This document shows, one piece after another, positions 1 through 64,000 of a stretch of 64,000 bases of DNA. The stretch covers positions 78,616,001 to 78,680,000 of the forward strand of contig CM097886.1 in NCBI GenBank assembly GCA_044892525.1, written 5' to 3'. The position numbers were made by a program, and so were the translations under genes. The notes under the pieces are model-generated. The model worked only from the letters and a program-made list of their open reading frames with translations, was not told where the DNA came from and made no database searches. Every line of letters starts with the position of its first letter. Within the stretch, counting starts at the first letter, position 1. This stretch comes from Schmidtea polychroa. Taxonomy: Eukaryota.

Positions 1-490
1 GATATTTTTGAGTTGACCGAGCTTATAATAAATGAAGAGAATACACTCGAATTTATACTAGAAGGGGGGCTGATACGACGTGTAAGTTACCTTGACGTTT
101 GTGGAAGAAGCAGGAACTTAGAACGTGTAAAATTCGACGCGGAATAAATGGGAGATGGCGCTGTAGTAGTAAAAGTTGCAGCTCACCAGAATCTATTTTT
201 AAGAATAGTATTTTTGAAGGAAATCACATGCCATTAAGCAAATGCCAACAAATCATACATTTAAGGACTATTTTATTGCCAATTACACAGATATCATTGC
301 AAGTACGGTACGATGAAGAGAGCGTGAAAAAACTTTGTTTCTCTTATGTATGGATGCCAGTTGATGTAACTGGTGTGTGAACTGCTCTGGAAATTGGTGT
401 ACCAGGTGAGATTGCTGAAACTGATGAAACTCGCGTGGTGTCAAGACAAGATGGAAGAGGGAGGATCCTAGTCGTTTTCGAAAATCAATC
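1..490 (+). mobile_element. Merlin (IS1595/ISXO2-like) transposase remnant
   Basis: Frameshifted translation gives DIFELTELIINEENTLEF..., WRCSSKSCSSPESIFKNSIFEG and EIGVPGEIAETDETRV, which match the Merlin Zn-ribbon and IGGPGxIVEIDE first catalytic motif. Truncated by the repeat starting near 476. Confidence 0.6.
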
Positions 491-681
491 ATAAATAACA
501 AGAAATTCATAATAAATACGAAATTTTGATTTTAATAAAAAAATTAAAATTATAACTTACCATCTGCCCGTAATATGTCCTTGCCTAACATAATTTATTA
601 TAAATGAAAAATATTTTTTAATTATTCACGTTTGAAAGTTGTGGTTAACTCATAAAATCATTAGACCATTTTCGAAAAAAA
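476..681. repeat. ~200-bp duplicated segment, copy A
   Basis: Near-identical direct copy at ~1720-1921 (ttttcgaaaatcaatcataaat...acttaccatctgcccgtaatatgtccttg...). Confidence 0.9.
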
Positions 682-750
682 TGTACATACGATACTTTTC
701 CTTTGAAAGGCAGTGTGTATATAATAAATAAAATAGAAATGTAAACTAAC

Positions 751-4699
<3,949 letters not shown>

Positions 4700-5618
4700 A
4701 ATGAATTAAACCAATTTAATATTTAAATTATATTAGTGATAATCTATCCAATATCCAAATATCGACAGTTAATTTTTACGTTTGAAAATTCAAAAATTTA
4801 AGAAAAATAAATTTAAACAATTAATATAAATATGATACTCATTTTTTTATTAAATTTTAATGTTTTCAATATTAATAATTATGGAGAATAATGAATTTTA
4901 TAATACTCTGAATTCTAAAAGGATGCAATAAAAAATTGATTGTTTTAACAAATATTTTAATTAATGAAGATAATATGGCTGCAATATAACTGAGATTAAA
5001 TTATTTGAGTAAAATGAAGAAATTACTTTCAGCATCATAACTTCAGAATGGTAAAGAAAATATGGTTAAGAACATAAAATAAATATAAATCAAATGATTA
5101 AATAGTTAAAGCAAATTACTTAAAAATTGTAATCACAGGAATTTCTTTGAGAATCGATTTTTACTTAGGTAGGATATTGAACATTTAAAAATGTGAGAAT
5201 GACGGTAATATGCTTCTTTAGGTATTGACTGATTTGTTGGAGGCCGGACATAGTTATTAGGTAATTATAACCCACTAGTGAATGTAAATATAATTTAGTG
5301 CCTAGATTTCGAGATCAATGTATACAGAATTAACCCAGCTCTTAACCCAGCTTTTATTGATAATTATGATAAAAGAAAATGGTTAATTACATTGACATAA
5401 GTTAAAAAATGATAGATTTAGTATTTGCAATATTTACACGGCCGATTGCACAACACAAGACATTTAACTTAACACAATGCATGGTATGACTTGTCTTTGT
5501 CTGTGTTGTCCACTCTTTCCCACCTTTTGATCGGGGGCAAGGGGGTTTCTCTATCTAGCTAAAATTCGCTAACAAATAGAAATTAATAAGTTGCCTTTCG
5601 CGTATTGTTTGCTTCAAT

Positions 5619-5995
5619 TGTTGGGCTGAGATCGGAAAAGATTAAATTATAATAATTTCCTTTATGTTCTTGCTTCTGTTTTAACATCAAATAGGTAAAA
5701 CGGTAAAACTGTCGTTGGAGAAACCCAAATAACACCAAAAAAGCAAAAAAATTAACTAAAATTAAAGAAAAGAAACACCAAATAAACAAGATTAAGAAAA
5801 TAACAAGAGGAGAATAATTAAAAAAAAGTAAAATTAAATTAAACCGCAAGAATTAACATTTAAAAACAAAATAGGGAAAATTAAAATACATAATATCACG
5901 AGAAAAGATACAAAAACACCATAATTAAAACAAAAAAAAAGAGCCAACCAGGATTGACTAAAATAAAGCTGTGGGAATAATGTAATATTAAACAA
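5619..5995 (+). mobile_element. LTR-like segment starting TGTTGGGCTGAG
   Basis: Starts with the same 12-mer as the 20460 terminus read on the minus strand, has a similar A-rich body and is followed by a gag fragment. 3' boundary and TSD not established. Confidence 0.5.
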
Positions 5996-6022
5996 TTAAT
6001 GTTGTTTTAATATTATGAAAAT

Positions 6023-6430
6023 GTGGTAAAAATAGAATTTGAAAAACGTTTTGTCTTACAAGCTATCCGGGCAATGGAAATCAACAAGATCATAATTGAA
6101 AATGTTGGAAAATTCGATGGCAAAAATACAGAAGTGGAAGAATGGTTCGACAAACTTGAAATTATTTTGGAAGCCAAGAATGTGAAAAATGTCATGCATG
6201 TAATGCCATTTTTACTTGAAGGGCAATCCTATGCAGTTTTTAAACAGTTAAAGAAAAGCAACACGACAATGGATTTTGGTATGCTGAAGAAGGAATTATT
6301 GAAAACCTTCGGTATGAGAGAGCAAGAATCTTTTACGAAACTTTTACAGAAAAAGTTATTAATGGGTGATAACTTGGATGTTTGTGTAAATGAATTAAGG
6401 TCACTGTTTTATGAATTTTTCATTCACTAA
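6023..6430 (+). pseudogene. Ty3/gypsy-like gag (capsid) fragment
   Basis: KFDGKNTEVEEWFDKLE...MPFLLEGQSYAVF...LKKELLKTF resembles retrotransposon capsid motifs. Truncated by a hAT end. Confidence 0.6.
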
Positions 6431-6539
6431 TTTTTCTAAATTTAAAATTTTTTACATTAAATTTATTTCAAGTAAATAAGTTTTTCATTTCTTATTAAAA
6501 GATTAGTAAAAGTGCAATAAAAAATTGCAAATCAAGCAA

Positions 6540-6616
6540 AAAAAAAATTAGGTGTGCCGCGAAAATTTTTAATTCAGCCAAGTGTGCCGTGGCTCAAAAA
6601 AGTTTGGTCTACACTG
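6540..6616. mobile_element. hAT (Charlie/SPIN-like) right end
   Basis: gtgtgccgtggctcaaaaaagtttggtctacactg is a typical hAT subterminal region plus TIR. No partner end identified. Confidence 0.55.
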
Positions 6617-7475
6617 ATATAGGAAATCATTCACGATGATGTAATAATATTAGAGACATAATTCTATTGATAATCAACGCCAACAGAATAAGTAAGATTG
6701 ATTTGGATATCTTCCACATCATAGAATTTTCTGTACCGTTAAGGGGATCCTTTTAGTTAGAAAAGATTTTCCGTAAATCTAAGACCATAATCCACGATCA
6801 TCCATTCGAGCGTAAATTGTTCATGAGAAATATCATCTGCCTGATTGAGAAATCGTGATTAGAATATCCGCCAGTGAATTTGACGTATCTGAACAAATTC
6901 GAGTTGGTACTACAATTGATCATCGGAATGAATTCGATTAGGCACAAAAATTGACACATGGTGACGAGTGAAATAACTGGCGGTAGATCAATTTCGTTGC
7001 ATGTAAAGTAAGACGACAACGGAGTGCAATGTGAATTGTAGGGAATAACCAGTAGGTGGATTGCTGGTTAGTGTGATACGATAATCAATTAGATAATGAG
7101 AATGTTCTCAGCATCAAATGATCAAACTTCAACAGCTACACGGATAACCTAATCGACGAACAAAGTCTATCGAGGATAAACCTGTCTGCCATGAATTACA
7201 TTCAATTAAAATTAATTAAAGTAAAAATATATAATTTTCTTTATTCGGTTATATTATTAATTAGTTCAATTTGGTTTACTGGGGCAGATTTCCCACTCGC
7301 TAGTTTAGATCCTTACCATGACTTCTATTCTGCCCAAAAGTTCTTTTTAGATTTCTCTTAGTGATATACCTAGGAACGTCAACAGTCGAATTATAATACG
7401 AATACAATCTTCGTTTTCATTTTCCTAACAAATCAAATCATGCTTACCAATCGTTATTTCTAATTTTTATAGGTA

Positions 7476-7880
7476 ATGACTACCAACTCAACGACCAAGT
7501 CTACTATCCGACCCTGCTATTCTTGCGCAGACAAAAATGCGACCATCAAGAATGTTCAATCTCAAGTCGGTTTGCTCAAACCTAAATCACCCCAGCCGTT
7601 TCGAGTGTCTAACCCTCCAGTGCAGTAAGCAAACCCCAAGTGCCGGCAATTATCGCGAGCCGAGTGTAAGAAGAGGCAGAAGGAACGTATCATAGAAAAG
7701 GAAAGCAAGTGGAACGCGAGTGCCACTAATGAAAACATCGAGGCATTTCCGATGACGTCATCTAATACCTTTACATAATGTCGCTTTATCAATGCCACTG
7801 GCATGATATGGAAGGAAAATGCATCCGAACTATTTGATTTGGAAGCTTTGTTCGCTGAAGCAGTAGCCGAAAAACAATGA
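7476..7880 (+). pseudogene. Decayed paralog of the orphan gene at 17279-18022
   Basis: One frame with two internal TAA: RPCYSCADKNATIKNVQSQVG..., RQLSRAECKKRQKER, GMIWKENASELFDLEALFAEA. Preceded by the acceptor tttttatag. Confidence 0.8.
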
Positions 7881-8642
7881 GAATGTCTTCCGCGAGATCC
7901 TATTTTACTTAGTACAATTTCATGACTCAACTTTCATGTCTTGCTCTAGTTATCTTTAATGTATCTGTTGTCTTTATTGTAATATACTGTAATAATAATA
8001 AACGTTGTTCTATGTGAGATATTAGTCTTAATCGCAATAAATTATCAGATTATATTTCCAACAGTAATTATGATCTATATTGTTTTGTTTTAACATTGGC
8101 TGATGTGTAGTAGTGTGTTCTGACAGTATGGAAAGCCCAAGATCTTCACGTATTGTCCTTCTATGATATCTCTCCGTCATGATACAGTACCAACATGAAA
8201 TAATGCATGGGTATCATGACGTGAGATCAGTCATTTTGGGTACCACTTAGGTTCAACAATTCTATGAGAGAAATTGAAGTGAGAGACCCCCATCCTCTAG
8301 ACAAAAATTAAAAGTCGATGTCAACACAATTATGAATAACTTAAGTGAGTTAAGTTCCAATTCCATGTTTATAATAAATAATATTGGGAAAAAATACTAT
8401 TTTAGGCTCACGCAGACGTAACCAGCTCAAAATTCGTCAGAACATAGCACACAGATACAGCACTAAGTAAAGTAAAAATAAAAATATGTAAAACATCAAC
8501 AAAACACCAATAAAAGAACCTACACAACACCAAAAGGATAAAACACAAAGATAAAATAGAATAATAATAAAAATAAGAAGTTACAGACACATATATAACA
8601 TAGCCAAATAACAAAAAGTAAACGAATTTGAAATAATGGTGA

Positions 8643-11435
8643 CATGCGCGTAGCCAGGGGGGTGCAAGGGTGCATTTGCACCCTTTCTTCCAGACGAAAT
8701 AATTGAAATGCTAGGTTTTTTTGTCCGAATAATTGCCTCATGATACATTTAATTGAGCCAAGAAGCTTCTATTTATTGAATATCGAAGATTGTCCTAATG
8801 GAATGACCCAATAAATTTTTCAAGGGACGATACAATGTAAATAAACAATATTATAGTTAGTGCTAGATAAAATTAGTTTCATATTTCGTAAAGTTGCAGT
8901 AAATAGCAACTATATTTTATGTCTTTACTTGCATTGAATTTTAACAGCCATGAAAAAACATCATCAGAGTTCGCTTTCCAAATTTTTTGCTAAGACATCA
9001 AAAGTTGATACGGAGGAAAACGATTCCGATCAAAACTTCGAGTGACCGGTGGCCGAAAAAGGGGGGTCTGAACAAAAGGAGGAACGTAGCGCCTTTCAAA
9101 GCCAAGAAGCTGATATAGAGTCATATCGGCGGTCACAATTAAATGACTCTGAAAAAATTGATGCTTTGGGCAAGCTTAAAAATCTTCCACCACACTTCAG
9201 TTTCCCGGCAGTAATGAAAGGGGCAACAAAGCGGAAATTAAGTTATCACTGGCTGTGTGAGTTTGATTGGCTGATTTACTCGGTAGCAGGAGATGGACTT
9301 TATTGCAAATTTTGCTTTTTCTTTGCGATCGGGGATCAAGTTGGATCACTGCTTGTCCGAACACCTTTCAAGAATTATCAAAAGTGCCGTGAAACTTTCA
9401 CTGCTCATGCAAAAGCGCCATACCATTTACGATCAATTGAAACAGCAAAAACTCTCTATGTAGTCAACAAAAACCCCGAAATAACCATTGAACGACTGTT
9501 GACGAGACAGAAAGAAGTTGAAAGAAAGCAAAATTTGATTCTTTTGGAAGGAATTTTTGACACCATCAATTATCTCGCTCGACAGTCATTGCCGTTTCGA
9601 GGGCATAGAGATTCTGGCGGGATATTTAACGACCAACAGGGCATCAACGACGGAAACTTCAGAAATCTGATTAGACTTCTTGCTTCGAGGGACGATTTTT
9701 TCCTGAATGCATTAGAAAGTTCGCCAAAAAATGCTACATACTTAAGTAGCACAATGCAGAACGAAATAATCGTTATAATTAATGAGATTGCTTTGACGAA
9801 GCTTCTTCAGAAAGTTATAAAGTCTGAATTTTTCTCTATTCTCGCCGGCGAGTCATCGGATGTTTCCGGAATAGAACAAATGTCGATTGGACTCCGTTTT
9901 ATCGACATTGATGCCGATAATATTGTTGAAGCATTTTTAATGCTCACGGATTTGTGTGATGTTACTGCCAAAGGACTTACTGACTCATTGTTAAGCGTGG
10001 CAAACACGATGAAGTTACGAATGGAAAAGTGTCGAGGAATTGGCTTAGACGGAGCAAGAGTGATGAGTGGAAGGAAATCAGGCGTTTCGGCAATGGTCCG
10101 GGAAAAATTTCCTCTGGTTACTTACGTACATTGTTTCAGTCATCGATTAAGCTTGGTCATTGGAGAAAGCTGCAAAGTAAAGCAGATAACCCTGTGTCTT
10201 GGCACAATTAAAAGCATCTACAACTTCTTAAACTCACCGAAAAAACAAGTTGAATTTGGCAAATCAATCGAGAAAACAACGCCAGAAACTGCTAGGAGAA
10301 AGCTAAAAAATACTTGCGAAACGCGCTGGATTTAACGACACGAAGCAGTCAACACATTCTTCGAACTTTTCGAGCCAACAATTGACGTGTTGAATGTAAT
10401 TTCGGAATGGAGTAACAACGAAGATAATGTGAAAGCTCAAGATTTTCTTAACACAGTGTCGACTTTCGACTTCATTATTACTCTTGTCACATTAAAATTC
10501 GTGTTCAAGTTCATCCTGCCGTTAAGTCGGCTTCTGCAATCACATTCAATAGATTATAGCACTGCCATAGCATCGGCCAATGATCTCATCGAGAAGCTTG
10601 AGACGGTTACTGAGAACAGCAAAGACCATTTTCAAACCTTATTCTGACGTAGCATCTTGCTTTGAAATTGAAATTTCATTGCTGAAAAATAAAGGAAGGC
10701 CAAGATTAGATGGAATAAATCAGCAGCCTGTAGAGTTTTATTATAGTTGTCTGTTCATCCCGCTGTTGAATTCGGTATGTCGAGAGCTCAAAGAAAAATT
10801 TCGAGAAAACGCAGTGCTTGCAAATTTCAAAAATATAATGTTCAACCCAGAGTGGCTGTTGAGCAGAGAAGTTCAGAACAGTCTTATGCAACTTTACCAT
10901 TTCTAAGTGGAAGATTTGAAAGGATCAGTGCAAATGTTTTTCGGAGAAGTTGAGATGTGGCAGAAAAGACTGGGAAATGCAACAGTAAAACCACGGACTT
11001 CAATGGAACATTTAAAAGCTTGCCCTCAAGAAATGTTCCCAAACGTGTTCCGATTGCTGAAAATCTATAATGTGATTCCCATAACAACCGCTGACGTCGA
11101 ACGCTCTTTCAGCAAAATGAAGCAACTTAAAACGGACGACAGAAATACAACAGGAGAGGAAAGACTCAACGGACTAATGTTTCTGAGCATTCATCGTGAC
11201 ATGGAAGTTAATTTTGATGAATTTATATGCGAGTTCCGCAAAGGAAAACGACGACTTGACGTGTGAATTCCTTTGATCAAGAATAATTGTTATTACCATG
11301 TTTAAATATACTTATCAAATTCATTCGAAATAGCTCTGGGGTTTTGAGGGCAAAACTTATTACAAATTTCTAGGACTTTTTTTAATAAAAAAAATATTTT
11401 GCATCCCCCCTCTGAAATTTCTGGCTACGCCACTG
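8643..11435 (+). mobile_element. Full-length hAT transposon (ZMYM1/THAP12 P52rIPK-like family)
   Basis: 8-bp TSD AATGGTGA (8635-8642, 11436-11443). TIRs CATGCGCGTAGCCAG / CTGGCTACGCCACTG. Confidence 0.92.
8950..11266 (+). pseudogene. hAT transposase pseudogene
   Basis: TTF-type Zn finger (LYCKFC), FRGH, YLSSTMQNE, YVHCFSHRL, ETRW, TTADVERSFSKMK. In-frame stops at 9043, 10333 and 10904, one frameshift near 10640, and ILAGE in place of the usual ILADE. Confidence 0.9.
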
Positions 11436-11761
11436 AATGGTGATTAAGGAAAGATGTGAACTGGAAATAAAAAGACTTCCACTAAATAACGTTAAAACCG
11501 AATTAAGAATTAAAACTATAGTTAAATGATAATAAAACGCTAGAATATTCAATAAAAATAGCGAAATCCAACACTGAGCAGACATCAGCAACGACTAAAT
11601 CTAAAAATAAAATTTAGAAAATTAGATCATTAAAAATAGTAAGAAAATAACTTGAAAATTAAAAGAAATAGGAATGATATACTAAAACTATTAAAAATAA
11701 AATAGAATATTCTAGAAAATGGCCATATCCACCAAAGGCTATGGTTTTGGTTACCTGTAAC

Positions 11762-14285
11762 CAGTGGTGAGCTATGCATGTCCCGCGGGGGCTCGGCAGA
11801 GCCTCCTTGTTAACTTTTTAAAAATTTTGTGAGCCCCTTGTTGTTCTTTCAACTGTGATTTTGCGATTCGTATCTTTTGCTATTGAACTTTGAGCAAAAT
11901 TGTTCAAAAAACTTCGCGTGGTGTGCCCTTCAGCTTACCTTTTTTATAAACATTCGGCGTATACATTTTAAGTACATAATTTTAAGTTATACCTAATGTG
12001 TTTTTATGTAATTTTATGTGTTAGTATAATTTTCTTATGGTAAAAACATTTTCGTTAAAATTGCATTTAAAAATTAGTTAAAAAACTAAATTTAACTCTA
12101 ATTTGACATTTAAATATATAAGAAATTATTTATTTTTTTAAATATTCTTAAGTAATTAAGTAATTAATTTTTATAGACACTAAAAATGTCGAAACAAATG
12201 TCGGTGCACAAAAAAGAAAAATTCAAAAACGAAAATTATAGGAAGGTAAATTATTGTCTGAACAATTTTCTAAATGGTTAAAAAAACATCAACTTGGGAA
12301 AATCAGATGAAGCCAGACGCGCCTAGTACATCTCAAGAATATGTGGCTTCAAAGGTCAATAATGTTTGTAAAAAAAGTTGTTTATTGGAAATGTTGAGGA
12401 TACCTAAATAATAATTTATAAAGAAATAAATAAAATTACCTGGGGGAAGATCGCCATGACAAACGGGACGATCTATAGAAATTCAGAAAAGAAAACGGAA
12501 ATGAAAAGAAATTAAAAATGAGAAAGAGAAAGGAAATAAAAGTTATCAAACAGGAAAATAAAAATCAAGGTCAGTACTAATTAATTAATACAAAAAGGAA
12601 AAGGAATTTTGAAATCGGGAAAAAGAAAAACAACAATATCCTTATCTCGACAGCTTGCCAGTGATAATAGAATTGATGGAAGAAGGCGGTCGAACAAAAA
12701 AAAAGGAAAAATGGAAAAACAACTTGACAGCTGTCAAAGATAAAAATGGGACAGTCGGGGAAAGCAGGAGAACGAAAGTGGAAAAACACTTGATTATCTG
12801 GAGTGCCACAAGAGAAGCGAACTATATAAGGGAAAACTGGTGAACATGAAATTAGAACAAAAAGGGGAACAAAATTAGAAGAAAAATTAGAGACAAAGTG
12901 ACGCGAAATTGAAAACGATTTGAGAGACAATTTGAGAGACGATTTGAGAGACGATTTGAGAAATAAAATTATTGGAGAAAATTAGACGTGGACGAAACGT
13001 TGTTGGACAAACGATTGTCAAAAATAATTGTAAAGGAATTAATTTTGGAGAAGAGTTGAAGAAAAGAATTAGTTGAATAATAAAACGGAAAGAAGTTATT
13101 GATTATTTGAATAAAGTTGTGAAGAAAGTCAAAGAAGACAACCAGCTCAAAATCCCAGTTTAGAAACCAATCAGTAATTTGTGATCTTTTAATCCGGTGT
13201 TATACACAAGTGCTATTCCTCACCGAGTGTTGTAATAAGCATTGTATAGTCACCAAGTAGAGTGTTGAATTTATTGTTAGTGTCAAGTGAAAGTTTATTT
13301 GTGATTATCAATAAAGATTTCTGTTGTCAAGTGTTAATTGTGAATTATATAAAGACACGCTTGGAGTCAGAGTAACATTAAATTTTATCACCAACTCAAT
13401 AACTCAACAGAAAGAAGATAGACTAATAGCAAGTGGTCGATATTAGTTCACACGAAATTACTTTTCTACCCCAAACGACAATCTTCAGAGTAAAATAAGT
13501 CTTAATTACAATGACCCCCTTCTTAGCCACCAATTAAGACAAAAACAATATATCTTCTTATAAAACACGGTCCAAATCAGGGCGATGATACAGACGTTAA
13601 GTTTTTGCTTAGTAATCCAGGACGAAAATTTACAAAAGATTGGTTTTATGCCAAAAAATTAAACAATGAATTTATTAAATAAGAGGATTATATATTCTGT
13701 CAAAGTAAATGTAATATCTTGCTTCCCTTGTATGCTTTTTGGAAATAAAACTATTACATTTTCACACCCAAAAGAATGTTTTCAGAACTGGAAGCACCTT
13801 AATCCCGTAATACCATAGCCTAAACATTTTTAAGATCATAAAAGTAATTACTTTAAATGGAAAATGATGGAGAAAATATTGTATCAGAAAATGTGCTAGA
13901 TGATTGCATGCTGAATACAGTAAAGCTTTGAATCAAATAATTGGAGAAAAGTATTAAAAATAATAATAAATGCCACTTTATTCTATGCGAAAATAATATT
14001 GCCCTTTTGTGATACGACTGATACAATTTGGAGTTCAAACTGTGAACCGATAAAATGCTACGTTCAAAAATCACATTAAAAGTCATATTTGTCACCAGGA
14101 ATACAATATGAAATATTAAATTTAGTTTAAGAAAAACGCGAAGCAAACTCATAAACCGAATGAAAAACGTTAAATATTATTCAATTTTGTTTGACTGCAC
14201 TCTCGATGTCTCAAGAAAAGAACAAATGAGCGAAATTATTAGATATGTTTATATTGACCCTAACGGCAAAGTTATTTGCTAAACC
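11762..14285 (+). mobile_element. 3'-truncated, degenerate ZMYM1-type hAT element
   Basis: Left TIR CAGTGGTGAGCT. Remnant peptides GRKFTKDWFY, YSVKVNVISCFPCMLFG, FQNWKHLNP and a DVSRKEQMSEIIRYV-like segment. Interrupted by a solo LTR. Confidence 0.7.
12392..13409 (+). mobile_element. Solo LTR (1018 bp)
   Basis: TGTTGAG...CTCAACA termini, 4-bp TSD GAAA (12388-12391, 13410-13413), AATAAA near the 3' end. Confidence 0.88.
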
Positions 14286-15329
14286 AATCAAAAGGATGTT
14301 GGGAAAGTTTCTGGCTGAGCCCATCTTGGTCCTGCACATCTCCTAAATTTTTACCGACTAACAATGCGACATAATACAAATTGATTTTATTTTGTTCATA
14401 ATTTATTAATGAAAATAAATTGATGATTTTTTAGCCTTGGCTTATTTTATTTTTAGCATTAGTATATATGATATATAATATATCTAATGATATCTTAAAG
14501 GATTCAGATTCAACACCAGGTTTCTGTCCTAGTTGAGCTTCCCTTAAGATATCTGCGTTATCATTTAATAAATATGTTAATGTCTCAAATTTAATTGAAA
14601 GCCCAACATTTACTGGTGATCTTAGATAAATAACAAAAGTCGTAGAACTATAAATATTTATTAAACAAAATGTTTACCAGACGATCAAAATAATTCGATA
14701 ACAAATTCTAAGCCAAAAACTGATACATTGAAAGTAATTATTATATAGAGACAAACTGTGAATTACTAGCAATTTCTTAAAAAAAACAGCACTAGTAAAG
14801 AAAAAATAAATCTTCAACATCATAGTGTGACAAATCGAAAATAAATGTTCCAAATGCGTTTAAATTTTTATATCTCTCGAACTTTTAAGGCTTAAAACGA
14901 AAACATTGCAACATTCGCCGGTGGGCTGGGTCTACTCAGGTATATGAATCCACGCACTGCCCAAGCTGAAGAAGAAGTAGGTGATGGTCCACCAACATTG
15001 TACATCTGGAGTAAGACGATGTACTTTAGTCTATCGATCTTCATTTTTAGAAATCGGATTTCCTCCTGTTTTCTGGTGTTCTTCTTTTCATAAAATGAAT
15101 TTCCCACGATGACCAATTTTCCCAAGTATAAATATAGTTTTCGGCCGAAAAATAAATTTATTTATAAAAATTTGTTTTACTTTAAAGATAAATCTATTGT
15201 TAAAAAATATTTAAATAATTTTTATACTTTTACTTTTTAATTTTATTTCAGTTGAAATAACTGGAATAAAATTAAAAAGTAAAAATATTTTAAATTTAAT
15301 TTAAAAAAATAAAATTAAAAAAAATATTT

Positions 15330-16707
15330 TGAAGTCAATGAAATAGAAGAAAATATTGCAATTGCAATAATTGTGAAACAGAAGTTAAACGAGGCAAAAG
15401 GAGATGTCCGAGGCTTTTTACAATAAATAAATACGAGTTCCATTTAAAATCAAAGCACGTGATATATTTAAAGTTGTTAAAGAGGTCTAACGAAGATATA
15501 GATCTGGGTAAATTGAAACAAACTACTTTTGTTGATATTTTTAAACATTGTAATATTTGGGAATTAGAAAATCCAAATTCAATAAAAATTTTATTGCGAT
15601 TGCAAAAATGATATCATTAGATTTGCAACCATATTCAATTGTCGAGCAAACAGGATTTAAAAATCTTCTTAAATTTCTTGAGCCAAGATATATAATTCCT
15701 AGAAAGTACTTTTCAGGTAATGTGATTCCATCGATTTTCGAAAATTTACAACTCAGTCTTTCATGTGCTTGACTGCACTTTGGGTTTCTGAGGAATTTGA
15801 AAGAAAAAGTAGTCTCACTCATGCAAGCCTTTCAATTTACAACATATTGATGATAATATCGGTATTGAATTTGAAAAATCATTGATCGAATGGAATTTAT
15901 ATACAAAATGTTCTTTTATAGTACATGATAATGCAGCAAACGTTAAAAAGGGTTTAGAACCAAAAATATCAATCAAATTCTTTGTTTTTCGCATACGTTA
16001 CAATTAGTGATAAAAGATGTTATTGATAATTTTGATAAAATTCAAAAAATTCTATTTTCCATTCGAAAAATTATTGGATATTTTAAGAGTTCATCTATTG
16101 CAAATAGTAGATTAAAGGAAATACAAAAAAAATCTTTCAATGCCTGTTTTAATGCCAATCAAGGATGTTAAGAAAAGGTGGAATTCAACCTTAAAAGGTT
16201 TTATGAAATAAAAAACGGAATTTTAGTTTATTTTTCTGAAATTTCTAGTGAAAAAGAAGAATTACTAAATCAATTAGACGTTAGTTTAATTGAAGAATTA
16301 ATAAACATATTAAGTCTATTTGAAGAGATTACAAGAGCTCTATCATATGAGAATTCAACAATTTCGGAATTTATACCTGCTATTGAAATTTTGAGAAAAT
16401 CAGCAAATAAAATTTTTTCCGAATCTATTAATAATGAAATTTCCTTTAAACTTAATTTATCATTGATAGCAAGAAGTGAAAATATAATTTCAACATTATT
16501 AGATCCAAGATTTAAAAACAAAATATTTGATCCAGCAAATTTTAATTTAGATTTAATTAAAAACGAAATGATTAAATATTTTCCTAAATTTGAAATCAAA
16601 AAACTGAATTAAAAAATGAAATTATTTTTGAAAAAAATTCAAATATTTGGAATTCATTAGATAATTTTGATTCTCCTTGTGAGATTGCTAATTTCAAAAA
16701 TTCTTAT
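15330..16707 (+). pseudogene. Ac/ZBED1-type hAT transposase remnant, 5' part
   Basis: IAKMISLDLQPYSIVEQTGFKNLLKFLEPRYIIPRKYF, a CFSHTLQLV-like motif, TLLDPRFK. Multiple frameshifts. Confidence 0.8.
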
Positions 16708-17278
16708 TGCTGGGGTAGTGCTTGGTTGACTCTGCTCAATCTACGTCCTTGTCTAGGGGATGCGTGTCCATATCAGTACGCTACATACGCCCGTGTCAAC
16801 CCGGAGCAGGACCCCGCACAACCTGCCCTCCAACATAGCACCCGCGAATTGCTTCACGTTGGAAATGTGCTATGCCGGCGAGACTCCAGTAAGCAGGTGA
16901 GCCCCTACCTTAGGACTACTCCTTACTGAGGCCTCGACTTCCCTTTCTGACGGCCGATGGAAGGACTTACGTCTGTTTACCTCATCAGATTCTCTCTCTA
17001 CCCTGACCCATTGGTCGGCACAAAATTGACCACTGCCTCTCGAACTCAAAATTTACTCTCGCTTTGCGAACACTACTCTGAACCTTTACCACAGCTAGTT
17101 AGATTTAAACAACAACAAGGTTTTAACCAAAAATTTCTTTATTTTATTATCATGATACATTAGATAATTATACACTACATAACAAGTACACTTGGTGGAG
17201 AATAGATTAAGAAGAAAAGGAGTCATGATAGTATATTTGTCCATTCGCACCCTGCACGGTTGTATTGTGTTGCGGCCC

Positions 17279-18022
17279 TCACTTCTCCCACCCCGCATCC
17301 GCCAATAGCTCATCTAGATCAAAAAACTCGGAGGCATTCTCCTCCCAAGTCACACCAGCGGCAGATATGATTCACCCTGGGATTCCTACGGTCAGATCGA
17401 TCGTTACGGGTGGATCATTCGAAACACTTGGGGGGTTGGCAGATAGTTCTCGTTGTTTGACAATTGCCCGTTCACGTTGGCGCTTCTTACGCTCCGCTCT
17501 GGACAATTGGCGACGCTTAGGTTTTGAGGGGTTAGCAGACAAGATTGCCGAGGACGTCGTGGCTGAATGCGATACCTTGCCAGTGCCGGGAGTAGGTACG
17601 TCCGATGGCCTGGGGGAGAGGTCGGCCTCCACACATTCCTGACAAGATCTTTTCGACAAGGGTGGCGAACTAAATGAAGGTTCATGGTGAACGGGGAAGA
17701 CATTGTCCGCTTCTTTAATCGGAATACTAACGATCCTTCGGGTTGTAGCGGCTTGAACGTAAACTTTATGTAGAGCTTCGGACTGCTCTTTGATTAGGCT
17801 ACGCTGAGCTCTACTTTCGCTTATCAAAGCATCGCGACAATGCTCACTGCGGTACAATTTCTTTTGAACTTCCTTCATTTGTACTGGGCTAAACCATGTA
17901 CCTTCCAGATCGTCGATTTTCTTTTTATATCGACCGATCTGGGCCTGTAATTCTCGGATTACGGTGTTTTTGTCGGCACAGGAGAAACAGGGTTTGAGCG
18001 ACGGCTTCGAGCTTGGCAACAT
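17279..18022 (-). CDS. Orphan protein (~247 codons, one internal TGA at 17372-17374)
   Basis: Long GC-richer open frame with CFSC, a coiled coil, KRRQLSRAERKKRQRER and, in frame after the TGA, WEENASEFFDLDELL. Homologous to 7476-7880. Confidence 0.75.
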
Positions 18023-20049
18023 TTTTGATAACTGTAACAAAGAAACAATGAGCATAAGAATTAAGATCAGCGAGCTCTACTAAACTAGTATGGACACAAT
18101 CATTTGTTGATTTTCGTAAAATTAAGTAAAAGGGGAAAAATTAAATGATATAGTTTCGTTAGAAATAGCGTTAATTGCATTCAGTGAATTTTTAGATGTC
18201 TATTTAGGGTGTAAGAGAAATTAACATATGGATAATACTCTGCCAAAAATTTATGGTTATACTTAAAATATTCATTACCTACCGTTATCTGAGATTTTCA
18301 AATATTTACGTGAAAAATGACTCGCGAATGTATTGACATAATGGACATTAGATTTACAGTTTACCACAGAAATGGTTTAGGAAGAATCAGGAATATTTGC
18401 ATGATTGAATAATTAATGCTCATTTTTGCACATAGCTTTTCGACTACAGATATTTATTTTTGAAAAACGTAAAACAAAATTCTCCAGTGCCGCGTGAACG
18501 ATCCTTAAATTAATGGCCCCAAATTGTAACTCATATTTGAATATTAAATTCAGAAAACCCGTTTAATCAACGTGCTACTATTAGATTTTTAATAAGTCGC
18601 GTATGATCAGATTTCTATCCCCATCCTAAAAATCAATTTAGTTATTTTTCATTATAGAGTCTACTGGTGCAATCAACCTATAAAATTCAGTCGATTATTA
18701 ACAGTCATCCGGCGACGCATGAATCACTCGTAGAAATCATTAGCCACATGAATCGGAAAGATACATATCTATTGGAGATAATTATGTCATGAGCGTGTGC
18801 TTCAATTTTTGTTCTCACCGTCAATAGCGGGCTGGGAAAAGGATGCATGCGGCATATGTCAGTGTGTATTTATATGTGGCAATGCGTGTGATTTGCCTTG
18901 TCTGTTTTCTTACTATCTATGTCAACGGGTTGCAGCTGATCGTCTCACACTGCGAGTTGGAATTATTTTAGTTATTCAATATGTTCTCTATGAGTAATTC
19001 TCACCGCGCATGAACGTTGGAATTTTATTCTCGCGATGTGCCGTTCCCTCCGTTTTTCAACTTGGGTGTTGTGATTTCGGGAAATATTCCCAGCAGTTCC
19101 TTCAACAGAAATCTCTCTTATTTTGGTCGAAAGAGTCATTTATAGAAAGAACCTCGCGTTGCCGCTATCGTGGATTTTCAGAAGCAATGGAAAAATTACA
19201 GCGTTTGTTGACAATTATATTTATACTACAAATCTTTTGTTGAATAAATCTTTATTTATGCTCTCTATATTCTGATTTCGCATTTGATGAACCTATTTGT
19301 ACGCAGTTAATTTTGATAGAAAAATATTTTTCTGCTAAAAGATAGAATGTCAGTTGATGTCAATATACGATTTCTGATGTCGGATGAAATTTCAGAGTGT
19401 GATGTTTACTAAGAGTTTGTAGCCACCTCAGTCATTTTCAATTCAAATTTGCTCTACTTTTCAATATTGGAATATATTCCTCTGTACTTTAAACCCGTGC
19501 TTGCAGCATTTTATTTCCCTCAGCGACGGACCCGTGAGGAAGCCCCCACATTCCGGCCCACGTCAGCTGCGTGATTGAAGAGATCCACACCCGCCGGCTG
19601 AGCTCCCGAAGGCTCCTCATACCATGGCGTGGGTCTCCTCAACTCCACGTTTCTCAAAAAATAATTTTAGCATAATCAATACGTTCGATGACAAAACATA
19701 GTATAAAGATTTATATATCATTAACCTTTAAATTAATTTATGAACTATAAAATCATTAAAAAATTGACATCGAATGGAGAAGTTTTTATTCAAAGGTTAG
19801 GTTAATATAATAGAAATATTTAATCCTTCAAAAATAAATTTCATAACAGCAATACATCCTTACTTTATTATTTGAAAAATTCTGTAGTTCCAAAGGCTGA
19901 GCCGAAATATAAACTGATCGAATCGGTTATATGAATGAGTAGTCTATAGAACTGTCCCTAATAGTCGTCTGAGTATGGTTTGGTTTTCCTGATTGTCGAG
20001 TACCTATAATTGGTTTGGTTTTAACATTTTTATAGTTAATACTATTCTT

Positions 20050-20135
20050 ACCTATAATTGGTTTGGCTTTAACATTGACTATAGTGAATTTGCTGTTTAC
20101 TTATATAGGTATTTTTTGTTTATGCGGACCAATCA
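20050..20135 (-). promoter_or_regulatory. Putative CCAAT box, TATA box and splice donor in the element terminus
   Basis: The minus strand reads ctgattggtcc...cctatataag...ccaattatag|gtaaga (donor at 20051). Confidence 0.45.
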
Positions 20136-20460
20136 GAATTGAGTACCGCCTTATTTTATTCATTTAATTTATTTTCCTTGTTTTTGGGTTATTTCTTCTT
20201 ATTTTCTTTATTAAAATTATGTTTTTATTTATTTCCCTTAATTTCCTTATTATCTACTGCCTTTTACGTTATTTTTCGTCATTCTATTGTCCTATTTAAT
20301 TGTTCTTATTTTTATGTTTTTGTTTTAATTCTTATTTTCTAATTATTGCTTTTCTTATATTCTATTCTATTTTATTCCTCAATCTATTTATTTTATTTTT
20401 TTATTTTTCTTTAGTTAAGTTTAACCTGATTTCCCAGCTATCTTTCGGCTCAGCCCAACA

Positions 20461-20737
20461 TTATTTAGCTTTTGAATCCGAGATAAATAATTATTTATTT
20501 GAAAACTTATCTTCAAAGGATGAAGATATAATTAATTACTGGAAAACTAATTCTATCAGGTTTTCTTTACTTTCTAGCATAGCAAAACAGTTTCTATCGT
20601 GCGCTTCGACTAGCGTTCAATCTGAGCGTGTTTTCAATTGTGATAGAGATGTAATAACTGATCATAGAGCTAAAATTCTTCCTGAAAATGTTGAAAAAAT
20701 TGTTTTTATAAAAGTAAACAATAAATTTTTAAGTTAA
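20461..20737 (+). pseudogene. hAT transposase C-terminal dimerisation domain (3' part of 15330-16707)
   Basis: IINYWK...LSSIAKQFLSCASTSVQSERVFN...RAKILPENVEKIVF. Confidence 0.88.
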
Positions 20738-20949
20738 ATTATTTTTAAACTGGTTTAAAATTTTTTTTTGTTTCGGAAATTTAATATGAAATATCAGCTA
20801 TAAATAAAATTTAAATGATCATAACAGATAAGTTATATTAATAATTAATATTAAAAGATTGTTTAAATATTCTTATTTCTTTTAAATTAAATATTATTTA
20901 AATTACTATACAATTATTATTTTTCATTTAATTACTATTTTTCAAACCA

Positions 20950-21170
20950 ATGCTACGTCGAAGCTTAAGCCGAATTGAACCATCTGCTGAAGATATAAAA
21001 GAAGTAGAAACTTATTTCAAATCTCAAAATATTTTAAAAGATAAAGATTTGTCAAAGTCTTTATTAAAGCCATATCGAGACAAGTACCATCGCGAAAAAA
21101 TGGGTATTTTTAATTTTATAATTTTGCTATATTAATATTTATTTAAGAAGTTAACCAACAAAACGAATGA
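20950..21170 (+). CDS. CDC26: CDC26/APC12-like anaphase-promoting complex subunit (58 aa, two exons)
   Basis: MLRRSLSRIEPSAEDIKEVE resembles the CDC26 N-terminus [20 protein letters not shown]. Exons 20950-21103 and 21148-21170, separated by a 44-bp GT-AG intron. Confidence 0.6.
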
Positions 21171-22972
21171 GTCTTTCTCTGTTTAAATCAATTAATGGAA
21201 TTATATTGTTAATAAAGTTAATAAATTATGTCTACAATATTATTATTCAAACATCAGCATTCAACAAAAATAATATTTTTTTTCAAAAAATAAATATTGA
21301 ACCTTATAGACCTTTTATGAATATTGCTCATTATATTTTATGTGTGTATGTAAATATTGTTTTCGATTATGTATTCAAGATTTCATTGATTGTAGTTTCA
21401 AAATTATTTTAAGTTAATAATTTATATATACATTATTCTTGAAATACCGAAAAACAGTTTAAATGCTAGCAAATTAAACTACGCCAGATTTGTATTTTGT
21501 TATCAGTCATTACATTTTTATAATTTGAGGATAATAATTACGAACCTAGAAAATTCTACTTGACTGTTAGCTAGCGTGATGTCAATTTATTGAAATTAAC
21601 AACAGCAAAATAACATGTAGAGAGATGATGGAAAATAACCTCGTTTTAATTAAAAATGTGATATGAATAACTCATGCGATTATTGCTGTCTAACAATTGA
21701 AAATATTTGATAAGTAATTATAATAAAATCTAGTTCACATTTTCGATATAATAATTTCAAAGTCTTCCATTAGAAATTATTTACCGTTGACCTAACTTTA
21801 TTTGCTACTGATGGAATTGGGCTCATGGCTCGAATTCTCTCATAAATCCAAATCACAAGTGACATTGGTATTGTTTGGAGATCGAAAAACAGCCAGTTCA
21901 GATTGTCAGGCTTATTTAAAACAAACATTTCTCAATAATACTTAAAATAATTCAGCAATTTTTTAGCTCTCTTTTGATACTGTTTCTGAGAGGCAGTTAT
22001 CTAGAGATATTTAAGAGTTTCCAAATTGTTTTAATTTGTTTATCCTAGATTGGCTCTCGAAATATTCCCTCTCTTATTTGATCAATCGGGTTTCCCATGG
22101 GCTAGGGCTTTCCATTACAAATTAATTTGTTTTTTCGCATGAACTTTCCCTTTGAAAACATTATTAAATTTTCATTATAGTTTCTGAACTCGTCTATCAA
22201 TTTAGAGTTCAATCATACCCAATATTGAAGTTTTTGCACTTTTATTGATTTTACCTTTATTAAAAAATAACACCAAAAAATAGATTAGTACAAAGGTGGC
22301 AAATTTCAATGAGCATATGGAGTTTAACTGCAATCTTAAGATGAAATGAAAGATTAAATGACTTAAAGAAGTAGAAAAATTATTTAAATATAATTGGTTA
22401 TATGACCTTATTTGTAATTTAAATCCTTGGTTGTCAAACGGTACTTAAGAGTACCATAAATATTTAGTCTATGTCCAAGATGTGATTAATTGAAACAAAA
22501 ATTCTTTCAAGTACCATCAATCAGTGTTGTTTACAATAAGGGTACCAATAAATTGGTGCTAGAAAGTACCTTTGGTCAGATATTTTCATTTCAACTAAGG
22601 ATTACAGGAATAAATCCAATTTAACTATGAATTTAAAAATAAAACAGAATTCTCGACAATTCCAGCAATTAATTATTATTTCATGAAATTTTATTACAAT
22701 TATTATGTACAAAATATGAACATTACGCCCAAAATTTCTAAAAATTCAAAAGGCCACTTACTGTATCGTCTCTTTATATACAAAACAAATGTGAAACATA
22801 AATATAAATAATGTTATAAAACTGGTTAAAAAATTCTCAAAAATCCACATCTTTTTTACAAGACACTGAAAAATAAACATCTTTTTATATCACCTGATCA
22901 TACGATTTAGTTTCAAGGTAAATAATTAATATTTACGAGGGAAACATAATAAATGATAATTTGAGTAATAGT

Positions 22973-23224
22973 TTATTCTGTATGTGATCGATTTCGATAA
23001 TTTAATCTTCGATGCGATTTTAACATATTTTGCATTGACTGTGAATTACTGAAACTTTGATTGTTGGGCTGCTTAGAATGATGTTTATAAATACTGACTA
23101 ATGATACTATTAAATCGAGTGCTGATCCCATACCATTAGGCATCATATCAGAAAATGAAGAATAGGAATGCCGTTTATATGAAGAATACCTTTCATTATT
23201 TAAAGTACATGATTTATGAAGTGC
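22973..23224 (-). CDS. Candidate terminal exon of an unidentified host gene
   Basis: Strong acceptor (ttttttatctttttag) followed by 83 open codons (ALHKSCTLNNERYSSYKRHSYSSFSDMMPNG...) and a TAA. Confidence 0.4.
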   Translation of the reverse strand, partial: ALHKSCTLNNERYSSYKRHSYSSFSDMMPNGMGSALDLIVSLVSIYKHHSKQPNNQSFSNSQSMQNMLKSHRRLNYRNRSHTE

Positions 23225-24882
23225 CTAAAAAGATAAAAAAAGTTATTTAACAAATATTTTAATATTGTTATTTTAATATATTTAAAAAATTTTTTCTTTT
23301 CACTTGTTTAAAATTCTTAAATCTGTCTCATTTATTCATCATTACTAATTGTGCATCACACATACAATATGAAATAGTTTTTTCCTAAAACATGATAAAA
23401 AAATGATTTAAAGATAAATCAAATAAACTTACACAAAAAACAAATGAATTAATAATCTACCAAATATAAAACACTTAAAAAAGGTAATGCAAAAAATATC
23501 AAATTAATAATTCAAACAAAATAAGAAATTCGGAAAATATATGCAACAAATTGAAAATGAAAAATTATTTTGAAATAATATGAAATGAAAGAATTTAAAG
23601 AGAAAATAAAATTTTAATAAGTGTGGAATTTAATTCAACACTTTTTACTATATTTGAAATACATCAAAATTTACTTAAAATGGTTTTATTGAAATCACAA
23701 TTCACAGAAAATCATTATGTGATTTTTGTCCAAAACTCATATTACATTTATGGATATTTTTGTGTTAGACGTATTACTCATACAAAAATTAAAGACAAAT
23801 TGATAATATATCTTACGAAAAGCGCTGTTATGATTTTTCATCTCTTTCCAGATTCAGTAATTGACCATTGTAGACGAAAATGGAACGTACGTATTCTATT
23901 TCAACTGACAGCTGTATGATAAAACCGATTTTCCGGAGCATAAAATGAGCTTTGACAGGTTGATTTTCGGTATCAAGCAATCGCCATAAAGTAAAAATGT
24001 GCTAACTTGAGAGCTTTAGGACCGGATAACCAAAAATTTTAATTTAAACAGATATTTTTACAAACACCATGATATAAATACGATTAATAATAATTAACAT
24101 GTAAGTTTACGATAATATGAGTATCATTTCTTTGAACCATACTAAAACTGTTAATCAAATCACTTCATACATAGTTGGCTTCCTGACTAGTAAAACATGG
24201 CCAATGGCACGAAAAGAACCATAAGGTATGTTTGACAGATATTTACCACGCCAAACCGGGATGCCTGGCAACATTACATAAGGAGACCTCTAGTGTGAAC
24301 TTAAAATTATTTTTTAATCGATATTCACAATGTTATCGATGACATTTAAGATACAACGATCACTTTATACTAATTAACTGGTGTTGCATAAAATCCAACT
24401 AAGATTAAGATACAGTTAAATTACACATAAAACAAAATTTGTAGATTAAAGAGTCTCCAGGAGAGATTCAACTGTTTCGTATGTTTGCGGCAAAAAATGA
24501 GCGATAGAACAAATAATAGTTTAATCTTTTTGGTACTATCAATAAATCTACATTTTTTTCATACATCGTTTTTCAATCTATATACATTTAAAATAGATTT
24601 AAAAAAAATCAGTTTCAAAGTTCCTCACATAAATTAAAGTACTACATCAATTTAGCGTAAATAACGTAAACCATCGCGTCATATTATATTAAAATTAACC
24701 AGAAAGGCGAAACGGTTAATCTATAACTCTCTTTACGATACAATCACTAAGATAGCATTTAAGTACTTTCCATATTTTTAAGACTCTTTTATAAACTCAA
24801 ATATTTAGCAGTAACTCACTTTTGACCTACATCCCTATGACATGCCTGGTTCGCAATTATTGATTTGATTTCAAAGTATGCC

Positions 24883-25420
24883 TTGTTTAACAACAATAAC
24901 GAACTCCAGACAATACAAAACTTTTATTGATTAACACAATTGATCACCATTTACAGTGATACCAACGATTCAATATTACAATATTACAATCAATGCCCTT
25001 CTGGAGAAATAGCCCATTTACAACACAATTCGGAATTCGATATAAACTCTATATAGTTGCTTTCTTAGCTTTAACTTGAATTTACTCGATAACTTTAATT
25101 TGTTTAAAATCGTTTCTCTAATAACTTCGTAATTCATCATAGGTTTTGTTTTAATTCTGTTTTCTTCTTTTCGTTACAACTTCTGTTATTTTGATTGTTT
25201 TGGTTCTGTTTCCTTTTATAGTCTGCAATCTTACTGATATTGACTTTAGTTTATATTCCTTTCTCCAGTACATCCCCTTCGGCCATTTTCAGTTCCTCTA
25301 TCATCTATGACAGCTGTCGAGATATATAATTTTTAAAAGACGTCATCTATCGGCTTCCCCGGTGATCCTTTCTTAATCTTGTATAGAGAAAATCAAATTT
25401 AATTTCGAGTTGGGTAACCA
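24883..25420 (-). mobile_element. LTR-like segment
   Basis: Ends ...aataaaag...ttaaaca on the minus strand and shares tctcgacagct motifs with the 12.4-kb LTR. No TSD found. Confidence 0.35.
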
Positions 25421-26477
25421 ATAACGCATGAATTTTTGTCTATAAACTCGGATTATATATGCCCAAATAAATATCCCCTATTCAATAATTACTAATTATT
25501 AAAAATATGAAAAAAATCCATAGACAAATTTGGCAAATGTGAAGCCCTTATCTGCTTAGCTGTAAAATTAATTGTCTTGCTTTGCACTGGATTTGAACGT
25601 TCTGCACTCAAGAGCATTAGTAATTAATGTGCAACAATTACTATAAAACTGAGTAAACGAAAGGAGTTGTAATTTAGAGGACATTGTCAGTAGGGTTTAG
25701 AAATATTTGTCATGTGATTAATGTAACTTTTGCTTGTACTTAATATCTATTAAACTCGATAGATAAACTGCCTATATCGTCAATTGTAGTTTTTCTCAAA
25801 CTATGAGCAATGACTTGTTTTAGAATTTTTAAATTTAAACTGAAAAAAAAGAAATCACACTACAAAGTTCTTAATAATAGGCTAGACTAAATAAAATTTG
25901 TTCAATCGAGATTTCAAGTAAAATAGAATAAAGCATAATGTACCCAAAGTTTCGTCACTTAAACTGAAGTGAAGTTAAACATTACTTAGGTAGTTCAGCG
26001 AGGTATATAATTTCAGGTAAGGAAACAGTAAAAACATATCCGGCTATCGGAAAATAGGTTTTAATAAACAAAATTTCTTTAATGACAACCTTATAGCATT
26101 TTCTTCATTACTTGTGATAAAAAATAACAGAGATACTTCCTTTCAATAAATAGTTTTGAACAAAACTTTACAATTTAGACATTGTACCGAATACTGATTA
26201 ATATAGTTGAAAATGATATTCGAACACATCTTTCTCATTTACATTGTTTTAGATATAAACTTGAGGTTAATTCTTTTATTTTTATTTAAGTATTATATAA
26301 ATTTGAAGTTATTTTTTATTGTTTGATTTTTCATCTAAAAACAAATAAGTGAAATGCTATTTAAAATAAAAATATTTTTATAATAATTAATGCAAAATAT
26401 TTATATTATGGTTATAAAATATTTGAAGAACCTCGAAGTTTTTTCAGATTTCGGGAGTTGCAATAAGAAAAGTTTAA

Positions 26478-26682
26478 CCCTTTAACCACTGAAATTGAAA
26501 TACGAGGAACCGAAGTTCTCAACGAAACTGAATGTGTTTGATCGTGTTGAAACCTACAAGTTATGGCCGGGAGTTTTACAGACGAAAAACGGTCTTAGTT
26601 GTTAGAGCGCAAAAAATTTTCAATTTAAACTGAATGATGATTTTATGATGACCGTCTGTAGACGGTTTTAGTAGTTAAAAGG
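26478..26682. mobile_element. piggyBac-type MITE (205 bp)
   Basis: TTAA TSD on both sides. TIRs CCCTTTAACCACT / AGTAGTTAAAAGG. Confidence 0.85.
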
Positions 26683-26808
26683 TTAAGCATTAATTTATTG
26701 GATATAATATACACAGACATTTAAACTAAAGTATCACAAGAGATTTAGGCAGTGAAAAATTAAGAAATCAGAGTTGCAAAACGTCAATCGTAGTCTAACG
26801 CTATAGTA

Positions 26809-29373
26809 CAGGGATGGCAATTACATGGCACGCAGACAAAAAACTTCTGGCACTCTAAGAAATTTAAAAAAAGAAGTAGAAAAAATTCTTATTATAAAAT
26901 AATTACTGCTTTTTAAAAAAAAATTTGGACCCAAAATTTTAATCAACGGCTTTGAATTGAATTCTATATTTTTTTCTCTAGTTGGCTTTGCGTTATTAAA
27001 TAACGCAATTAATTATTAAATTTAGTTTATTTTGGCACTTTGATAAAAACCTATTTGCCAAAATAACGGTTATTTTGTACATACGTATATGGTTGTGTTA
27101 TAATTCTTGTATATTCTTACATCAGTTTTTAGTTTTGTTTTAACTTGTGCAGTTCAATAAAATTTGTGTTTAATTTTAAATAAAATTTATTTTTTGCTGA
27201 ATTAAAATGGTACCAAAAAACCAAAACTACAAGATATTCGTAGCTTTGTACTCTCTTGGACTGCTGATTACGGTTTTGTTAAACATGGAGATAAAAGTCG
27301 GTGCGGTCTGTGCTCTGAAATTATTGTATGTCGAACGTCTTCTATTAAGCGACATTTTGAAACCAACCATAAAGAAATTGCCGAAAAAAATATTGAAGAA
27401 AGAAAAGAACTAATTTCTCAACGATTAAAGATAGCTGAAAATCAATCGAATTCATTATCAAAATTTGTAAAAACCAACAGCAATGTTACAGAAGCTAGTT
27501 TTGAAATTTCTTATTTGATTGCTAAGCAATCAAAACCATTTTCTGATGGAGAGTTTGTAAAAACGGTTATGTTAAAAGCGGCCGAAAGTTTGTTTCAAGA
27601 TTTTAATAATAAAGAAAAGATTATTCAAAGAATTCGAGAAGTCCAGCTAAGCCGAAATTCAGTTAAAGATAGAATTTTAAAAATAAGTGCGAATATTTCT
27701 GATCAACTTTACAACGATGTTAATAGCTGTGACTACATTTCAATTTGCCTCGATGAATCAACAGATATTAAGTCATCTGCCCGATTAGCAATCATTGCAC
27801 GTTATCCGAAAGATAATGAAATGCACGAAGAACTTTTAAAATTAGCAAATATCCCAGAAAGAACAAGAGGTAGTGATATTTGTGAAGTTGTATTCAATGA
27901 ATTAAACAAACTTAAAATAAATATTAAAAAAATCATTTCTGTAATGACAGATGGAGCTCCTAATATGACTGGACCAGAGATAGGTTTTGTTAATTTATTT
28001 CAAAACCTAGTTGGTCATCCAATAATAGGCTTTCATTGCATTATTCATCAGCAAGTTCTTTGTGCAAAATTCGGAACTAGCGATTTCAAAGAAATATCAG
28101 AACAAGTTAATAAAATCATAAATTTTGTAGTTGCACGCGACATGCATAAAAGACAATTTAAAAAACTTTTAAATGATATGGATTGCGAATACGATACTCT
28201 CTTAATGTGCAATAGTGTACGTTGGCTAAGTCGAGCGACATCCTTAGAACGATTTGTGAATTGCTTGGAAGAAATTCGACTTTTTTTACACGAATTCGAC
28301 AGGGATCGTTTTAAAGAATTATATGATACAGAATGGTTAACAAAATTAATGTTTTTTACCGACGTAACATTACATTTAAACGTTCTTAATAAAAAATTGC
28401 AAGGACGAGGAAAAACAATTGAAGTTATGTTTGGATTGATAAAGGGGTTTGAAATTAAATTAGATATTTTTGTTAGAGATATCGCATCTGGAAAACATAA
28501 TAATTTTCCGAAACTTAAAAGTTTTTTAAATGAATCTACAATTTTCAAAAAAACTAATTGGAATTTTAATTACGAATTTTCTAAAGTTCTTGAAACTATA
28601 AAAGAACAATTTTCAAATCGATTTAAAGATTTTAAAAGAATTGATAGGCTGTTGAAAATTGTAAATTATCCGGACTTATTCGATATACAGGATTTCGATA
28701 ACAACCTTATTAATTGGATGAAATTAGAAAATTTAGAAATGCAGACAGTAGATTTGCAATCTAATCCTATTTGGACACAAAAATTTGTGAATATGCGAAA
28801 AAATATAGAAGAATTGGAATATCATCGATTGTCACAGGATGGAGAGTCGGAATGCCGCATTGAAAACTTGATATTGGAAGTGTGGAATAGTATGCCAGAA
28901 GCATTTGCTTCTGTAAAAAAATTAGCAATCGCAATGTTAACCATTTTCGCATCCACTTATTACTGTGAGAGTCTTTTTTCTGTACTTAATCATGTACTAT
29001 CAAAGACAAGAAACAGATTAACAGAAGAAGACTCAGCAGCTTGTATTACCTTACAATCGACAACATACCATCCTGATATTAAAAACCTTGCAAGTAATAT
29101 GAAGCAAAAAACTTCTAACAAAATTTAAGAATTTTTTATTAAATTTATTATTAAACTTTATAATTTTTTTTACTATTTCTTTATATTGAATAAATATTAT
29201 CACATGAACTCAAATATTGAAATTTATTTCTGTTTTCTTGTGAATAAAAAAATGAATAAAAAATGTATATATAGGTACATATAACAAATAAAAGTTACGA
29301 GGGCACGCGAAAAAAATTGAATTTAAATTTAGTTTATTTTGGCACTTTGATAAAAACCTATTTGCCATCCCTG
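26809..29373 (+). mobile_element. Full-length hAT transposon (Charlie/SPIN/GTF2IRD2-like)
   Basis: TIR CAGGGATGGCAA / TTGCCATCCCTG, 8-bp TSD CTATAGTA. Confidence 0.95.
27207..29128 (+). CDS. hAT transposase, ~640 aa if one 1-bp frameshift near 27216 is corrected
   Basis: BED finger (RCGLC...KRHFETNH) is in frame with the 537-aa ORF. Motifs SICLDESTD, TDGAPNM, HCIIHQ, RWLS and STYYCESLFS are intact. Confidence 0.9.
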
Positions 29374-29799
29374 CTATAGTACAATAACAAAATGAAATAG
29401 CGTTATTTATAGAAATTTCGTTACATAACGTTATAAGAATTATGTTTTGTTAAAATAACGAAAATAGATAATTTGTTTTTCCTTACAAATATATTTTCCT
29501 TTTGTCCAATTGTGCACATATCATGGCTGCTGTGTATGCCGATCCACTCAACCAAAATTTAAAAAAATTTGCTTCTAAAGATTTATCTAAGAACCCCCTT
29601 TAACAAAATGATAAAATTTCGTATTCAATAAATTTGAAAATCAAAATAGCAATAATAATGACTTGGCACAATCGACAGAAATAACAACACAAATATTAAT
29701 GCCAACTGACTACAGATGACGATTTATTAAATTTTTATATGAAATCTAAATTAGCTATGCCATATTAAAACCAAAAGGAAAGAGAATTTTTGTAGATTC

Positions 29800-30035
29800 A
29801 CTAATAAACAGTTTCGATAATTTTGAAATTCAGCCAGCTTCACAAATGTTTTTGAATTCTGAGATAAGGATAAAAAATTTGCGAAAGTCTCAAAAATAGC
29901 CCTTGCTACACCTGAGACACGGGTTTCGATTGAAAGAGATGTCTCGATGTTATAATGAATATTTACTGATAAACGAAACAATATAGATGAGAATTTATTA
30001 GAAGATATATTAATTTTGGTTATGAACAAACTAGT
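29800..30035 (+). pseudogene. hAT dimerisation-domain remnant
   Basis: KIALATPETRVSIERDVSML**IFTDKRNNIDENLLEDILIL. Confidence 0.6.
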
Positions 30036-31146
30036 CGTCTAGTCGCATGTTATAGATGTGTTGTGTTTTTTTTTAACAAGTCGGTTAGTTTCTGACTCCT
30101 CGTGTTCTTATTTTACACTTTATTCAATTTTTATCACAATTACAAATTGTCACTAAATTTGCACCTTTCTCTCGAAATAATCTATAAGGTAAGTTGCCCA
30201 ATGACAAGATAATTCATAATTTTCTTTAATTTCACATAGTCTTTATCTTTGTTTCTCTCGAAGCTTTCCAAACTTTCACAAATTTTTATTGCTTTATTCA
30301 ACCAACTGGCGATTCACTTCTCAACAGCTCTTTTTTTATACTCCGGCCTTCAAAACAACTTAATTGTTATCCAACAATGATTCTCTTATTTCGGGTCTAA
30401 TTGCTTTAACAATAAGTAAATTGCTCGCCTTCGTCTTTGATGTTTTTTCTAAACTTATTCTAATCGTTTGATAATACCTCGGGCTTCCCTCACTTCTCGA
30501 CTGTCTAAACGTATTATTAATTAAATAATTAATCTGTTTTTACATTATAACTTTTCCTGGGACCCCTCACTAAGTCATTATTATTCCTGGGCTCATCTCC
30601 CGATTTGATGTTCAACCATACCCATTTCCACCGATCAATATTATTTCCAAAATTTTTAATTAATTTTTTCCACTTTTGCCATTTTGATATTTTTAATGAT
30701 TTTATTTGTGTTTCAATTTTTATTTTGTGCATTTCTACATTACTCCAATAGCTGAAACATCTTTTTGTACGATGAAATAATTCATCCCTCAATTTTATCT
30801 ATGTTTATCCACTGTCATACAATAATTTATTATAAAAAGATATTATTTTATTTTTTTTTGAACTTTTTATTAGAATTATTTTAAACCAATTGTTATTCAT
30901 TTTACTTTGATGACTATTAAATAAATATACGTGTTTCCAAATTTTTCACATTTTTCTTTGCTTCCGCTGCAGTTTTATGTCGATATAACGTTACAAAATG
31001 ATTTTCTTTTATCGTTACATAACCAAATACCGAAACAAAAAACATATTTTTGTTACATAACGAAAAATGTAACGTTAAGTTTTATATTTTCGATTTGCAA
31101 CACTAATACCCTTAAAATTTAACAAGAGAGTGATATCGGTCTAGTT

Positions 31147-31390
31147 CAGTGGTTCTTAACCTGGGGTCCATGGACCCCCAGGGGGTCCGCGAACGTTTCC
31201 AAGTGGTCCGCGGCACTATTTACAAAAACTATTATTTTTGTTTGAAGCTGAGCAAACAGATTTATAAATAATTATTAAAAAATGTATGTGTTTTACTATC
31301 AATTTATTAATTTTTTAACATTTCAGGGGTCCGTCGGTACCAATTATATATTTATGGGGTCCATAAGTTTGAAAGGGTTAAGAACCCCTG
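31147..31390. mobile_element. hAT MITE (244 bp)
   Basis: TIR CAGTGGTTCTTAACC / GGTTAAGAACCCCTG, TSD GTCTAGTT. Confidence 0.92.
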
Positions 31391-31714
31391 GTCTAGTTGA
31401 AGAACACAGTTTTAGACAATGAGTAGAAATATTTGATTTTATGTTTTTAAATATTTGTCAAGTACTTTTAATTTTTAATAATAAAATTATTAAAAAATAA
31501 ATTTAAACAATCTATCTAAATAACTTTTAAATGGGTAATAACACTTATACTTTTTAACTGATAATAGGACGTATAAAAGATTTGTCAAACATACACAATG
31601 CTGGGTTTTCGATACTGGACTTAAATTTAAAAGAAAATAGTTAAATTATTTATAAGATTAAATAATAAAAAAAATAAATTATTTTAAAGTTTATTAAGAT
31701 TAAAATATATTCAC

Positions 31715-31848
31715 TTTTTTCTGAGCAGCTGGTAAATTATCCGCAATTTGACGTAATTTCGTGGCGATTAATTCATTCCTTTGCTCAGCATCTGTCATGG
31801 AAGCATGTCGCATACGGATTTGTGAATGAATCGTACTCTGAGATATAT
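31715..31848 (-). CDS. Candidate internal exon (PDS5-like or BH3-like peptide)
   Basis: AG/GT-bounded 134-nt exon encoding ISQSTIHSQIRMRHASMTDAEQRNELIATKLRQIADNLPAAQKK. Identity unresolved. Confidence 0.5.
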
Positions 31849-32899
31849 CTAACGATTCGATTAAATTAGAAAATTATTTTAAAGATGTTAATCATGAAAA
31901 TGACTGTTGCAAACATTTTAGTTCATATGAAATTTGTATTAGTTGATATTTTTATGGAAATTTGTCAAAATAATTTCATAAGAAATTTTAAATCATTTGG
32001 TACATATTTGTTTCGTGAAAGTGTTTTGCGCATTTTCTAATTACTGGAAATACATGCACAAATATTTACATGAAAGTAAATTAATCTTATTAATTATTAA
32101 AAATTTTTAAACAAATCCTTATTTGTCGAATAAATTTCCAAAAATTAAAAAAAATCAATACTATTTTCATTATTTAGACTTTAGTAATTGCCATGAACAA
32201 CTCGGTCCTAATATTATTCAGTGATATTTTTTAATACAAGTAACCGGATTTTTTTGAAGGGTGATTTTCATTGACACTGAAAGGTGTGAAACATATTCTG
32301 TTGTGTAAGTCTCTCGAAAAGCAAGACATTTACACTGTTATTTATAGTCACATACGACTATAATGTTGCTAAATTGTTGTTTGTTGCATCCTGAAAATGT
32401 AGTCATTTTTGAGGTCTAAGACAACCAATAATTTTCAATGGTACCGGGGATAATGCAAAAAATAACACTTCAACCAGCAACATGCACCATAACAATCTCA
32501 TAGGATTTTGGACAAGAATAATCGCCTCATTTGCGCACTGTAGTTCACAATATCATTTAGACCATTTTTTTATGGTTGACTATATAAAACTCAATTGTTC
32601 ATTCTTACTAAAGCCGGGTTACCGGTAAAGAGGTAGTTTACTTATATTTACATTGCGTATTATTAAATATAAATAAATTAAAAACTGAATTCTTAAAATT
32701 ATTTGTTATATAACAGCCAACATACATGGTAGCTGGCATTTTAATTACTTTTTGCATGAAACATCTCATCATTTTCAAAGTTTTAATTTTAATTAACTAT
32801 TTGACTGATTAGCATTTGCAAAAAATTTCCTGTAATGATTTTCACAAATAAATTTTAAGATAATTAACTTTTTACTGAAAAAAAAATTTATTACTGCCT

Positions 32900-34130
32900 C
32901 GATCTGAATATATGGGCATAGGTGACATATCGAAGAAAAATCGAGACAATAAGAAACGCAGATATGTCAGTTATTTGTCATTTGGTTTCAGAAACTGGAA
33001 ATGAAGTTTTCCAGACGCCCTATGTCTACAATGTATCAATATATTGACCAATAGGTCTTTAGCACCTGCTAAATTACGTCGTCGTTTCGAAATATGAAAA
33101 ATCTAAACTTTTCATTACGAAAACATTTAAAACGACCAACGAAAATGCCACAGAGGCTTCTTACAAAGTTATTGAATTGCACTTACAAGAGAACCTCATA
33201 GAATTGGCGAAACATTAATAAAACCACGTGTAAACTATATTGTTTTTTGTATGTTAAGTGTTGATTCATGTAGAAAAGTTGAAGCTGCATCACTTTTCAA
33301 CACTTTTTCGTGACACATTCACCATATTGCTCCAGATATCGAGTTAGAATTTATTTCTTGGCTACATCAATATGATGCATCCTTATTGCAATTAAACGAA
33401 TCCACCGATGTTGCAGATCTAGCAATATCACTAGTTGTCGTGCACTATATGATTTCAATAAAAGTATTGAGGACGATTTGTTTCTGTGTGAAAGTACCAC
33501 CGGTGAAAATATTTCTAGCAGTATGGCTAGTAACGCTATGATAGGAAAGGTGGCTGGTGCTGTAACATGCATAAAAACTCGAGCAAAAAGTAGTCACTGT
33601 ATTCTTCACAGACATGCAATGGTAACTAAATATATGTCAACCTTATTTAAAACTATGTTGGATGAAGCAGCGCAAATTATAAATTTCGTTAAAAGTTGTC
33701 CTTTAAAATCACGATCGTTCTAAGTTTTTTGTGAAGACATGTGTAGTAATCACACAACCCTTCTTGTACATACATTCTTGAACTTCAGAAGTTAATCAAA
33801 ATAATTTGGACTGTTTTCCAACACTTCATTTTTTTTGGTAGAAATGGAACAATCACTCGAGCTAGAAATTCAAACCGACATTGTAAATCATCTTTGCCAC
33901 TAACAAACATCCATCAATCAGTGTTTTCCATCTTTAAATGTAAAAGTATATAGCTGGGTTTAAAATCCATTCATTCAAGCACAGGGAAAATCAGTCGAAC
34001 TTTTTGATGCAGATTTTGAAAAGTTAATCGAAATGCCATTTCCAATCACCTATTTATGCGAGACATGTTTTTCACCGTATACGGCGACTAAAACAAAGTA
34101 TCGAATCGTTTTGACGCCTTACCAGATATG
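32900..34130 (+). pseudogene. Degenerate Buster/ZBED5 (SCAND3-like) hAT transposase
   Basis: Remnants LAPAKLRRRFE, LQLNESTDVA, HCILHRHAM, INFVKSCPLKSRSF. Many frameshifts. Confidence 0.8.
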
Positions 34131-34233
34131 AGAATACAATTATCATCTATTACGCCTAAAATAAAAAAATTGCCAAAAAAGAAAATTGTGCTTTCGTCAC
34201 ACTTTAATTTTTGTAATTTTTCATTTTATATAA

Positions 34234-35542
34234 CAAGGGTGGGCACGCATGGGTTCAATAAGAGCCATTTTCCGAAAATTTATTTTTTACAGAGCCACCA
34301 TAGTAAAGTACATATTTTTTTTTATTTCATTAATTTGAATAAAGAGACTAAAACGCTATTAAAAAAAAACAAAATAATTATTTCAAACATTAAGTAACAA
34401 ACATAAAAATCCATTAATAAAAAGTAATAAAATTTCTTGAATTAACGAAGACTTTTGGTCAAATCTTTGAAATTTGGTGTATACTTTGTTAAAGCTGTTC
34501 GCAGCAATTCTGTAAGATGCTGATTGGTCAACTGTGAACGATATTTCGACTTTACGAACTTCATTGTGGAGTACAAAGATTCACAACAATATGTTGTACC
34601 AAAAATTGAAATTAGACGGCAAGCACCTTGTTTTAAGTGTGGATATTTTGCCTCTGGTACGAGTTTCCTATATTCAACTATAGAAGTAGATTTATGGTGC
34701 ATTTGCAAAGCCTGGTCCTCTTTCATATCTAATAACTCCAATTCCCCAACCGCTTTTTTAACAAGTATTACTTCAGAAATTGGAAATCCATCTTCAATAA
34801 TATCACAAATAAATGGGTTCACAAAAAATGCAAATGTAGATTTATAACTTTTCAAATCTTCAAACCTACATTTGAAATCCGCTTGCAATTCTTCTAATTT
34901 TTCACTGTATTCGTTTACTTTTTCTTCTGTAATATCAATTATATTAGCTTTTATTCGTGGAAAATGATTAAATATTTTCGACCTAAGATCGTTCACAAAA
35001 AGCCGAAGTTTAGCTTCAAAACTAAATAACGTTTGTGACAAATCAATAATTATCTTTTCTTTTCCTTGTAAAGCCAAATTTAATGTTTGCAAATGTTCCA
35101 TAATGTCTGTAAGGAACATTAAGTCAGAAAGCCAAGTTTCATTTTCTAATTCTGGGTATGCTATTCCGTTTTCTTTGGTAAATATTATGATAGGATTTAG
35201 GAAAACACGAATAGAAAACTATACTAAAATATACAAACGACCGCAATCTTGTACAAACAAAATAATAACCAATCAAAATTCACTAAATTTATTTTTGATG
35301 CTTCTCTCTCGTTGTTATAACAAAGCGCCGCCTACTACAAAATAATTTTAAAAAGCAGTAAAATGTGAAAAACAATGTTTCGTTAATTTTTGACATTTAT
35401 GAAAATACAATTGCAACAAAAAATTTTTTCTCAAAACATTTAGTGAAAAATTTCAAAATAAAAAATCGAATTCGATTATCAAGAATTCAATTATCAATGA
35501 GCCGCAGTTTACTCAACGAAGAGCCGCATTTGCCCACCGTTG
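34234..35542 (-). mobile_element. Internally deleted hAT element (1309 bp) with transposase C-terminus at 34442-35119
   Basis: TIRs CAAGGGTGGGCA / TGCCCACCGTTG, TSD TTATATAA. Peptides FLTDIMEHLQTLNLALQG and FGTTYCCESLYS. Confidence 0.92.
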
Positions 35543-35949
35543 TTATATAATAAAGGTTGTCATTAATAAAAAAATTTACCCAATGATAGAAAGATTGGAA
35601 AAGATGAAAGATGATTTAATCAGAGAATAGAAAACAATGACTGGAGCTAAAAAGTAAAGTACATCTATGCAATAGACACTCGAAGTGAATTAAAAAGGCG
35701 AATTCCAAATATAAAACTCGTCGAGAAATATAAATCAATACGACTGAAGAATTGCCAGACATAGAATCATTGAAATTAAGACCGGCGCCAGGAAAACCAT
35801 GAAAGCAAACATGGTAAAGAAAAACTTTTGCCTCAAAAGAGGGGAGAAAATAATTTTATTAATTCAATTAACTCATGTAGTTAAATTCAATTGATCTGAA
35901 TGATTTCAACTCTATCAATGTACTATTATTGTTCTATTATCTACTATTA

Positions 35950-36720
35950 CTGATGCGTAAAATTTAGTATTGCAATTAAACCGTAATAAATCGTAATTAA
36001 ATTGCATTGTGATTGTATTGTAGTTTCCACTGAATCTAATTCTATAAATTTTAAAGGTTTTAATAATTCTTTGATGCAATTGCTGGATTAGATCTGTCAC
36101 TTTCGGAGGAAAATAGAATAAACGAATATTCGTCAATTCTAATTCGAATGGATGAATTGTTCAATAACATTAATATTTTTCTATTCTTCTCCTTCATTTG
36201 TACATTGACACCAAGAAGCCATTTTGTAAAGATTTTACGCGTCATCCATGACTATTTATTAGCGGTGTAAGAAATATTCAATGACGAAAGGTTTATATTT
36301 TTAAAATTTTGTAGTTTTGCTAATTTTCCTACCATTAAGGCTTTGAAATTTCCCCCGTTCACACTTGACGCTAAAATGAAGTTTATTCTTTCCTTTTTCA
36401 TAATGCTTTATCTTCTTCGTTTAAAACAATTATTTTCTTTTCAGCATGTCGCCAGGTTTCATCACAATTAAAAATATCATAACTTTCATATTCAGTCGAA
36501 GTTTTCTCAAAATTACTCTTAAATTTATCAATTATTAGTATATCCAATATTCATTTATCAGAAATTACACATGTTTTTAATTAATGCCTTTGAAGAATCA
36601 CAACCATCTGCTAGAAGCACTAAGATCTATAATGTTGTGTTTAGAGACTAATAACTATGCAATTTCAATTATATTATTGTTTGAAACCAAAAGGTTTATT
36701 CTTCGTTTGCACTGTCCATT
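35950..36720 (-). pseudogene. pogo/Tigger (DDE_1) transposase remnant
   Basis: MTRKIFTKWL...RKILMLLNN...NIRLFYFPPKVTDLIQQLHQRIIKTFK matches the DDE_1 consensus. Confidence 0.8.
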
Positions 36721-36945
36721 CGTAAAGTTTTAAATCAATCACCTTTGTCTTACCAATTTTCTACATCTTTTTGAATTTCTTAAATCGATATCATTTATAT
36801 TAAAATACAAATCTTTGTTTTTCAAAATTTTGTCAATTCATTCTACGTTCAACGTGAAAATTTATTCGCAAGAGATCCGAATATCCGGATTGTGCTTTGA
36901 GGAAAGACATTTTCTGTATTTTGTAGTGACTTACAGTGGCGTATA

Positions 36946-37757
36946 CAGTGGCGTAGCTAGAAATTTCTGGCCCCTATGCAATGAGTCATTGATGCCCCCA
37001 CCCCTATACTGCATACACAAGTGAAATAGGTGCGGAGCACCATAGCGCCACAGTGAAAAATTTTTTTGGCCCCCTTTGGAAGCACAATTGAATTAGACCA
37101 GGGTTTCCCAAACTTTTCCTGTGACGGAACACTTCGTAACTCTCGACATTTTGATGGAACACTTTGTTTATTTTGTACGGTATGAGACCAGTGGCGGAGG
37201 CCTACCCAAGATTTTTTAAGGGGGAGGAGAGAGTGTTAATTGAAAGAAGGGCTTATAGTTACAGAGGAGTTTTGCGCCGCAGGCAAAACATTTTTTGGGT
37301 CCTCTTTGGAAAAACGATTTAATTAAATAATTAGAGCTCAATATACAATATAACAGTATAAATCGTTATAAAATGATAGTAATGTATCAGTGACAAATGT
37401 GTATAGCCGACAAGCGAAACAATTTTTTCGACCCCTATATGAATGGGGGATTTACTTAGATAACTAAAGGTGCTTGCTTATACAGTATATTATTAGCGAG
37501 GGAGAGGCAGAGGGGATTGCATAAATAGGTAAAATGCAGGTAAATAATGTACTTAATGCAATAAGTAAACAAAACAGTGGAGCTTTATTTCATAAAACCA
37601 CAAATCGATCATTTGGAGGTCCCTGTTGACTGGTGCCGACCGTGCCGTTGCTTGACATTGTTTTCTGAAGAAAATTAAGGAAACTTGGAAAAAAGGACCT
37701 CCTGTCTTGTTGCCCCTATGCATTGCTTACTCTTGCTATATGGTAGCTACCTCACTG
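36946..37757. mobile_element. hAT MITE with nested partial hAT ends (37099, ~37190)
   Basis: Ends CAGTGGCGTAGCTA / TAGCTACCTCACTG. Internal cagggtttccc and cagtggcgg left ends. Confidence 0.6.
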
Positions 37758-39015
37758 CTTATATAACGAATGTTTTGATTCGACTTTCCTTCTTTAAAAT
37801 GATTGAGGATTTTTTCATGTATATTTGAAGGCATCAAATCAATAAAATTTTATTTTATGTTTAAAAATTAAAAAATTGTCGAAATTACAAAATGTTCACT
37901 ATTAGATACTGCTAAAACATCTTCTAAATTATTTTTTAAATCCGGTTCAAAAGTTAACGACATAATTCCAAGTATTTATTTAATGAAATCTTGTATTATT
38001 TTCAAACAAATTTTCAGCGTTGAATAAAATCTTTTCAAAACCATTTATTAAAATTTCGAGATTTAAAATATATTTATTTAAAAATTATTCACTAATAAAA
38101 CTTCTTTCAAAAAGCTATTTTAATTTTTCAATTTTTCAATTCAAAAATTTCGACTTAAATTCAATTTAAAAATTATTTTAAAAGTTATTTTAATAGTCAA
38201 TTTTTTACAATTTACAATCTTAATAATCTTAATCTTAATAAATCATTGAAATATTTAATTCAGAGCTGAAAACACCTCACATTCACAATTAAGGAGATTC
38301 ATGATATAGGGTGTTCAGCTTAGAGGACTTTTACTGGATTTATAATTATAAAATGTGTTTTTAAAGCTTTATGTCGCGTTATATTGATGATAATTACTGT
38401 CTTCAGACCAGTAATACATTTTGTTGCACGAGGGGCGGGTGGGGAGGAGGAGGAACCAAAAGTATCTCAAGAGGTAATATCTGATGCTGTAATCGAATAT
38501 GCATGTGAAGGTAATTCTGTAGTTTAGTGTCTCAAATTATTTTTAGTGGAAAATAGTAGGTGAGTACGTTTATTAAAAAAAATAACTGTCAAATTACATG
38601 TTACACTGCTGTCAAAAAAGTCTCAAATATATTGTTAGATAGCTGCTGTTAAAGTGTGATCCGGAACGGACTGATTTGGAAAAATTGCAGCACCTACATG
38701 ATCATTCTTTGTCCATGTGACCAATGATGCAGGTTGCTGACGTGCGCTTCATAGACAAGAGTTCAAAAGCTGTCAACGCTTTACTAACCGCTACATGCAT
38801 TGCGGTGTGGTGTCTATTTCAGGAAGCAGTGATATAAAGTTCAATTTATTATTTAGTATCGATTGGCTATTCATTAGCTAACAACATTCACTATATCAAT
38901 CAATGTTCTGGGTTTACCTGCCATTTCAAAGTTGTTTTATTTTAAATAACTAATTTCAATAATAAATCAATTTCAAAAATATATAGATTGTAAGTAATAT
39001 AAAATAATTTTGGGC

Positions 39016-39353
39016 CAATGTTCCCTCTAAGCCATAAGCAGCAGTGCGCGCAAACTCAGCTGCGCTGAGCAGCCTTTAAATACAAATGAGCGTCAAAATG
39101 CTATAACGTGGTTGTAAGAGTTTTAAAACGACACTGTATTCTATAACTGTAGCGACTATGTTGAAAACTAAGTAGATAACCGGTCTTCGCTGCTGGTGGT
39201 CCATTTACATCGACAATTTCCGTGTGCCTTTTAACAGGATCAACTGCCATGAAACGGTTGAATTAAATATACTGCGCTGAAAATAATTTTGCTGCGCTGG
39301 GGAGTTGGAGGTGCTGTGCGCGTGCGCACGCGCGCAGCTTAGAGGGAACGTTG
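39016..39353. mobile_element. hAT MITE (338 bp)
   Basis: TIR CAATGTTCCCTCTAAG / CTTAGAGGGAACGTTG, TSD TTTTGGGC / TTTTGGAC (7/8). Confidence 0.88.
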
Positions 39354-39843
39354 TTTTGGACGCTAAACTGTAGGATTACAAATTTGTCATTATTTTCGGG
39401 TAGTTAAAACGGCCTGTCTGTATCCTCCAGGTCTGTAGTAAAATTCGCCACTGCTTCAGATATTCATATATTCAAATAACAGAAATTTCTGTGTTGGACA
39501 ATAATTTATCTTATTCAATAATTGCTTAATTTAAAGTTAAAAATTAAATTTTTCATTTATACATTTTACTCAATAAAAGTACAAATCGACAATTCTTATT
39601 ATAAATTGGAAAATTTATCTAAAATATATAGATAAAATAATTGAAATGAAATTTATCCAATAGTGAAGCAAGGAAATCCAATGAAAACCACGTGAACGGT
39701 GAGTCATATGTGATATTAATGCGTAGGTTTACTTAGACTCTAACATGATCATTTCAAAATTTATTACTAAATGAAATTGAATTTGTTAATTAAAATTACT
39801 TAATTTAGTGAAACTTGTTAATAAATTATAAATTTATATTTAC

Positions 39844-40330
39844 CTTTATAATTGCAAAAGTAGTTGGATGCCTCTTTATCTGAATCTTCTTCTTCTTCAT
39901 TTAATGGCGCAGATTCAGGTCGAACCGTCCACGGTGAATTACGCGCAGATCGACGAGAACTCAACTCCGGAATAAAAAAATGCCCACTGATTTTCTCTGC
40001 TTCCACTTCAATAGAATTTCCAATATCTGACGCTTTAAAAAACTCTTCTAATTCATCATCGTTTAAAGCAGAATTTCGGCTGCTATATGATGTCGCTGGA
40101 CTTTCGTTATTTACAATGAATTCTTTTAAATGAGAAGTATTTGATGCAACATTTATATACATTTTTTGAGACACGAAACTGGAATAGGCACTATCATTTT
40201 TTGTTTCAGTTTTAGTAGATATAGGAGTTGATGAATTAAAATTTTCAGGATTAAACTTTTTCGTAAAATCAATTGATAAATTAATAGATAGATTACAATC
40301 TTCGCTATAGTCGTCAATAAGATCATTCAT
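39844..40330 (-). CDS. First coding exon of an orphan Ser/acidic-rich host protein
   Basis: 162 open codons between the acceptor ttttag|ATG and the donor AAAG|gtaaat, with an upstream exon ending at gtaagt near 40424. No recognisable domain. Confidence 0.6.
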
Positions 40331-41899
40331 CTAAAATAAAATTTTAAATTTATTATAAATCTGTTTAATATTTTTTGAAATATTTTATTTAATTTATATA
40401 GAAGATAATTTAAATAAATACTTACATTTGAATTAAAATATCTTAAGAAATTCTTAAACGTATTTTAAACTACAATTAATGAAAATTTCATTTCAGTTCA
40501 GTAATGAAAATCATTAATGTACATGTTTGTGTGTCAGTATTAATCTAATGACGTGTTAAAGTAGCCAATGAAATTCTGAATCTCAGGTTAAGAGAATATG
40601 CTGTGATGCATTGTGTATCACGTGACACAATTGTATTGTTATTCTTAATTATTAAATGAAAATAAAAATATTGCATATTGTAATAATTATTTCTAAATTA
40701 TATACACTAGATACGTGAAAACTACAATTCACTTTTCTATTTTTCGTTAAAAAACCGACACGGATTTGATTTTAAGCCTTCAGTGATTTTTCTGGGTTAC
40801 CTGCAAAAATGTTATATTTAATATTTCCTTTTTAACCGAATCCTTGAAATTTCGAAAAAATAATATTTTTTGTTTATTCTTTACATTTTTTCTTAATATT
40901 TATAACTTTAAATCATTACATCCGAAATATTGTTAAGCTAAAACTCAGGAGTTTTCGATTTGTTTTAATATGTTCTAATATGGGCCAGTACAAAACTTAT
41001 TTCAAATTCACTATAATACATCAAGTAATATAAAAAGGAAAACATTAAAAACATTACGCATAATTAAAATTATGTAACCTGTTGTAACAGAACCGAAGAT
41101 TAATTATTTCTGAGCGCTTGCTTTCGTGAAGATTTTCGATTTGACATAAATGATGGAATTTCTTTAGAAAATAAAATGAAAGTAGTTTCAGGGAAAAACT
41201 TTAGAATACCGAGGGAGTTTGAATGACAAGAAAACCACAATGAAAAATGACCCTGGAAAATATATGTAAAAGTAAAAGGTCTTTTCGAAAACTTTAAGAA
41301 AAATGTATAGAAAAGATATCGAAAAAGACTAATTTCTTTTTCCACAATAAATAAATAATTAAAAATTTTAATCGTTTGTTTTAATCATTTAACAAAATAG
41401 CCTCTGGCTTCAAGGAACTTTTTTATATGAATAGAGAAGATTTCTAGAGAACGCCTTTTTACATCTTTCATTCTTAGAAAAGTTTAAATTCAGAATTAAA
41501 ATTTGTGATTATATTTCTAGGAATACACTGATCAAAGAAGGTTCGTAAATTACATTTCATCAAAAATAGACTTTTCTGTCCTCTCATCCCCACTGTAACA
41601 GACAATAGGAAAATATTTACCCCTTTACTGCCCGTTTGTGTAACGTATCAAAAAATGTTTTCAAAATATGAATGACTTCATAGAAAATTATTTAAAGTAT
41701 AAATATTTATGACAAACAAAAAGCAAATCATTCAACGTTTGATCTGACGAAATTTATTTGAACTTCTTTTTAAAATGCCAAATTTTTATTTGGGTTGTAT
41801 GTAATGTATATAATGTTTAGTGATTCGAAAGAAAAAAAATTGAATGAAAAATTCAGAAATTATAATGAAAATTTAATAAAGGGTTCACAGGGAAAGTTA

Positions 41900-42455
41900 T
41901 AACACAAAAAAACAAGTTAATTAGTTAATTAATCCGTAATGGGAAGTCCCAGCTAATGGGAAACCCGAGCCCTGAAAGGAACTCGGAGCGCATTGAGACT
42001 CAACCGAATAGATAGGAAAGCGAACTCATCCAGGGTAAACATTTTAGGATAATGGGATAACCCTTAAAATATTTACCCAAGGTTCCCTAAACAATAATTA
42101 TCTTCGATAACCTTAAATTCTGTAGATAATTGCACTCCCAGAAAGAGTATAAAAAGAGAGCTCAAAGATAGACGAACTGCCAGTTGGTCGAAGAAACAAG
42201 AAAGAACCAAAGTGAAGAAGTCAGTTATCGATCAGCAAATAGAATCAAGTAGTTGATAGCAATTCTAACTTTCAAACCAGAAAAGGTGATTGGCCCTTGG
42301 GTTTTCTACCTTCGCGAGCAATATTTATTGGAAAGAAAGGTGAATTGAAGTGATTGAAGTTTAATAAAGTTATTCTGTGTTGGTTTTTAGATTATTTGTT
42401 TAAATAAGAACATGAGAAGTCAGAGAAAACCGACTTGCAAAATAATAACCCAACA
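41900..42455 (+). mobile_element. LTR (5' boundary uncertain)
   Basis: TATA (gtataaaaag), then AATAAA, then terminal CCCAACA. Confidence 0.6.
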
Positions 42456-43478
42456 ATATGTTTAGTTTCTCTCTTATATTAATTGTAAATTTGAATTAAC
42501 TCCCTGACCCACCAAGAAGAATTTTATTGTTAGCCCATAGCCCGAAGAATGGTGGGAAAACCCGGTGTCTCTGGGTACGAATTGATGACGTTTTCATCGC
42601 TAAGGCTTTTCATTGTTTTTATTCTTTCCAGTCCAAAATATTTTTAATTTCATGTATAGGTTATGCGACAGCACGCTGGTAAATACAATTGTTTTTCTGT
42701 CTTCTAATACAACTTTTATGCGTATTCAGTATTGCCAACTGTTAAAAATACAATTCACATTTGTTGCTGCCAACATTTTTTAATGTCGAAAGACAAAAAT
42801 TGAATTTTGAATTAATGATTCCATTTGGAATCACTGGGCTGGAAAGGCTTAACATGATAAATTCAATAATAAAAATTGAAAAAAACCTTACATAATATGT
42901 CTAAATACCCATTTTATTAAAAAATTTTTTACTAAATAAAATAAAATAAGAAAAACATAAATAACACTTATCAAATTGAAACGACCTCATGTAATACTTA
43001 TGTCACCATTAAAATGCCTTAATTGGCTAAAAAAAATTTTAATTTTAATTTTTAACAAGAATTAATTAAAAAATATCAACAAGTTATTGTATAACGTTGT
43101 TTGCCTAAATAAATAATGTACTTGTTCAAATAGAAATCCTAAAAATAGCATCTGATAATATACTTATGTAATTACTCTTAACAGTCTAAGCGTTTTTTTC
43201 TAACATTTAATAAAAAAATAAAATTACTTTTTAAAATTTTTATTAATTTTAAATATATGCATATATGATTTATTTTATTTTTGGAAACTCTTAGAAATTA
43301 ATGTCAAAGTTTTGTAAACAAAAAACATATTTTCATGATCTAAATAGTTTGAAAATTATCAGTTTCACTTGATTTTAACATTTAACTTTTTTAATAAATA
43401 GAATTTAATAAATAAAAATATTTTAATTTGATTTTAACATTAATTCATAATCTAGATTTATATACGATGTGTTATAAC

Positions 43479-43869
43479 CAGTGGTGAGCTGTGAAAAAAA
43501 ACAACAAAGGGCTCGCAAAATTTGTAAAAAGTTAACAAGGGGCTCGAATAATTCCCAAACACCTCTGCAAAATCAGCAACCATAAAAATGATATGACATA
43601 TCGTAAAAAATCGAAAATTTTAAATAATTTGTTAAATTTTTTATATTTAAAAAAGTTTCTATATTTTGATTTTAGAAAAAAAAATTAATATTTTGATTTT
43701 ATGAAAAAAAAGTTCTATATTTTACGTTTTCCCGTTAAAACAATAGCAATTTTAATTTGAAGTGAAGCGCAAAATCACAGTTGAAAGAACAACAAGGGGC
43801 TCGCAAAATTTTTAAAAAGTTAACAAGGGGCTCTGCCGAGCCCCCGCGGACATGCGTAGCTCACCACTA
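43479..43869 (-). mobile_element. hAT MITE (391 bp), deletion derivative of the 11762 element
   Basis: TIR CAGTGGTGAGCT / AGCTCACCACTA, TSD GTTATAAC. Its right ~120 bp is the reverse complement of 11762-11870. Confidence 0.93.
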
Positions 43870-44199
43870 GTTATAACCAGCAGGTACGATGCAAGTTGGA
43901 CTGACCGCTACTTTCATATTACTATTGAATGCTTTCACCAATTTTCAAGGGTGGATTAGCAAAAGATTTTATTTTTCTTCCCATTAGCCTCTTAGCAGAT
44001 GAGTTATTGAATGTGCCAGAGAATGCTCTGGGATTAAATAATATTTTGAGAAGGTATGTATGATTCTTTTTACTCTATATTTTTACCGCTGACTTTATGG
44101 TTTGTACGGCTCTTTCTGCTACTCCATTCGAAGCCGGATGATATATTGGTGAGTATAAAATTTTGCATTCTTTTGCTTTTAGACATACTTTTATCTGTC

Positions 44200-44500
44200 T
44201 GAGAAAAGTCCATCTGTTTCTTGATATGGCTTGATATCATCGAAGGGATGTAATTTCTCTACTGAATGAAAGTTATCGATTTATTCCTCCATATTCTTCT
44301 CAAATAAATCCAATTCAGGAGTATTTTAGTTATTTCAAATTCAAAATATCAAGAATAATATTTATTGAATTAAACCGTAATCAATCAAAAGAAAGGCTAT
44401 GTGATATTTTTATGTACGAAAATTTAATTTTTGAAGGTATGTTTAGAAATATGAGAAGATATGTTGAAAAGGCGTTGACAAGACGAGAATTTATTTAATA
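44200..44500 (+). pseudogene. Tc1/IS630 (DDE_3) transposase remnant
   Basis: YHRRDVISLL...RFIPPYSSQINPIQEYFS resembles the FLPPYSPxLNPIE motif. Confidence 0.75.
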
Positions 44501-45087
44501 ACATTTTTGGATTGTTATATTAAATATAATTATAAATAATTTAAAATATAATTATGAACAATTTTAAATATATTATTGCATAACTCAGTGATATTGCCGT
44601 TTTATGATTGATAAAAATATGTATTATATTTTTAGTATTGACTACTCTCCAGTTTTCAATGATAGCTGGAGGGCGCAAAGTGTATGTCTTGCCCAGGGTA
44701 GTTAAAACCATTGCTACGCCACTGTTATGGAATAAATTTCATAGAACAGTCTATCTTAATAGATTAAATGACTCAAAGTGCAACTTACGCTAAAAAATTC
44801 GAAATTTTTGTAGATGTAAATATCTAAATTTTAGAGCCAAATGCAAAAAAAATTATTTAATAACTCTTGAAAAAGGAAGTTGGGGAAATCCGTAACAAAT
44901 AGAAAAAACAATAATTGGAACTTAATGTAGATAAATAAAATTCAAACTTTACTTTCAAAATGATGACTGATTTGATGATTGAGAGCAAAATCGATTAAAA
45001 TAGTTGTAAAAATAAATTCGTAACAATGACACATTGGAATTCAATATTGATTTATTCATTATTAAACGAGAACTATCGTATATAGAT

Positions 45088-45432
45088 CAGTGGTTCTCAA
45101 TTAATATAAAAGCGCGGAACAGCATTCACATGATTTTTTTACGCGGAACACTGACAAAAAATACTTGCCCACAATGAGTGACCAATCACAAATTACTATA
45201 AATCTGTCGTTAAAAGTAAACAATGCCTTCTTATAAGCAAAGAAAATACCACGCGCAACAATAACAAGCAATAAAAACACTTTTATATTTGTATGTTTAT
45301 ATATCTGTGTAACGGCTTTCTTATTGAATCATCTTATAAAAAGTTAATTGAGGTTTTTGATGATATGTATCTTAAATGTAAATTTAACGATAAAATGTCA
45401 TTTTTTCGCGGAATACGGCTTGAGAACCACTT
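45088..45432. mobile_element. hAT MITE (345 bp)
   Basis: TIR CAGTGGTTCTCAA / TTGAGAACCACTT, TSD ATATAGAT. Confidence 0.9.
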
Positions 45433-46619
45433 ATATAGATGGTAAATATCATTCATTGTTTTAGGAAGGATGATAAATAGATATTATATAATTATTTAAA
45501 TTAACATATTGCTTAATAATATGTCAAAATCGTAGTTTCAAGATTAGAGGTTATTTACAATGTTTAAATGTTGGTGTGTATGTGTAGTTACTGGGATTCT
45601 GTATCAATAATTAGTAAACCAATTAACTCACATTTAGACGGTATGCAATGAAGAGCTTTATAATATCATATAGGAAATTTGTCTTCAGAAAAAATTTAAG
45701 ACATCTCTGGCGATTCTTAACAACTTTATAATCGAGTAAGATATGTTTCGAACAAGCACAGAAGAATTCCAAGCAAGTATTTTAAATGATAAAATGACTC
45801 GAGTACGGCTTTAGTAATTACATAACGCATGATAGCTGTGTTACACGTAGCATGTATGGATCAAAAAAGTTTCCTTTAATCATGCGTCTACCAAAATAAA
45901 ATGATCCTCAAAAATAGATTTATTAATGAAAAAATATTTTCGTTTCGGGTCCAACAGTTAGCGTGCTTATACAATGTGATTATTTATAATATTGCAAATA
46001 TCTGTATTTAAAATACCATAAGATAATTAAAAATTAATAAAATCTTATCATCGAGATAAAAAAAAACTAATTATTAACAATTTTTTATTAAAATAACGAA
46101 TTTTAACGAATGCCATTTTATATACTCATTTTTCTGTGGATCGATTTTTAATATTGAGAGCTATTATCTCTATCAATTAATAAAAATCAATAACTAAACA
46201 ACAATATTTACAGCACCACAATCTCGAATTACTAGTAAAAATCATTAATTGATAAGCCTAAATGGGTGGGTTCAAATACGAGTTAAGCATATGGGCATTA
46301 TAAACTAGGTAATTCTGTAATAAATGAAGAAAACTTACCATAAGAGAAAAATCTACTAAAATGATCAACACGATTTTCCAAGAGGAATAAATGACATTGA
46401 TTTTACCATGATTTTACTTATTGTTAACATGTATTTATTCATTGTTTTTAAACACTCGCTTTTATAGTGTTAAGAAAATTTTGACGAATATTTTAAAGTT
46501 TATGAAAGTTTAGAATGATGTATTATTTTCTAGGGAATTTATTTTCAATATAATTAAATAATGGCACATATTTTATAAGCTTTTAAACTAACCATACAAC
46601 AAGGAGGTGATTATGACTA

Positions 46620-47038
46620 CAGAACAATGCCATACTATCGAAAGTGCAACAAGTGCAATCACACTGTGTCCCCAAATATTAAATACAATAGAAAAACTTC
46701 TCCAATAGCAAAAAAATATCACGAATTGAAAGAAAAAACAAAGGTGAAAATTCGAAAACGATCGTTTTCAAAACTAAAATTATTTGGAAATTATCTACGG
46801 TCTACAATGTCACAGGAAAGACTTTTCAGATTAGCAATACTGTCGATTTAAAATGCAACAGCCAGGACAATTGATTACAATGATATAATTGATAAATTTG
46901 CCAGCAAAAGAGCTAGGAAAATTGCTTTATAATTTCTTTGTATTATTTTTTTTTAATTAAAATCAATAAAAATGAATGCAATAAAATTAAAAAATTTTTA
47001 GTGCCTGAACAGGACCCCAAAAATTACAGCACGCGCTG
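46620..47038 (+). pseudogene. ZMYM1-type hAT C-terminal remnant with right end
   Basis: RSFSKLKLFGNYLRSTMSQERLFRLAILSI...IIDKFASKRARK. Confidence 0.8.
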
Positions 47039-49894
47039 CTATTGAATAAAGAATTAAAAGCCTATCTATGTACATAAAATTTGTGTGGGTAATAAACACT
47101 AAATTACAAAGAAATTTAGTTTTTGATGAGTTGGGACTATAACCATTGGATAGCGCATGCAAAACTATATAATGGGAAGTTGGTATTTTAAAAGTTATAT
47201 TTTTCATTAACTTTACATTTTTTAAAAGTTTTTTAAAATACTTAATTTTAAAAGTTATATTTTGTATGAAAATAAATTTTCATATTTATAATGAATTTTA
47301 GGTCATTTTTTAATCGTTTCTAAAAATGCTTTCTTTCACCAATGATTTGAGGAAGAATTTCTTTATGTGACTGATAGTCTGTCCCTTTCAATATTTTTTA
47401 ATCTTTTCCAATTTTTTAAGAATCTTTAAAATGAAATTTTATTAAATAAATTATAATTTATATTGTTCCATTTACCTCACCTACTTATAGAAAGTTGGAA
47501 TGTAATAAAGCACTTCAAATATCCTTAAATCGCATATTTTTATAACAAAATTTTCCTGTAATAAGCATTGGTTACCCATAATTTATTTTCCTTAGCATAT
47601 ATTTTTATTATGGGGTTTCAACATAATTTTAGCACAAGTTTTGACAAGTGCAATTAGACTATATTTAATTTCTAATATTTTCAATATTTATTTATTTGAT
47701 TTTACAAATTTTTTACATGTATTTTAAATTTATCTAGGCATTATTCAAATTAATGACAAATTAAATTTTTTGTTGATTAATCTATATTTTGGCATATTGC
47801 CAATTTTAAAAATAAGTCTTAATTTAGAATTAATATGTTTTCCAAGTTCCACTTATTTATAATTAAAAAAAAATCATTTAAAAAAATTACAATGTTAAAT
47901 CTTTCATTAAATTACAATTTTTTTTCTAAATTTTAGACGAATCTAATAATTGAAAAATACACAATTAAAAATAATTTTAACATTTTTTCATTAAATTGTT
48001 TTCAATTTTAGTGAAACATATGACTGAAAGTTGATCATTCACATTTTTATAATAAATTATAAATAAATTAATGTTATATTACTATTTTTAAATTGCATTA
48101 AAAATGTTTTTAATTTCACACGAATTATTCCCATTTACTTATTTTAAGTTATAACTACAACTTTAAAATTTAAAAACTAATCTACTGTCAAATTGTCAAT
48201 ACTGTTAAAGTCATCTAATTATAAACTTTTATTGTCTGACGATAATTTAAAAAATCGTCATTTTAATCGTCAACAGAAGATTATTCAATGAATAAGACCA
48301 TTGCTTAAGACCATTACTTAACAAAAGTCAACTAATTTTCACTATTTTATCCTTTTACCTCCTTGAAAAGGTTGTTTTGTATGTTGTGTACTTTATGTTT
48401 TTCATTGTCAGTGATCGAAGTTCATAAAAGGATAAAATAAAAGTGATTATTCAACTTTTCGACGCTCATGTTGTATAGTACTCGTACACAGTACACTAAA
48501 TTTAAAAATGCAAAAAATTTAAAGGTGAAGCAAGTAAATCTTAAAAACCTGAATTAAAAATAAAACTAATTAAAAATTGTTTAAAATCAGAAATCAATAT
48601 TTTTCAGGGGAGGTATGATGAGTTAGAAAATAGAAAGTTAGGATTAAATTGATAATTGACTGTCAACCAAACATGATATGAACAGAAGCAAAAACAAAAT
48701 AGGAATACGTCAAAACAAAATCAAATAAAATATGTCGGATCGACGAAACAGTTTAAAGAAGTCAGAATCCAAAAAGACACTAGAGACACTATAGAGAAGT
48801 TAGAAAGTGTCGGAAAGTCATTGTGTACTCAAATTATCAACCATTTGAAGCGTTATTAAGAATTACCCTTTGGTAAATTTCATTACTCAATTGTTTTTAT
48901 AAAAAATTGTACTGATGTAAAAAGCCATCGATTTAGTGAAATTGTGATATAAAGAAAATAAACTTTACTATTTGTTGAGTTCTGCGTGCTTTAATCAAAT
49001 GATCGAAGGGAGTCAGTAAATCAAATCTTACCGGAACAATGATATCAAACCTAATACTCACATATAATTGTCCACTGTGGTGTAGTAGACGCCTAAGTGC
49101 CTCACAATACTTTTTATAATGTTGCTTAAACAAGCTAATCATTGTTATTAGCACACCAAAAGGGTGCAATGCCACATAAATAGGAGAAACCTTCCACCAT
49201 CACTTGTATATCACTTAGAAACATAATTAAGCTTATATTTCCCCTAAATTTCTTCATTCTTCAAGAAACAAATATTTAATAATCGAAGAATAACTAATTC
49301 AACTCTTGCTACATTTCAAAGTACAACCCAATGCAATTTTGTATGCTTCTTCAAGTTCAAAATTTAAAAACTTTAATGATATTTCATTATCTTTATCAAA
49401 GAATATTGATTATCGGGAAACATACTCTCAAGATTTTGAAATGACAATTATTCTACTATATATGAAATTAATAGTAAGAAGTAGAGTATTTAGATAAAAA
49501 TTCAATTATGATATATTATATATTTTAAGACCATTTTCAACAATCATCTTATATAATAGAAATAGGTAGATATTTCACACTGCAGCACGACCATCTGGTG
49601 TAAAATTCTTTGACTTATGAGAAATAAGGGTAATTTTTATAAATAAGTAAATTGAAGTATTAATTCAAAATAATTAATGGATTTTAAATTTATGGTAAGA
49701 TATTTTCAAGAATCGAGGTCTTATAAGAAATTAAGGTAAAAAGAAAGAAATTAATTTAAAAAATAAGTAAGTAGGTAGTTAGTAGCGTACTGCAGCAATG
49801 ACCCCCCCCGGGGGGGTTCTGCTGCAACTTTTTTTTTGCTGCAACTTTTTTTTTGCTGCAACTTTTTTTTTTGCTGCAACTTTTGATTACGCAA

Positions 49895-51470
49895 TTTTTC
49901 AGACTATAGTGAGGGGGTCTCGATGGTCCTGGGATTTTCAATACAAAAAAATTTTTTCTATACAAAAACGATGGTCCTGGGATTTTCAATACAAAAAAAA
50001 TTTTTCAATACAAAAATCCGACTACCACTAAAAAAGCCAAGGAATTTTCAGACTATAGTGAGGGGGTCTCGATGGTCCTGGGATTTTCAATACAAAAAAA
50101 TTTTTTCTATACAAAAACGATGGTCCTGGGATTTTCAATACAAAAAAAATTTTTCAATACAAAAATCCGACTACCACTAAAAAAGCCAAGGAATTTTCAG
50201 ACTATAGTGAGGGGGTCTCGATGGTTCTGGGATTTTCAATACAAAAAAATTTTTTCTATACAAAAACGATGGTCCTGGGATTTTCAATACAAAAAAAATT
50301 TTTCAATACAAAAATCCGACTACCACTAAAAAAGCCAAGGAATTTTCAGACTATAGTGAGGGGGTCTCGATGGTTCTGGGATTTTCAATACAAAAAAATT
50401 TTTTCTATACAAAAACGATGGTCCTGGGATTTTCAATACAAAAAAATTTTTTCTATACAAAAACGATGGTCCTGGGATTTTCAATACAAAAAAAATTTTT
50501 CAATACAAAAATCCGACTATCAATAAAAAAGCATGGTAATTTAAGGTCTCAGGATATTTTCAATACAAAAAGGCGGTCTTCAATAAAGAAGCATGGTAAT
50601 TTAAGGTCTCAGGATATTTTCAATACAAAAATCCGACTATCAATAAAAAAGCATGGTAATTTAAGGTCTTAGGATATTTTCAATACAAAAGCTGGTCTTC
50701 AATAAAAAAGCATGGTAATTTAAGGTCTCAGGATATTTTCAATACAAAAATCCGACTATCAATAAAAAAGCATGGATTTTTCGAATTAAATTAAGGTGGG
50801 TCTCCTTGGTCCTGAGAATTTCAATAGACAAAGGTGGTCTACACTAAAAAACGTGGTAAATTTTTTAAAATTACAGTAAATTATGGGTCTAAAAATTGAA
50901 TTACAGTAAATTATGGACTAAGATTTTTAAATTACAGTAAATTATGGTCCAAATTTTTCAATTAAAGTAAATTATGGTTCAAATTTTTCAAATAAGGTAA
51001 TTATGGTCCTAAAAAATTAAATTACAGTAAATTATGGTTCTAAAAAATTATATTACAGTAAATTATGGTCTAAAAAAATTAAATTACAGTAAATTATGGT
51101 CCAAATTTTAAAATTACAGTAAATTATGGTCCAAATTTTTGAATTAAAGTAAATTATAGGCTTAGATTTTTCAATTAAAGTAAATTATGGTCCAAATTTT
51201 TGAATTAAAGTAAATTATAGGCTTAGATTTTTCAATTAAAGTAATGAATGGGCTCAAATAACTAAATTAAGGTTCAAAATTTTAAATTAAAGTAAATAAT
51301 GGTCCTAAAAAATTAAATTAAAGGTAATTATGGTCCTAAAAAATTAAATTAAGGTCCAAATTTTTGAATTAAAGTAATTAATGGGCTCAGATTTTTCAAT
51401 TAAAGTAAATAATGGCTCAAATTTTTCAAATTAAAGTAAATAATGGTCCAAATTTTAAAATTAAGTAATC
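49895..51470. repeat. Tandem arrays in the left TIR: 149-bp (~4 copies, with 40-bp subunits), 60-bp (~4 copies), ~30-bp (many copies)
   Basis: The 149-bp period is visible in ORF starts 49923/50072/50221/50370. The 60-bp unit runs from 50521, and the attacagtaaattatgg unit from ~50870. Confidence 0.92.
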
Positions 51471-51809
51471 AAAGTAAAAAATTAAAATTAAGTAATCAAT
51501 GGTAAAAAAAAATTTTAAATAAGTAAATTAAAGTAAATTAAAGTAAGATTTTAAAATTTATTAACAAAAAGTTGAAATAATAGAAGGTGTTTGAGAATTG
51601 AAATTTTTTAATGAAAATTTTAATGAAATATTTTTCAATGGTAATTTTTAATGGAAATTTTTATGGAATAATTTTTTAAGTTAATTTTTAATGGAAATTT
51701 TTAAGAAATATTTTTCAATGATAATTTTAGATGGAAATTTTTAAGATAATTTTTAATGAAAATTTTTATGAAATATTTTTCAAAGACAAATTTTAATAAT
51801 AATTCAACA

Positions 51810-52320
51810 ACAAACCAACAACTTAGTACCAACAACCAGTAACTTACGAACATGTATTTGCAACCAGTTACCTACAACTAGATACTAACAACCAGTTACC
51901 TGTTACCAAGTACATACAACAAAACATCCAACCAACTAGGTACCAGATACCGAGTACTCACAACCAACATCAACCAGGTACTAAGCATTAATTACCAACT
52001 ACTAAGTACCTACAATCAACTAGGTACTAGATACCAAGTACCTACAACCGACAACAACCAGGTACTAAGCACTGTCAACTAGATACCAAACACTTACAAC
52101 CTACAACTAGTTACTAACAACTAGTTACCTGATACCAACTACTCAACAACCACCTACCAAGTACATACAACTAGTTACTAACAACCTGTTACCTACAACT
52201 AGATACTAACAACTAGATACCAACAACCAGTTACCAACTACTAAGCATCATCAACCAACTACTAAGCACCTACAACCACATACCCATTAACTAGATACCA
52301 AGTACTTACAACCAGGTGAC
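51810..52320. repeat. Degenerate caactag(a/t)tac(t/c)aac minisatellite
   Basis: Repeated C/A-rich motif, recurring at 52740-52810 and 53220-53400. Confidence 0.8.
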
Positions 52321-54024
52321 CACATGAAATTATTGGTTAAATAGGTAAATTAATGTTTAATTTTTAAATTAACTAATCAATGATCTAAAATATTAAAGTT
52401 AAAGTCAATTTAGGATGAAAGTTTTCTGGGATATTCAATGTTAATTTTAGATGCAAATCTTCGTCAATTAATCAATGACCACATGAAATTATTGGTTAAA
52501 TATGAAAATAAGGATTATATTTAGTTGTTAAGTAAATTATGGTGTAAAATTAAGAAATAAAGAATAATTAGGTAAATTAAGGATAAGTAAAGTTAAAAAT
52601 TTTAAATAAGTAAATTAAGGTTCAAAATTTTAAATTAAAGAAAACAATGGTTTTAATTTTAAATTAAAGCTAAATGAGTAAATTAAAGTAATAATTTTTA
52701 AATAAGTAAATTAAGGTTCAAAATCTAAAATTAAGTAACCAATACTTACAACATGATACCACGTACTAACTAACTCTCAAACAACCAGATACTTACAACT
52801 AACTACTAAATATTCTTCACTGTATTTTATGAATTGTTTTTTAAATTAATTTTTTATCTATCTTCAAAAATATGTTTAATTACAATCAGTAGAAAAACCT
52901 TTTCAAATTTAACAAAAATGTTGATTTTCATCAAAAAACCACAACTCAACCACTTTAAAACACCACTTGAAATTCAAAATAATTTAAATTACAATGAAAG
53001 ACTAATGAATTCTAATTCACAAAACATTCTTCTTTTAATTGATAACTTATTATTGCAAAGTAAAAATCATATTCAATAAATACTTATTATTGATCAGTTT
53101 TATTATATATACTCTGAGTTTACCCGACAGGATGTTTTGACCCCCTAAGGGTACTGGTCGTAAGGGTACTGGTCGTAAGGGTATTGGTAACACTCAACCC
53201 CCACCTACTCATTAATTAGTTACCATGTACTAACAACTAGGTTTCAAACAACTAAATACTAAACACTAACAACCAGATACCTACAACTAGTTACTAACAA
53301 CCACCATCAAAACCCATCGAGAAATTAACAACACTGTACCAACTACCAAATACAAGATACCAACAACTTAGTACCAACAATCAACTAACAACACATAAAA
53401 ATAATAGCAATTAAATACAAAATACTCTTCATCACATACACTATCTTCTTATCAAAATCTAAAAAGCCAACCAACTACTTAGAACCAACAACTATGTACT
53501 GACAAATTGATCTTTAAAAGAAAATACTCTTCACTTGAAAAATTAGATGGAAAATTAATTGAACTCAAGGCATCAATAACTTGATAAAAATTGATTAAAT
53601 TATTGTAAAAAATTTAAATTATTCGAAATAAATATCATAAAAATTTAATTAATGGACAAGAAAAAATTCTAATCATCCAATAAATAAAAAAAAATGCTGA
53701 TCATTCAAGTTGAATCAACTAAGATAATAAATTAATAAGATAAAATCTAGTAGATAATTGATTTAGATTGAATAAATTAATTGAAATAAAATTAATTTTA
53801 AGTATTTTTTTTAAAAGTAATACATGTACTCAAATTGATTGACTGATTTCTCAATATATTCAAAAATCAATATAAATTCATTAAAATTATCAAAGTCAGC
53901 AATCTACAATAAAAATAATTATCATTAAATTCCAAAAGAGACTAGATAACTAATGATAACATCTAACAAACCAGTAAATTCATTTAAATGACAATAATTG
54001 GTATATCCAAGTGAATTCTCCAAT

Positions 54025-54520
54025 AAAATCATCTAAAAAGCATCAAATTTCCCTGAAATATCTATATCTTTTAAGATTAGTATCTTATCGATAAGTACTT
54101 GTTAAAGATCATATATTCACCTCAAACTAACAAGATTCCTTAAAATCCCCTTAAATGACTATATTTCTATCCTTAATTCATATTATTACAAATATCATCT
54201 AAAAAGCATCAAATTTCATTGAAATAACACTATCTTTAAAGATTGATATTTTAATGATAAATACCTTAAAAGATCATATATTCACCTCAAACTAACAAGA
54301 TTCCTTAAAATCTCTTAAATGACTATATTTCTACCCTTAATCCATATTATTACAAATATTTCACTAAAATCATCTAAAAAGCATCAAATTTCCCTGAAAT
54401 AACTATCTTTAAAGATAAGTATTTTATCGATAAATATCCTTAAAAGGTTATATATTTACTTCAGACTAATAAGATTGCTTAAAATCCCCTTTAAATGACT
54501 TTAATTCCTATTATCACGAA
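54025..54520. repeat. ~170-bp tandem repeat, 3 copies
   Basis: atcatctaaaaagcatcaaatttc...aacaagattccttaaaatc recurs three times. Confidence 0.85.
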
Positions 54521-55069
54521 TATTATAAAACATGTAAAATAATTTGGTCATTAACCCTAAATAATTTATAAAATCTAATGATAAAACCGGTTATAATTAA
54601 CTTTTTGTTAATCACTGTACTCGAAATTTAAAATAAATATAACTGACTAGGTCCCATTAAAAGATTAAATTTATCCATTCAATAAAATATATTTCTTCAA
54701 ATGATCATTTTACCGATATTCAACCGATTTAATTACTAATTAAAATCAATCGATAGATTTCTTTCAATAAAGATCAATTTTATTTAGTTGTTGTTGATGT
54801 TTTAAGTCCATATTTCTCAACTTTTGTCATTCTCCGTCTAAATAAAGATAAAAATAAATTAAAGTTGATATCAATCCCAATTATCTGTAAAGTTTTCATT
54901 GTCAAAACCAAGTAAATCGATCATTATCCCTACTTAATAATCCATAAATCTAAATTAATATACAATGAATTAATCACAACCTAATAAAACGATATAATTA
55001 TTATTGATACATAACTGACTAATTGACATTTCCCTTAAAACAATGATATTTTACCAACATCACCATTAA

Positions 55070-55440
55070 AAAAATCATATATTCCCATCTTAACCCATGT
55101 CTCATTAAATTTAACCGACTATATTCCCATCTTAACCCATCCTTCATTAAATTCAATCGACTATATCTCCCTTACAATGATATATTCCTACCTTATCCGA
55201 TCTCTCATTAAATTCAATCGACTATATCTCCCTTACAATGATATATTCCCATCTTATCCGATCCCTCATTAAAGTCAATCGACTATATCTCCCTTACAAT
55301 GATATATATTCCCATCTTAACCTATCCCTCATTTAATCTAACCGACTATATCTCCCTTAAAAGATCATATATTCCCATCTTAACCGATCTCTCATTAAAT
55401 CTCACCGACAATATCCCATCTTAACCGATCTCTCAGCAAA
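55070..55440. repeat. ~45-55-bp tandem repeat
   Basis: tatattcccatcttaacc...ctcattaaatt..a.cgacta repeated about 7 times. Confidence 0.85.
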
Positions 55441-55974
55441 TATTTCTACCCTTTTAAACATCTATCCGATTATATCCCTTACTTTCCCTAAAGATTCCGC
55501 CCACTTTAGCCCTTTAATATATATCAATCCTCTAAAAATCCTTAGAGAACTTCAAAAATATGACTTTTCATTAACTGTTATAGACACCAGACATTCTTCC
55601 ATAGAAATAATTTAGAAGCTAAATAATAAGAGCCCACTAAAAGATCAAAATTCACTAAAATTTCTACAAATATTTACCATCAAATACCTAACTGGAGATG
55701 ATATATATTGATTGACCATAATTTTTCATCGATTCAGCCAATCATTTTCAAGCACTATCAGCAAACTAAATTTCTGTATATCCAACAATAATTATCAAGT
55801 AAATTTAAAGTCCCTGATAAAGTTATGTTTTTTAAAGATCATCAATGTGTAAATATTCTTAGAAAATTATTGAAAACATTATTAAGTCAAATATATTACA
55901 AAGTTATCATCAAAAATCACTTAATTATTAGCCTAATTGTCAATAAATTTTTATTTTAAAACAATTCAATAAAA

Positions 55975-58900
55975 TACAACTAATTATCAAGAAATTAATT
56001 AAATTTTTCAATTAAATTTATCACCATTAAAACTTTTAATCAGTCAACATGAAATTCTTAGAAAATTATTCAATATCCTCATCAAAATTTATCCTATCAC
56101 TTGATTATTGTACAAACTCTAATTATTAACCTCATTAAAAATAATTTTTATTTAAAATTAAAAATACATCCAATTATCAAGAAATTAATTAAATTTATCT
56201 TAGAACTAACTTTAAATTATTAAATATTCATTCAATAAACATGAAATTCACAAGAATGATAGAAATCTGCAAAAATAATAGAAATTTACAAAAATCAAAG
56301 AAATTCACAAAAATGATAAAAATTCATGAAAATGATAGATATTCACAAAAATTACTGATATTCACAAAAAATTATGGAAATTCATGAAAATGATTGAAAT
56401 CCACAAAAAAAACGATAAAAATTCACAAAAAATTATGGAAATTCATGAAAATGATTGAAATCCACAAAAAACGATAAAAATTCATAAAAATGATAGAAGT
56501 TCATAAAAATTATAGAAATTTACTTGAATATTTACTAAAAACATCAACTCCAAAAATTATCAATACCTTAAACAACAAATAAATACCTTAAACATTCAAA
56601 TAAAAGCATTAAATGATCAGTACCCTTGCGACATGTTGAATGTGAGTAGTACCCTTGTGAGCAATACCCATAGGGGGGGACAGAATATTTTGTCGGATAA
56701 ACTCAGAGTATATATTAATTAACTCATTCTTCATTGAATCAGTAAAATTATCATAAATTTCGATAAAAATTCTAATGTGGTAAGCAATGTAAAAGACAAT
56801 TATTCTTTAAACTTTGATAAAATTAACAATGAAGGTGGTAAGAATCTTCATTAAAGTGAGGAAATTATTCATTACTCGATTCAAATGGGTGAAAATAATT
56901 GGTAGAATAATTCATTAATGGAGGTAAATAATGAGAAGTGGCATAGATAAGAAGAAGGTTGATAAGAATGGAAATATATTAATTGAATTTATTTAAAATT
57001 ATTTCATAAAATTCATAAATTTAATAAAAAAAAAGAAATATTTGTGGGGAATAATTAATCAAAATCGGAGGGGATATTAGTGATTAATTAATGGAAAATA
57101 GAGAATCGGGGAATATAAGTGATTAATTAATGGAAAATAGAGAATCGGGGAATATAAGTGAATAATTAATGGAAAATCGGGAATCGGGGGTAATATAGGG
57201 ATTAAATAGTGGAGAATAATAGTGAATATAAGTGAGGAGGATATATAATTTAAGCTAGTTTATTACATAACAAGCCATGACTAGTTTATTACATAACAAG
57301 CTGTGAATGGTTTTTGAATAAGAAATATGGAATAGGTCTTATTTTTTTAAATTTTTGACTAAAATAAATTCTAAAATAATAACTAATTAATACTAAAATG
57401 TTTTAATTTACATTATGTATTTCAAAAACAATTATCATAAAAGAAAATAATATATATATTACCCTTTTCATTCAAAATAAGTTGAATATTCAAATATAAG
57501 TCTTAGAAAATACAATCAAAATTAAATTTAAAAATATAAATTTTATAAGTTTTTCAAATTCTCGAATAATGTAAATAATAATTTAATTTTTACCGGGTAT
57601 AGACTTAAACTTATTGACGGAATTATGTAATAGAAATAAAAAGTTACTTAGGTTATTTTTTTTTTAAATTATGACTAAGTCCTTCAATAATGTAATATTA
57701 GCTATTTATTAATAAATTTATTATTTTACGTTAAATATTTCAAAAACAATTATCATATTATTAATTATATTACCCTTTTTAATCAAAATAAGATAACTAT
57801 TCAAATAGATGATTTTTATAAATTACAATAAAAATTAAATACTTTTACACTAAATTTAAAAATATAAATTTTATAAGTAAATGTAAATAAGAAATTAGTG
57901 TATTATCAGTTATAGACTTTTTAAACTTATTGATTAGATATTAAAAGTTACTTTTTTTTCAAAAGGTCTTTTAATATTGTATTCTATTTATTATTAAATT
58001 TACTATTTTACACTAAAATATTTAGAAAACAATCATCATAATATTAAATATGAAACTTCAATCAAAATAAGCTAATACTCGAATATATATCTTATAAAAT
58101 ACAATCAAAATTAAATACTTCACAAATTTTAAGTAAAGTTTTTTAAATTCTCAAATAAATGTTAACAAGATATTAATTTAATAATCATTATATACTTTTT
58201 AAACTTATTATTGGAATAAAACAATAGAATGATATTGAAAATATATACAATTTAAAAATACAATAAAAATTAAATTATATACTTTAAAAATTTGGTAAAA
58301 TTTTTATCAACAATTTAAAAATACAATTAAAATTAAATTACATACTTTAAAAATTTGGTAAAATGTTGGTAAAATCCCGTTCACAGCTTGTCATGCAATA
58401 AACTAGTCATGGCTTGTTATGTAATAAACTAGCTTAAATTATATATCCTCCTCACTTATATTCACTATTATTCTCCACTATTTAATCCCTATATTACCCC
58501 CGATTCCCGATTTTCCATTAATTATTCACTTATATTCCCCGATTCTCTATTTTCCATTAATTAATCACTTATATTCCCCGATTCTCTATTTTCCATTAAT
58601 TAATCACTAATATCCCCTCCGATTTTGATTAATTATTCCCCACAAATATTTCTTTTTTTTTATTAAATTTATGAATTTTATGAAATAATTTTAAATAAAT
58701 TCAATTAATATATTTCCATTCTTATCAACCTTCTTCTTATCTATGCCACTTCTCATTATTTACCTCCATTAATGAATTATTCTACCAATTATTTTCACCC
58801 ATTTGAATCGAGTAATGAATAATTTCCTCACTTTAATGAAGATTCTTACCACCTTCATTGTTAATTTTATCAAAGTTTAAAGAATAATTGTCTTTTACAT

Positions 58901-59594
58901 TGCTTACCACATTAGAATTTTTATCGAAATTTATGATAATTTTACTGATTCAATGAAGAATGAGTTAATTAATATATACTCTGAGTTTATCCGACAAAAT
59001 ATTCTGTCCCCCCCTATGGGTATTGCTCACAAGGGTACTACTCACATTCAACATGTCGTAAGTGTATTAGTCGTAAAGGTATTTAATGCTTTTATTTGAA
59101 TGATTATTTAGGCAAATTTGTATAAGGCATTCATTGATAATTTTTAGAGTTGATGGTTTTATTCAAGTAAATTTCTATCATTTTTATGAATTTCTATTAT
59201 TCTTGTGAATTTCCATAATTTTTTGTGAATATCAGTAATTTTTGTGGATATCTATCATTTTAATGAATTTTTATCATTTTTGTAAATTTCTATTATTTTT
59301 GTGGATTTCTAACATTTTTGCAAATTTGATGTTTATTGAATGAATATTTAATAATTTAATGCTAATTCTAAGATAAATTTAATTAATTTCTTGATAATTG
59401 GATGTATTTTTATTGACTTGTTTTTTTTAATTTTAAATAAAAATTATTTTCAATGAGGTTAATAATTAGAGATTTTACAATAATGAAGTGATATGATAAA
59501 TTTTTATGAGGATATTGAATAATTTTCTAAGAATTTCATGTTGACTGATAAATTTAATTGATAAATTTAATTAATTTCTTGATAATTAGTTGTA
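55975..59594. repeat. Large inverted repeat: arms 55975-57307 and 58380-59594, ~1.07-kb spacer
   Basis: For example, 57241-57307 is the reverse complement of 58380-58446. The spacer itself consists of diverged ~330-bp tandem units. Confidence 0.92.
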
Positions 59595-59760
59595 ATTACT
59601 TAAATTAATTTAGATACAAATAAAAAAAAATATATATATATAATATTAGTTTTACCATAAAAATTATGCATTTATGTCCTTACTTGTACATCACGCCTGT
59701 TTTCTGTAACTGTGTATTTCATCAATTTATACTATTTTGTGTGAGATTTACATAATTAAA
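59595..59760. repeat. Direct copy of flanking DNA 60798-60962
   Basis: attacttaaattaatttagatac...tacataattaaa is near-identical at both positions. Confidence 0.93.
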
Positions 59761-61321
59761 TTTACTTTAATTTAAAAATTTGGACCATAATTTACTGTAA
59801 TTTAAAAATTTGAGCCATAATTTACTGTAATTTAAATTTTTAGAACCATTATTTACTGTAATTTAAAAATTTGAGCCATAATTTACTGTAATTTAATTTT
59901 TAAAATTTGGACCATTATTTACTTTAATTGAAAAATTTACCACGTTTTTAGTGTAGACCACATATTTCTCAGGACCAAGGAGACTCACCTCACTATAGTC
60001 TGAAAAATCCTTGGCTTTTTTAGTGTAGACCACCTTTTTGTATTGAAAATATCCTGAGACCTTAAATTACCATGCTTTTTTAGTGGTAGTCGGATTTTTG
60101 TATTGAAAAAAAAATTTTTTGTATTGAAAATCCCAGGACCGTCGTTTTTGTATTGAAAAAAAATTTTTTGTATTGAAAATTCCAGGACCACCGAGACCCC
60201 CTCACTATAGTCTGAAAAATTGCGTAATCAAAAGTTGCAGCAAAAAAAAAGTTGCAGCAGAACCCCCCCCCGGGGGGTCATTGCTGCAGTACGCTACTAA
60301 CTACCTACTTAAGTAATTTGAAGTAATAATTCATAATTAGTAATAGATTTAAATTTATGGTAACATATTTTAAATTATTACTACATCTCAATTAATTTTT
60401 TGAATTTTCTATTAAATTCTGGTTTTTAATCGTCTCGCATACAATGTTCGTGTATTTAACTTTTTTTCCTAGACAATTTATGGAACTTCAACAATACCAT
60501 GTAATCTAAATACATAATTTTCTTTTAAACCATGTGGGGTTGTAACTCTACTTTAAAGTTAGGTTAATAATAATTAACGGTTAAACAATTCTTATTAATT
60601 ATTAGCTGTTGATTTTTTGTTAATATGTTTCCACATGGTTTATATATAAATAGCTTTTTAAAAGAGAATTGTGTTTTGATTTATACACTGCTTGGACATA
60701 AAAATAACATTATCTAAAGCTGAAATTTAAACATGAAATATACCGCAATTTTAATGGGTAATAAAATGAATACTTGTATCTAGTAAGAACACACCATATT
60801 ACTTAAATTAATTTAGATACAAATAAAAAATATATATATATATAATATTAGTTTTACCATAAAAATTATTCATTTATGTCCTTACTTGTACATCACGCCT
60901 GTTTTCTGTAACTGTGTATTTCATCAATTTATACTATTTTGTGTGAGATTTACATAATTAAAGATGGTTGTTTTGAAATGTCAATGTTTTGCTACAAGTT
61001 TTCCGTTAAATTTTAAGTCAAAATCTCTGGAATTTTTGTGGTTTGCTTTATTTATAACTTTTACTTAAATTTGATTATACTTAATTGTTGTTTTTTTAAA
61101 TATAAATATATTTTATTTAAATCTATTCATATTATTTTAAATTTATTTTTAATAAACATTCATCACAAATTGTGACCTAAAATAAATATAATAAAAAATA
61201 ATAGTAATTTAAAAAATAATTAAAAAATAATATTATCTATGGTTACAAAGATATAGTTTGTTTTGAGATTCTTAAATCAATTTTTGCACTTTTAATCAAT
61301 AATCGCACATTTAAATTAATA

Positions 61322-61984
61322 CAGGTATCCCTCCTACAGCACGGTCGATAGGTTCCTATAATATGACGTGTTATGTGAAACCGTGCTATAGGAGACTAGA
61401 ATAGTTTAGGACTGAAATTTATTTTTCAAAAATAGTCTTACTTAATTACAAAAAATAGCTTTACTTAATTACAAAAAATTAACTCCTATATAATTAACTT
61501 TAAAAATTTAATAAAATCGATTCCTTTTAAATAAAAATTTATTTAAATATTTTTGTTTACTATTTCACAATTCCACAATATATTTTTTTCTATTTTACAA
61601 AATATGGTCTGCGCTCTTCCGATGGGCTCTACAAAATGCTAATATATATGTTATTACAAATTTATATGTTACAAAAAGAATTCATAACTATTGGATAAAA
61701 TAACACCTGCATAGAATTTTTAAATTTAATAATCCAGCCAGCATACTGAGATTTTTTTTTGTAACAGCGAATTTGTGTACATACACAAAAAATAAATTAA
61801 GACTTGCATTCTTGAAATAATAAGATAAGGGTATTCCCAAATTGTATTTTATGTCAATATTATAATTTTCTTAAAAAAAATAGTGTTGTAGAAGTACCGT
61901 GTTATAAGAGGTTTTCGGAAATTTTTTTAATCGTGTTAGAGTGAAATCATGTTGTGAGATACCATGTTGTAGGAGGGATACCTG
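61322..61984. mobile_element. pogo/Tigger-type MITE (663 bp)
   Basis: TA TSD, TIR CAGGTATCCCTCCTACA(G/A)CA(C/T)GGT. Confidence 0.92.
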
Positions 61985-62399
61985 TACTTAAATTTCTTTT
62001 AAAGATTTGCACTAAAAATCAATAAATGCCCTTTTTAAAAATAATAATTTTGAAATCAATAAAAGTACAAATTTTTAAAAATCAATAATCGTGACTTGAC
62101 CTTGAAGGGGCCTCTGTTGCTAACCAGTGCGCGGTAACTAATGGTGGCGCCCGGGGCTCACATTTACCAACTTTCGTCAATTCGAAATTTTAAATGTGTT
62201 GACCCCTGTCATCCAACAGCAGCATGAGAGAACACATTTCCAAGTTTTTTGTGTAGTAATAACAATTTGTAAATATGGAATCAGTTGTAGACAACTTATG
62301 GTAATACATACTCCTTTCCTACCATAATATATAATTGAATTAGCTAGTCCAAACATATTCACCAGTCAGTGTTTTGTGATGAGAAATTAGGTCGATCTT

Positions 62400-62800
62400 G
62401 TGTAATCTTTGACCAAGAACGAGAGAAATATTCGCAAATTGTGAAGTAAGAATGCCGAATCACTATCAAGGATTACTTACAGCAGTTGAATGTGAATACT
62501 AAAAGTGTGCAAATGATCCTGAAAATATCTGGCGTAAGAAAATATGTTTGTCCCACGTTTTCTTTCCTCTAAGATGTGTGAAAACCTCTGTCCTGTATGT
62601 TCTGAAATAAAGCATGAGTCCAGTAAATGGAAAATACCTCAAAAAACGTGTTCCAGTAAGATGCGATCTGGAACATGTAATCGCAAATCATTGTTGCTGA
62701 CAATTTTTTGGGATCAAAGTGGCATAGTAGTAAATAGAAGTGAGCTTTATAACTCAGACTCATACTCAACATCCTTCCACCATTTTGAATTTTTCAAAAA
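62400..62800 (+). pseudogene. mariner transposase remnant
   Basis: ITIKDYLQQLNV...VQMIL and ESSKWK...LLTIFWDQSGIV resemble mariner HTH and (V/I)FWD motifs. Confidence 0.7.
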
Positions 62801-63045
62801 TTAGGCCATTCAACAAAGAACTTTTTCAAAATTTTCTGTTAAATAAAACAAAAAACTTTTATAATTTTTACTAATTAAAAGGGTTCATTATATTTTATGG
62901 CCAGAATTTCTTCTGAATCATAGGGTTCCCAACCTTTGATGGTCACACTTTTTGGTGTGTTGATAAAATGTTATAGTGCTACTTCAATCTTCGATAAAAT
63001 TCACTTGAAAAAGGCAGTGTTGAAAATTCGTGAATATCAAATAAT

Positions 63046-63853
63046 TAGGGATTGCAAAAAAAACCAAAGAAAACAATACCGGTATTCCAAAAAATAATAA
63101 TTTTCAAAATAAAACAAATAACAACTATTAAGAAAACGAAACAAAAATTCTTTAATTTAAAAAAAAGTAATTCATTTACATTAAAAATTAATAATAACAT
63201 TACATTAAGTACATTAAAAGTAAAAAATTGGCCTTTTTTCACGCAAGAAATAAAACCATACAGAATTTTTTTCACTATTCTTTTCTTCAAAAATTAGATT
63301 TTCCATTTTTTGCGCTGTAAAATTCTACACTATATACAAAGAAAAATGCAAAATGTGTAAATACTTACCCACAGCAAGCCGCAATAACTTTAAAATGCTT
63401 AAAAAATATTTTAAAAATTATTTAAATGTTACTTCAAATGATAATGCAACAAACTATTAAAACAGTTATTTTTTTCAGTTCATAATGTACGCAATATTTT
63501 TTTCAGTTAATTATATATGCGCTCTAAATAAATAATGAAAAACTACTTTTATGTTCTATGTTGTATCAAAAATATAACATTTATGATTGTATGCGAATAA
63601 AAAAGCTTTTACAAATATGAAAAAGCTTTTACGAATGTGAATAAAGCTATATTTTCGTTTTACGAGAAATTTTGTATTACTTTTATTTTTTATTCATGTA
63701 TGTGTAAAAGTATTTTTAAAAGCTTTCATAATTGTACTATGGGATTAATTTGATATACCGATACCGAAATACCAGTTTTAAAAAATATAATACCGGTATT
63801 GATTTTTATTGATTTTTTCCTGGAATATTGAGATCACGGTATTGCGATCCCTA
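63046..63853. mobile_element. hAT MITE (808 bp, TAGGG termini)
   Basis: TIR TAGGGATTGCAA / TTGCGATCCCTA, TSD CAAATAAT, subterminal ATACCG motifs. Confidence 0.9.
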
Positions 63854-64000
63854 CAAATAATCATCGATATATTTATTGATTCATAGTCAAGTTTTTAATA
63901 AATACTACATATATCATGGCTATATGCTATTGGATAGAGCAATGAATTCTCTAGAAGATGGTATGTGGTAAATCCTTTTAAATTAAAAAAACCTAATGAA

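Follow-up and report, generated by a model that had tools for sequence, protein, structure and literature searches.

A solo LTR of a giant Burro-type gypsy element in Schmidtea polychroa carries a conserved and probably spliced gene

Solo LTRs are normally regarded as noncoding leftovers, and the ORFs known to overlap retroviral LTRs include MMTV sag, HIV nef, and foamy virus bel2. In the Rev, Rex, Rem, and Rec systems with their response elements, as well as in Tat and foamy virus Tas, a small, oligomerizing protein with a basic helix is made from a spliced message; the structured RNA of the Rev-type systems is held by the unspliced RNA only, and Tas has an acidic tail. Among gypsy-type elements, the Burro or GYPSM1 elements are giants found in planarians (Grohme 2018; Jurka 2007, as summarized in PMC6431247). 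They are described there with a total length of more than 30 kb, an internal region of up to 25 kb, a polyprotein of near 4,900 amino acids, a Gag with 3 CCHC knuckles, an env in frame between gag and the protease, ankyrin repeats, and BCL2-like, BIR, and dUTPase-like domains; MATH/TRAF is placed inside the polyprotein in Burro1, and a separate MATH/TRAF ORF is reported for a Dugesia element (PMC6431247). The gypsy-type element Cer1 of C. elegans contains a spliced accessory gene for CERV, a nuclear, cysteine-bearing, and multimerizing protein that is reported to be needed for the export of unspliced genomic RNA; CERV consists of 517 amino acids with globular M and G domains, and its 5 exons include exons common to gag (PMC10309623).

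The window, by which we refer to the whole stretch of 64,000 nucleotides of S. polychroa DNA that was analyzed, contained one insertion of 3753 bp with TG...CA ends, which formed an inverted repeat at 6 of 7 positions, and with TTAT on either flank. The insertion is located in a dead hAT transposon, as follows.

15342..16707, plus strand: remnant of the host hAT transposase to the left of the insertion, with stops and frame changes already present (left limit approximate)
16704..16707, no strand: left copy of the target site duplication (TSD), TTAT
16708..20460, minus strand: solo LTR of 3753 bp, from a Burro-type gypsy parent of 29.5 kb; the sense of the element is the minus strand
20461..20464, no strand: right copy of the TSD, TTAT
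20465..20737, plus strand: host hAT transposase to the right of the insertion, with the C-terminal dimerization domain (Pfam PF05699, E 2e-17)

The hAT reading frame runs on unbroken when one TTAT is discounted, and an empty site with a single TTAT was identified in all 7 paralogous hAT copies examined (out of 25 matches), which demonstrates that the insertion is real and made a 4-bp duplication, in agreement with the preliminary description. The chance of a random 4-bp match at the local base composition is about 0.8%. As also stated in that description, neither gag nor RT nor integrase was observed within the insertion upon inspection of ORFs and Pfam domains, and a single long ORF was present.

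At least 18 full-length copies in the genome, with 93% to 100% identity, contained both ends together, and the TTAT flanks are therefore not a coincidence between 2 unrelated ends. These 18 copies included 11 solos flanked by TSDs, 3 copies followed by a primer site, and 4 copies preceded by the 3' end of an internal region. Paired LTRs on the same strand, 25.7 kb apart, showed 4 differences over 3761 bp and had one TSD in common. The preliminary description had suggested a giant solo LTR carrying a gene as one of 2 readings, and this reading is right, since same-strand direct pairs with one 4-bp TSD per pair flanked gag-env-pol (L008/L009, L072/73, L074/75, and L076/77).

The internal region contained gag, 3 CCHC knuckles, a viral fusion protein, PR, RT, RH, and IN, in the order PR-RT-RH-IN, and ankyrin, with env in frame between gag and PR (PF24664, E 7e-67). 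The primer-binding site behind the 5' LTR was complementary to the 3' end of a genomic tRNA-Pro(TGG), and no polypurine tract was evident before the 3' LTR, where a conserved mixed motif of 13 to 16 nt occupied the spot. The parent element spans 29,506 bp in total and 21,984 bp internally, and its polyprotein comprises 4,731 open codons (111+3333+1287, in 3 stretches of one copy). As cargo, it carries RING and RING-TRAF/MATH genes, with MATH/TRAF in a separate ORF downstream of the polyprotein. The longer ORFs that were scanned contained a weak ubiquitin match (E 0.055) and no Pfam matches to BIR, BCL2, or dUTPase. We conclude that the segment at 16708-20460 is an LTR that belongs to a giant, Burro-type gypsy element with an env.

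The features inside the LTR, all on the minus strand, are listed below.

20100..20134, minus strand: promoter core with a reversed CCAAT box and a TATA box, from the subfamily alignment; the same pair is present in distant families
near 20085, minus strand: initiator-like site, putative start
20046..20051, minus strand: first splice-donor consensus, about 55 nt past the TATA box; missing in some subfamilies
18032..19863, minus strand: putative GT...AG intron of 1.8 kb, which varies more than any other part of the LTR
19521..19649, minus strand: intronic RNA element made up of 2 stem-loops, with compensatory changes in the first; candidate for a response or packaging element
17279..18022, minus strand: LTR gene, 247 codons in the family, with a CxxC motif, a long coiled coil, a basic helix, and an acidic tail
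17372-17374, minus strand: stop codon that breaks the LTR gene at codon 217
17138..17143, minus strand: poly(A) signal AATAAA with a T/GT-rich stretch after it, seen in 10 of the 12 copies aligned, unclear in distant families
16965..16970, minus strand: conserved donor-like GTAAG downstream of the poly(A) signal
16830..16936, minus strand: second conserved RNA element, 2 hairpins near the LTR end (putative U5)

The ORF is 247 to 249 amino acids long within the family, and the frame of 247 amino acids was kept in 11 of the 18 full-length copies; 6 of 11 solos examined retained the full frame. The gene was first described as intact-looking, but the copy in the window is interrupted by the stop codon, which removes the tail, and for this reason it probably makes no working protein. 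Homologous ORFs were identified in the LTRs of families that were only 30% to 46% alike, and the dN/dS values ranged from 0.07 to 0.11 among the comparisons listed (n = 13, dS 0.8 to 1.7), all of which share a single reference and hence are not independent. The ORF is thus under purifying selection across many families. Nor is it an orphan, as had been proposed: each of 2 protein searches of its own genome yielded at least 150 scored matches, 133 of the 150 matches listed in one of them were free of stops within the match, and 7 distant homologs were found in the databases. The latter were short pieces or fusions to unrelated host genes, gene-model errors that are explained by the LTR gene. 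The protein belongs to no Pfam family, and nothing was found in a word-indexed sequence search with one copy and the 19-sequence alignment as queries. Likewise, no significant match came from searches against Pfam, PDB sequences, or Foldseek (viral, PDB), and a search of the ESM Atlas returned only unnamed matches of at most 0.85.

If the LTR is a transcription unit, transcription from the CCAAT/TATA promoter would begin about 375 nt from the LTR start, a short noncoding exon would be joined across the 1.8-kb intron to an acceptor 9 nt ahead of the ATG, and AATAAA would end the message. The spacing between the acceptor and the ATG varied from 8 to 11 nt, which argues that the upstream exon is noncoding. 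One genomic copy (L084/L106) lacked the intron to the base, with the donor joined exactly to the acceptor; it was the 1 true match among 2 pattern matches for intronless copies. The ends of the intron are alike over 3 nt, so a DNA deletion combined with one substitution could mimic the loss of an intron. Together, the conservation of the motifs and the intronless copy suggest that the LTR gene is probably spliced. Contigs from 3 runs, presumed to be RNA, touched the conserved blocks and the ORF and contained no splice joint; these are neutral on expression. We consider it very probable that the solo state resulted from LTR-LTR recombination and that the LTR is a spliced transcription unit of its own, and we are just as confident in the identity as a solo LTR and the spliced LTR gene taken jointly, with the role of the protein outside this estimate.

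The sole conserved promoter is close to the start of the LTR and precedes the ORF by about 2.1 kb. The gene may therefore be part of R, which would be very long at about 3 kb, rather than of U3, and the analogy to U3 ORFs such as MMTV sag in the preliminary description may thus not apply. To our knowledge, such an R would be far longer than in any other LTR element. A doubtful alternative is a layout like that of MMTV, in which a long U3 contains the gene and a promoter for it, while the genomic RNA starts from a second promoter just before the poly(A) site and R is short. This layout needs neither a 3-kb R nor early polyadenylation within the 5' LTR; it also accommodates the intronless copy equally well, but no conserved TATA or CCAAT box was present between the stop codon and AATAAA, and across distant families only those promoter motifs located 350 to 510 bp from the LTR start were retained.

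As judged from sequence comparisons, 2 conserved RNA structures are present inside the LTR. In the intronic stem-loop, 11 of 50 pairs were changed on both sides, a count that was matched in none of 500 shuffles, with 0 to 4 in slid controls. Distant families contained an intronic stem-loop of their own (11 of 25 pairs), located by a GC scan and folding, mostly at an equal distance from the ATG. A covariance model of the element recovered the close families well and the distant ones weakly or not at all, and at least 4 loci in a further group were without the stem-loop by GC scan and folding. The support for the element at the LTR end consists of its conservation and 3 covarying pairs out of 45, and folding of the whole LTR-end region was no better than for shuffles (z -1.0). 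Rfam gave 0 matches to the LTR RNA elements at E up to 5, and a hammerhead reading of a motif near the LTR end was dropped for this reason.

The LTR protein is predicted to dimerize through a coiled coil and to have a basic helix and an acidic tail. The predicted homodimer scored 0.58, compared to 0.01 for the best control, with a contact agreement between runs of at least 64% and a pLDDT of at least 73. Among solved pairs, 21 of 30 attained the mark, compared to 0 of 23 single chains and just 7 of 16 animal pairs, and the pass could stem from generic coiled coils. The basic helix contained 13 K/R within 29 residues, and the acidic tail followed a PhixxPhiPhi pattern, defined after viewing the alignment, in 15 of 19 aligned members. 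No leucine-rich export signal was matched in 13 of the 19 tails, and the other 6 matched at differing places; the absence of a common signal counts against a classical Rev. One distant homolog had a subthreshold match to Pfam REV over the basic stretch (E 0.0013, 19.1 bits, cutoff 22), and comparisons of sequence and fold yielded nothing above threshold for Rev, Tat, Tas, or any solved protein. A SUMO-interaction reading of an IDLT motif was dropped because the motif was not kept in distant genomic families.

We favor, with some confidence when the 2 modes of action below are taken together, the interpretation that the protein works in the nucleus as a dimer that trans-activates the expression of its own element. 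A parallel coiled coil, perhaps zinc-clasped, would dimerize the protein, the basic helix would bind nucleic acid or serve as a nuclear signal, and the acidic hydrophobic tail would recruit host machinery. Our first choice of target, put forward tentatively, is the intronic stem-loop. Since it is present in the unspliced RNA only, a protein from the spliced message could license the export or processing of the full-length RNA, following the logic of Rev and Rex. Action at the promoter, as for Tas or Tat, is an option of about the same low likelihood. It is somewhat less likely that the protein acts on the host, and not on the RNA or promoter of the element, as an anti-silencing or cell-survival factor, like the RING/TRAF cargo, and that the stem-loop is a packaging or dimerization signal read by Gag. 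The element bears RING and RING-TRAF/MATH genes, and the stem-loop is located just past the splice donor, which is the usual place of retroviral packaging signals. Moreover, an IAP of Burro1 is said, second-hand, to protect stem cells (PMC13465017), and PIWI control of Burro1 is described in PMC8532177. However, the gene is located in the LTR, directly behind the promoter, and not among the cargo genes, the basic helix and the acidic tail correspond to the layout of a regulator, and no homology to host genes was found in Pfam and database searches.

It is improbable that the solos are single-LTR units that were mobilized directly as nonautonomous gene carriers, even if solos account for 11 of the 18 full-length copies. 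L084, the copy with no intron, carries a 4-bp duplication of its own and a short, reiterated pre-LTR piece, and the 33 kb upstream contain no internal region; it therefore looks like an integrated one-LTR cDNA. Yet it is the only such copy found, and ordinary solos start cleanly at TG with no extra sequence. Moreover, a transcript of the LTR only would be without the promoter part and the primer site and so cannot rebuild itself, and recombination yields the same TSD pattern. The second reading in the preliminary description, a nonautonomous Ginger-like DNA transposon, which would fit the TG...CA ends, the 4-bp TSD, and the short inverted ends, is refuted by the occurrence of the unit as direct pairs that enclose gag-env-pol and have a tRNA primer site following the 5' copy, rather than as TIR-bounded singles only.

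Each solo LTR carries a selected gene together with its putative promoter, intron, and poly(A) signal, and such copies number at least in the hundreds, so that the solos may supply the protein in trans and drive or tune the family. A more speculative proposal is that the Burro-type elements are invertebrate "complex retroviruses" with a regulatory circuit wholly inside the LTR, consisting of a 3-kb R, an intronic response element, and the gene for a cognate Rev- or Tat-like dimer, such that solos act in trans and spliced one-LTR cDNAs integrate. If so, each solo LTR would be a free-standing regulatory gene able to switch on full-length elements in trans, and one-LTR cDNAs from the spliced RNA could integrate themselves. 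The pairing of a protein with a covarying RNA element would then represent retrovirus-like control of unspliced RNA, in a second invertebrate case after CERV and apparently unrelated to it. The Burro family is reported second-hand to matter for planarian stem cells (PMC13465017).

The parent element resembles the Burro elements, as summarized in PMC6431247, in its size of about 30 kb, its single giant polyprotein, the 3 CCHC knuckles, the in-frame env, and the PR, RT, RH, IN, and ankyrin domains with RING and TRAF/MATH cargo, and the earlier remark that it was not recognized as a described family thus went too far. At 29.5 kb it is slightly below the stated size of more than 30 kb, its MATH/TRAF is located in a separate downstream ORF and not inside the polyprotein as in Burro1, BIR, BCL2, and dUTPase were not found by Pfam in its scanned ORFs, and the text on Burro in PMC6431247 mentions no gene inside the LTR. 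We therefore refer to it as Burro-type, by described architecture rather than sequence identity, and do not file it as Burro1. No description of a gene inside a Burro LTR was found in a literature search, which does not make the gene unpublished. Compared with CERV, as described in PMC10309623, the similarities are the gypsy-type element, the spliced accessory gene (putatively spliced here), and the nuclear, cysteine-bearing, multimerizing protein (predicted here), whereas the LTR protein has 247 amino acids, one coding exon located within the LTR, and mostly coiled coil and disorder. It is similar to Rev, Tat, and Tas in its small size, putatively spliced message, basic helix, predicted oligomerization, intronic RNA structure, and Tas-like acidic tail, but differs from these in that it has no common export signal, in that Pfam, Rfam, and fold comparisons gave nothing above threshold, and in that both the gene and the RNA element are located inside the LTR. 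Finally, as for MMTV sag, HIV nef, and foamy virus bel2, the coding sequence is located inside the LTR and is therefore present at both ends of the element and in solo LTRs; here, however, the promoter, the intron, the entire ORF, and the poly(A) signal are all found in a single LTR, and the element involved is a gypsy from an invertebrate.

The 3753-bp unit at window positions 16708-20460 starts with TG, finishes with CA and has TTAT on either flank. Both flanks consist of a broken hAT transposase, with the C-terminal dimerisation domain to the right of the insertion (PF05699, E 2e-17), and the hAT frame is continuous over the site after removal of one TTAT. A genome search with the right flank gave 25 matches, and the 7 hAT paralogues that were read all contained the empty site with a single TTAT. 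The segment is a genuine insertion, and the preliminary description of a single event with an exact target site duplication and a restored host frame was confirmed. Five other copies of the family (L002, L010, L055, L083, and L088) were inserted within (TTA)n or (TA)n microsatellites, and a target preference is possible. One of these, L088, is located just outside the window (G000:C2:78.684-78.688 Mb) in a TA microsatellite, is 87% like the LTR in the window and contains a full-length ORF. The window also contained 3 transposase-like ORFs, at 27206-29128 (plus strand), 34442-35218 (minus strand) and 9046-10335 (plus strand), 2 with a hAT dimerisation domain and one with DUF4371, as well as a large nested inverted repeat of tandem subrepeats at 49760-60320, a foldback-like element with inner arms of 695 bp that are 99% complementary.

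When the whole unit was searched against the species' own 781-Mb genome, 18 full-length copies at 93% to 100% identity and many partial ones were identified among the best 40 of 3665 candidates. Several of the full-length copies formed same-strand pairs with a spacing of about 26 kb. One such pair measured 29,506 bp overall, with 21,984 bp between repeats that showed 4 differences in 3761 positions, and was flanked by one common 4-bp duplication. The sequence between these two repeats encoded a RING ORF and a giant polyprotein that comprises Gag, three CCHC knuckles, a viral fusion protein, protease, RT, RNase H, integrase, and ankyrin repeats, followed by an ORF for RING-TRAF/MATH and three more ORFs without names. 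The 5' repeat was followed by a primer site complementary to the genome's own tRNA-Pro(TGG). Eleven of the 18 full-length copies were solos with their own duplication, although for 2 of these, located in TTA microsatellites, the duplication match is weak evidence; 3 were 5' LTRs and 4 were 3' LTRs. The nearest copy to the window LTR, among those compared, differed by 51 substitutions. Therefore, the unit is a solo LTR on the minus strand, derived from a giant gypsy element that was active recently, as in the first of the two options put forward in the preliminary description.

Several further observations concern the parent element. At G000:C1:72.65-72.70 Mb and at C2:107.32-107.37 Mb, three matches to the LTR gene occurred on one strand at 26.4-kb intervals and probably represent tandem elements with a common middle LTR. 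The tRNA-Pro(TGG) genes formed a long tandem array with a 475-bp period at G000:C1:130.90-130.95 Mb and beyond, and the tRNA-Pro 3'-end pattern had 2190 genome matches. The primer-site core was resembled at 10 of 11 letters by the LTR start (20446-20460, minus strand) and at 13 of 14 letters by a segment of the intronic stem-loop (19590-19603, minus strand), which could reflect extra tRNA contacts or end-to-end pairing. No polypurine tract was evident before the 3' LTR in L008, L072, L075, and L076; a conserved mixed motif of 13 to 16 nt was located there in all subfamilies seen, and plus-strand priming may be unusual. The last internal ORF before the 3' LTR (L036:8029-8685) had a hydrophobic start, a second hydrophobic stretch and no Pfam family, and is possibly a small membrane protein.

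The features of the window LTR are as follows:
17279-18022, minus strand: LTR gene, corresponding to a family ORF of 247 codons
18032-19863, minus strand: inferred intron
19521-19649, minus strand: intronic RNA element
20100-20134, minus strand: putative promoter core
16830-16936, minus strand: second RNA element, near the LTR end

The LTR gene, at first considered intact-looking, was found to be broken in the window copy by a stop at codon 217, but the family ORF (247 to 249 codons) was whole in 11 of the 18 close copies, and 133 of the 150 genomic matches scored had no stop inside the match. The dN/dS values between subfamilies ranged from 0.07 to 0.11 at dS values of 0.8 to 1.7 in the 13 such comparisons listed, all against one reference and with dS at saturation for the two most distant. 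Searching 1.84 billion proteins with a profile recovered 7 remote homologues (E from 4e-8 to 5e-5), all unnamed UniParc records. One was a fragment and six had unrelated host domains attached, as if gene prediction had run into an LTR. A genome search with the fragment identified more families at 30% to 46% identity, in which the gene again lay within the LTR, similarly distant from its end, at loci where LTR ends or a primer site could be reached. No recognisable host source of the gene was found.

A reversed CCAAT box and a TATA box at 327-361 nt of the LTR were kept across subfamilies near synonymous saturation, and a similar pair was located 350-510 nt from the LTR start in 6 of the 8 distant or semi-distant loci scanned. 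Downstream of the TATA box were an initiator-like site and two matches to the donor consensus. A pyrimidine tract and an AG preceded the ATG by 8-11 nt, and since this distance varies, the first exon would be non-coding. The stop codon was followed by AATAAA and a T/GT-rich tail in 10 of 12 aligned copies; this signal was not clear in the distant families. From this conservation, we infer that the LTR is a transcription unit with promoter, donor, intron, acceptor, ORF, and poly(A) signal. In a second subfamily, L034:3065-6931 was 91% to 100% identical to the window LTR in most bins upstream of position 1050 and downstream of 2378, and could not be aligned between these; the distal intron has been exchanged.

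In one copy (L084/L106; G000:C3, ~38.415-38.417 Mb, minus strand), the second donor was fused exactly to the acceptor and the intron was absent. This copy is free-standing with its own 4-bp duplication, and its left end contained reiterated LTR-start and short pre-LTR pieces. It looks like an integrated one-LTR cDNA of a spliced RNA; alternatively, a deletion in the DNA across a 3-nt similarity, combined with one substitution, could have removed the intron. A genome pattern search identified no other copies with the exact joint. If the CCAAT/TATA promoter is the sole promoter, R would be ~3 kb, and the 5' LTR would have to silence the poly(A) signal that it contains. A donor-like site that is conserved ~170 nt downstream of this signal may do so, by analogy with U1 binding in foamy viruses as excerpted from PMC3694450. 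Alternatively, the gene may lie in U3 and R may be short. An AG was also located directly before the ATG of the internal RING, TRAF, and coiled-coil ORFs, which would fit the splicing pattern of complex retroviruses.

A 130-nt block in the intron was ~85% identical where the neighbouring sequence no longer aligns, and folded into two stem-loops. Both sides had changed in 11 of 50 pairs (13 sequences), a level reached by none of 500 shuffles and compared with 0 to 4 in slid controls. Related sequences can beat shuffles, yet whole stems were swapped between subfamilies. Eight loci of distant families contained a different intronic stem-loop (1,540-1,730 nt upstream of the ATG in 6 of the 8). In this stem-loop, both sides had changed in 11 of 25 pairs, and a G-rich internal loop was similar to that of the window element; a further group showed no intronic stem-loop. 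The second conserved element, near the LTR end, is a hairpin pair. Rfam gave no matches for the LTR RNA elements.

For the LTR protein, AlphaFold2 (19 sequences) predicted confident helices at residues 13-39 and 46-98 and a helix at 175-195, with the rest disordered (mean pLDDT 64.7). Two copies of residues 8-135 were modelled as a parallel coiled coil with cysteines 12, 15, and 62 in the interface (contact agreement at least 64%, pLDDT at least 73). The dimer score of 0.58, against 0.01 for the best control, passes a threshold that 21 of 30 solved pairs, 7 of 16 animal pairs and none of 23 single chains attained, and the model supports a putative dimer. Residues 167-195 include 13 K/R, the last 22 residues include 8 D/E, and a PhixxPhiPhi motif was present in the tail of 15 of the 19 members. 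No significant fold or sequence match was obtained, and a Pfam REV match over the basic stretch of one distant homologue was below threshold.

Most likely, the spliced LTR message would encode a protein that forms a dimer in the nucleus and promotes full-element expression. It is conceivable, albeit tentatively, that the protein acts in a Rev-like manner through the intronic element: as for Rev and its response element, the structured RNA lies within the intron that the LTR gene's own message would lose, and CERV of Cer1 provides a precedent in a gypsy element, as excerpted from PMC10309623. A Tas/Tat-like activator, which we consider about as likely, is favoured by the acidic tail and by the missing export signal, as no leucine-rich signal common to the 19 members was found. 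A host-directed role is considered slightly less likely.

The part that may be new is an LTR that is coding, is probably spliced and contains covarying RNA elements, and that has been maintained in families 30% to 46% alike. Such a coding LTR was not found in the literature searched; the primary Burro papers, or their figures or supplements, may already show the LTR gene. The family had not been recognised as a described one in the preliminary description, but the element class is already known from the planarian Burro elements, which exceed 30 kb and have a 4,873-aa polyprotein with three knuckles, env in frame between gag and pol, and ankyrin, MATH/TRAF, BIR and BCL2-like motifs (PMC6431247). 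By comparison with this published description, we file the parent element as Burro-type, not Burro1. No Pfam match to BIR, BCL2, or dUTPase was found in its ORFs. The parent element resembles Burro in size class, polyprotein, knuckles, env position, and ankyrin repeats, whereas its MATH/TRAF domain is encoded by a separate ORF.

Follow-up and report, generated by a model that had tools for sequence, protein, structure and literature searches.

A decayed gene of a family under purifying selection lies in a probable long LTR of a gypsy-type element in Schmidtea polychroa

The window analyzed in this study, a 64-kb stretch of Schmidtea polychroa DNA, has a G+C content of 29% and is full of hAT-type transposase remnants. 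On its minus strand, an open reading frame of 247 codons (copy A, 17279..18022) extends from a Met codon to a terminal stop and is interrupted by an internal stop at codon 217 (17374-17372). The original prediction described the product of this frame as an orphan protein with the appearance of an element-encoded transcriptional activator. The locus raises the question of whether the interrupted frame is the relic of a genuine gene, which type of element carried it, and what function its product may have had.

A second copy of the frame (copy B, 7476..7880), located on the plus strand, comprises 134 codons with internal stops at codons 51 and 101. Its core is deleted, copy B having no counterpart to approximately 115 residues from the middle of copy A. 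The three blocks reported to be conserved between the two copies were recovered as originally quoted by tblastn within the window (E values of 5e-13 and 1e-6). The last block lies in frame beyond a stop in both copies. The distance between this stop and the conserved Trp is 9 codons in copy A and 11 codons in copy B, indicating that the two stops occupy different aligned codons, as had been proposed. Two other readings of this region were rejected. A plus-strand frame (17232-17642) was considered as a gene and discarded as a shadow frame since the plus frames are closed across the conserved core. A short intron spanning the internal stop of copy A was discarded because no AG lies in the interval that separates the stop from the conserved residues.

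Within the three blocks (92 codons), copies A and B agreed at 57 first, 73 second, and 31 third codon positions. The proportions of nonsynonymous and synonymous differences were 0.27 (pN) and 0.93 (pS, saturated), a contrast that is inflated since the codons were picked by protein likeness. The dN/dS comparison that had been suggested as a check thus gave a result far below 1 and not near 1. In an independent dataset, contigs from four public runs matched positions 16400-20000 in large numbers (1707, 2835, 1049, and 290) and in all identity classes from 99+ down to under 90, indicating that this region is repetitive and present in many divergent copies. Of the 40 variant sites listed for these contigs (534 more exist), seven fall within the ORF, and five of these are synonymous, compared with a synonymous share of 23-34% for the possible changes in the ORF (P of 0.009-0.05). 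Four of the 24 loose contig ends listed (849 more exist) lie inside the ORF and contain no stop in 37 codons. A hand count gave 16 synonymous codons among the 24 changed ones, the P value of ~6e-4 having been computed for 17 of 25, including one half-seen codon. The listed loose end that extends past the internal stop of copy A carries six changes, five of them synonymous, and ends at the same terminal stop as A. Decay from a full-length frame of ~247 codons, as originally proposed, is supported by the terminal stop shared with other copies and by the mostly synonymous changes past the internal stop of A. The gene family is thus genuine and subject to purifying selection; its frame continues to the tail, and both A and B have decayed.

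A single-sequence word-index protein search gave no relative among 796 candidates. A full HMMER scan with copy A detected eight proteins (E values of 3e-8 to 2e-4), and profile searches added five, bringing the number of distant relatives to 13 (P0001-P0013), all of one source type. The protein can thus no longer be considered an orphan. The 13 relatives match residues ~20-115 of A, with identities to A of 21-36%, and fall into two further subgroups, making three subgroups overall with a core identity of about 21-39%. A profile built from the 13 relatives alone recovered A at an E value of 2e-20 and gave no other match in the window. Residues ~20-115, which are absent from copy B and had been overlooked, are the best-conserved part of the ORF. 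Searches of the ORF protein against Pfam, PDB sequences, and phages gave no usable match, and no related locus or DNA pattern was found in viral and metagenome contigs. The ESM Atlas search provided leads only (best 0.85).

Twelve of the 13 relatives are fused to differing and unrelated host domains. These are probably gene models that took in a dispersed repeat; the family would explain, as contamination by a repeat, the chimeric nature of 12 models in public protein sets. In three of the fused models, four identical residues are present between the host part and the family Met, suggesting that a splice acceptor is located just upstream from the latter. The relatives also bear on the motifs that had been assigned to the protein. 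The CxxC motif is not a family trait since it was found in none of the 11 relatives having this N-terminus, six of which contain an HxxC motif approximately ten residues further on. The coiled coil, the basic helix, and the acidic-aromatic tail do recur. The Arg-rich stretch was detected in 8 and the acidic-aromatic motif in 6 of the 13 relatives, several of the models ending before these parts.

The protein comprises three regions, all encoded by the minus strand. The conserved helical core (residues ~20-115, 17678..17965) consists of a helix, a GTW turn, and a long helix. It is followed by an Arg/Lys-rich helix (residues ~169-195, 17438..17518), which may be a nuclear signal or a nucleic-acid-binding helix, and by the acidic-aromatic tail (residues 226-247, 17282..17347), located past the internal stop of A. 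AlphaFold2 predicted helices at residues 18-39 and 46-98 with a mean pLDDT of 77. In the full-length model, further helices were predicted at residues 175-195 and 237-241, with disorder in between. Two copies of residues 12-118 were modelled as a parallel, in-register coiled coil extending from residue 12 to 87. The homodimer model scored 0.57, versus 0.00 for the best of three controls, with a contact agreement between runs of at least 74% and a pLDDT of at least 78. In the reference sets, 21 of 30 microbial and 17 of 29 eukaryotic homodimers attained the homodimer mark, whereas no single chain did so (0 of 23 and 0 of 30, respectively). The modelling thus supports a coiled-coil homodimer, the model favoring binding. 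Cysteines C12 and C15 lie at the modelled dimer interface, where a shared metal site is possible.

Fold searches with the AlphaFold model, another of the checks suggested for this protein, recognized no family or fold: no E value was under 0.001, and the best Z score, 9.0 among helical hairpins, is uninformative. No DNA-binding fold was recognized either. A match to the N-terminus of an ordinary gag or ORF1 protein, which had been named as an observation that would speak against the original prediction, was not obtained in sequence, profile, or fold searches. In particular, Pfam, PDB-sequence, and profile searches gave no match to capsid, zinc knuckle, RRM, or esterase domains, and the fold matches were generic helical only. 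The 247-codon frame is complete and too short to add such domains.

The original prediction did not place the ORF within an LTR-like insertion, and this carrier is newly recognized here. Element A is a solo-LTR-like sequence of 3753 bp on the minus strand (16708..20460), the sense strand of which starts with TGTTGGGCTGAG and ends with CCCCAGCA. It is flanked by the target-site duplication TTAT (left copy, 16704..16707; right copy, 20461..20464, the sole such site in 19700-21000). The host sequence is a plus-strand hAT transposase remnant. The part located before the insertion (16172..16707) reaches the left TTAT, and the frame resumes beyond the right TTAT with the dimerization domain (20465..20737; Pfam PF05699, E value of 5e-17). 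The hAT frame is thus split by an element with TG..CA ends. One contig (X7 record 25) tracks the hAT sequence to 16708 and then leaves the stretch for 128 letters, as an empty site would; it may represent such a site. Run X7 was only guessed to be RNA; it also covers the hAT sequence and its gaps match those of the DNA-type run X5, indicating that it has no bearing on transcription or splicing. The 5' part of element A is A-rich in the sense strand (19895..20455) and bounded by a 13-bp inverted repeat. A contig (X1 record 8) bridges position 19895, indicating that the A-rich part is joined to the remainder of the element in other copies too. The A-rich stretch of 560 bp within the inverted repeat may belong to the element or represent a nested unit.

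Several candidate signals were identified in element A on the minus strand. A candidate splice acceptor consisting of a pyrimidine tract and CAG (18032..18075) is located 9 nt before the start codon. The sequence AATAAA (17143..17148), a candidate polyadenylation signal, is located after the ORF and precedes a G/T-rich stretch. A TATA-like sequence, TATATAAA (19710..19717), is a candidate promoter by its pattern, one of 7 matches in A, and precedes a GC-rich block (~19655-19520). Donor-like patterns are present at positions 16926 and 16908. The predicted fold of 19520-19655 (z of -3.06) was not retained since it depended on the folding window and was not exceptional among 108 scanned windows. 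The GC-rich non-coding blocks (16763-17004 and 19425-19666) matched very many short contigs and had the highest summed depth, a depth that cannot rank the parts of the element. The most shared core within these blocks lies at ~16891-16940.

Element B (2708 bp, 5619..8326, plus strand) is a probable second insertion belonging to a distant subfamily. It starts with TGTTGGGCTGAG, ends with GTCAACA, and is flanked by CAAT. Two occurrences of the 12-mer TGTTGGGCTGAG were found in the window, one for each copy and both on the sense strand of the ORF, the occurrence at 5619 being upstream from ORF B. The 3' block that B shares with A ends with CA at position 8326 and is followed by CAAT, the four bases also found before 5619. 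The combination of CA and CAAT occurs 27 times in the 64 kb, and TG..CA pairs with a 4-bp match often arise by chance in the window. The bounds of B, which rest on the ends shared with A, are thus probable and less sure than those of A. In copy B, a candidate acceptor is located 3 nt before the start codon and AATAAA is present at position 7997. The 3' blocks of A and B aligned better than 300 of 300 shuffled sequences. No significant similarity was detected between the A-rich 5' parts (18 of 300 shuffles as good) or between the upstream blocks (60 of 300 shuffles as good).

A hairpin located downstream from AATAAA was predicted from A alone (16830..16878, minus strand) and has a homologous counterpart in B (8174..8222, plus strand, aligned with 16878-16830). 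Sixteen of the 18 base pairs are kept in B, five of them through double (compensatory) changes. In this two-sequence comparison, random changes of equal number kept as many pairs in 0.14-0.26% of draws. The hairpin is a putative U5 or leader structure, and selection on a hairpin beyond the polyadenylation signal is consistent with transcription of a U5 from a 5' LTR. Searches of Rfam and with ARAGORN gave 0 matches each, and the idea that the element contains a hammerhead was dropped.

Each ORF copy lies inside its own TG..CA insertion, with probable bounds in the case of B. The proposal that the protein is element-encoded is supported. We consider it probable that A and B are long solo LTRs of a gypsy-type element. 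Gypsy target-site duplications are 4-5 bp long, and the duplications observed here are 4 bp long, TTAT for A, backed by the host hAT frame, and CAAT for B, which is weaker. The ends of animal Metaviridae LTRs conform to the consensus TGTTRNR..YNYAACA in the available text of PMC3601003. The 5' ends of A and B match this consensus, and the 3' ends have one mismatch each. The succession of AATAAA, a candidate signal, a downstream G/T-rich stretch, and a stem-loop is as in the R/U5 pattern of LTRs described in the same source (PMC3601003). Element A contains no internal gag-pol, and terminal direct repeats were found within neither A nor B.

An alternative is that a real gene is carried by something other than an LTR, either a non-autonomous, integrase-mobilized DNA element whose inverted ends are very short or nested fragments forming a mosaic. 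This we regard as unlikely. It would account for the fact that no partner LTR or pol was seen: the 64-kb window contains no complete element that has paired LTRs, gag-pol, PBS, or PPT, and the public contig collections gave no match. It would also account for the internal composition of B, which contains a gag-like frame (6011-6430, 450 bp from its 5' end, read from the sequence with weak Pfam matches only) followed by a hAT-type end (near 6400-6618). Both were read as nested fragments, and the gag-like frame counts against a clean solo LTR, which should have none. The 13-bp inverted repeat could similarly indicate that the 5' 560 bp of A are a separate element. In contrast, the inverted ends of A and B are only 5-8 bp long, whereas those of the Ginger1 and Ginger2 transposons extend over 40-270 and 50-180 bp, respectively, and the duplications TTAT and CAAT are neither CCGG/CCGT nor within RTATAY, the targets reported for these transposons in the portion of PMC2836005 at hand. 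A Ginger1 or Ginger2 DNA transposon is therefore excluded by end length and target. The conserved hairpin downstream from AATAAA, which fits a transcribed U5, also argues for an LTR.

Other features were recorded in the window. A hAT element with inverted ends (8643-11435) is flanked by the 8-bp duplication AATGGTGA (8635 and 11436), encodes a transposase broken by stops (DUF4371, PF05699), and interrupts an A-rich LTR-like piece. An uninterrupted hAT-type transposase frame of 640 codons (27206-29128) matched PF05699 and, weakly, the Spin-doc zinc finger. Additional hAT-type transposase fragments are present at 34442-35218 and 33376-33723. A large foldback-like inverted repeat (55855-59626; 56367-57310 versus 59319-58377, 92%) lies among tandem arrays, and 149-bp tandem units and shorter satellites occupy 49760-52740 and 59750-60380, with an inverted partner near 60000. 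A minus-strand frame of 170 codons rich in Ser, Asn, and acidic residues (39818-40330) gave no Pfam match.

Our best explanation for the locus as a whole, which we offer tentatively, is that a dead accessory gene located in a long gypsy-type LTR encoded a dimeric nuclear transactivator. According to this explanation, the ORF would be a dead copy of an accessory gene inside an LTR of ~3.7 kb, and A and B would be solo LTRs at two sites. In active elements, the gene would be read from a spliced RNA, with an acceptor just ahead of the start codon and an end at the LTR's own AATAAA. Expression could proceed from a promoter inside the LTR (TATA-like sequence at 19717) or by splicing from the 5' LTR as in MMTV (with donor-like sites at 16926 and 16908). 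The protein would dimerize via its coiled coil, the Arg-rich helix would bring it into the nucleus, and the acidic-aromatic tail would attract host coactivators to the promoter of the element itself. Since the protein has no evident DNA-binding fold, targeting might involve the basic helix, RNA, or a host factor. Splicing and nuclear location are features that we infer from sequence patterns.

Among the functional options, a transactivator is our best guess, with somewhat less than an even chance of being correct. The acidic motif of the tail may be VP16-like. The tail was evaluated, in tiles of 39 residues, with the activation-domain rules of Kotha and Staller, namely the original rule (equation 1) and the relaxed rule (equation 3), as given in the accessible text of PMC10550315. 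The last nine tiles of A satisfied the relaxed rule, as did P0001 alone among the 13 relatives; B and the remaining 12 relatives failed. In the controls, 10 of 1752 tiles passed the relaxed rule, a passing tile being present in 3 of the 9 control frames taken from the window. No tile downstream from the basic stretch satisfied the original rule in A, B, or the 13 relatives. The proposed activator thus finds modest support in the tail of A under the relaxed rule and none under the original one.

The same LTR might instead encode a Rev-, Rem-, or CERV-like factor that oligomerizes, binds structured element RNA via its Arg-rich helix, and exports unspliced genomic RNA. The Arg-rich helix, assigned by composition, is indeed separate from the coiled coil, the element contains a conserved hairpin of the RNA type, and the candidate acceptor implies the existence of spliced and unspliced RNAs. 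There is also a precedent, the CERV protein of Cer1, with a helix-hairpin-helix and a leucine zipper in the available description (PMC10309623), and one relative (1 of 10 rows) scored against the Pfam REV family with E values of 7e-4 to 1e-3, under the cut-off. We nevertheless judge such a role to be improbable, since the conserved tail is acidic and rich in W and F, patterns of leucine-rich export signals overlap the tail motif in only one of the eight sequences having it, and no link to CERV or Rev was found by sequence or fold. Slightly less probable still is an anti-silencing or host-modulating factor that would bind small RNAs or silencing proteins, a role also played by geminivirus AC2, which both activates and suppresses silencing (PMC8062710, in part). 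A dimer, a basic helix, a Cys/His pair, and an acidic tail are ingredients of AC2, and the fast divergence of the family, with its three subgroups, fits a conflict with the host; however, the domain order is unlike that of AC2, there is no homology, and the likeness is by analogy. A third possibility, that the functional form is the shorter product, terminated at the internal stop, or that the stop is subject to programmed readthrough, takes its appeal from A and B each being stopped before the tail within two codons of each other. We give it very little credence, since the stop codons differ in identity and position, a large deletion and another stop are present in B, and the block beyond the stop is under selection with the same terminal stop in other copies.

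Complex retroviruses are characterized by genes located within their LTRs and by dedicated regulators of viral expression. With an old, selected, and unnamed family in the LTR of a flatworm element of high copy number, this retrovirus-like design would extend to gypsy-type elements. An LTR-borne gene would survive in every solo LTR and would provide a testable handle on how the activity of these elements is maintained. The most far-reaching version, to which we assign a low probability, is that an invertebrate gypsy-type element encodes a Tat/Tas-like transactivator in its LTR, the promoter, the intron, the ORF, and the poly(A) signal all being contained in this repeat. If this were true, every solo LTR would be a self-contained regulator gene, and many such genes, scattered genome-wide, would act in trans on full-length elements and, possibly, host genes.

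Comparison with known systems delineates what would be new. Among planarian elements, the giant gypsy elements Burro/GYPSM1 have an internal region of up to 25 kb and a total length of over 30 kb, implying LTRs of several kb, and differ in that no ORF in the LTR is described in the available part of PMC6431247, the comparison being by description only. The literature covered, including excerpts of PMC6431247, PMC11410931, and PMC13524379, mentions no LTR-borne ORF in planarian elements; the original Burro paper and Repbase, outside this scope, may describe the LTR. The antisense ORFs of Retand (TRP28) and the ORF3s of bdelloids are extra gypsy ORFs with an unknown or regulatory role (PMC11963269, PMC5408684, both in part), located between pol and the 3' LTR and not in the LTR, and no homology to them was found. 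Geminivirus AC2/TrAP, a small viral regulator with a basic NLS, a Cys/His motif, and an acidic activation domain at the C-terminus in the text available (PMC8062710), offers a possible functional parallel, although there is no homology, the order of the parts is different, and the protein considered here has a long coiled coil and an animal host.

Two systems come closest. CERV of the Caenorhabditis elegans element Cer1, the worked-out regulator of an invertebrate LTR retrotransposon that was found in the literature, is a nuclear accessory protein of a gypsy-type element, produced from a spliced mRNA, with coiled-coil oligomerization and a Cys motif (PMC10309623, in part), features that are inferred or modelled for the protein described here. 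CERV differs by its length of 517 residues, its exons shared with gag in the internal region, and its M and G domains (same source), and the two proteins have no sequence or fold match. The sag gene of MMTV encodes a protein inside a long LTR and is expressed from a spliced RNA (PMC9147501, as far as its available text goes), splicing being a candidate feature here. A short R is also possible, R being 11 bp in MMTV (PMC3601003, in part). The sag product is a superantigen of a vertebrate retrovirus and a type II membrane protein, whereas the model of the ORF protein has no membrane segment, there is no homology, and the carrier looks gypsy-type. ORFs in LTRs (MMTV, PMC9147501) and a regulator in an invertebrate gypsy-type element (CERV in Cer1, PMC10309623) are thus each already known from the published text available.

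Follow-up and report, generated by a model that had tools for sequence, protein, structure and literature searches.

What is a 10.5-kb element that ends like a Polinton/Maverick and holds none of its genes, and how did it come by its present length? The question is raised by positions 49770-60309 of the DNA analysed here, a 64,000-nucleotide stretch of a Schmidtea polychroa contig (the window), which is free of N. The element (AGTAGGTA…TACCTACT at its ends) carries Polinton/Maverick-type 5′-AG…CT-3′ ends inside terminal inverted repeats and lies between two copies of a 6-bp target-site duplication (TSD), TAAGTA, in agreement with the boundaries drawn in a first-pass annotation. Its end reads AGTAGG, whereas the motif described for vertebrate Mavericks is an exact (AGT)2 or (AG)3 (PMC8097293). 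A terminus extended to a TA target (TAAGTAGG…CCTACTTA) is compatible with this copy and was rejected, as other copies begin sharply at AGTAGG in varied flanks. Three blocks of 90-97 bp in the terminal inverted repeats pair at 94-97%. The repeats had been called long; the pairing stands, but the two ends are very unequal, at ~2 kb on the left and ~550 bp on the right. The parts of the element and its flanks are:

49764-49769, plus strand: left TSD, TAAGTA, flanking the element start
49770-49849, plus strand: left terminus (AGTAGGTAG…), conserved and containing a C/G stem-loop, similar at 87% to the initial 82 bp of a gene-complete Maverick
49850-51791, plus strand: left subterminal minisatellites (17, 149, 60, 30 and 13 bp), common to helper terminal repeats, 81-96% to C1:10478630
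51792-57315, plus strand: left arm interior, family-specific and non-coding, G-poor on the plus strand, with 14-, 166-, 61-, 19- and 39-bp arrays and unique blocks
56621-57315, plus strand: inner part of the left arm, complementary at 99% to 58372-59066
57316-58371, no strand: central spacer (~1.06 kb); other palindromic copies have a homologous one
58372-59594, minus strand: right arm stump, stopping where sibling copies continue
59595-59760, plus strand: 166-bp filler at the deletion junction, a copy of the right flank and not element DNA
59761-60309, minus strand: remaining right terminal repeat of ~550 bp, ending …CTACCTACT, which pairs with the left end
60310-60315, plus strand: right TSD, TAAGTA, flanking the element end
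60798-60962, plus strand: host DNA of the right flank, beyond the element end, that served as filler donor, 98% over 166 bp

The conserved left terminus is presumed to be the origin and integrase site. The fold of 49770-49900 gave z = -4.1, and a degenerate 30-nt pattern of the terminus had 636+636 matches in the genome and 0 in the control.

Only three open reading frames (ORFs) of at least 100 aa occur in the element, all of them read-throughs of the 149-bp minisatellite. ORFs of Mavericks from the same genome were used as queries in a search for protein remnants, and two query sets (45 and 19 ORFs) gave 0 tblastn matches in the element, as did pPolB ORFs from two lineages; neither a retroviral-like integrase nor the packaging ATPase and capsid genes of an autonomous Maverick were found in this way, confirming the reported absence of coding remnants. 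Rfam likewise returned 0 matches to structured RNA. The description of the interior as almost wholly tandem arrays and inverted repeats was overstated, since tandem repeats make up 42% of the element, inverted repeats 50% and their union 64% (77% including dispersed direct repeats), and five stretches of 214-603 bp each are unrepeated.

The first-pass annotation had proposed a non-autonomous Polinton/Maverick satellite, a reading to be given up if other copies lacked 6-bp TSDs or had the ends of a hAT, MULE or Foldback family. An exact 6-bp TSD was found in 33 of the 38 paired copies checked, with 32 different hexamers, as is characteristic of non-autonomous Polintons/Mavericks, and a TSD of 7-12 bp, a range that takes in the 8-9 bp of hAT and MULE, in none, so that the reading withstood this check. 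Two of the 38 pairs have mirrored flanks in place of TSDs, a sign that some of the palindromes originate at the site itself or during assembly. The same genome contains gene-complete Mavericks (ATPase, integrase, capsid, pPolB) bounded by the element's ends. One of these, C1:10478630, is 16.6 kb long with element-type ends and a TSD, and matches the element at 81-96% over ~2 kb of end; it encodes Pox_A32 (E 7e-7) and rve (E 1e-8) domains, a capsid-like 408-aa ORF (Atlas 0.98 to clusters with the DJR-like PF21738 in 14-30% of members) and a 1374-aa ORF with 96% identity to a PF03175 protein. C1:43441396 is a second complete copy; complete copies are 16.6 and 16.9 kb long. Because the ends are common to gene-complete Mavericks and the TSDs are of 6 bp, the reading of the element as a non-autonomous satellite of the genome's Mavericks is supported. 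The left arm interior is without real homology to complete Mavericks; one 640-bp module is common to a pPolB-only element (72%), and one TATA-like word of the interior, sought in helper promoters, had 0 matches in seven gene-bearing copies.

Relatives of the element are mostly fold-back elements of 13-19.5 kb, near full-length inverted duplications of one end, of which the 49770-60309 copy retains only a part. A 700-bp arm probe was present in 24 elements and in both arms of 16 of them, with a median identity of 100% within an element versus 90% between elements, and C1:51626180 has a private 528-bp insert that appears in mirror image, at 100%, in both arms. The arms of C1:18691752 are 88% identical, and those of the 49770-60309 copy are 99% alike for 695 bp only and then 80-85%, showing that homogenisation is not obligatory. 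Turn-round points vary among copies, and the arms stay matched up to them; the best-matching relative shifts along the element, the copies being mosaics. Within each family the central spacer is one inherited spacer. Of 38 spacers, 15 measure 836-957 bp and four 43-420 bp, and a fixed lower limit on spacer length was rejected on account of these four. Gene-bearing elements share this build: pPolB-only elements are palindromes too, with arm identities of 95-99.7%, and the arms of one capsid/integrase-side palindrome are 99.8% identical.

In the 49770-60309 copy ~5.7 kb of the right arm is missing, and the sibling C3:6472566 continues 6.3 kb beyond the break point at 59594. Both genome candidates for the filler (2/2) are accounted for by 59595-59760 itself and the donor at 60798-60962, 490 bp outside the element; two places in the genome do not make a dispersed repeat, and among the fetched copies the filler is private to this one. 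Short microhomologies lie at both filler junctions. Loose ends of reads behind 59594 showed a sibling-like continuation in four of four runs. Contigs from runs X4 and X5, both from one study, pass from arm into filler with arm-side overlaps of 30 and 27 letters, less than the 31-letter bridging threshold; the filler is not covered in X1 and X2, which says nothing either way about the junction. Since the filler occurs elsewhere only in the flank, the loss of the right arm postdates insertion, and on the sequence the 10.5-kb length is secondary, from a post-insertion deletion. The earlier view of a large size kept without genes thus applies to the family but not to this copy. Ten further copies that are short or asymmetric were checked for a filler copied from the flank, and none had a clear one (the sole candidate was a 13-copy repeat, and the other matches, not inspected individually, were short or low-complexity), leaving such filler unsupported as a general family feature. 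Neither the giant palindrome of the family nor the flank origin of 59595-59760 had figured in the first-pass annotation.

We consider it likely that the element is a satellite of the genome's Mavericks that began as a ~16-kb fold-back element and later collapsed in place. Judging from the shared ends and the TSDs, helper integrase and protein-primed polymerase would act in trans on those ends. Copying may pass through an extrachromosomal snap-back or hairpin intermediate in which one arm is rebuilt from the other, as suggested by arms that are near-identical within most intact relatives and divergent between copies, and template switching between co-replicating copies could produce the mosaics. 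The integrated palindrome would then have broken, with repair by microhomology-mediated template switching leaving the filler, in which case the 10.5-kb form was presumably never the mobile form.

A packaging-size constraint had also been suggested, and selection by capsid size, with the non-coding interior serving as stuffer to hold the DNA at a length that helper capsids can package, is plausible and compatible with the satellite reading, although we regard it as possible rather than probable. The helper has ATPase and capsid-like genes and a complete length of 16.6-16.9 kb, and among 30 neighbouring end pairs from the first 100 listed termini, 25 were spaced 8.4-17.2 kb apart, one <8 kb and four >25 kb (two of two fetched contained extra inserted DNA). 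MITE-sized derivatives are nearly absent from the sample. However, 18 other TSD-flanked gene-less copies spread from 8.7 to 19.5 kb, and six of the 18 are <75% of the 16.6-kb complete copy; the short ones have clean outer arms (98-99.9%) and five of seven have no private DNA, and thus probably moved at their present size. Maverick particles have not been observed, according to the source consulted (PMC8097293), and an 8-kb arm doubled gives 16 kb without capsid involvement.

Fold-back elements moved by helper integrase alone, through excision and reinsertion, with arm identity from chromosomal gene conversion or assembly, are in our judgement unlikely. Polymerase action on the satellite is not evidenced by the data here, and the two pairs with mirrored flanks fit this course. 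Gene conversion occurs readily in long palindromes, and arm identity could also stem from post-insertion gene conversion or assembly polishing. Against it, differences confined to one arm are resolved in the assembly, for example a 420-bp insertion in a single arm of C1:42682182, arms are matched up to turn-round points that vary among copies, and the same palindromic build occurs in pPolB-bearing elements.

Similarly doubtful is an assembly chimera of two alleles, a full palindrome with TSD and an arm joined directly to the flank. At 59668 the X4 and X5 contigs have the letter of the flank, and the X5 contig, instead of entering the terminal repeat, departs at 59760 with 297 letters unlike it, as a chimera would have it. 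However, X4 depth climbs from 618 to 996 over 59726-59751, as expected of a filler-to-terminal-repeat junction, although no such piece was among those listed; the junction microhomologies also speak against a chimera, and the same arm-to-flank allele would also result if the two 166-bp copies recombined. It is very improbable that the element derives from a present helper by simple internal deletion, or that it is of hAT, MULE or Foldback type, despite its helper-like ends and its long arms of repeats, which recall Drosophila Foldback. The region 51870-59594 matches complete Mavericks (three complete-type copies compared) with no E value better than 6e-5, over 34-78 AT-rich bases, and neither an 8- nor a 9-bp TSD occurs in 38 pairs, which refutes hAT and MULE.

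The satellite has partial parallels among known systems. Palindromic phi29 replicons, reportedly described by Esteban et al. in 1997, likewise have one end duplicated in mirror image, are non-coding and depend on a helper, as the satellite presumably does, and phi29 polymerase is of the same protein-primed class as Maverick's; the replicons are transient and reproduce the helper's own end, unlike the satellite's chromosomal family. Foldback elements and MITEs are non-coding, with long inverted arms of short repeats, and are mobilised in trans, as the satellite would be; the satellite differs in its 6-bp TSD, Maverick ends and 9-19 kb length. Snap-back and copy-back defective viral genomes, as described in PMC13506859, also have one end mirrored and are non-coding with helper-dependent replication (for the satellite, putatively so), but they are transient and copied from an end that belongs to the helper, whereas the satellite is an integrated, diversified family with its own interior. 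Polintons/Mavericks share its AGT-type ends and 6-bp TSD, and its length is near the 12.7-24.6 kb given for intact vertebrate Mavericks (PMC8097293, PMC5499653); it differs in lacking pPolB, integrase, ATPase and capsid, in an interior not derived from the helper, and in relatives' arms of 3-8 kb versus terminal inverted repeats of 46-1447 bp in those accounts. Non-autonomous Polintons named in Repbase include Polinton-1N1_DR and -N1A_NV (PMC9341505, PMC11296320), and Pieris polintons are mobile though polB-less (10.1101/2025.02.07.637071). Like the satellite, such elements move without a polymerase of their own, presumably in trans; capsid or other genes are retained in the Pieris elements and in N1A_NV, whereas the satellite is gene-less, and a gene-less giant palindrome is not part of the descriptions consulted of any of these. 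No title or abstract in the openly accessible literature searched described gene-less palindromic Mavericks, and the string "palindrom" was absent from all four papers whose text was searched for it.

A probe from 53500-53700 gave 2100 first-look candidates for the satellite interior in the genome, next to 1212 for pPolB and 566 for capsid. It is conceivable, if improbable, that these belong to a population with divided labour, in which complete helpers, polymerase-only palindromes, capsid/integrase-side palindromes and a gene-less satellite of separate ancestry share ends, hairpin copying and the same capsids. If true, the counts would be its genomic record, and this would be the first case of an animal polintovirus with a satellite DNA and a quasi-segmented life cycle. 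The 49770-60309 copy illustrates the chromosomal decay of such palindromes and warns that one copy's length cannot stand for the mobile length. Current understanding of Maverick replication and packaging rests almost wholly on gene content, and perhaps a thousand gene-less copies isolate the cis-acting ends from the genes. Their mirror arms, matched within yet not between copies, may be the trace of a fold-back step such as defective viral genomes undergo, and two questions, whether hairpin or terminal-protein-capped intermediates occur and whether capsids select for size, become testable from DNA alone.

The gene-free Maverick-like element at 49770-60309 starts AGTAGGTAG and finishes CTACCTACT, with TAAGTA on either side as a 6-bp target duplication. 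Only three ORFs of at least 100 aa are present, all read-throughs of a 149-bp minisatellite. Searches by tblastn using 45, then 19, ORFs of Mavericks from the same genome gave no match to a Maverick protein in the element, in agreement with the first-pass annotation, which had recognised no gene remnant; no Rfam family was matched either. Its account of the interior as almost wholly tandem arrays and inverted repeats was right as to the repeats but overstated their extent, because 42% of the element lies in tandem arrays, 50% in inverted repeats and 64% in one or the other. Features of the element and its surroundings are:

9046-11266, 27206-29128 and 34442-35218: ORFs resembling hAT-type transposases, read by eye
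46204-46328: weak pPolB trace
49250-49514: decayed remains of a Maverick capsid gene (71% identity at the DNA level), lying 250 bp to the left of the element
49644-49709 and 60310-60374: old tandem duplication (86%) containing the target site
52001-56000: inward-reading arm strand strongly depleted in G (skew -0.27 to -0.56), a bias that siblings show in mirror image and that is missing from the complete Maverick
59595-59760: filler of 166 bp at a break in the element

A degenerate 30-nt terminus pattern had at least 636 + 636 matches in the genome searched (781 Mb, 1012 contigs; control 0), a lower bound because several capsid-gene matches lay away from any listed terminus. Among the first 100 termini on the list were 30 neighbouring pairs (28 fetched) and 40 unpaired termini. 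TSDs were scored in 38 pairs, comprising the 28 fetched pairs, nine further loci with both ends and the window element; six fetched loci with no detectable end were left out. An exact 6-bp duplication was found in 33/38 pairs (32 different hexamers) and a 7-12-bp duplication in none, the other five consisting of two with mirrored flanks, two with a one-letter mismatch and one with no duplication. The 6-bp TSD, whose absence from other copies was to have counted against the original reading, is thus a family feature, and the termini of the window element are Maverick ends. The shared ends and the gene set of the complete copies fit the Maverick definition in PMC8097293 and PMC5499653.

An autonomous partner with the same ends, proposed as a check at first pass, was found in C1:10478630 (16.6 kb), which matches the window element over the terminal 2 kb at 81-96% identity. 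This helper encodes an A32-like ATPase, an rve integrase, a 1374-aa ORF with 96% identity to a PF03175 polymerase, and a capsid-like ORF that is a lead, because a DJR-like family occurs in only 14-30% of the members of the matched clusters. A chromodomain was matched only weakly in this integrase (E 4e-4, below the cut-off). Further features of gene-bearing elements with these ends are:

L053:1938-2450 (minus): TATA-binding-protein homolog in the complete Maverick (PF00352, E 5e-16)
L039:4151-5509 (minus): TFIIS helical-bundle domain (PF08711, E 3e-11) in an ORF of 453 aa within a same-terminus element; locus L041 is near-identical
L035:2702-9209: pPolB of a second lineage (27% identity to the first), bounded by the same ends and adjoining 3.5 kb of satellite interior

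Pairs of up to 17.3 kb (n = 26) comprised 12 elements without genes that are related to the window element (one with a weak match to a 125-aa ORF), 12 pPolB-only elements (one with only a pPolB fragment) and 2 gene-complete elements, and the three classes have common ends. In first-look searches, a piece of the satellite interior had 2100 candidates, pPolB 1212 and the capsid gene 566, figures that are not copy numbers; at two arms per copy, the 2100 suggest roughly a thousand satellites.

Neither pPolB nor integrase was found in the window element, which, judged from its sequence, is not an autonomous Maverick. It has the tested features of a non-autonomous Polinton/Maverick satellite, as first proposed (ends, 6-bp TSD, gene-complete partner), except for an interior descended from the helper: there was no real match to three complete-type Mavericks, and one 640-bp module is shared with a pPolB-only element at 72%. 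It is a recombinant, because its closest relative changes repeatedly along its length and its own arms are 99% identical for 695 bp, then 80-85%. Non-autonomous Polintons are named in PMC9341505 and PMC11296320, and mobile polB-less Polintons are described in 10.1101/2025.02.07.637071. No account of gene-less giant palindromic Mavericks was found in the literature covered, which was incomplete and did not include Repbase or Kapitonov and Jurka 2006.

In the outer flanks of L001-L030, Maverick-type DNA lay directly outside 5/30 termini and within 1.5 kb of 9/30, compared with 1/34 window tiles, and 4/8 further loci were in or beside Maverick genes. Against this background of window tiles, a preference for nesting in Maverick DNA is possible.

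The window element had also been said to keep a large size without genes, possibly under a packaging-size constraint. The gene-less family is indeed large, relatives of 13-19.5 kb being mirror images about a central spacer, and capsid size selection on length is plausible because just 1/30 pairs is under 8 kb, although 6/18 flanked gene-less copies fall below 75% of helper length. However, the 10.5 kb of the window copy is not the mobile length. Compared with its 15.7 kb sibling C3:6472566, it has kept both the left arm and the spacer, whereas its right arm continues for 1.2 kb and then lacks ~5.7 kb; mirroring its left arm gives a full length of ~16 kb. The filler occurs at two places in the genome, the break itself and 490 bp outside the right end, and both its junctions show short microhomologies. 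Since flank DNA enters only after insertion, the element appears to have collapsed in place once inserted. Arm-to-filler contigs were recovered from 2/4 sequencing runs, but the window form may reflect another allele at this site or a chimera made in assembly, because the arm-side overlaps were 30 and 27 letters against the 31 required, both runs came from one study, one contig departs from the window sequence past the filler, and both have the flank's letter at 59668. Among 10 other copies there was no clear second case of flank-copied filler.

A 700-bp arm probe was present in 24 elements, in both arms of 16, with a median identity of 100% within elements versus 90% between them; one exception had arms only 88% alike. 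One copy has a private insert of 528 bp, which its two arms carry in mirror image at 100%. Palindromes were also seen in 8/12 pPolB-only elements, and in C1:67837500 the ATPase, integrase and capsid genes stand in mirror image (99.8%; right end and TSD not found). Shorter gene-less copies (8.7-12 kb) have clean outer arms around a single 3-5.7-kb interior. Central spacers of 836-957 bp occurred in 15/38 elements, in two families whose spacers show no sequence relationship. At locus L082, C1:42682182 carries a hAT-like 420-bp insertion (element positions 12289-12708) in one arm only; its terminal inverted repeats are short, and it is flanked by what appears to be a duplication of 8 bp. Arms could also come to look identical through chromosomal conversion or through polishing of the assembly, although the assembly did resolve a one-arm insertion.

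Common ends, 6-bp TSDs, matched arms, mosaics and local filler form the established basis for a mechanism in which the helper's integrase and protein-primed polymerase would act on the satellite in trans. Single strands freed by strand displacement would fold back on themselves, or a nascent strand would switch template, and either event would rebuild one arm from the other. Such rebuilding would resemble the palindromic phi29 replicons reportedly described by Esteban et al. in 1997. It would likewise work as in the snap-back defective viral genomes treated in PMC13506859.
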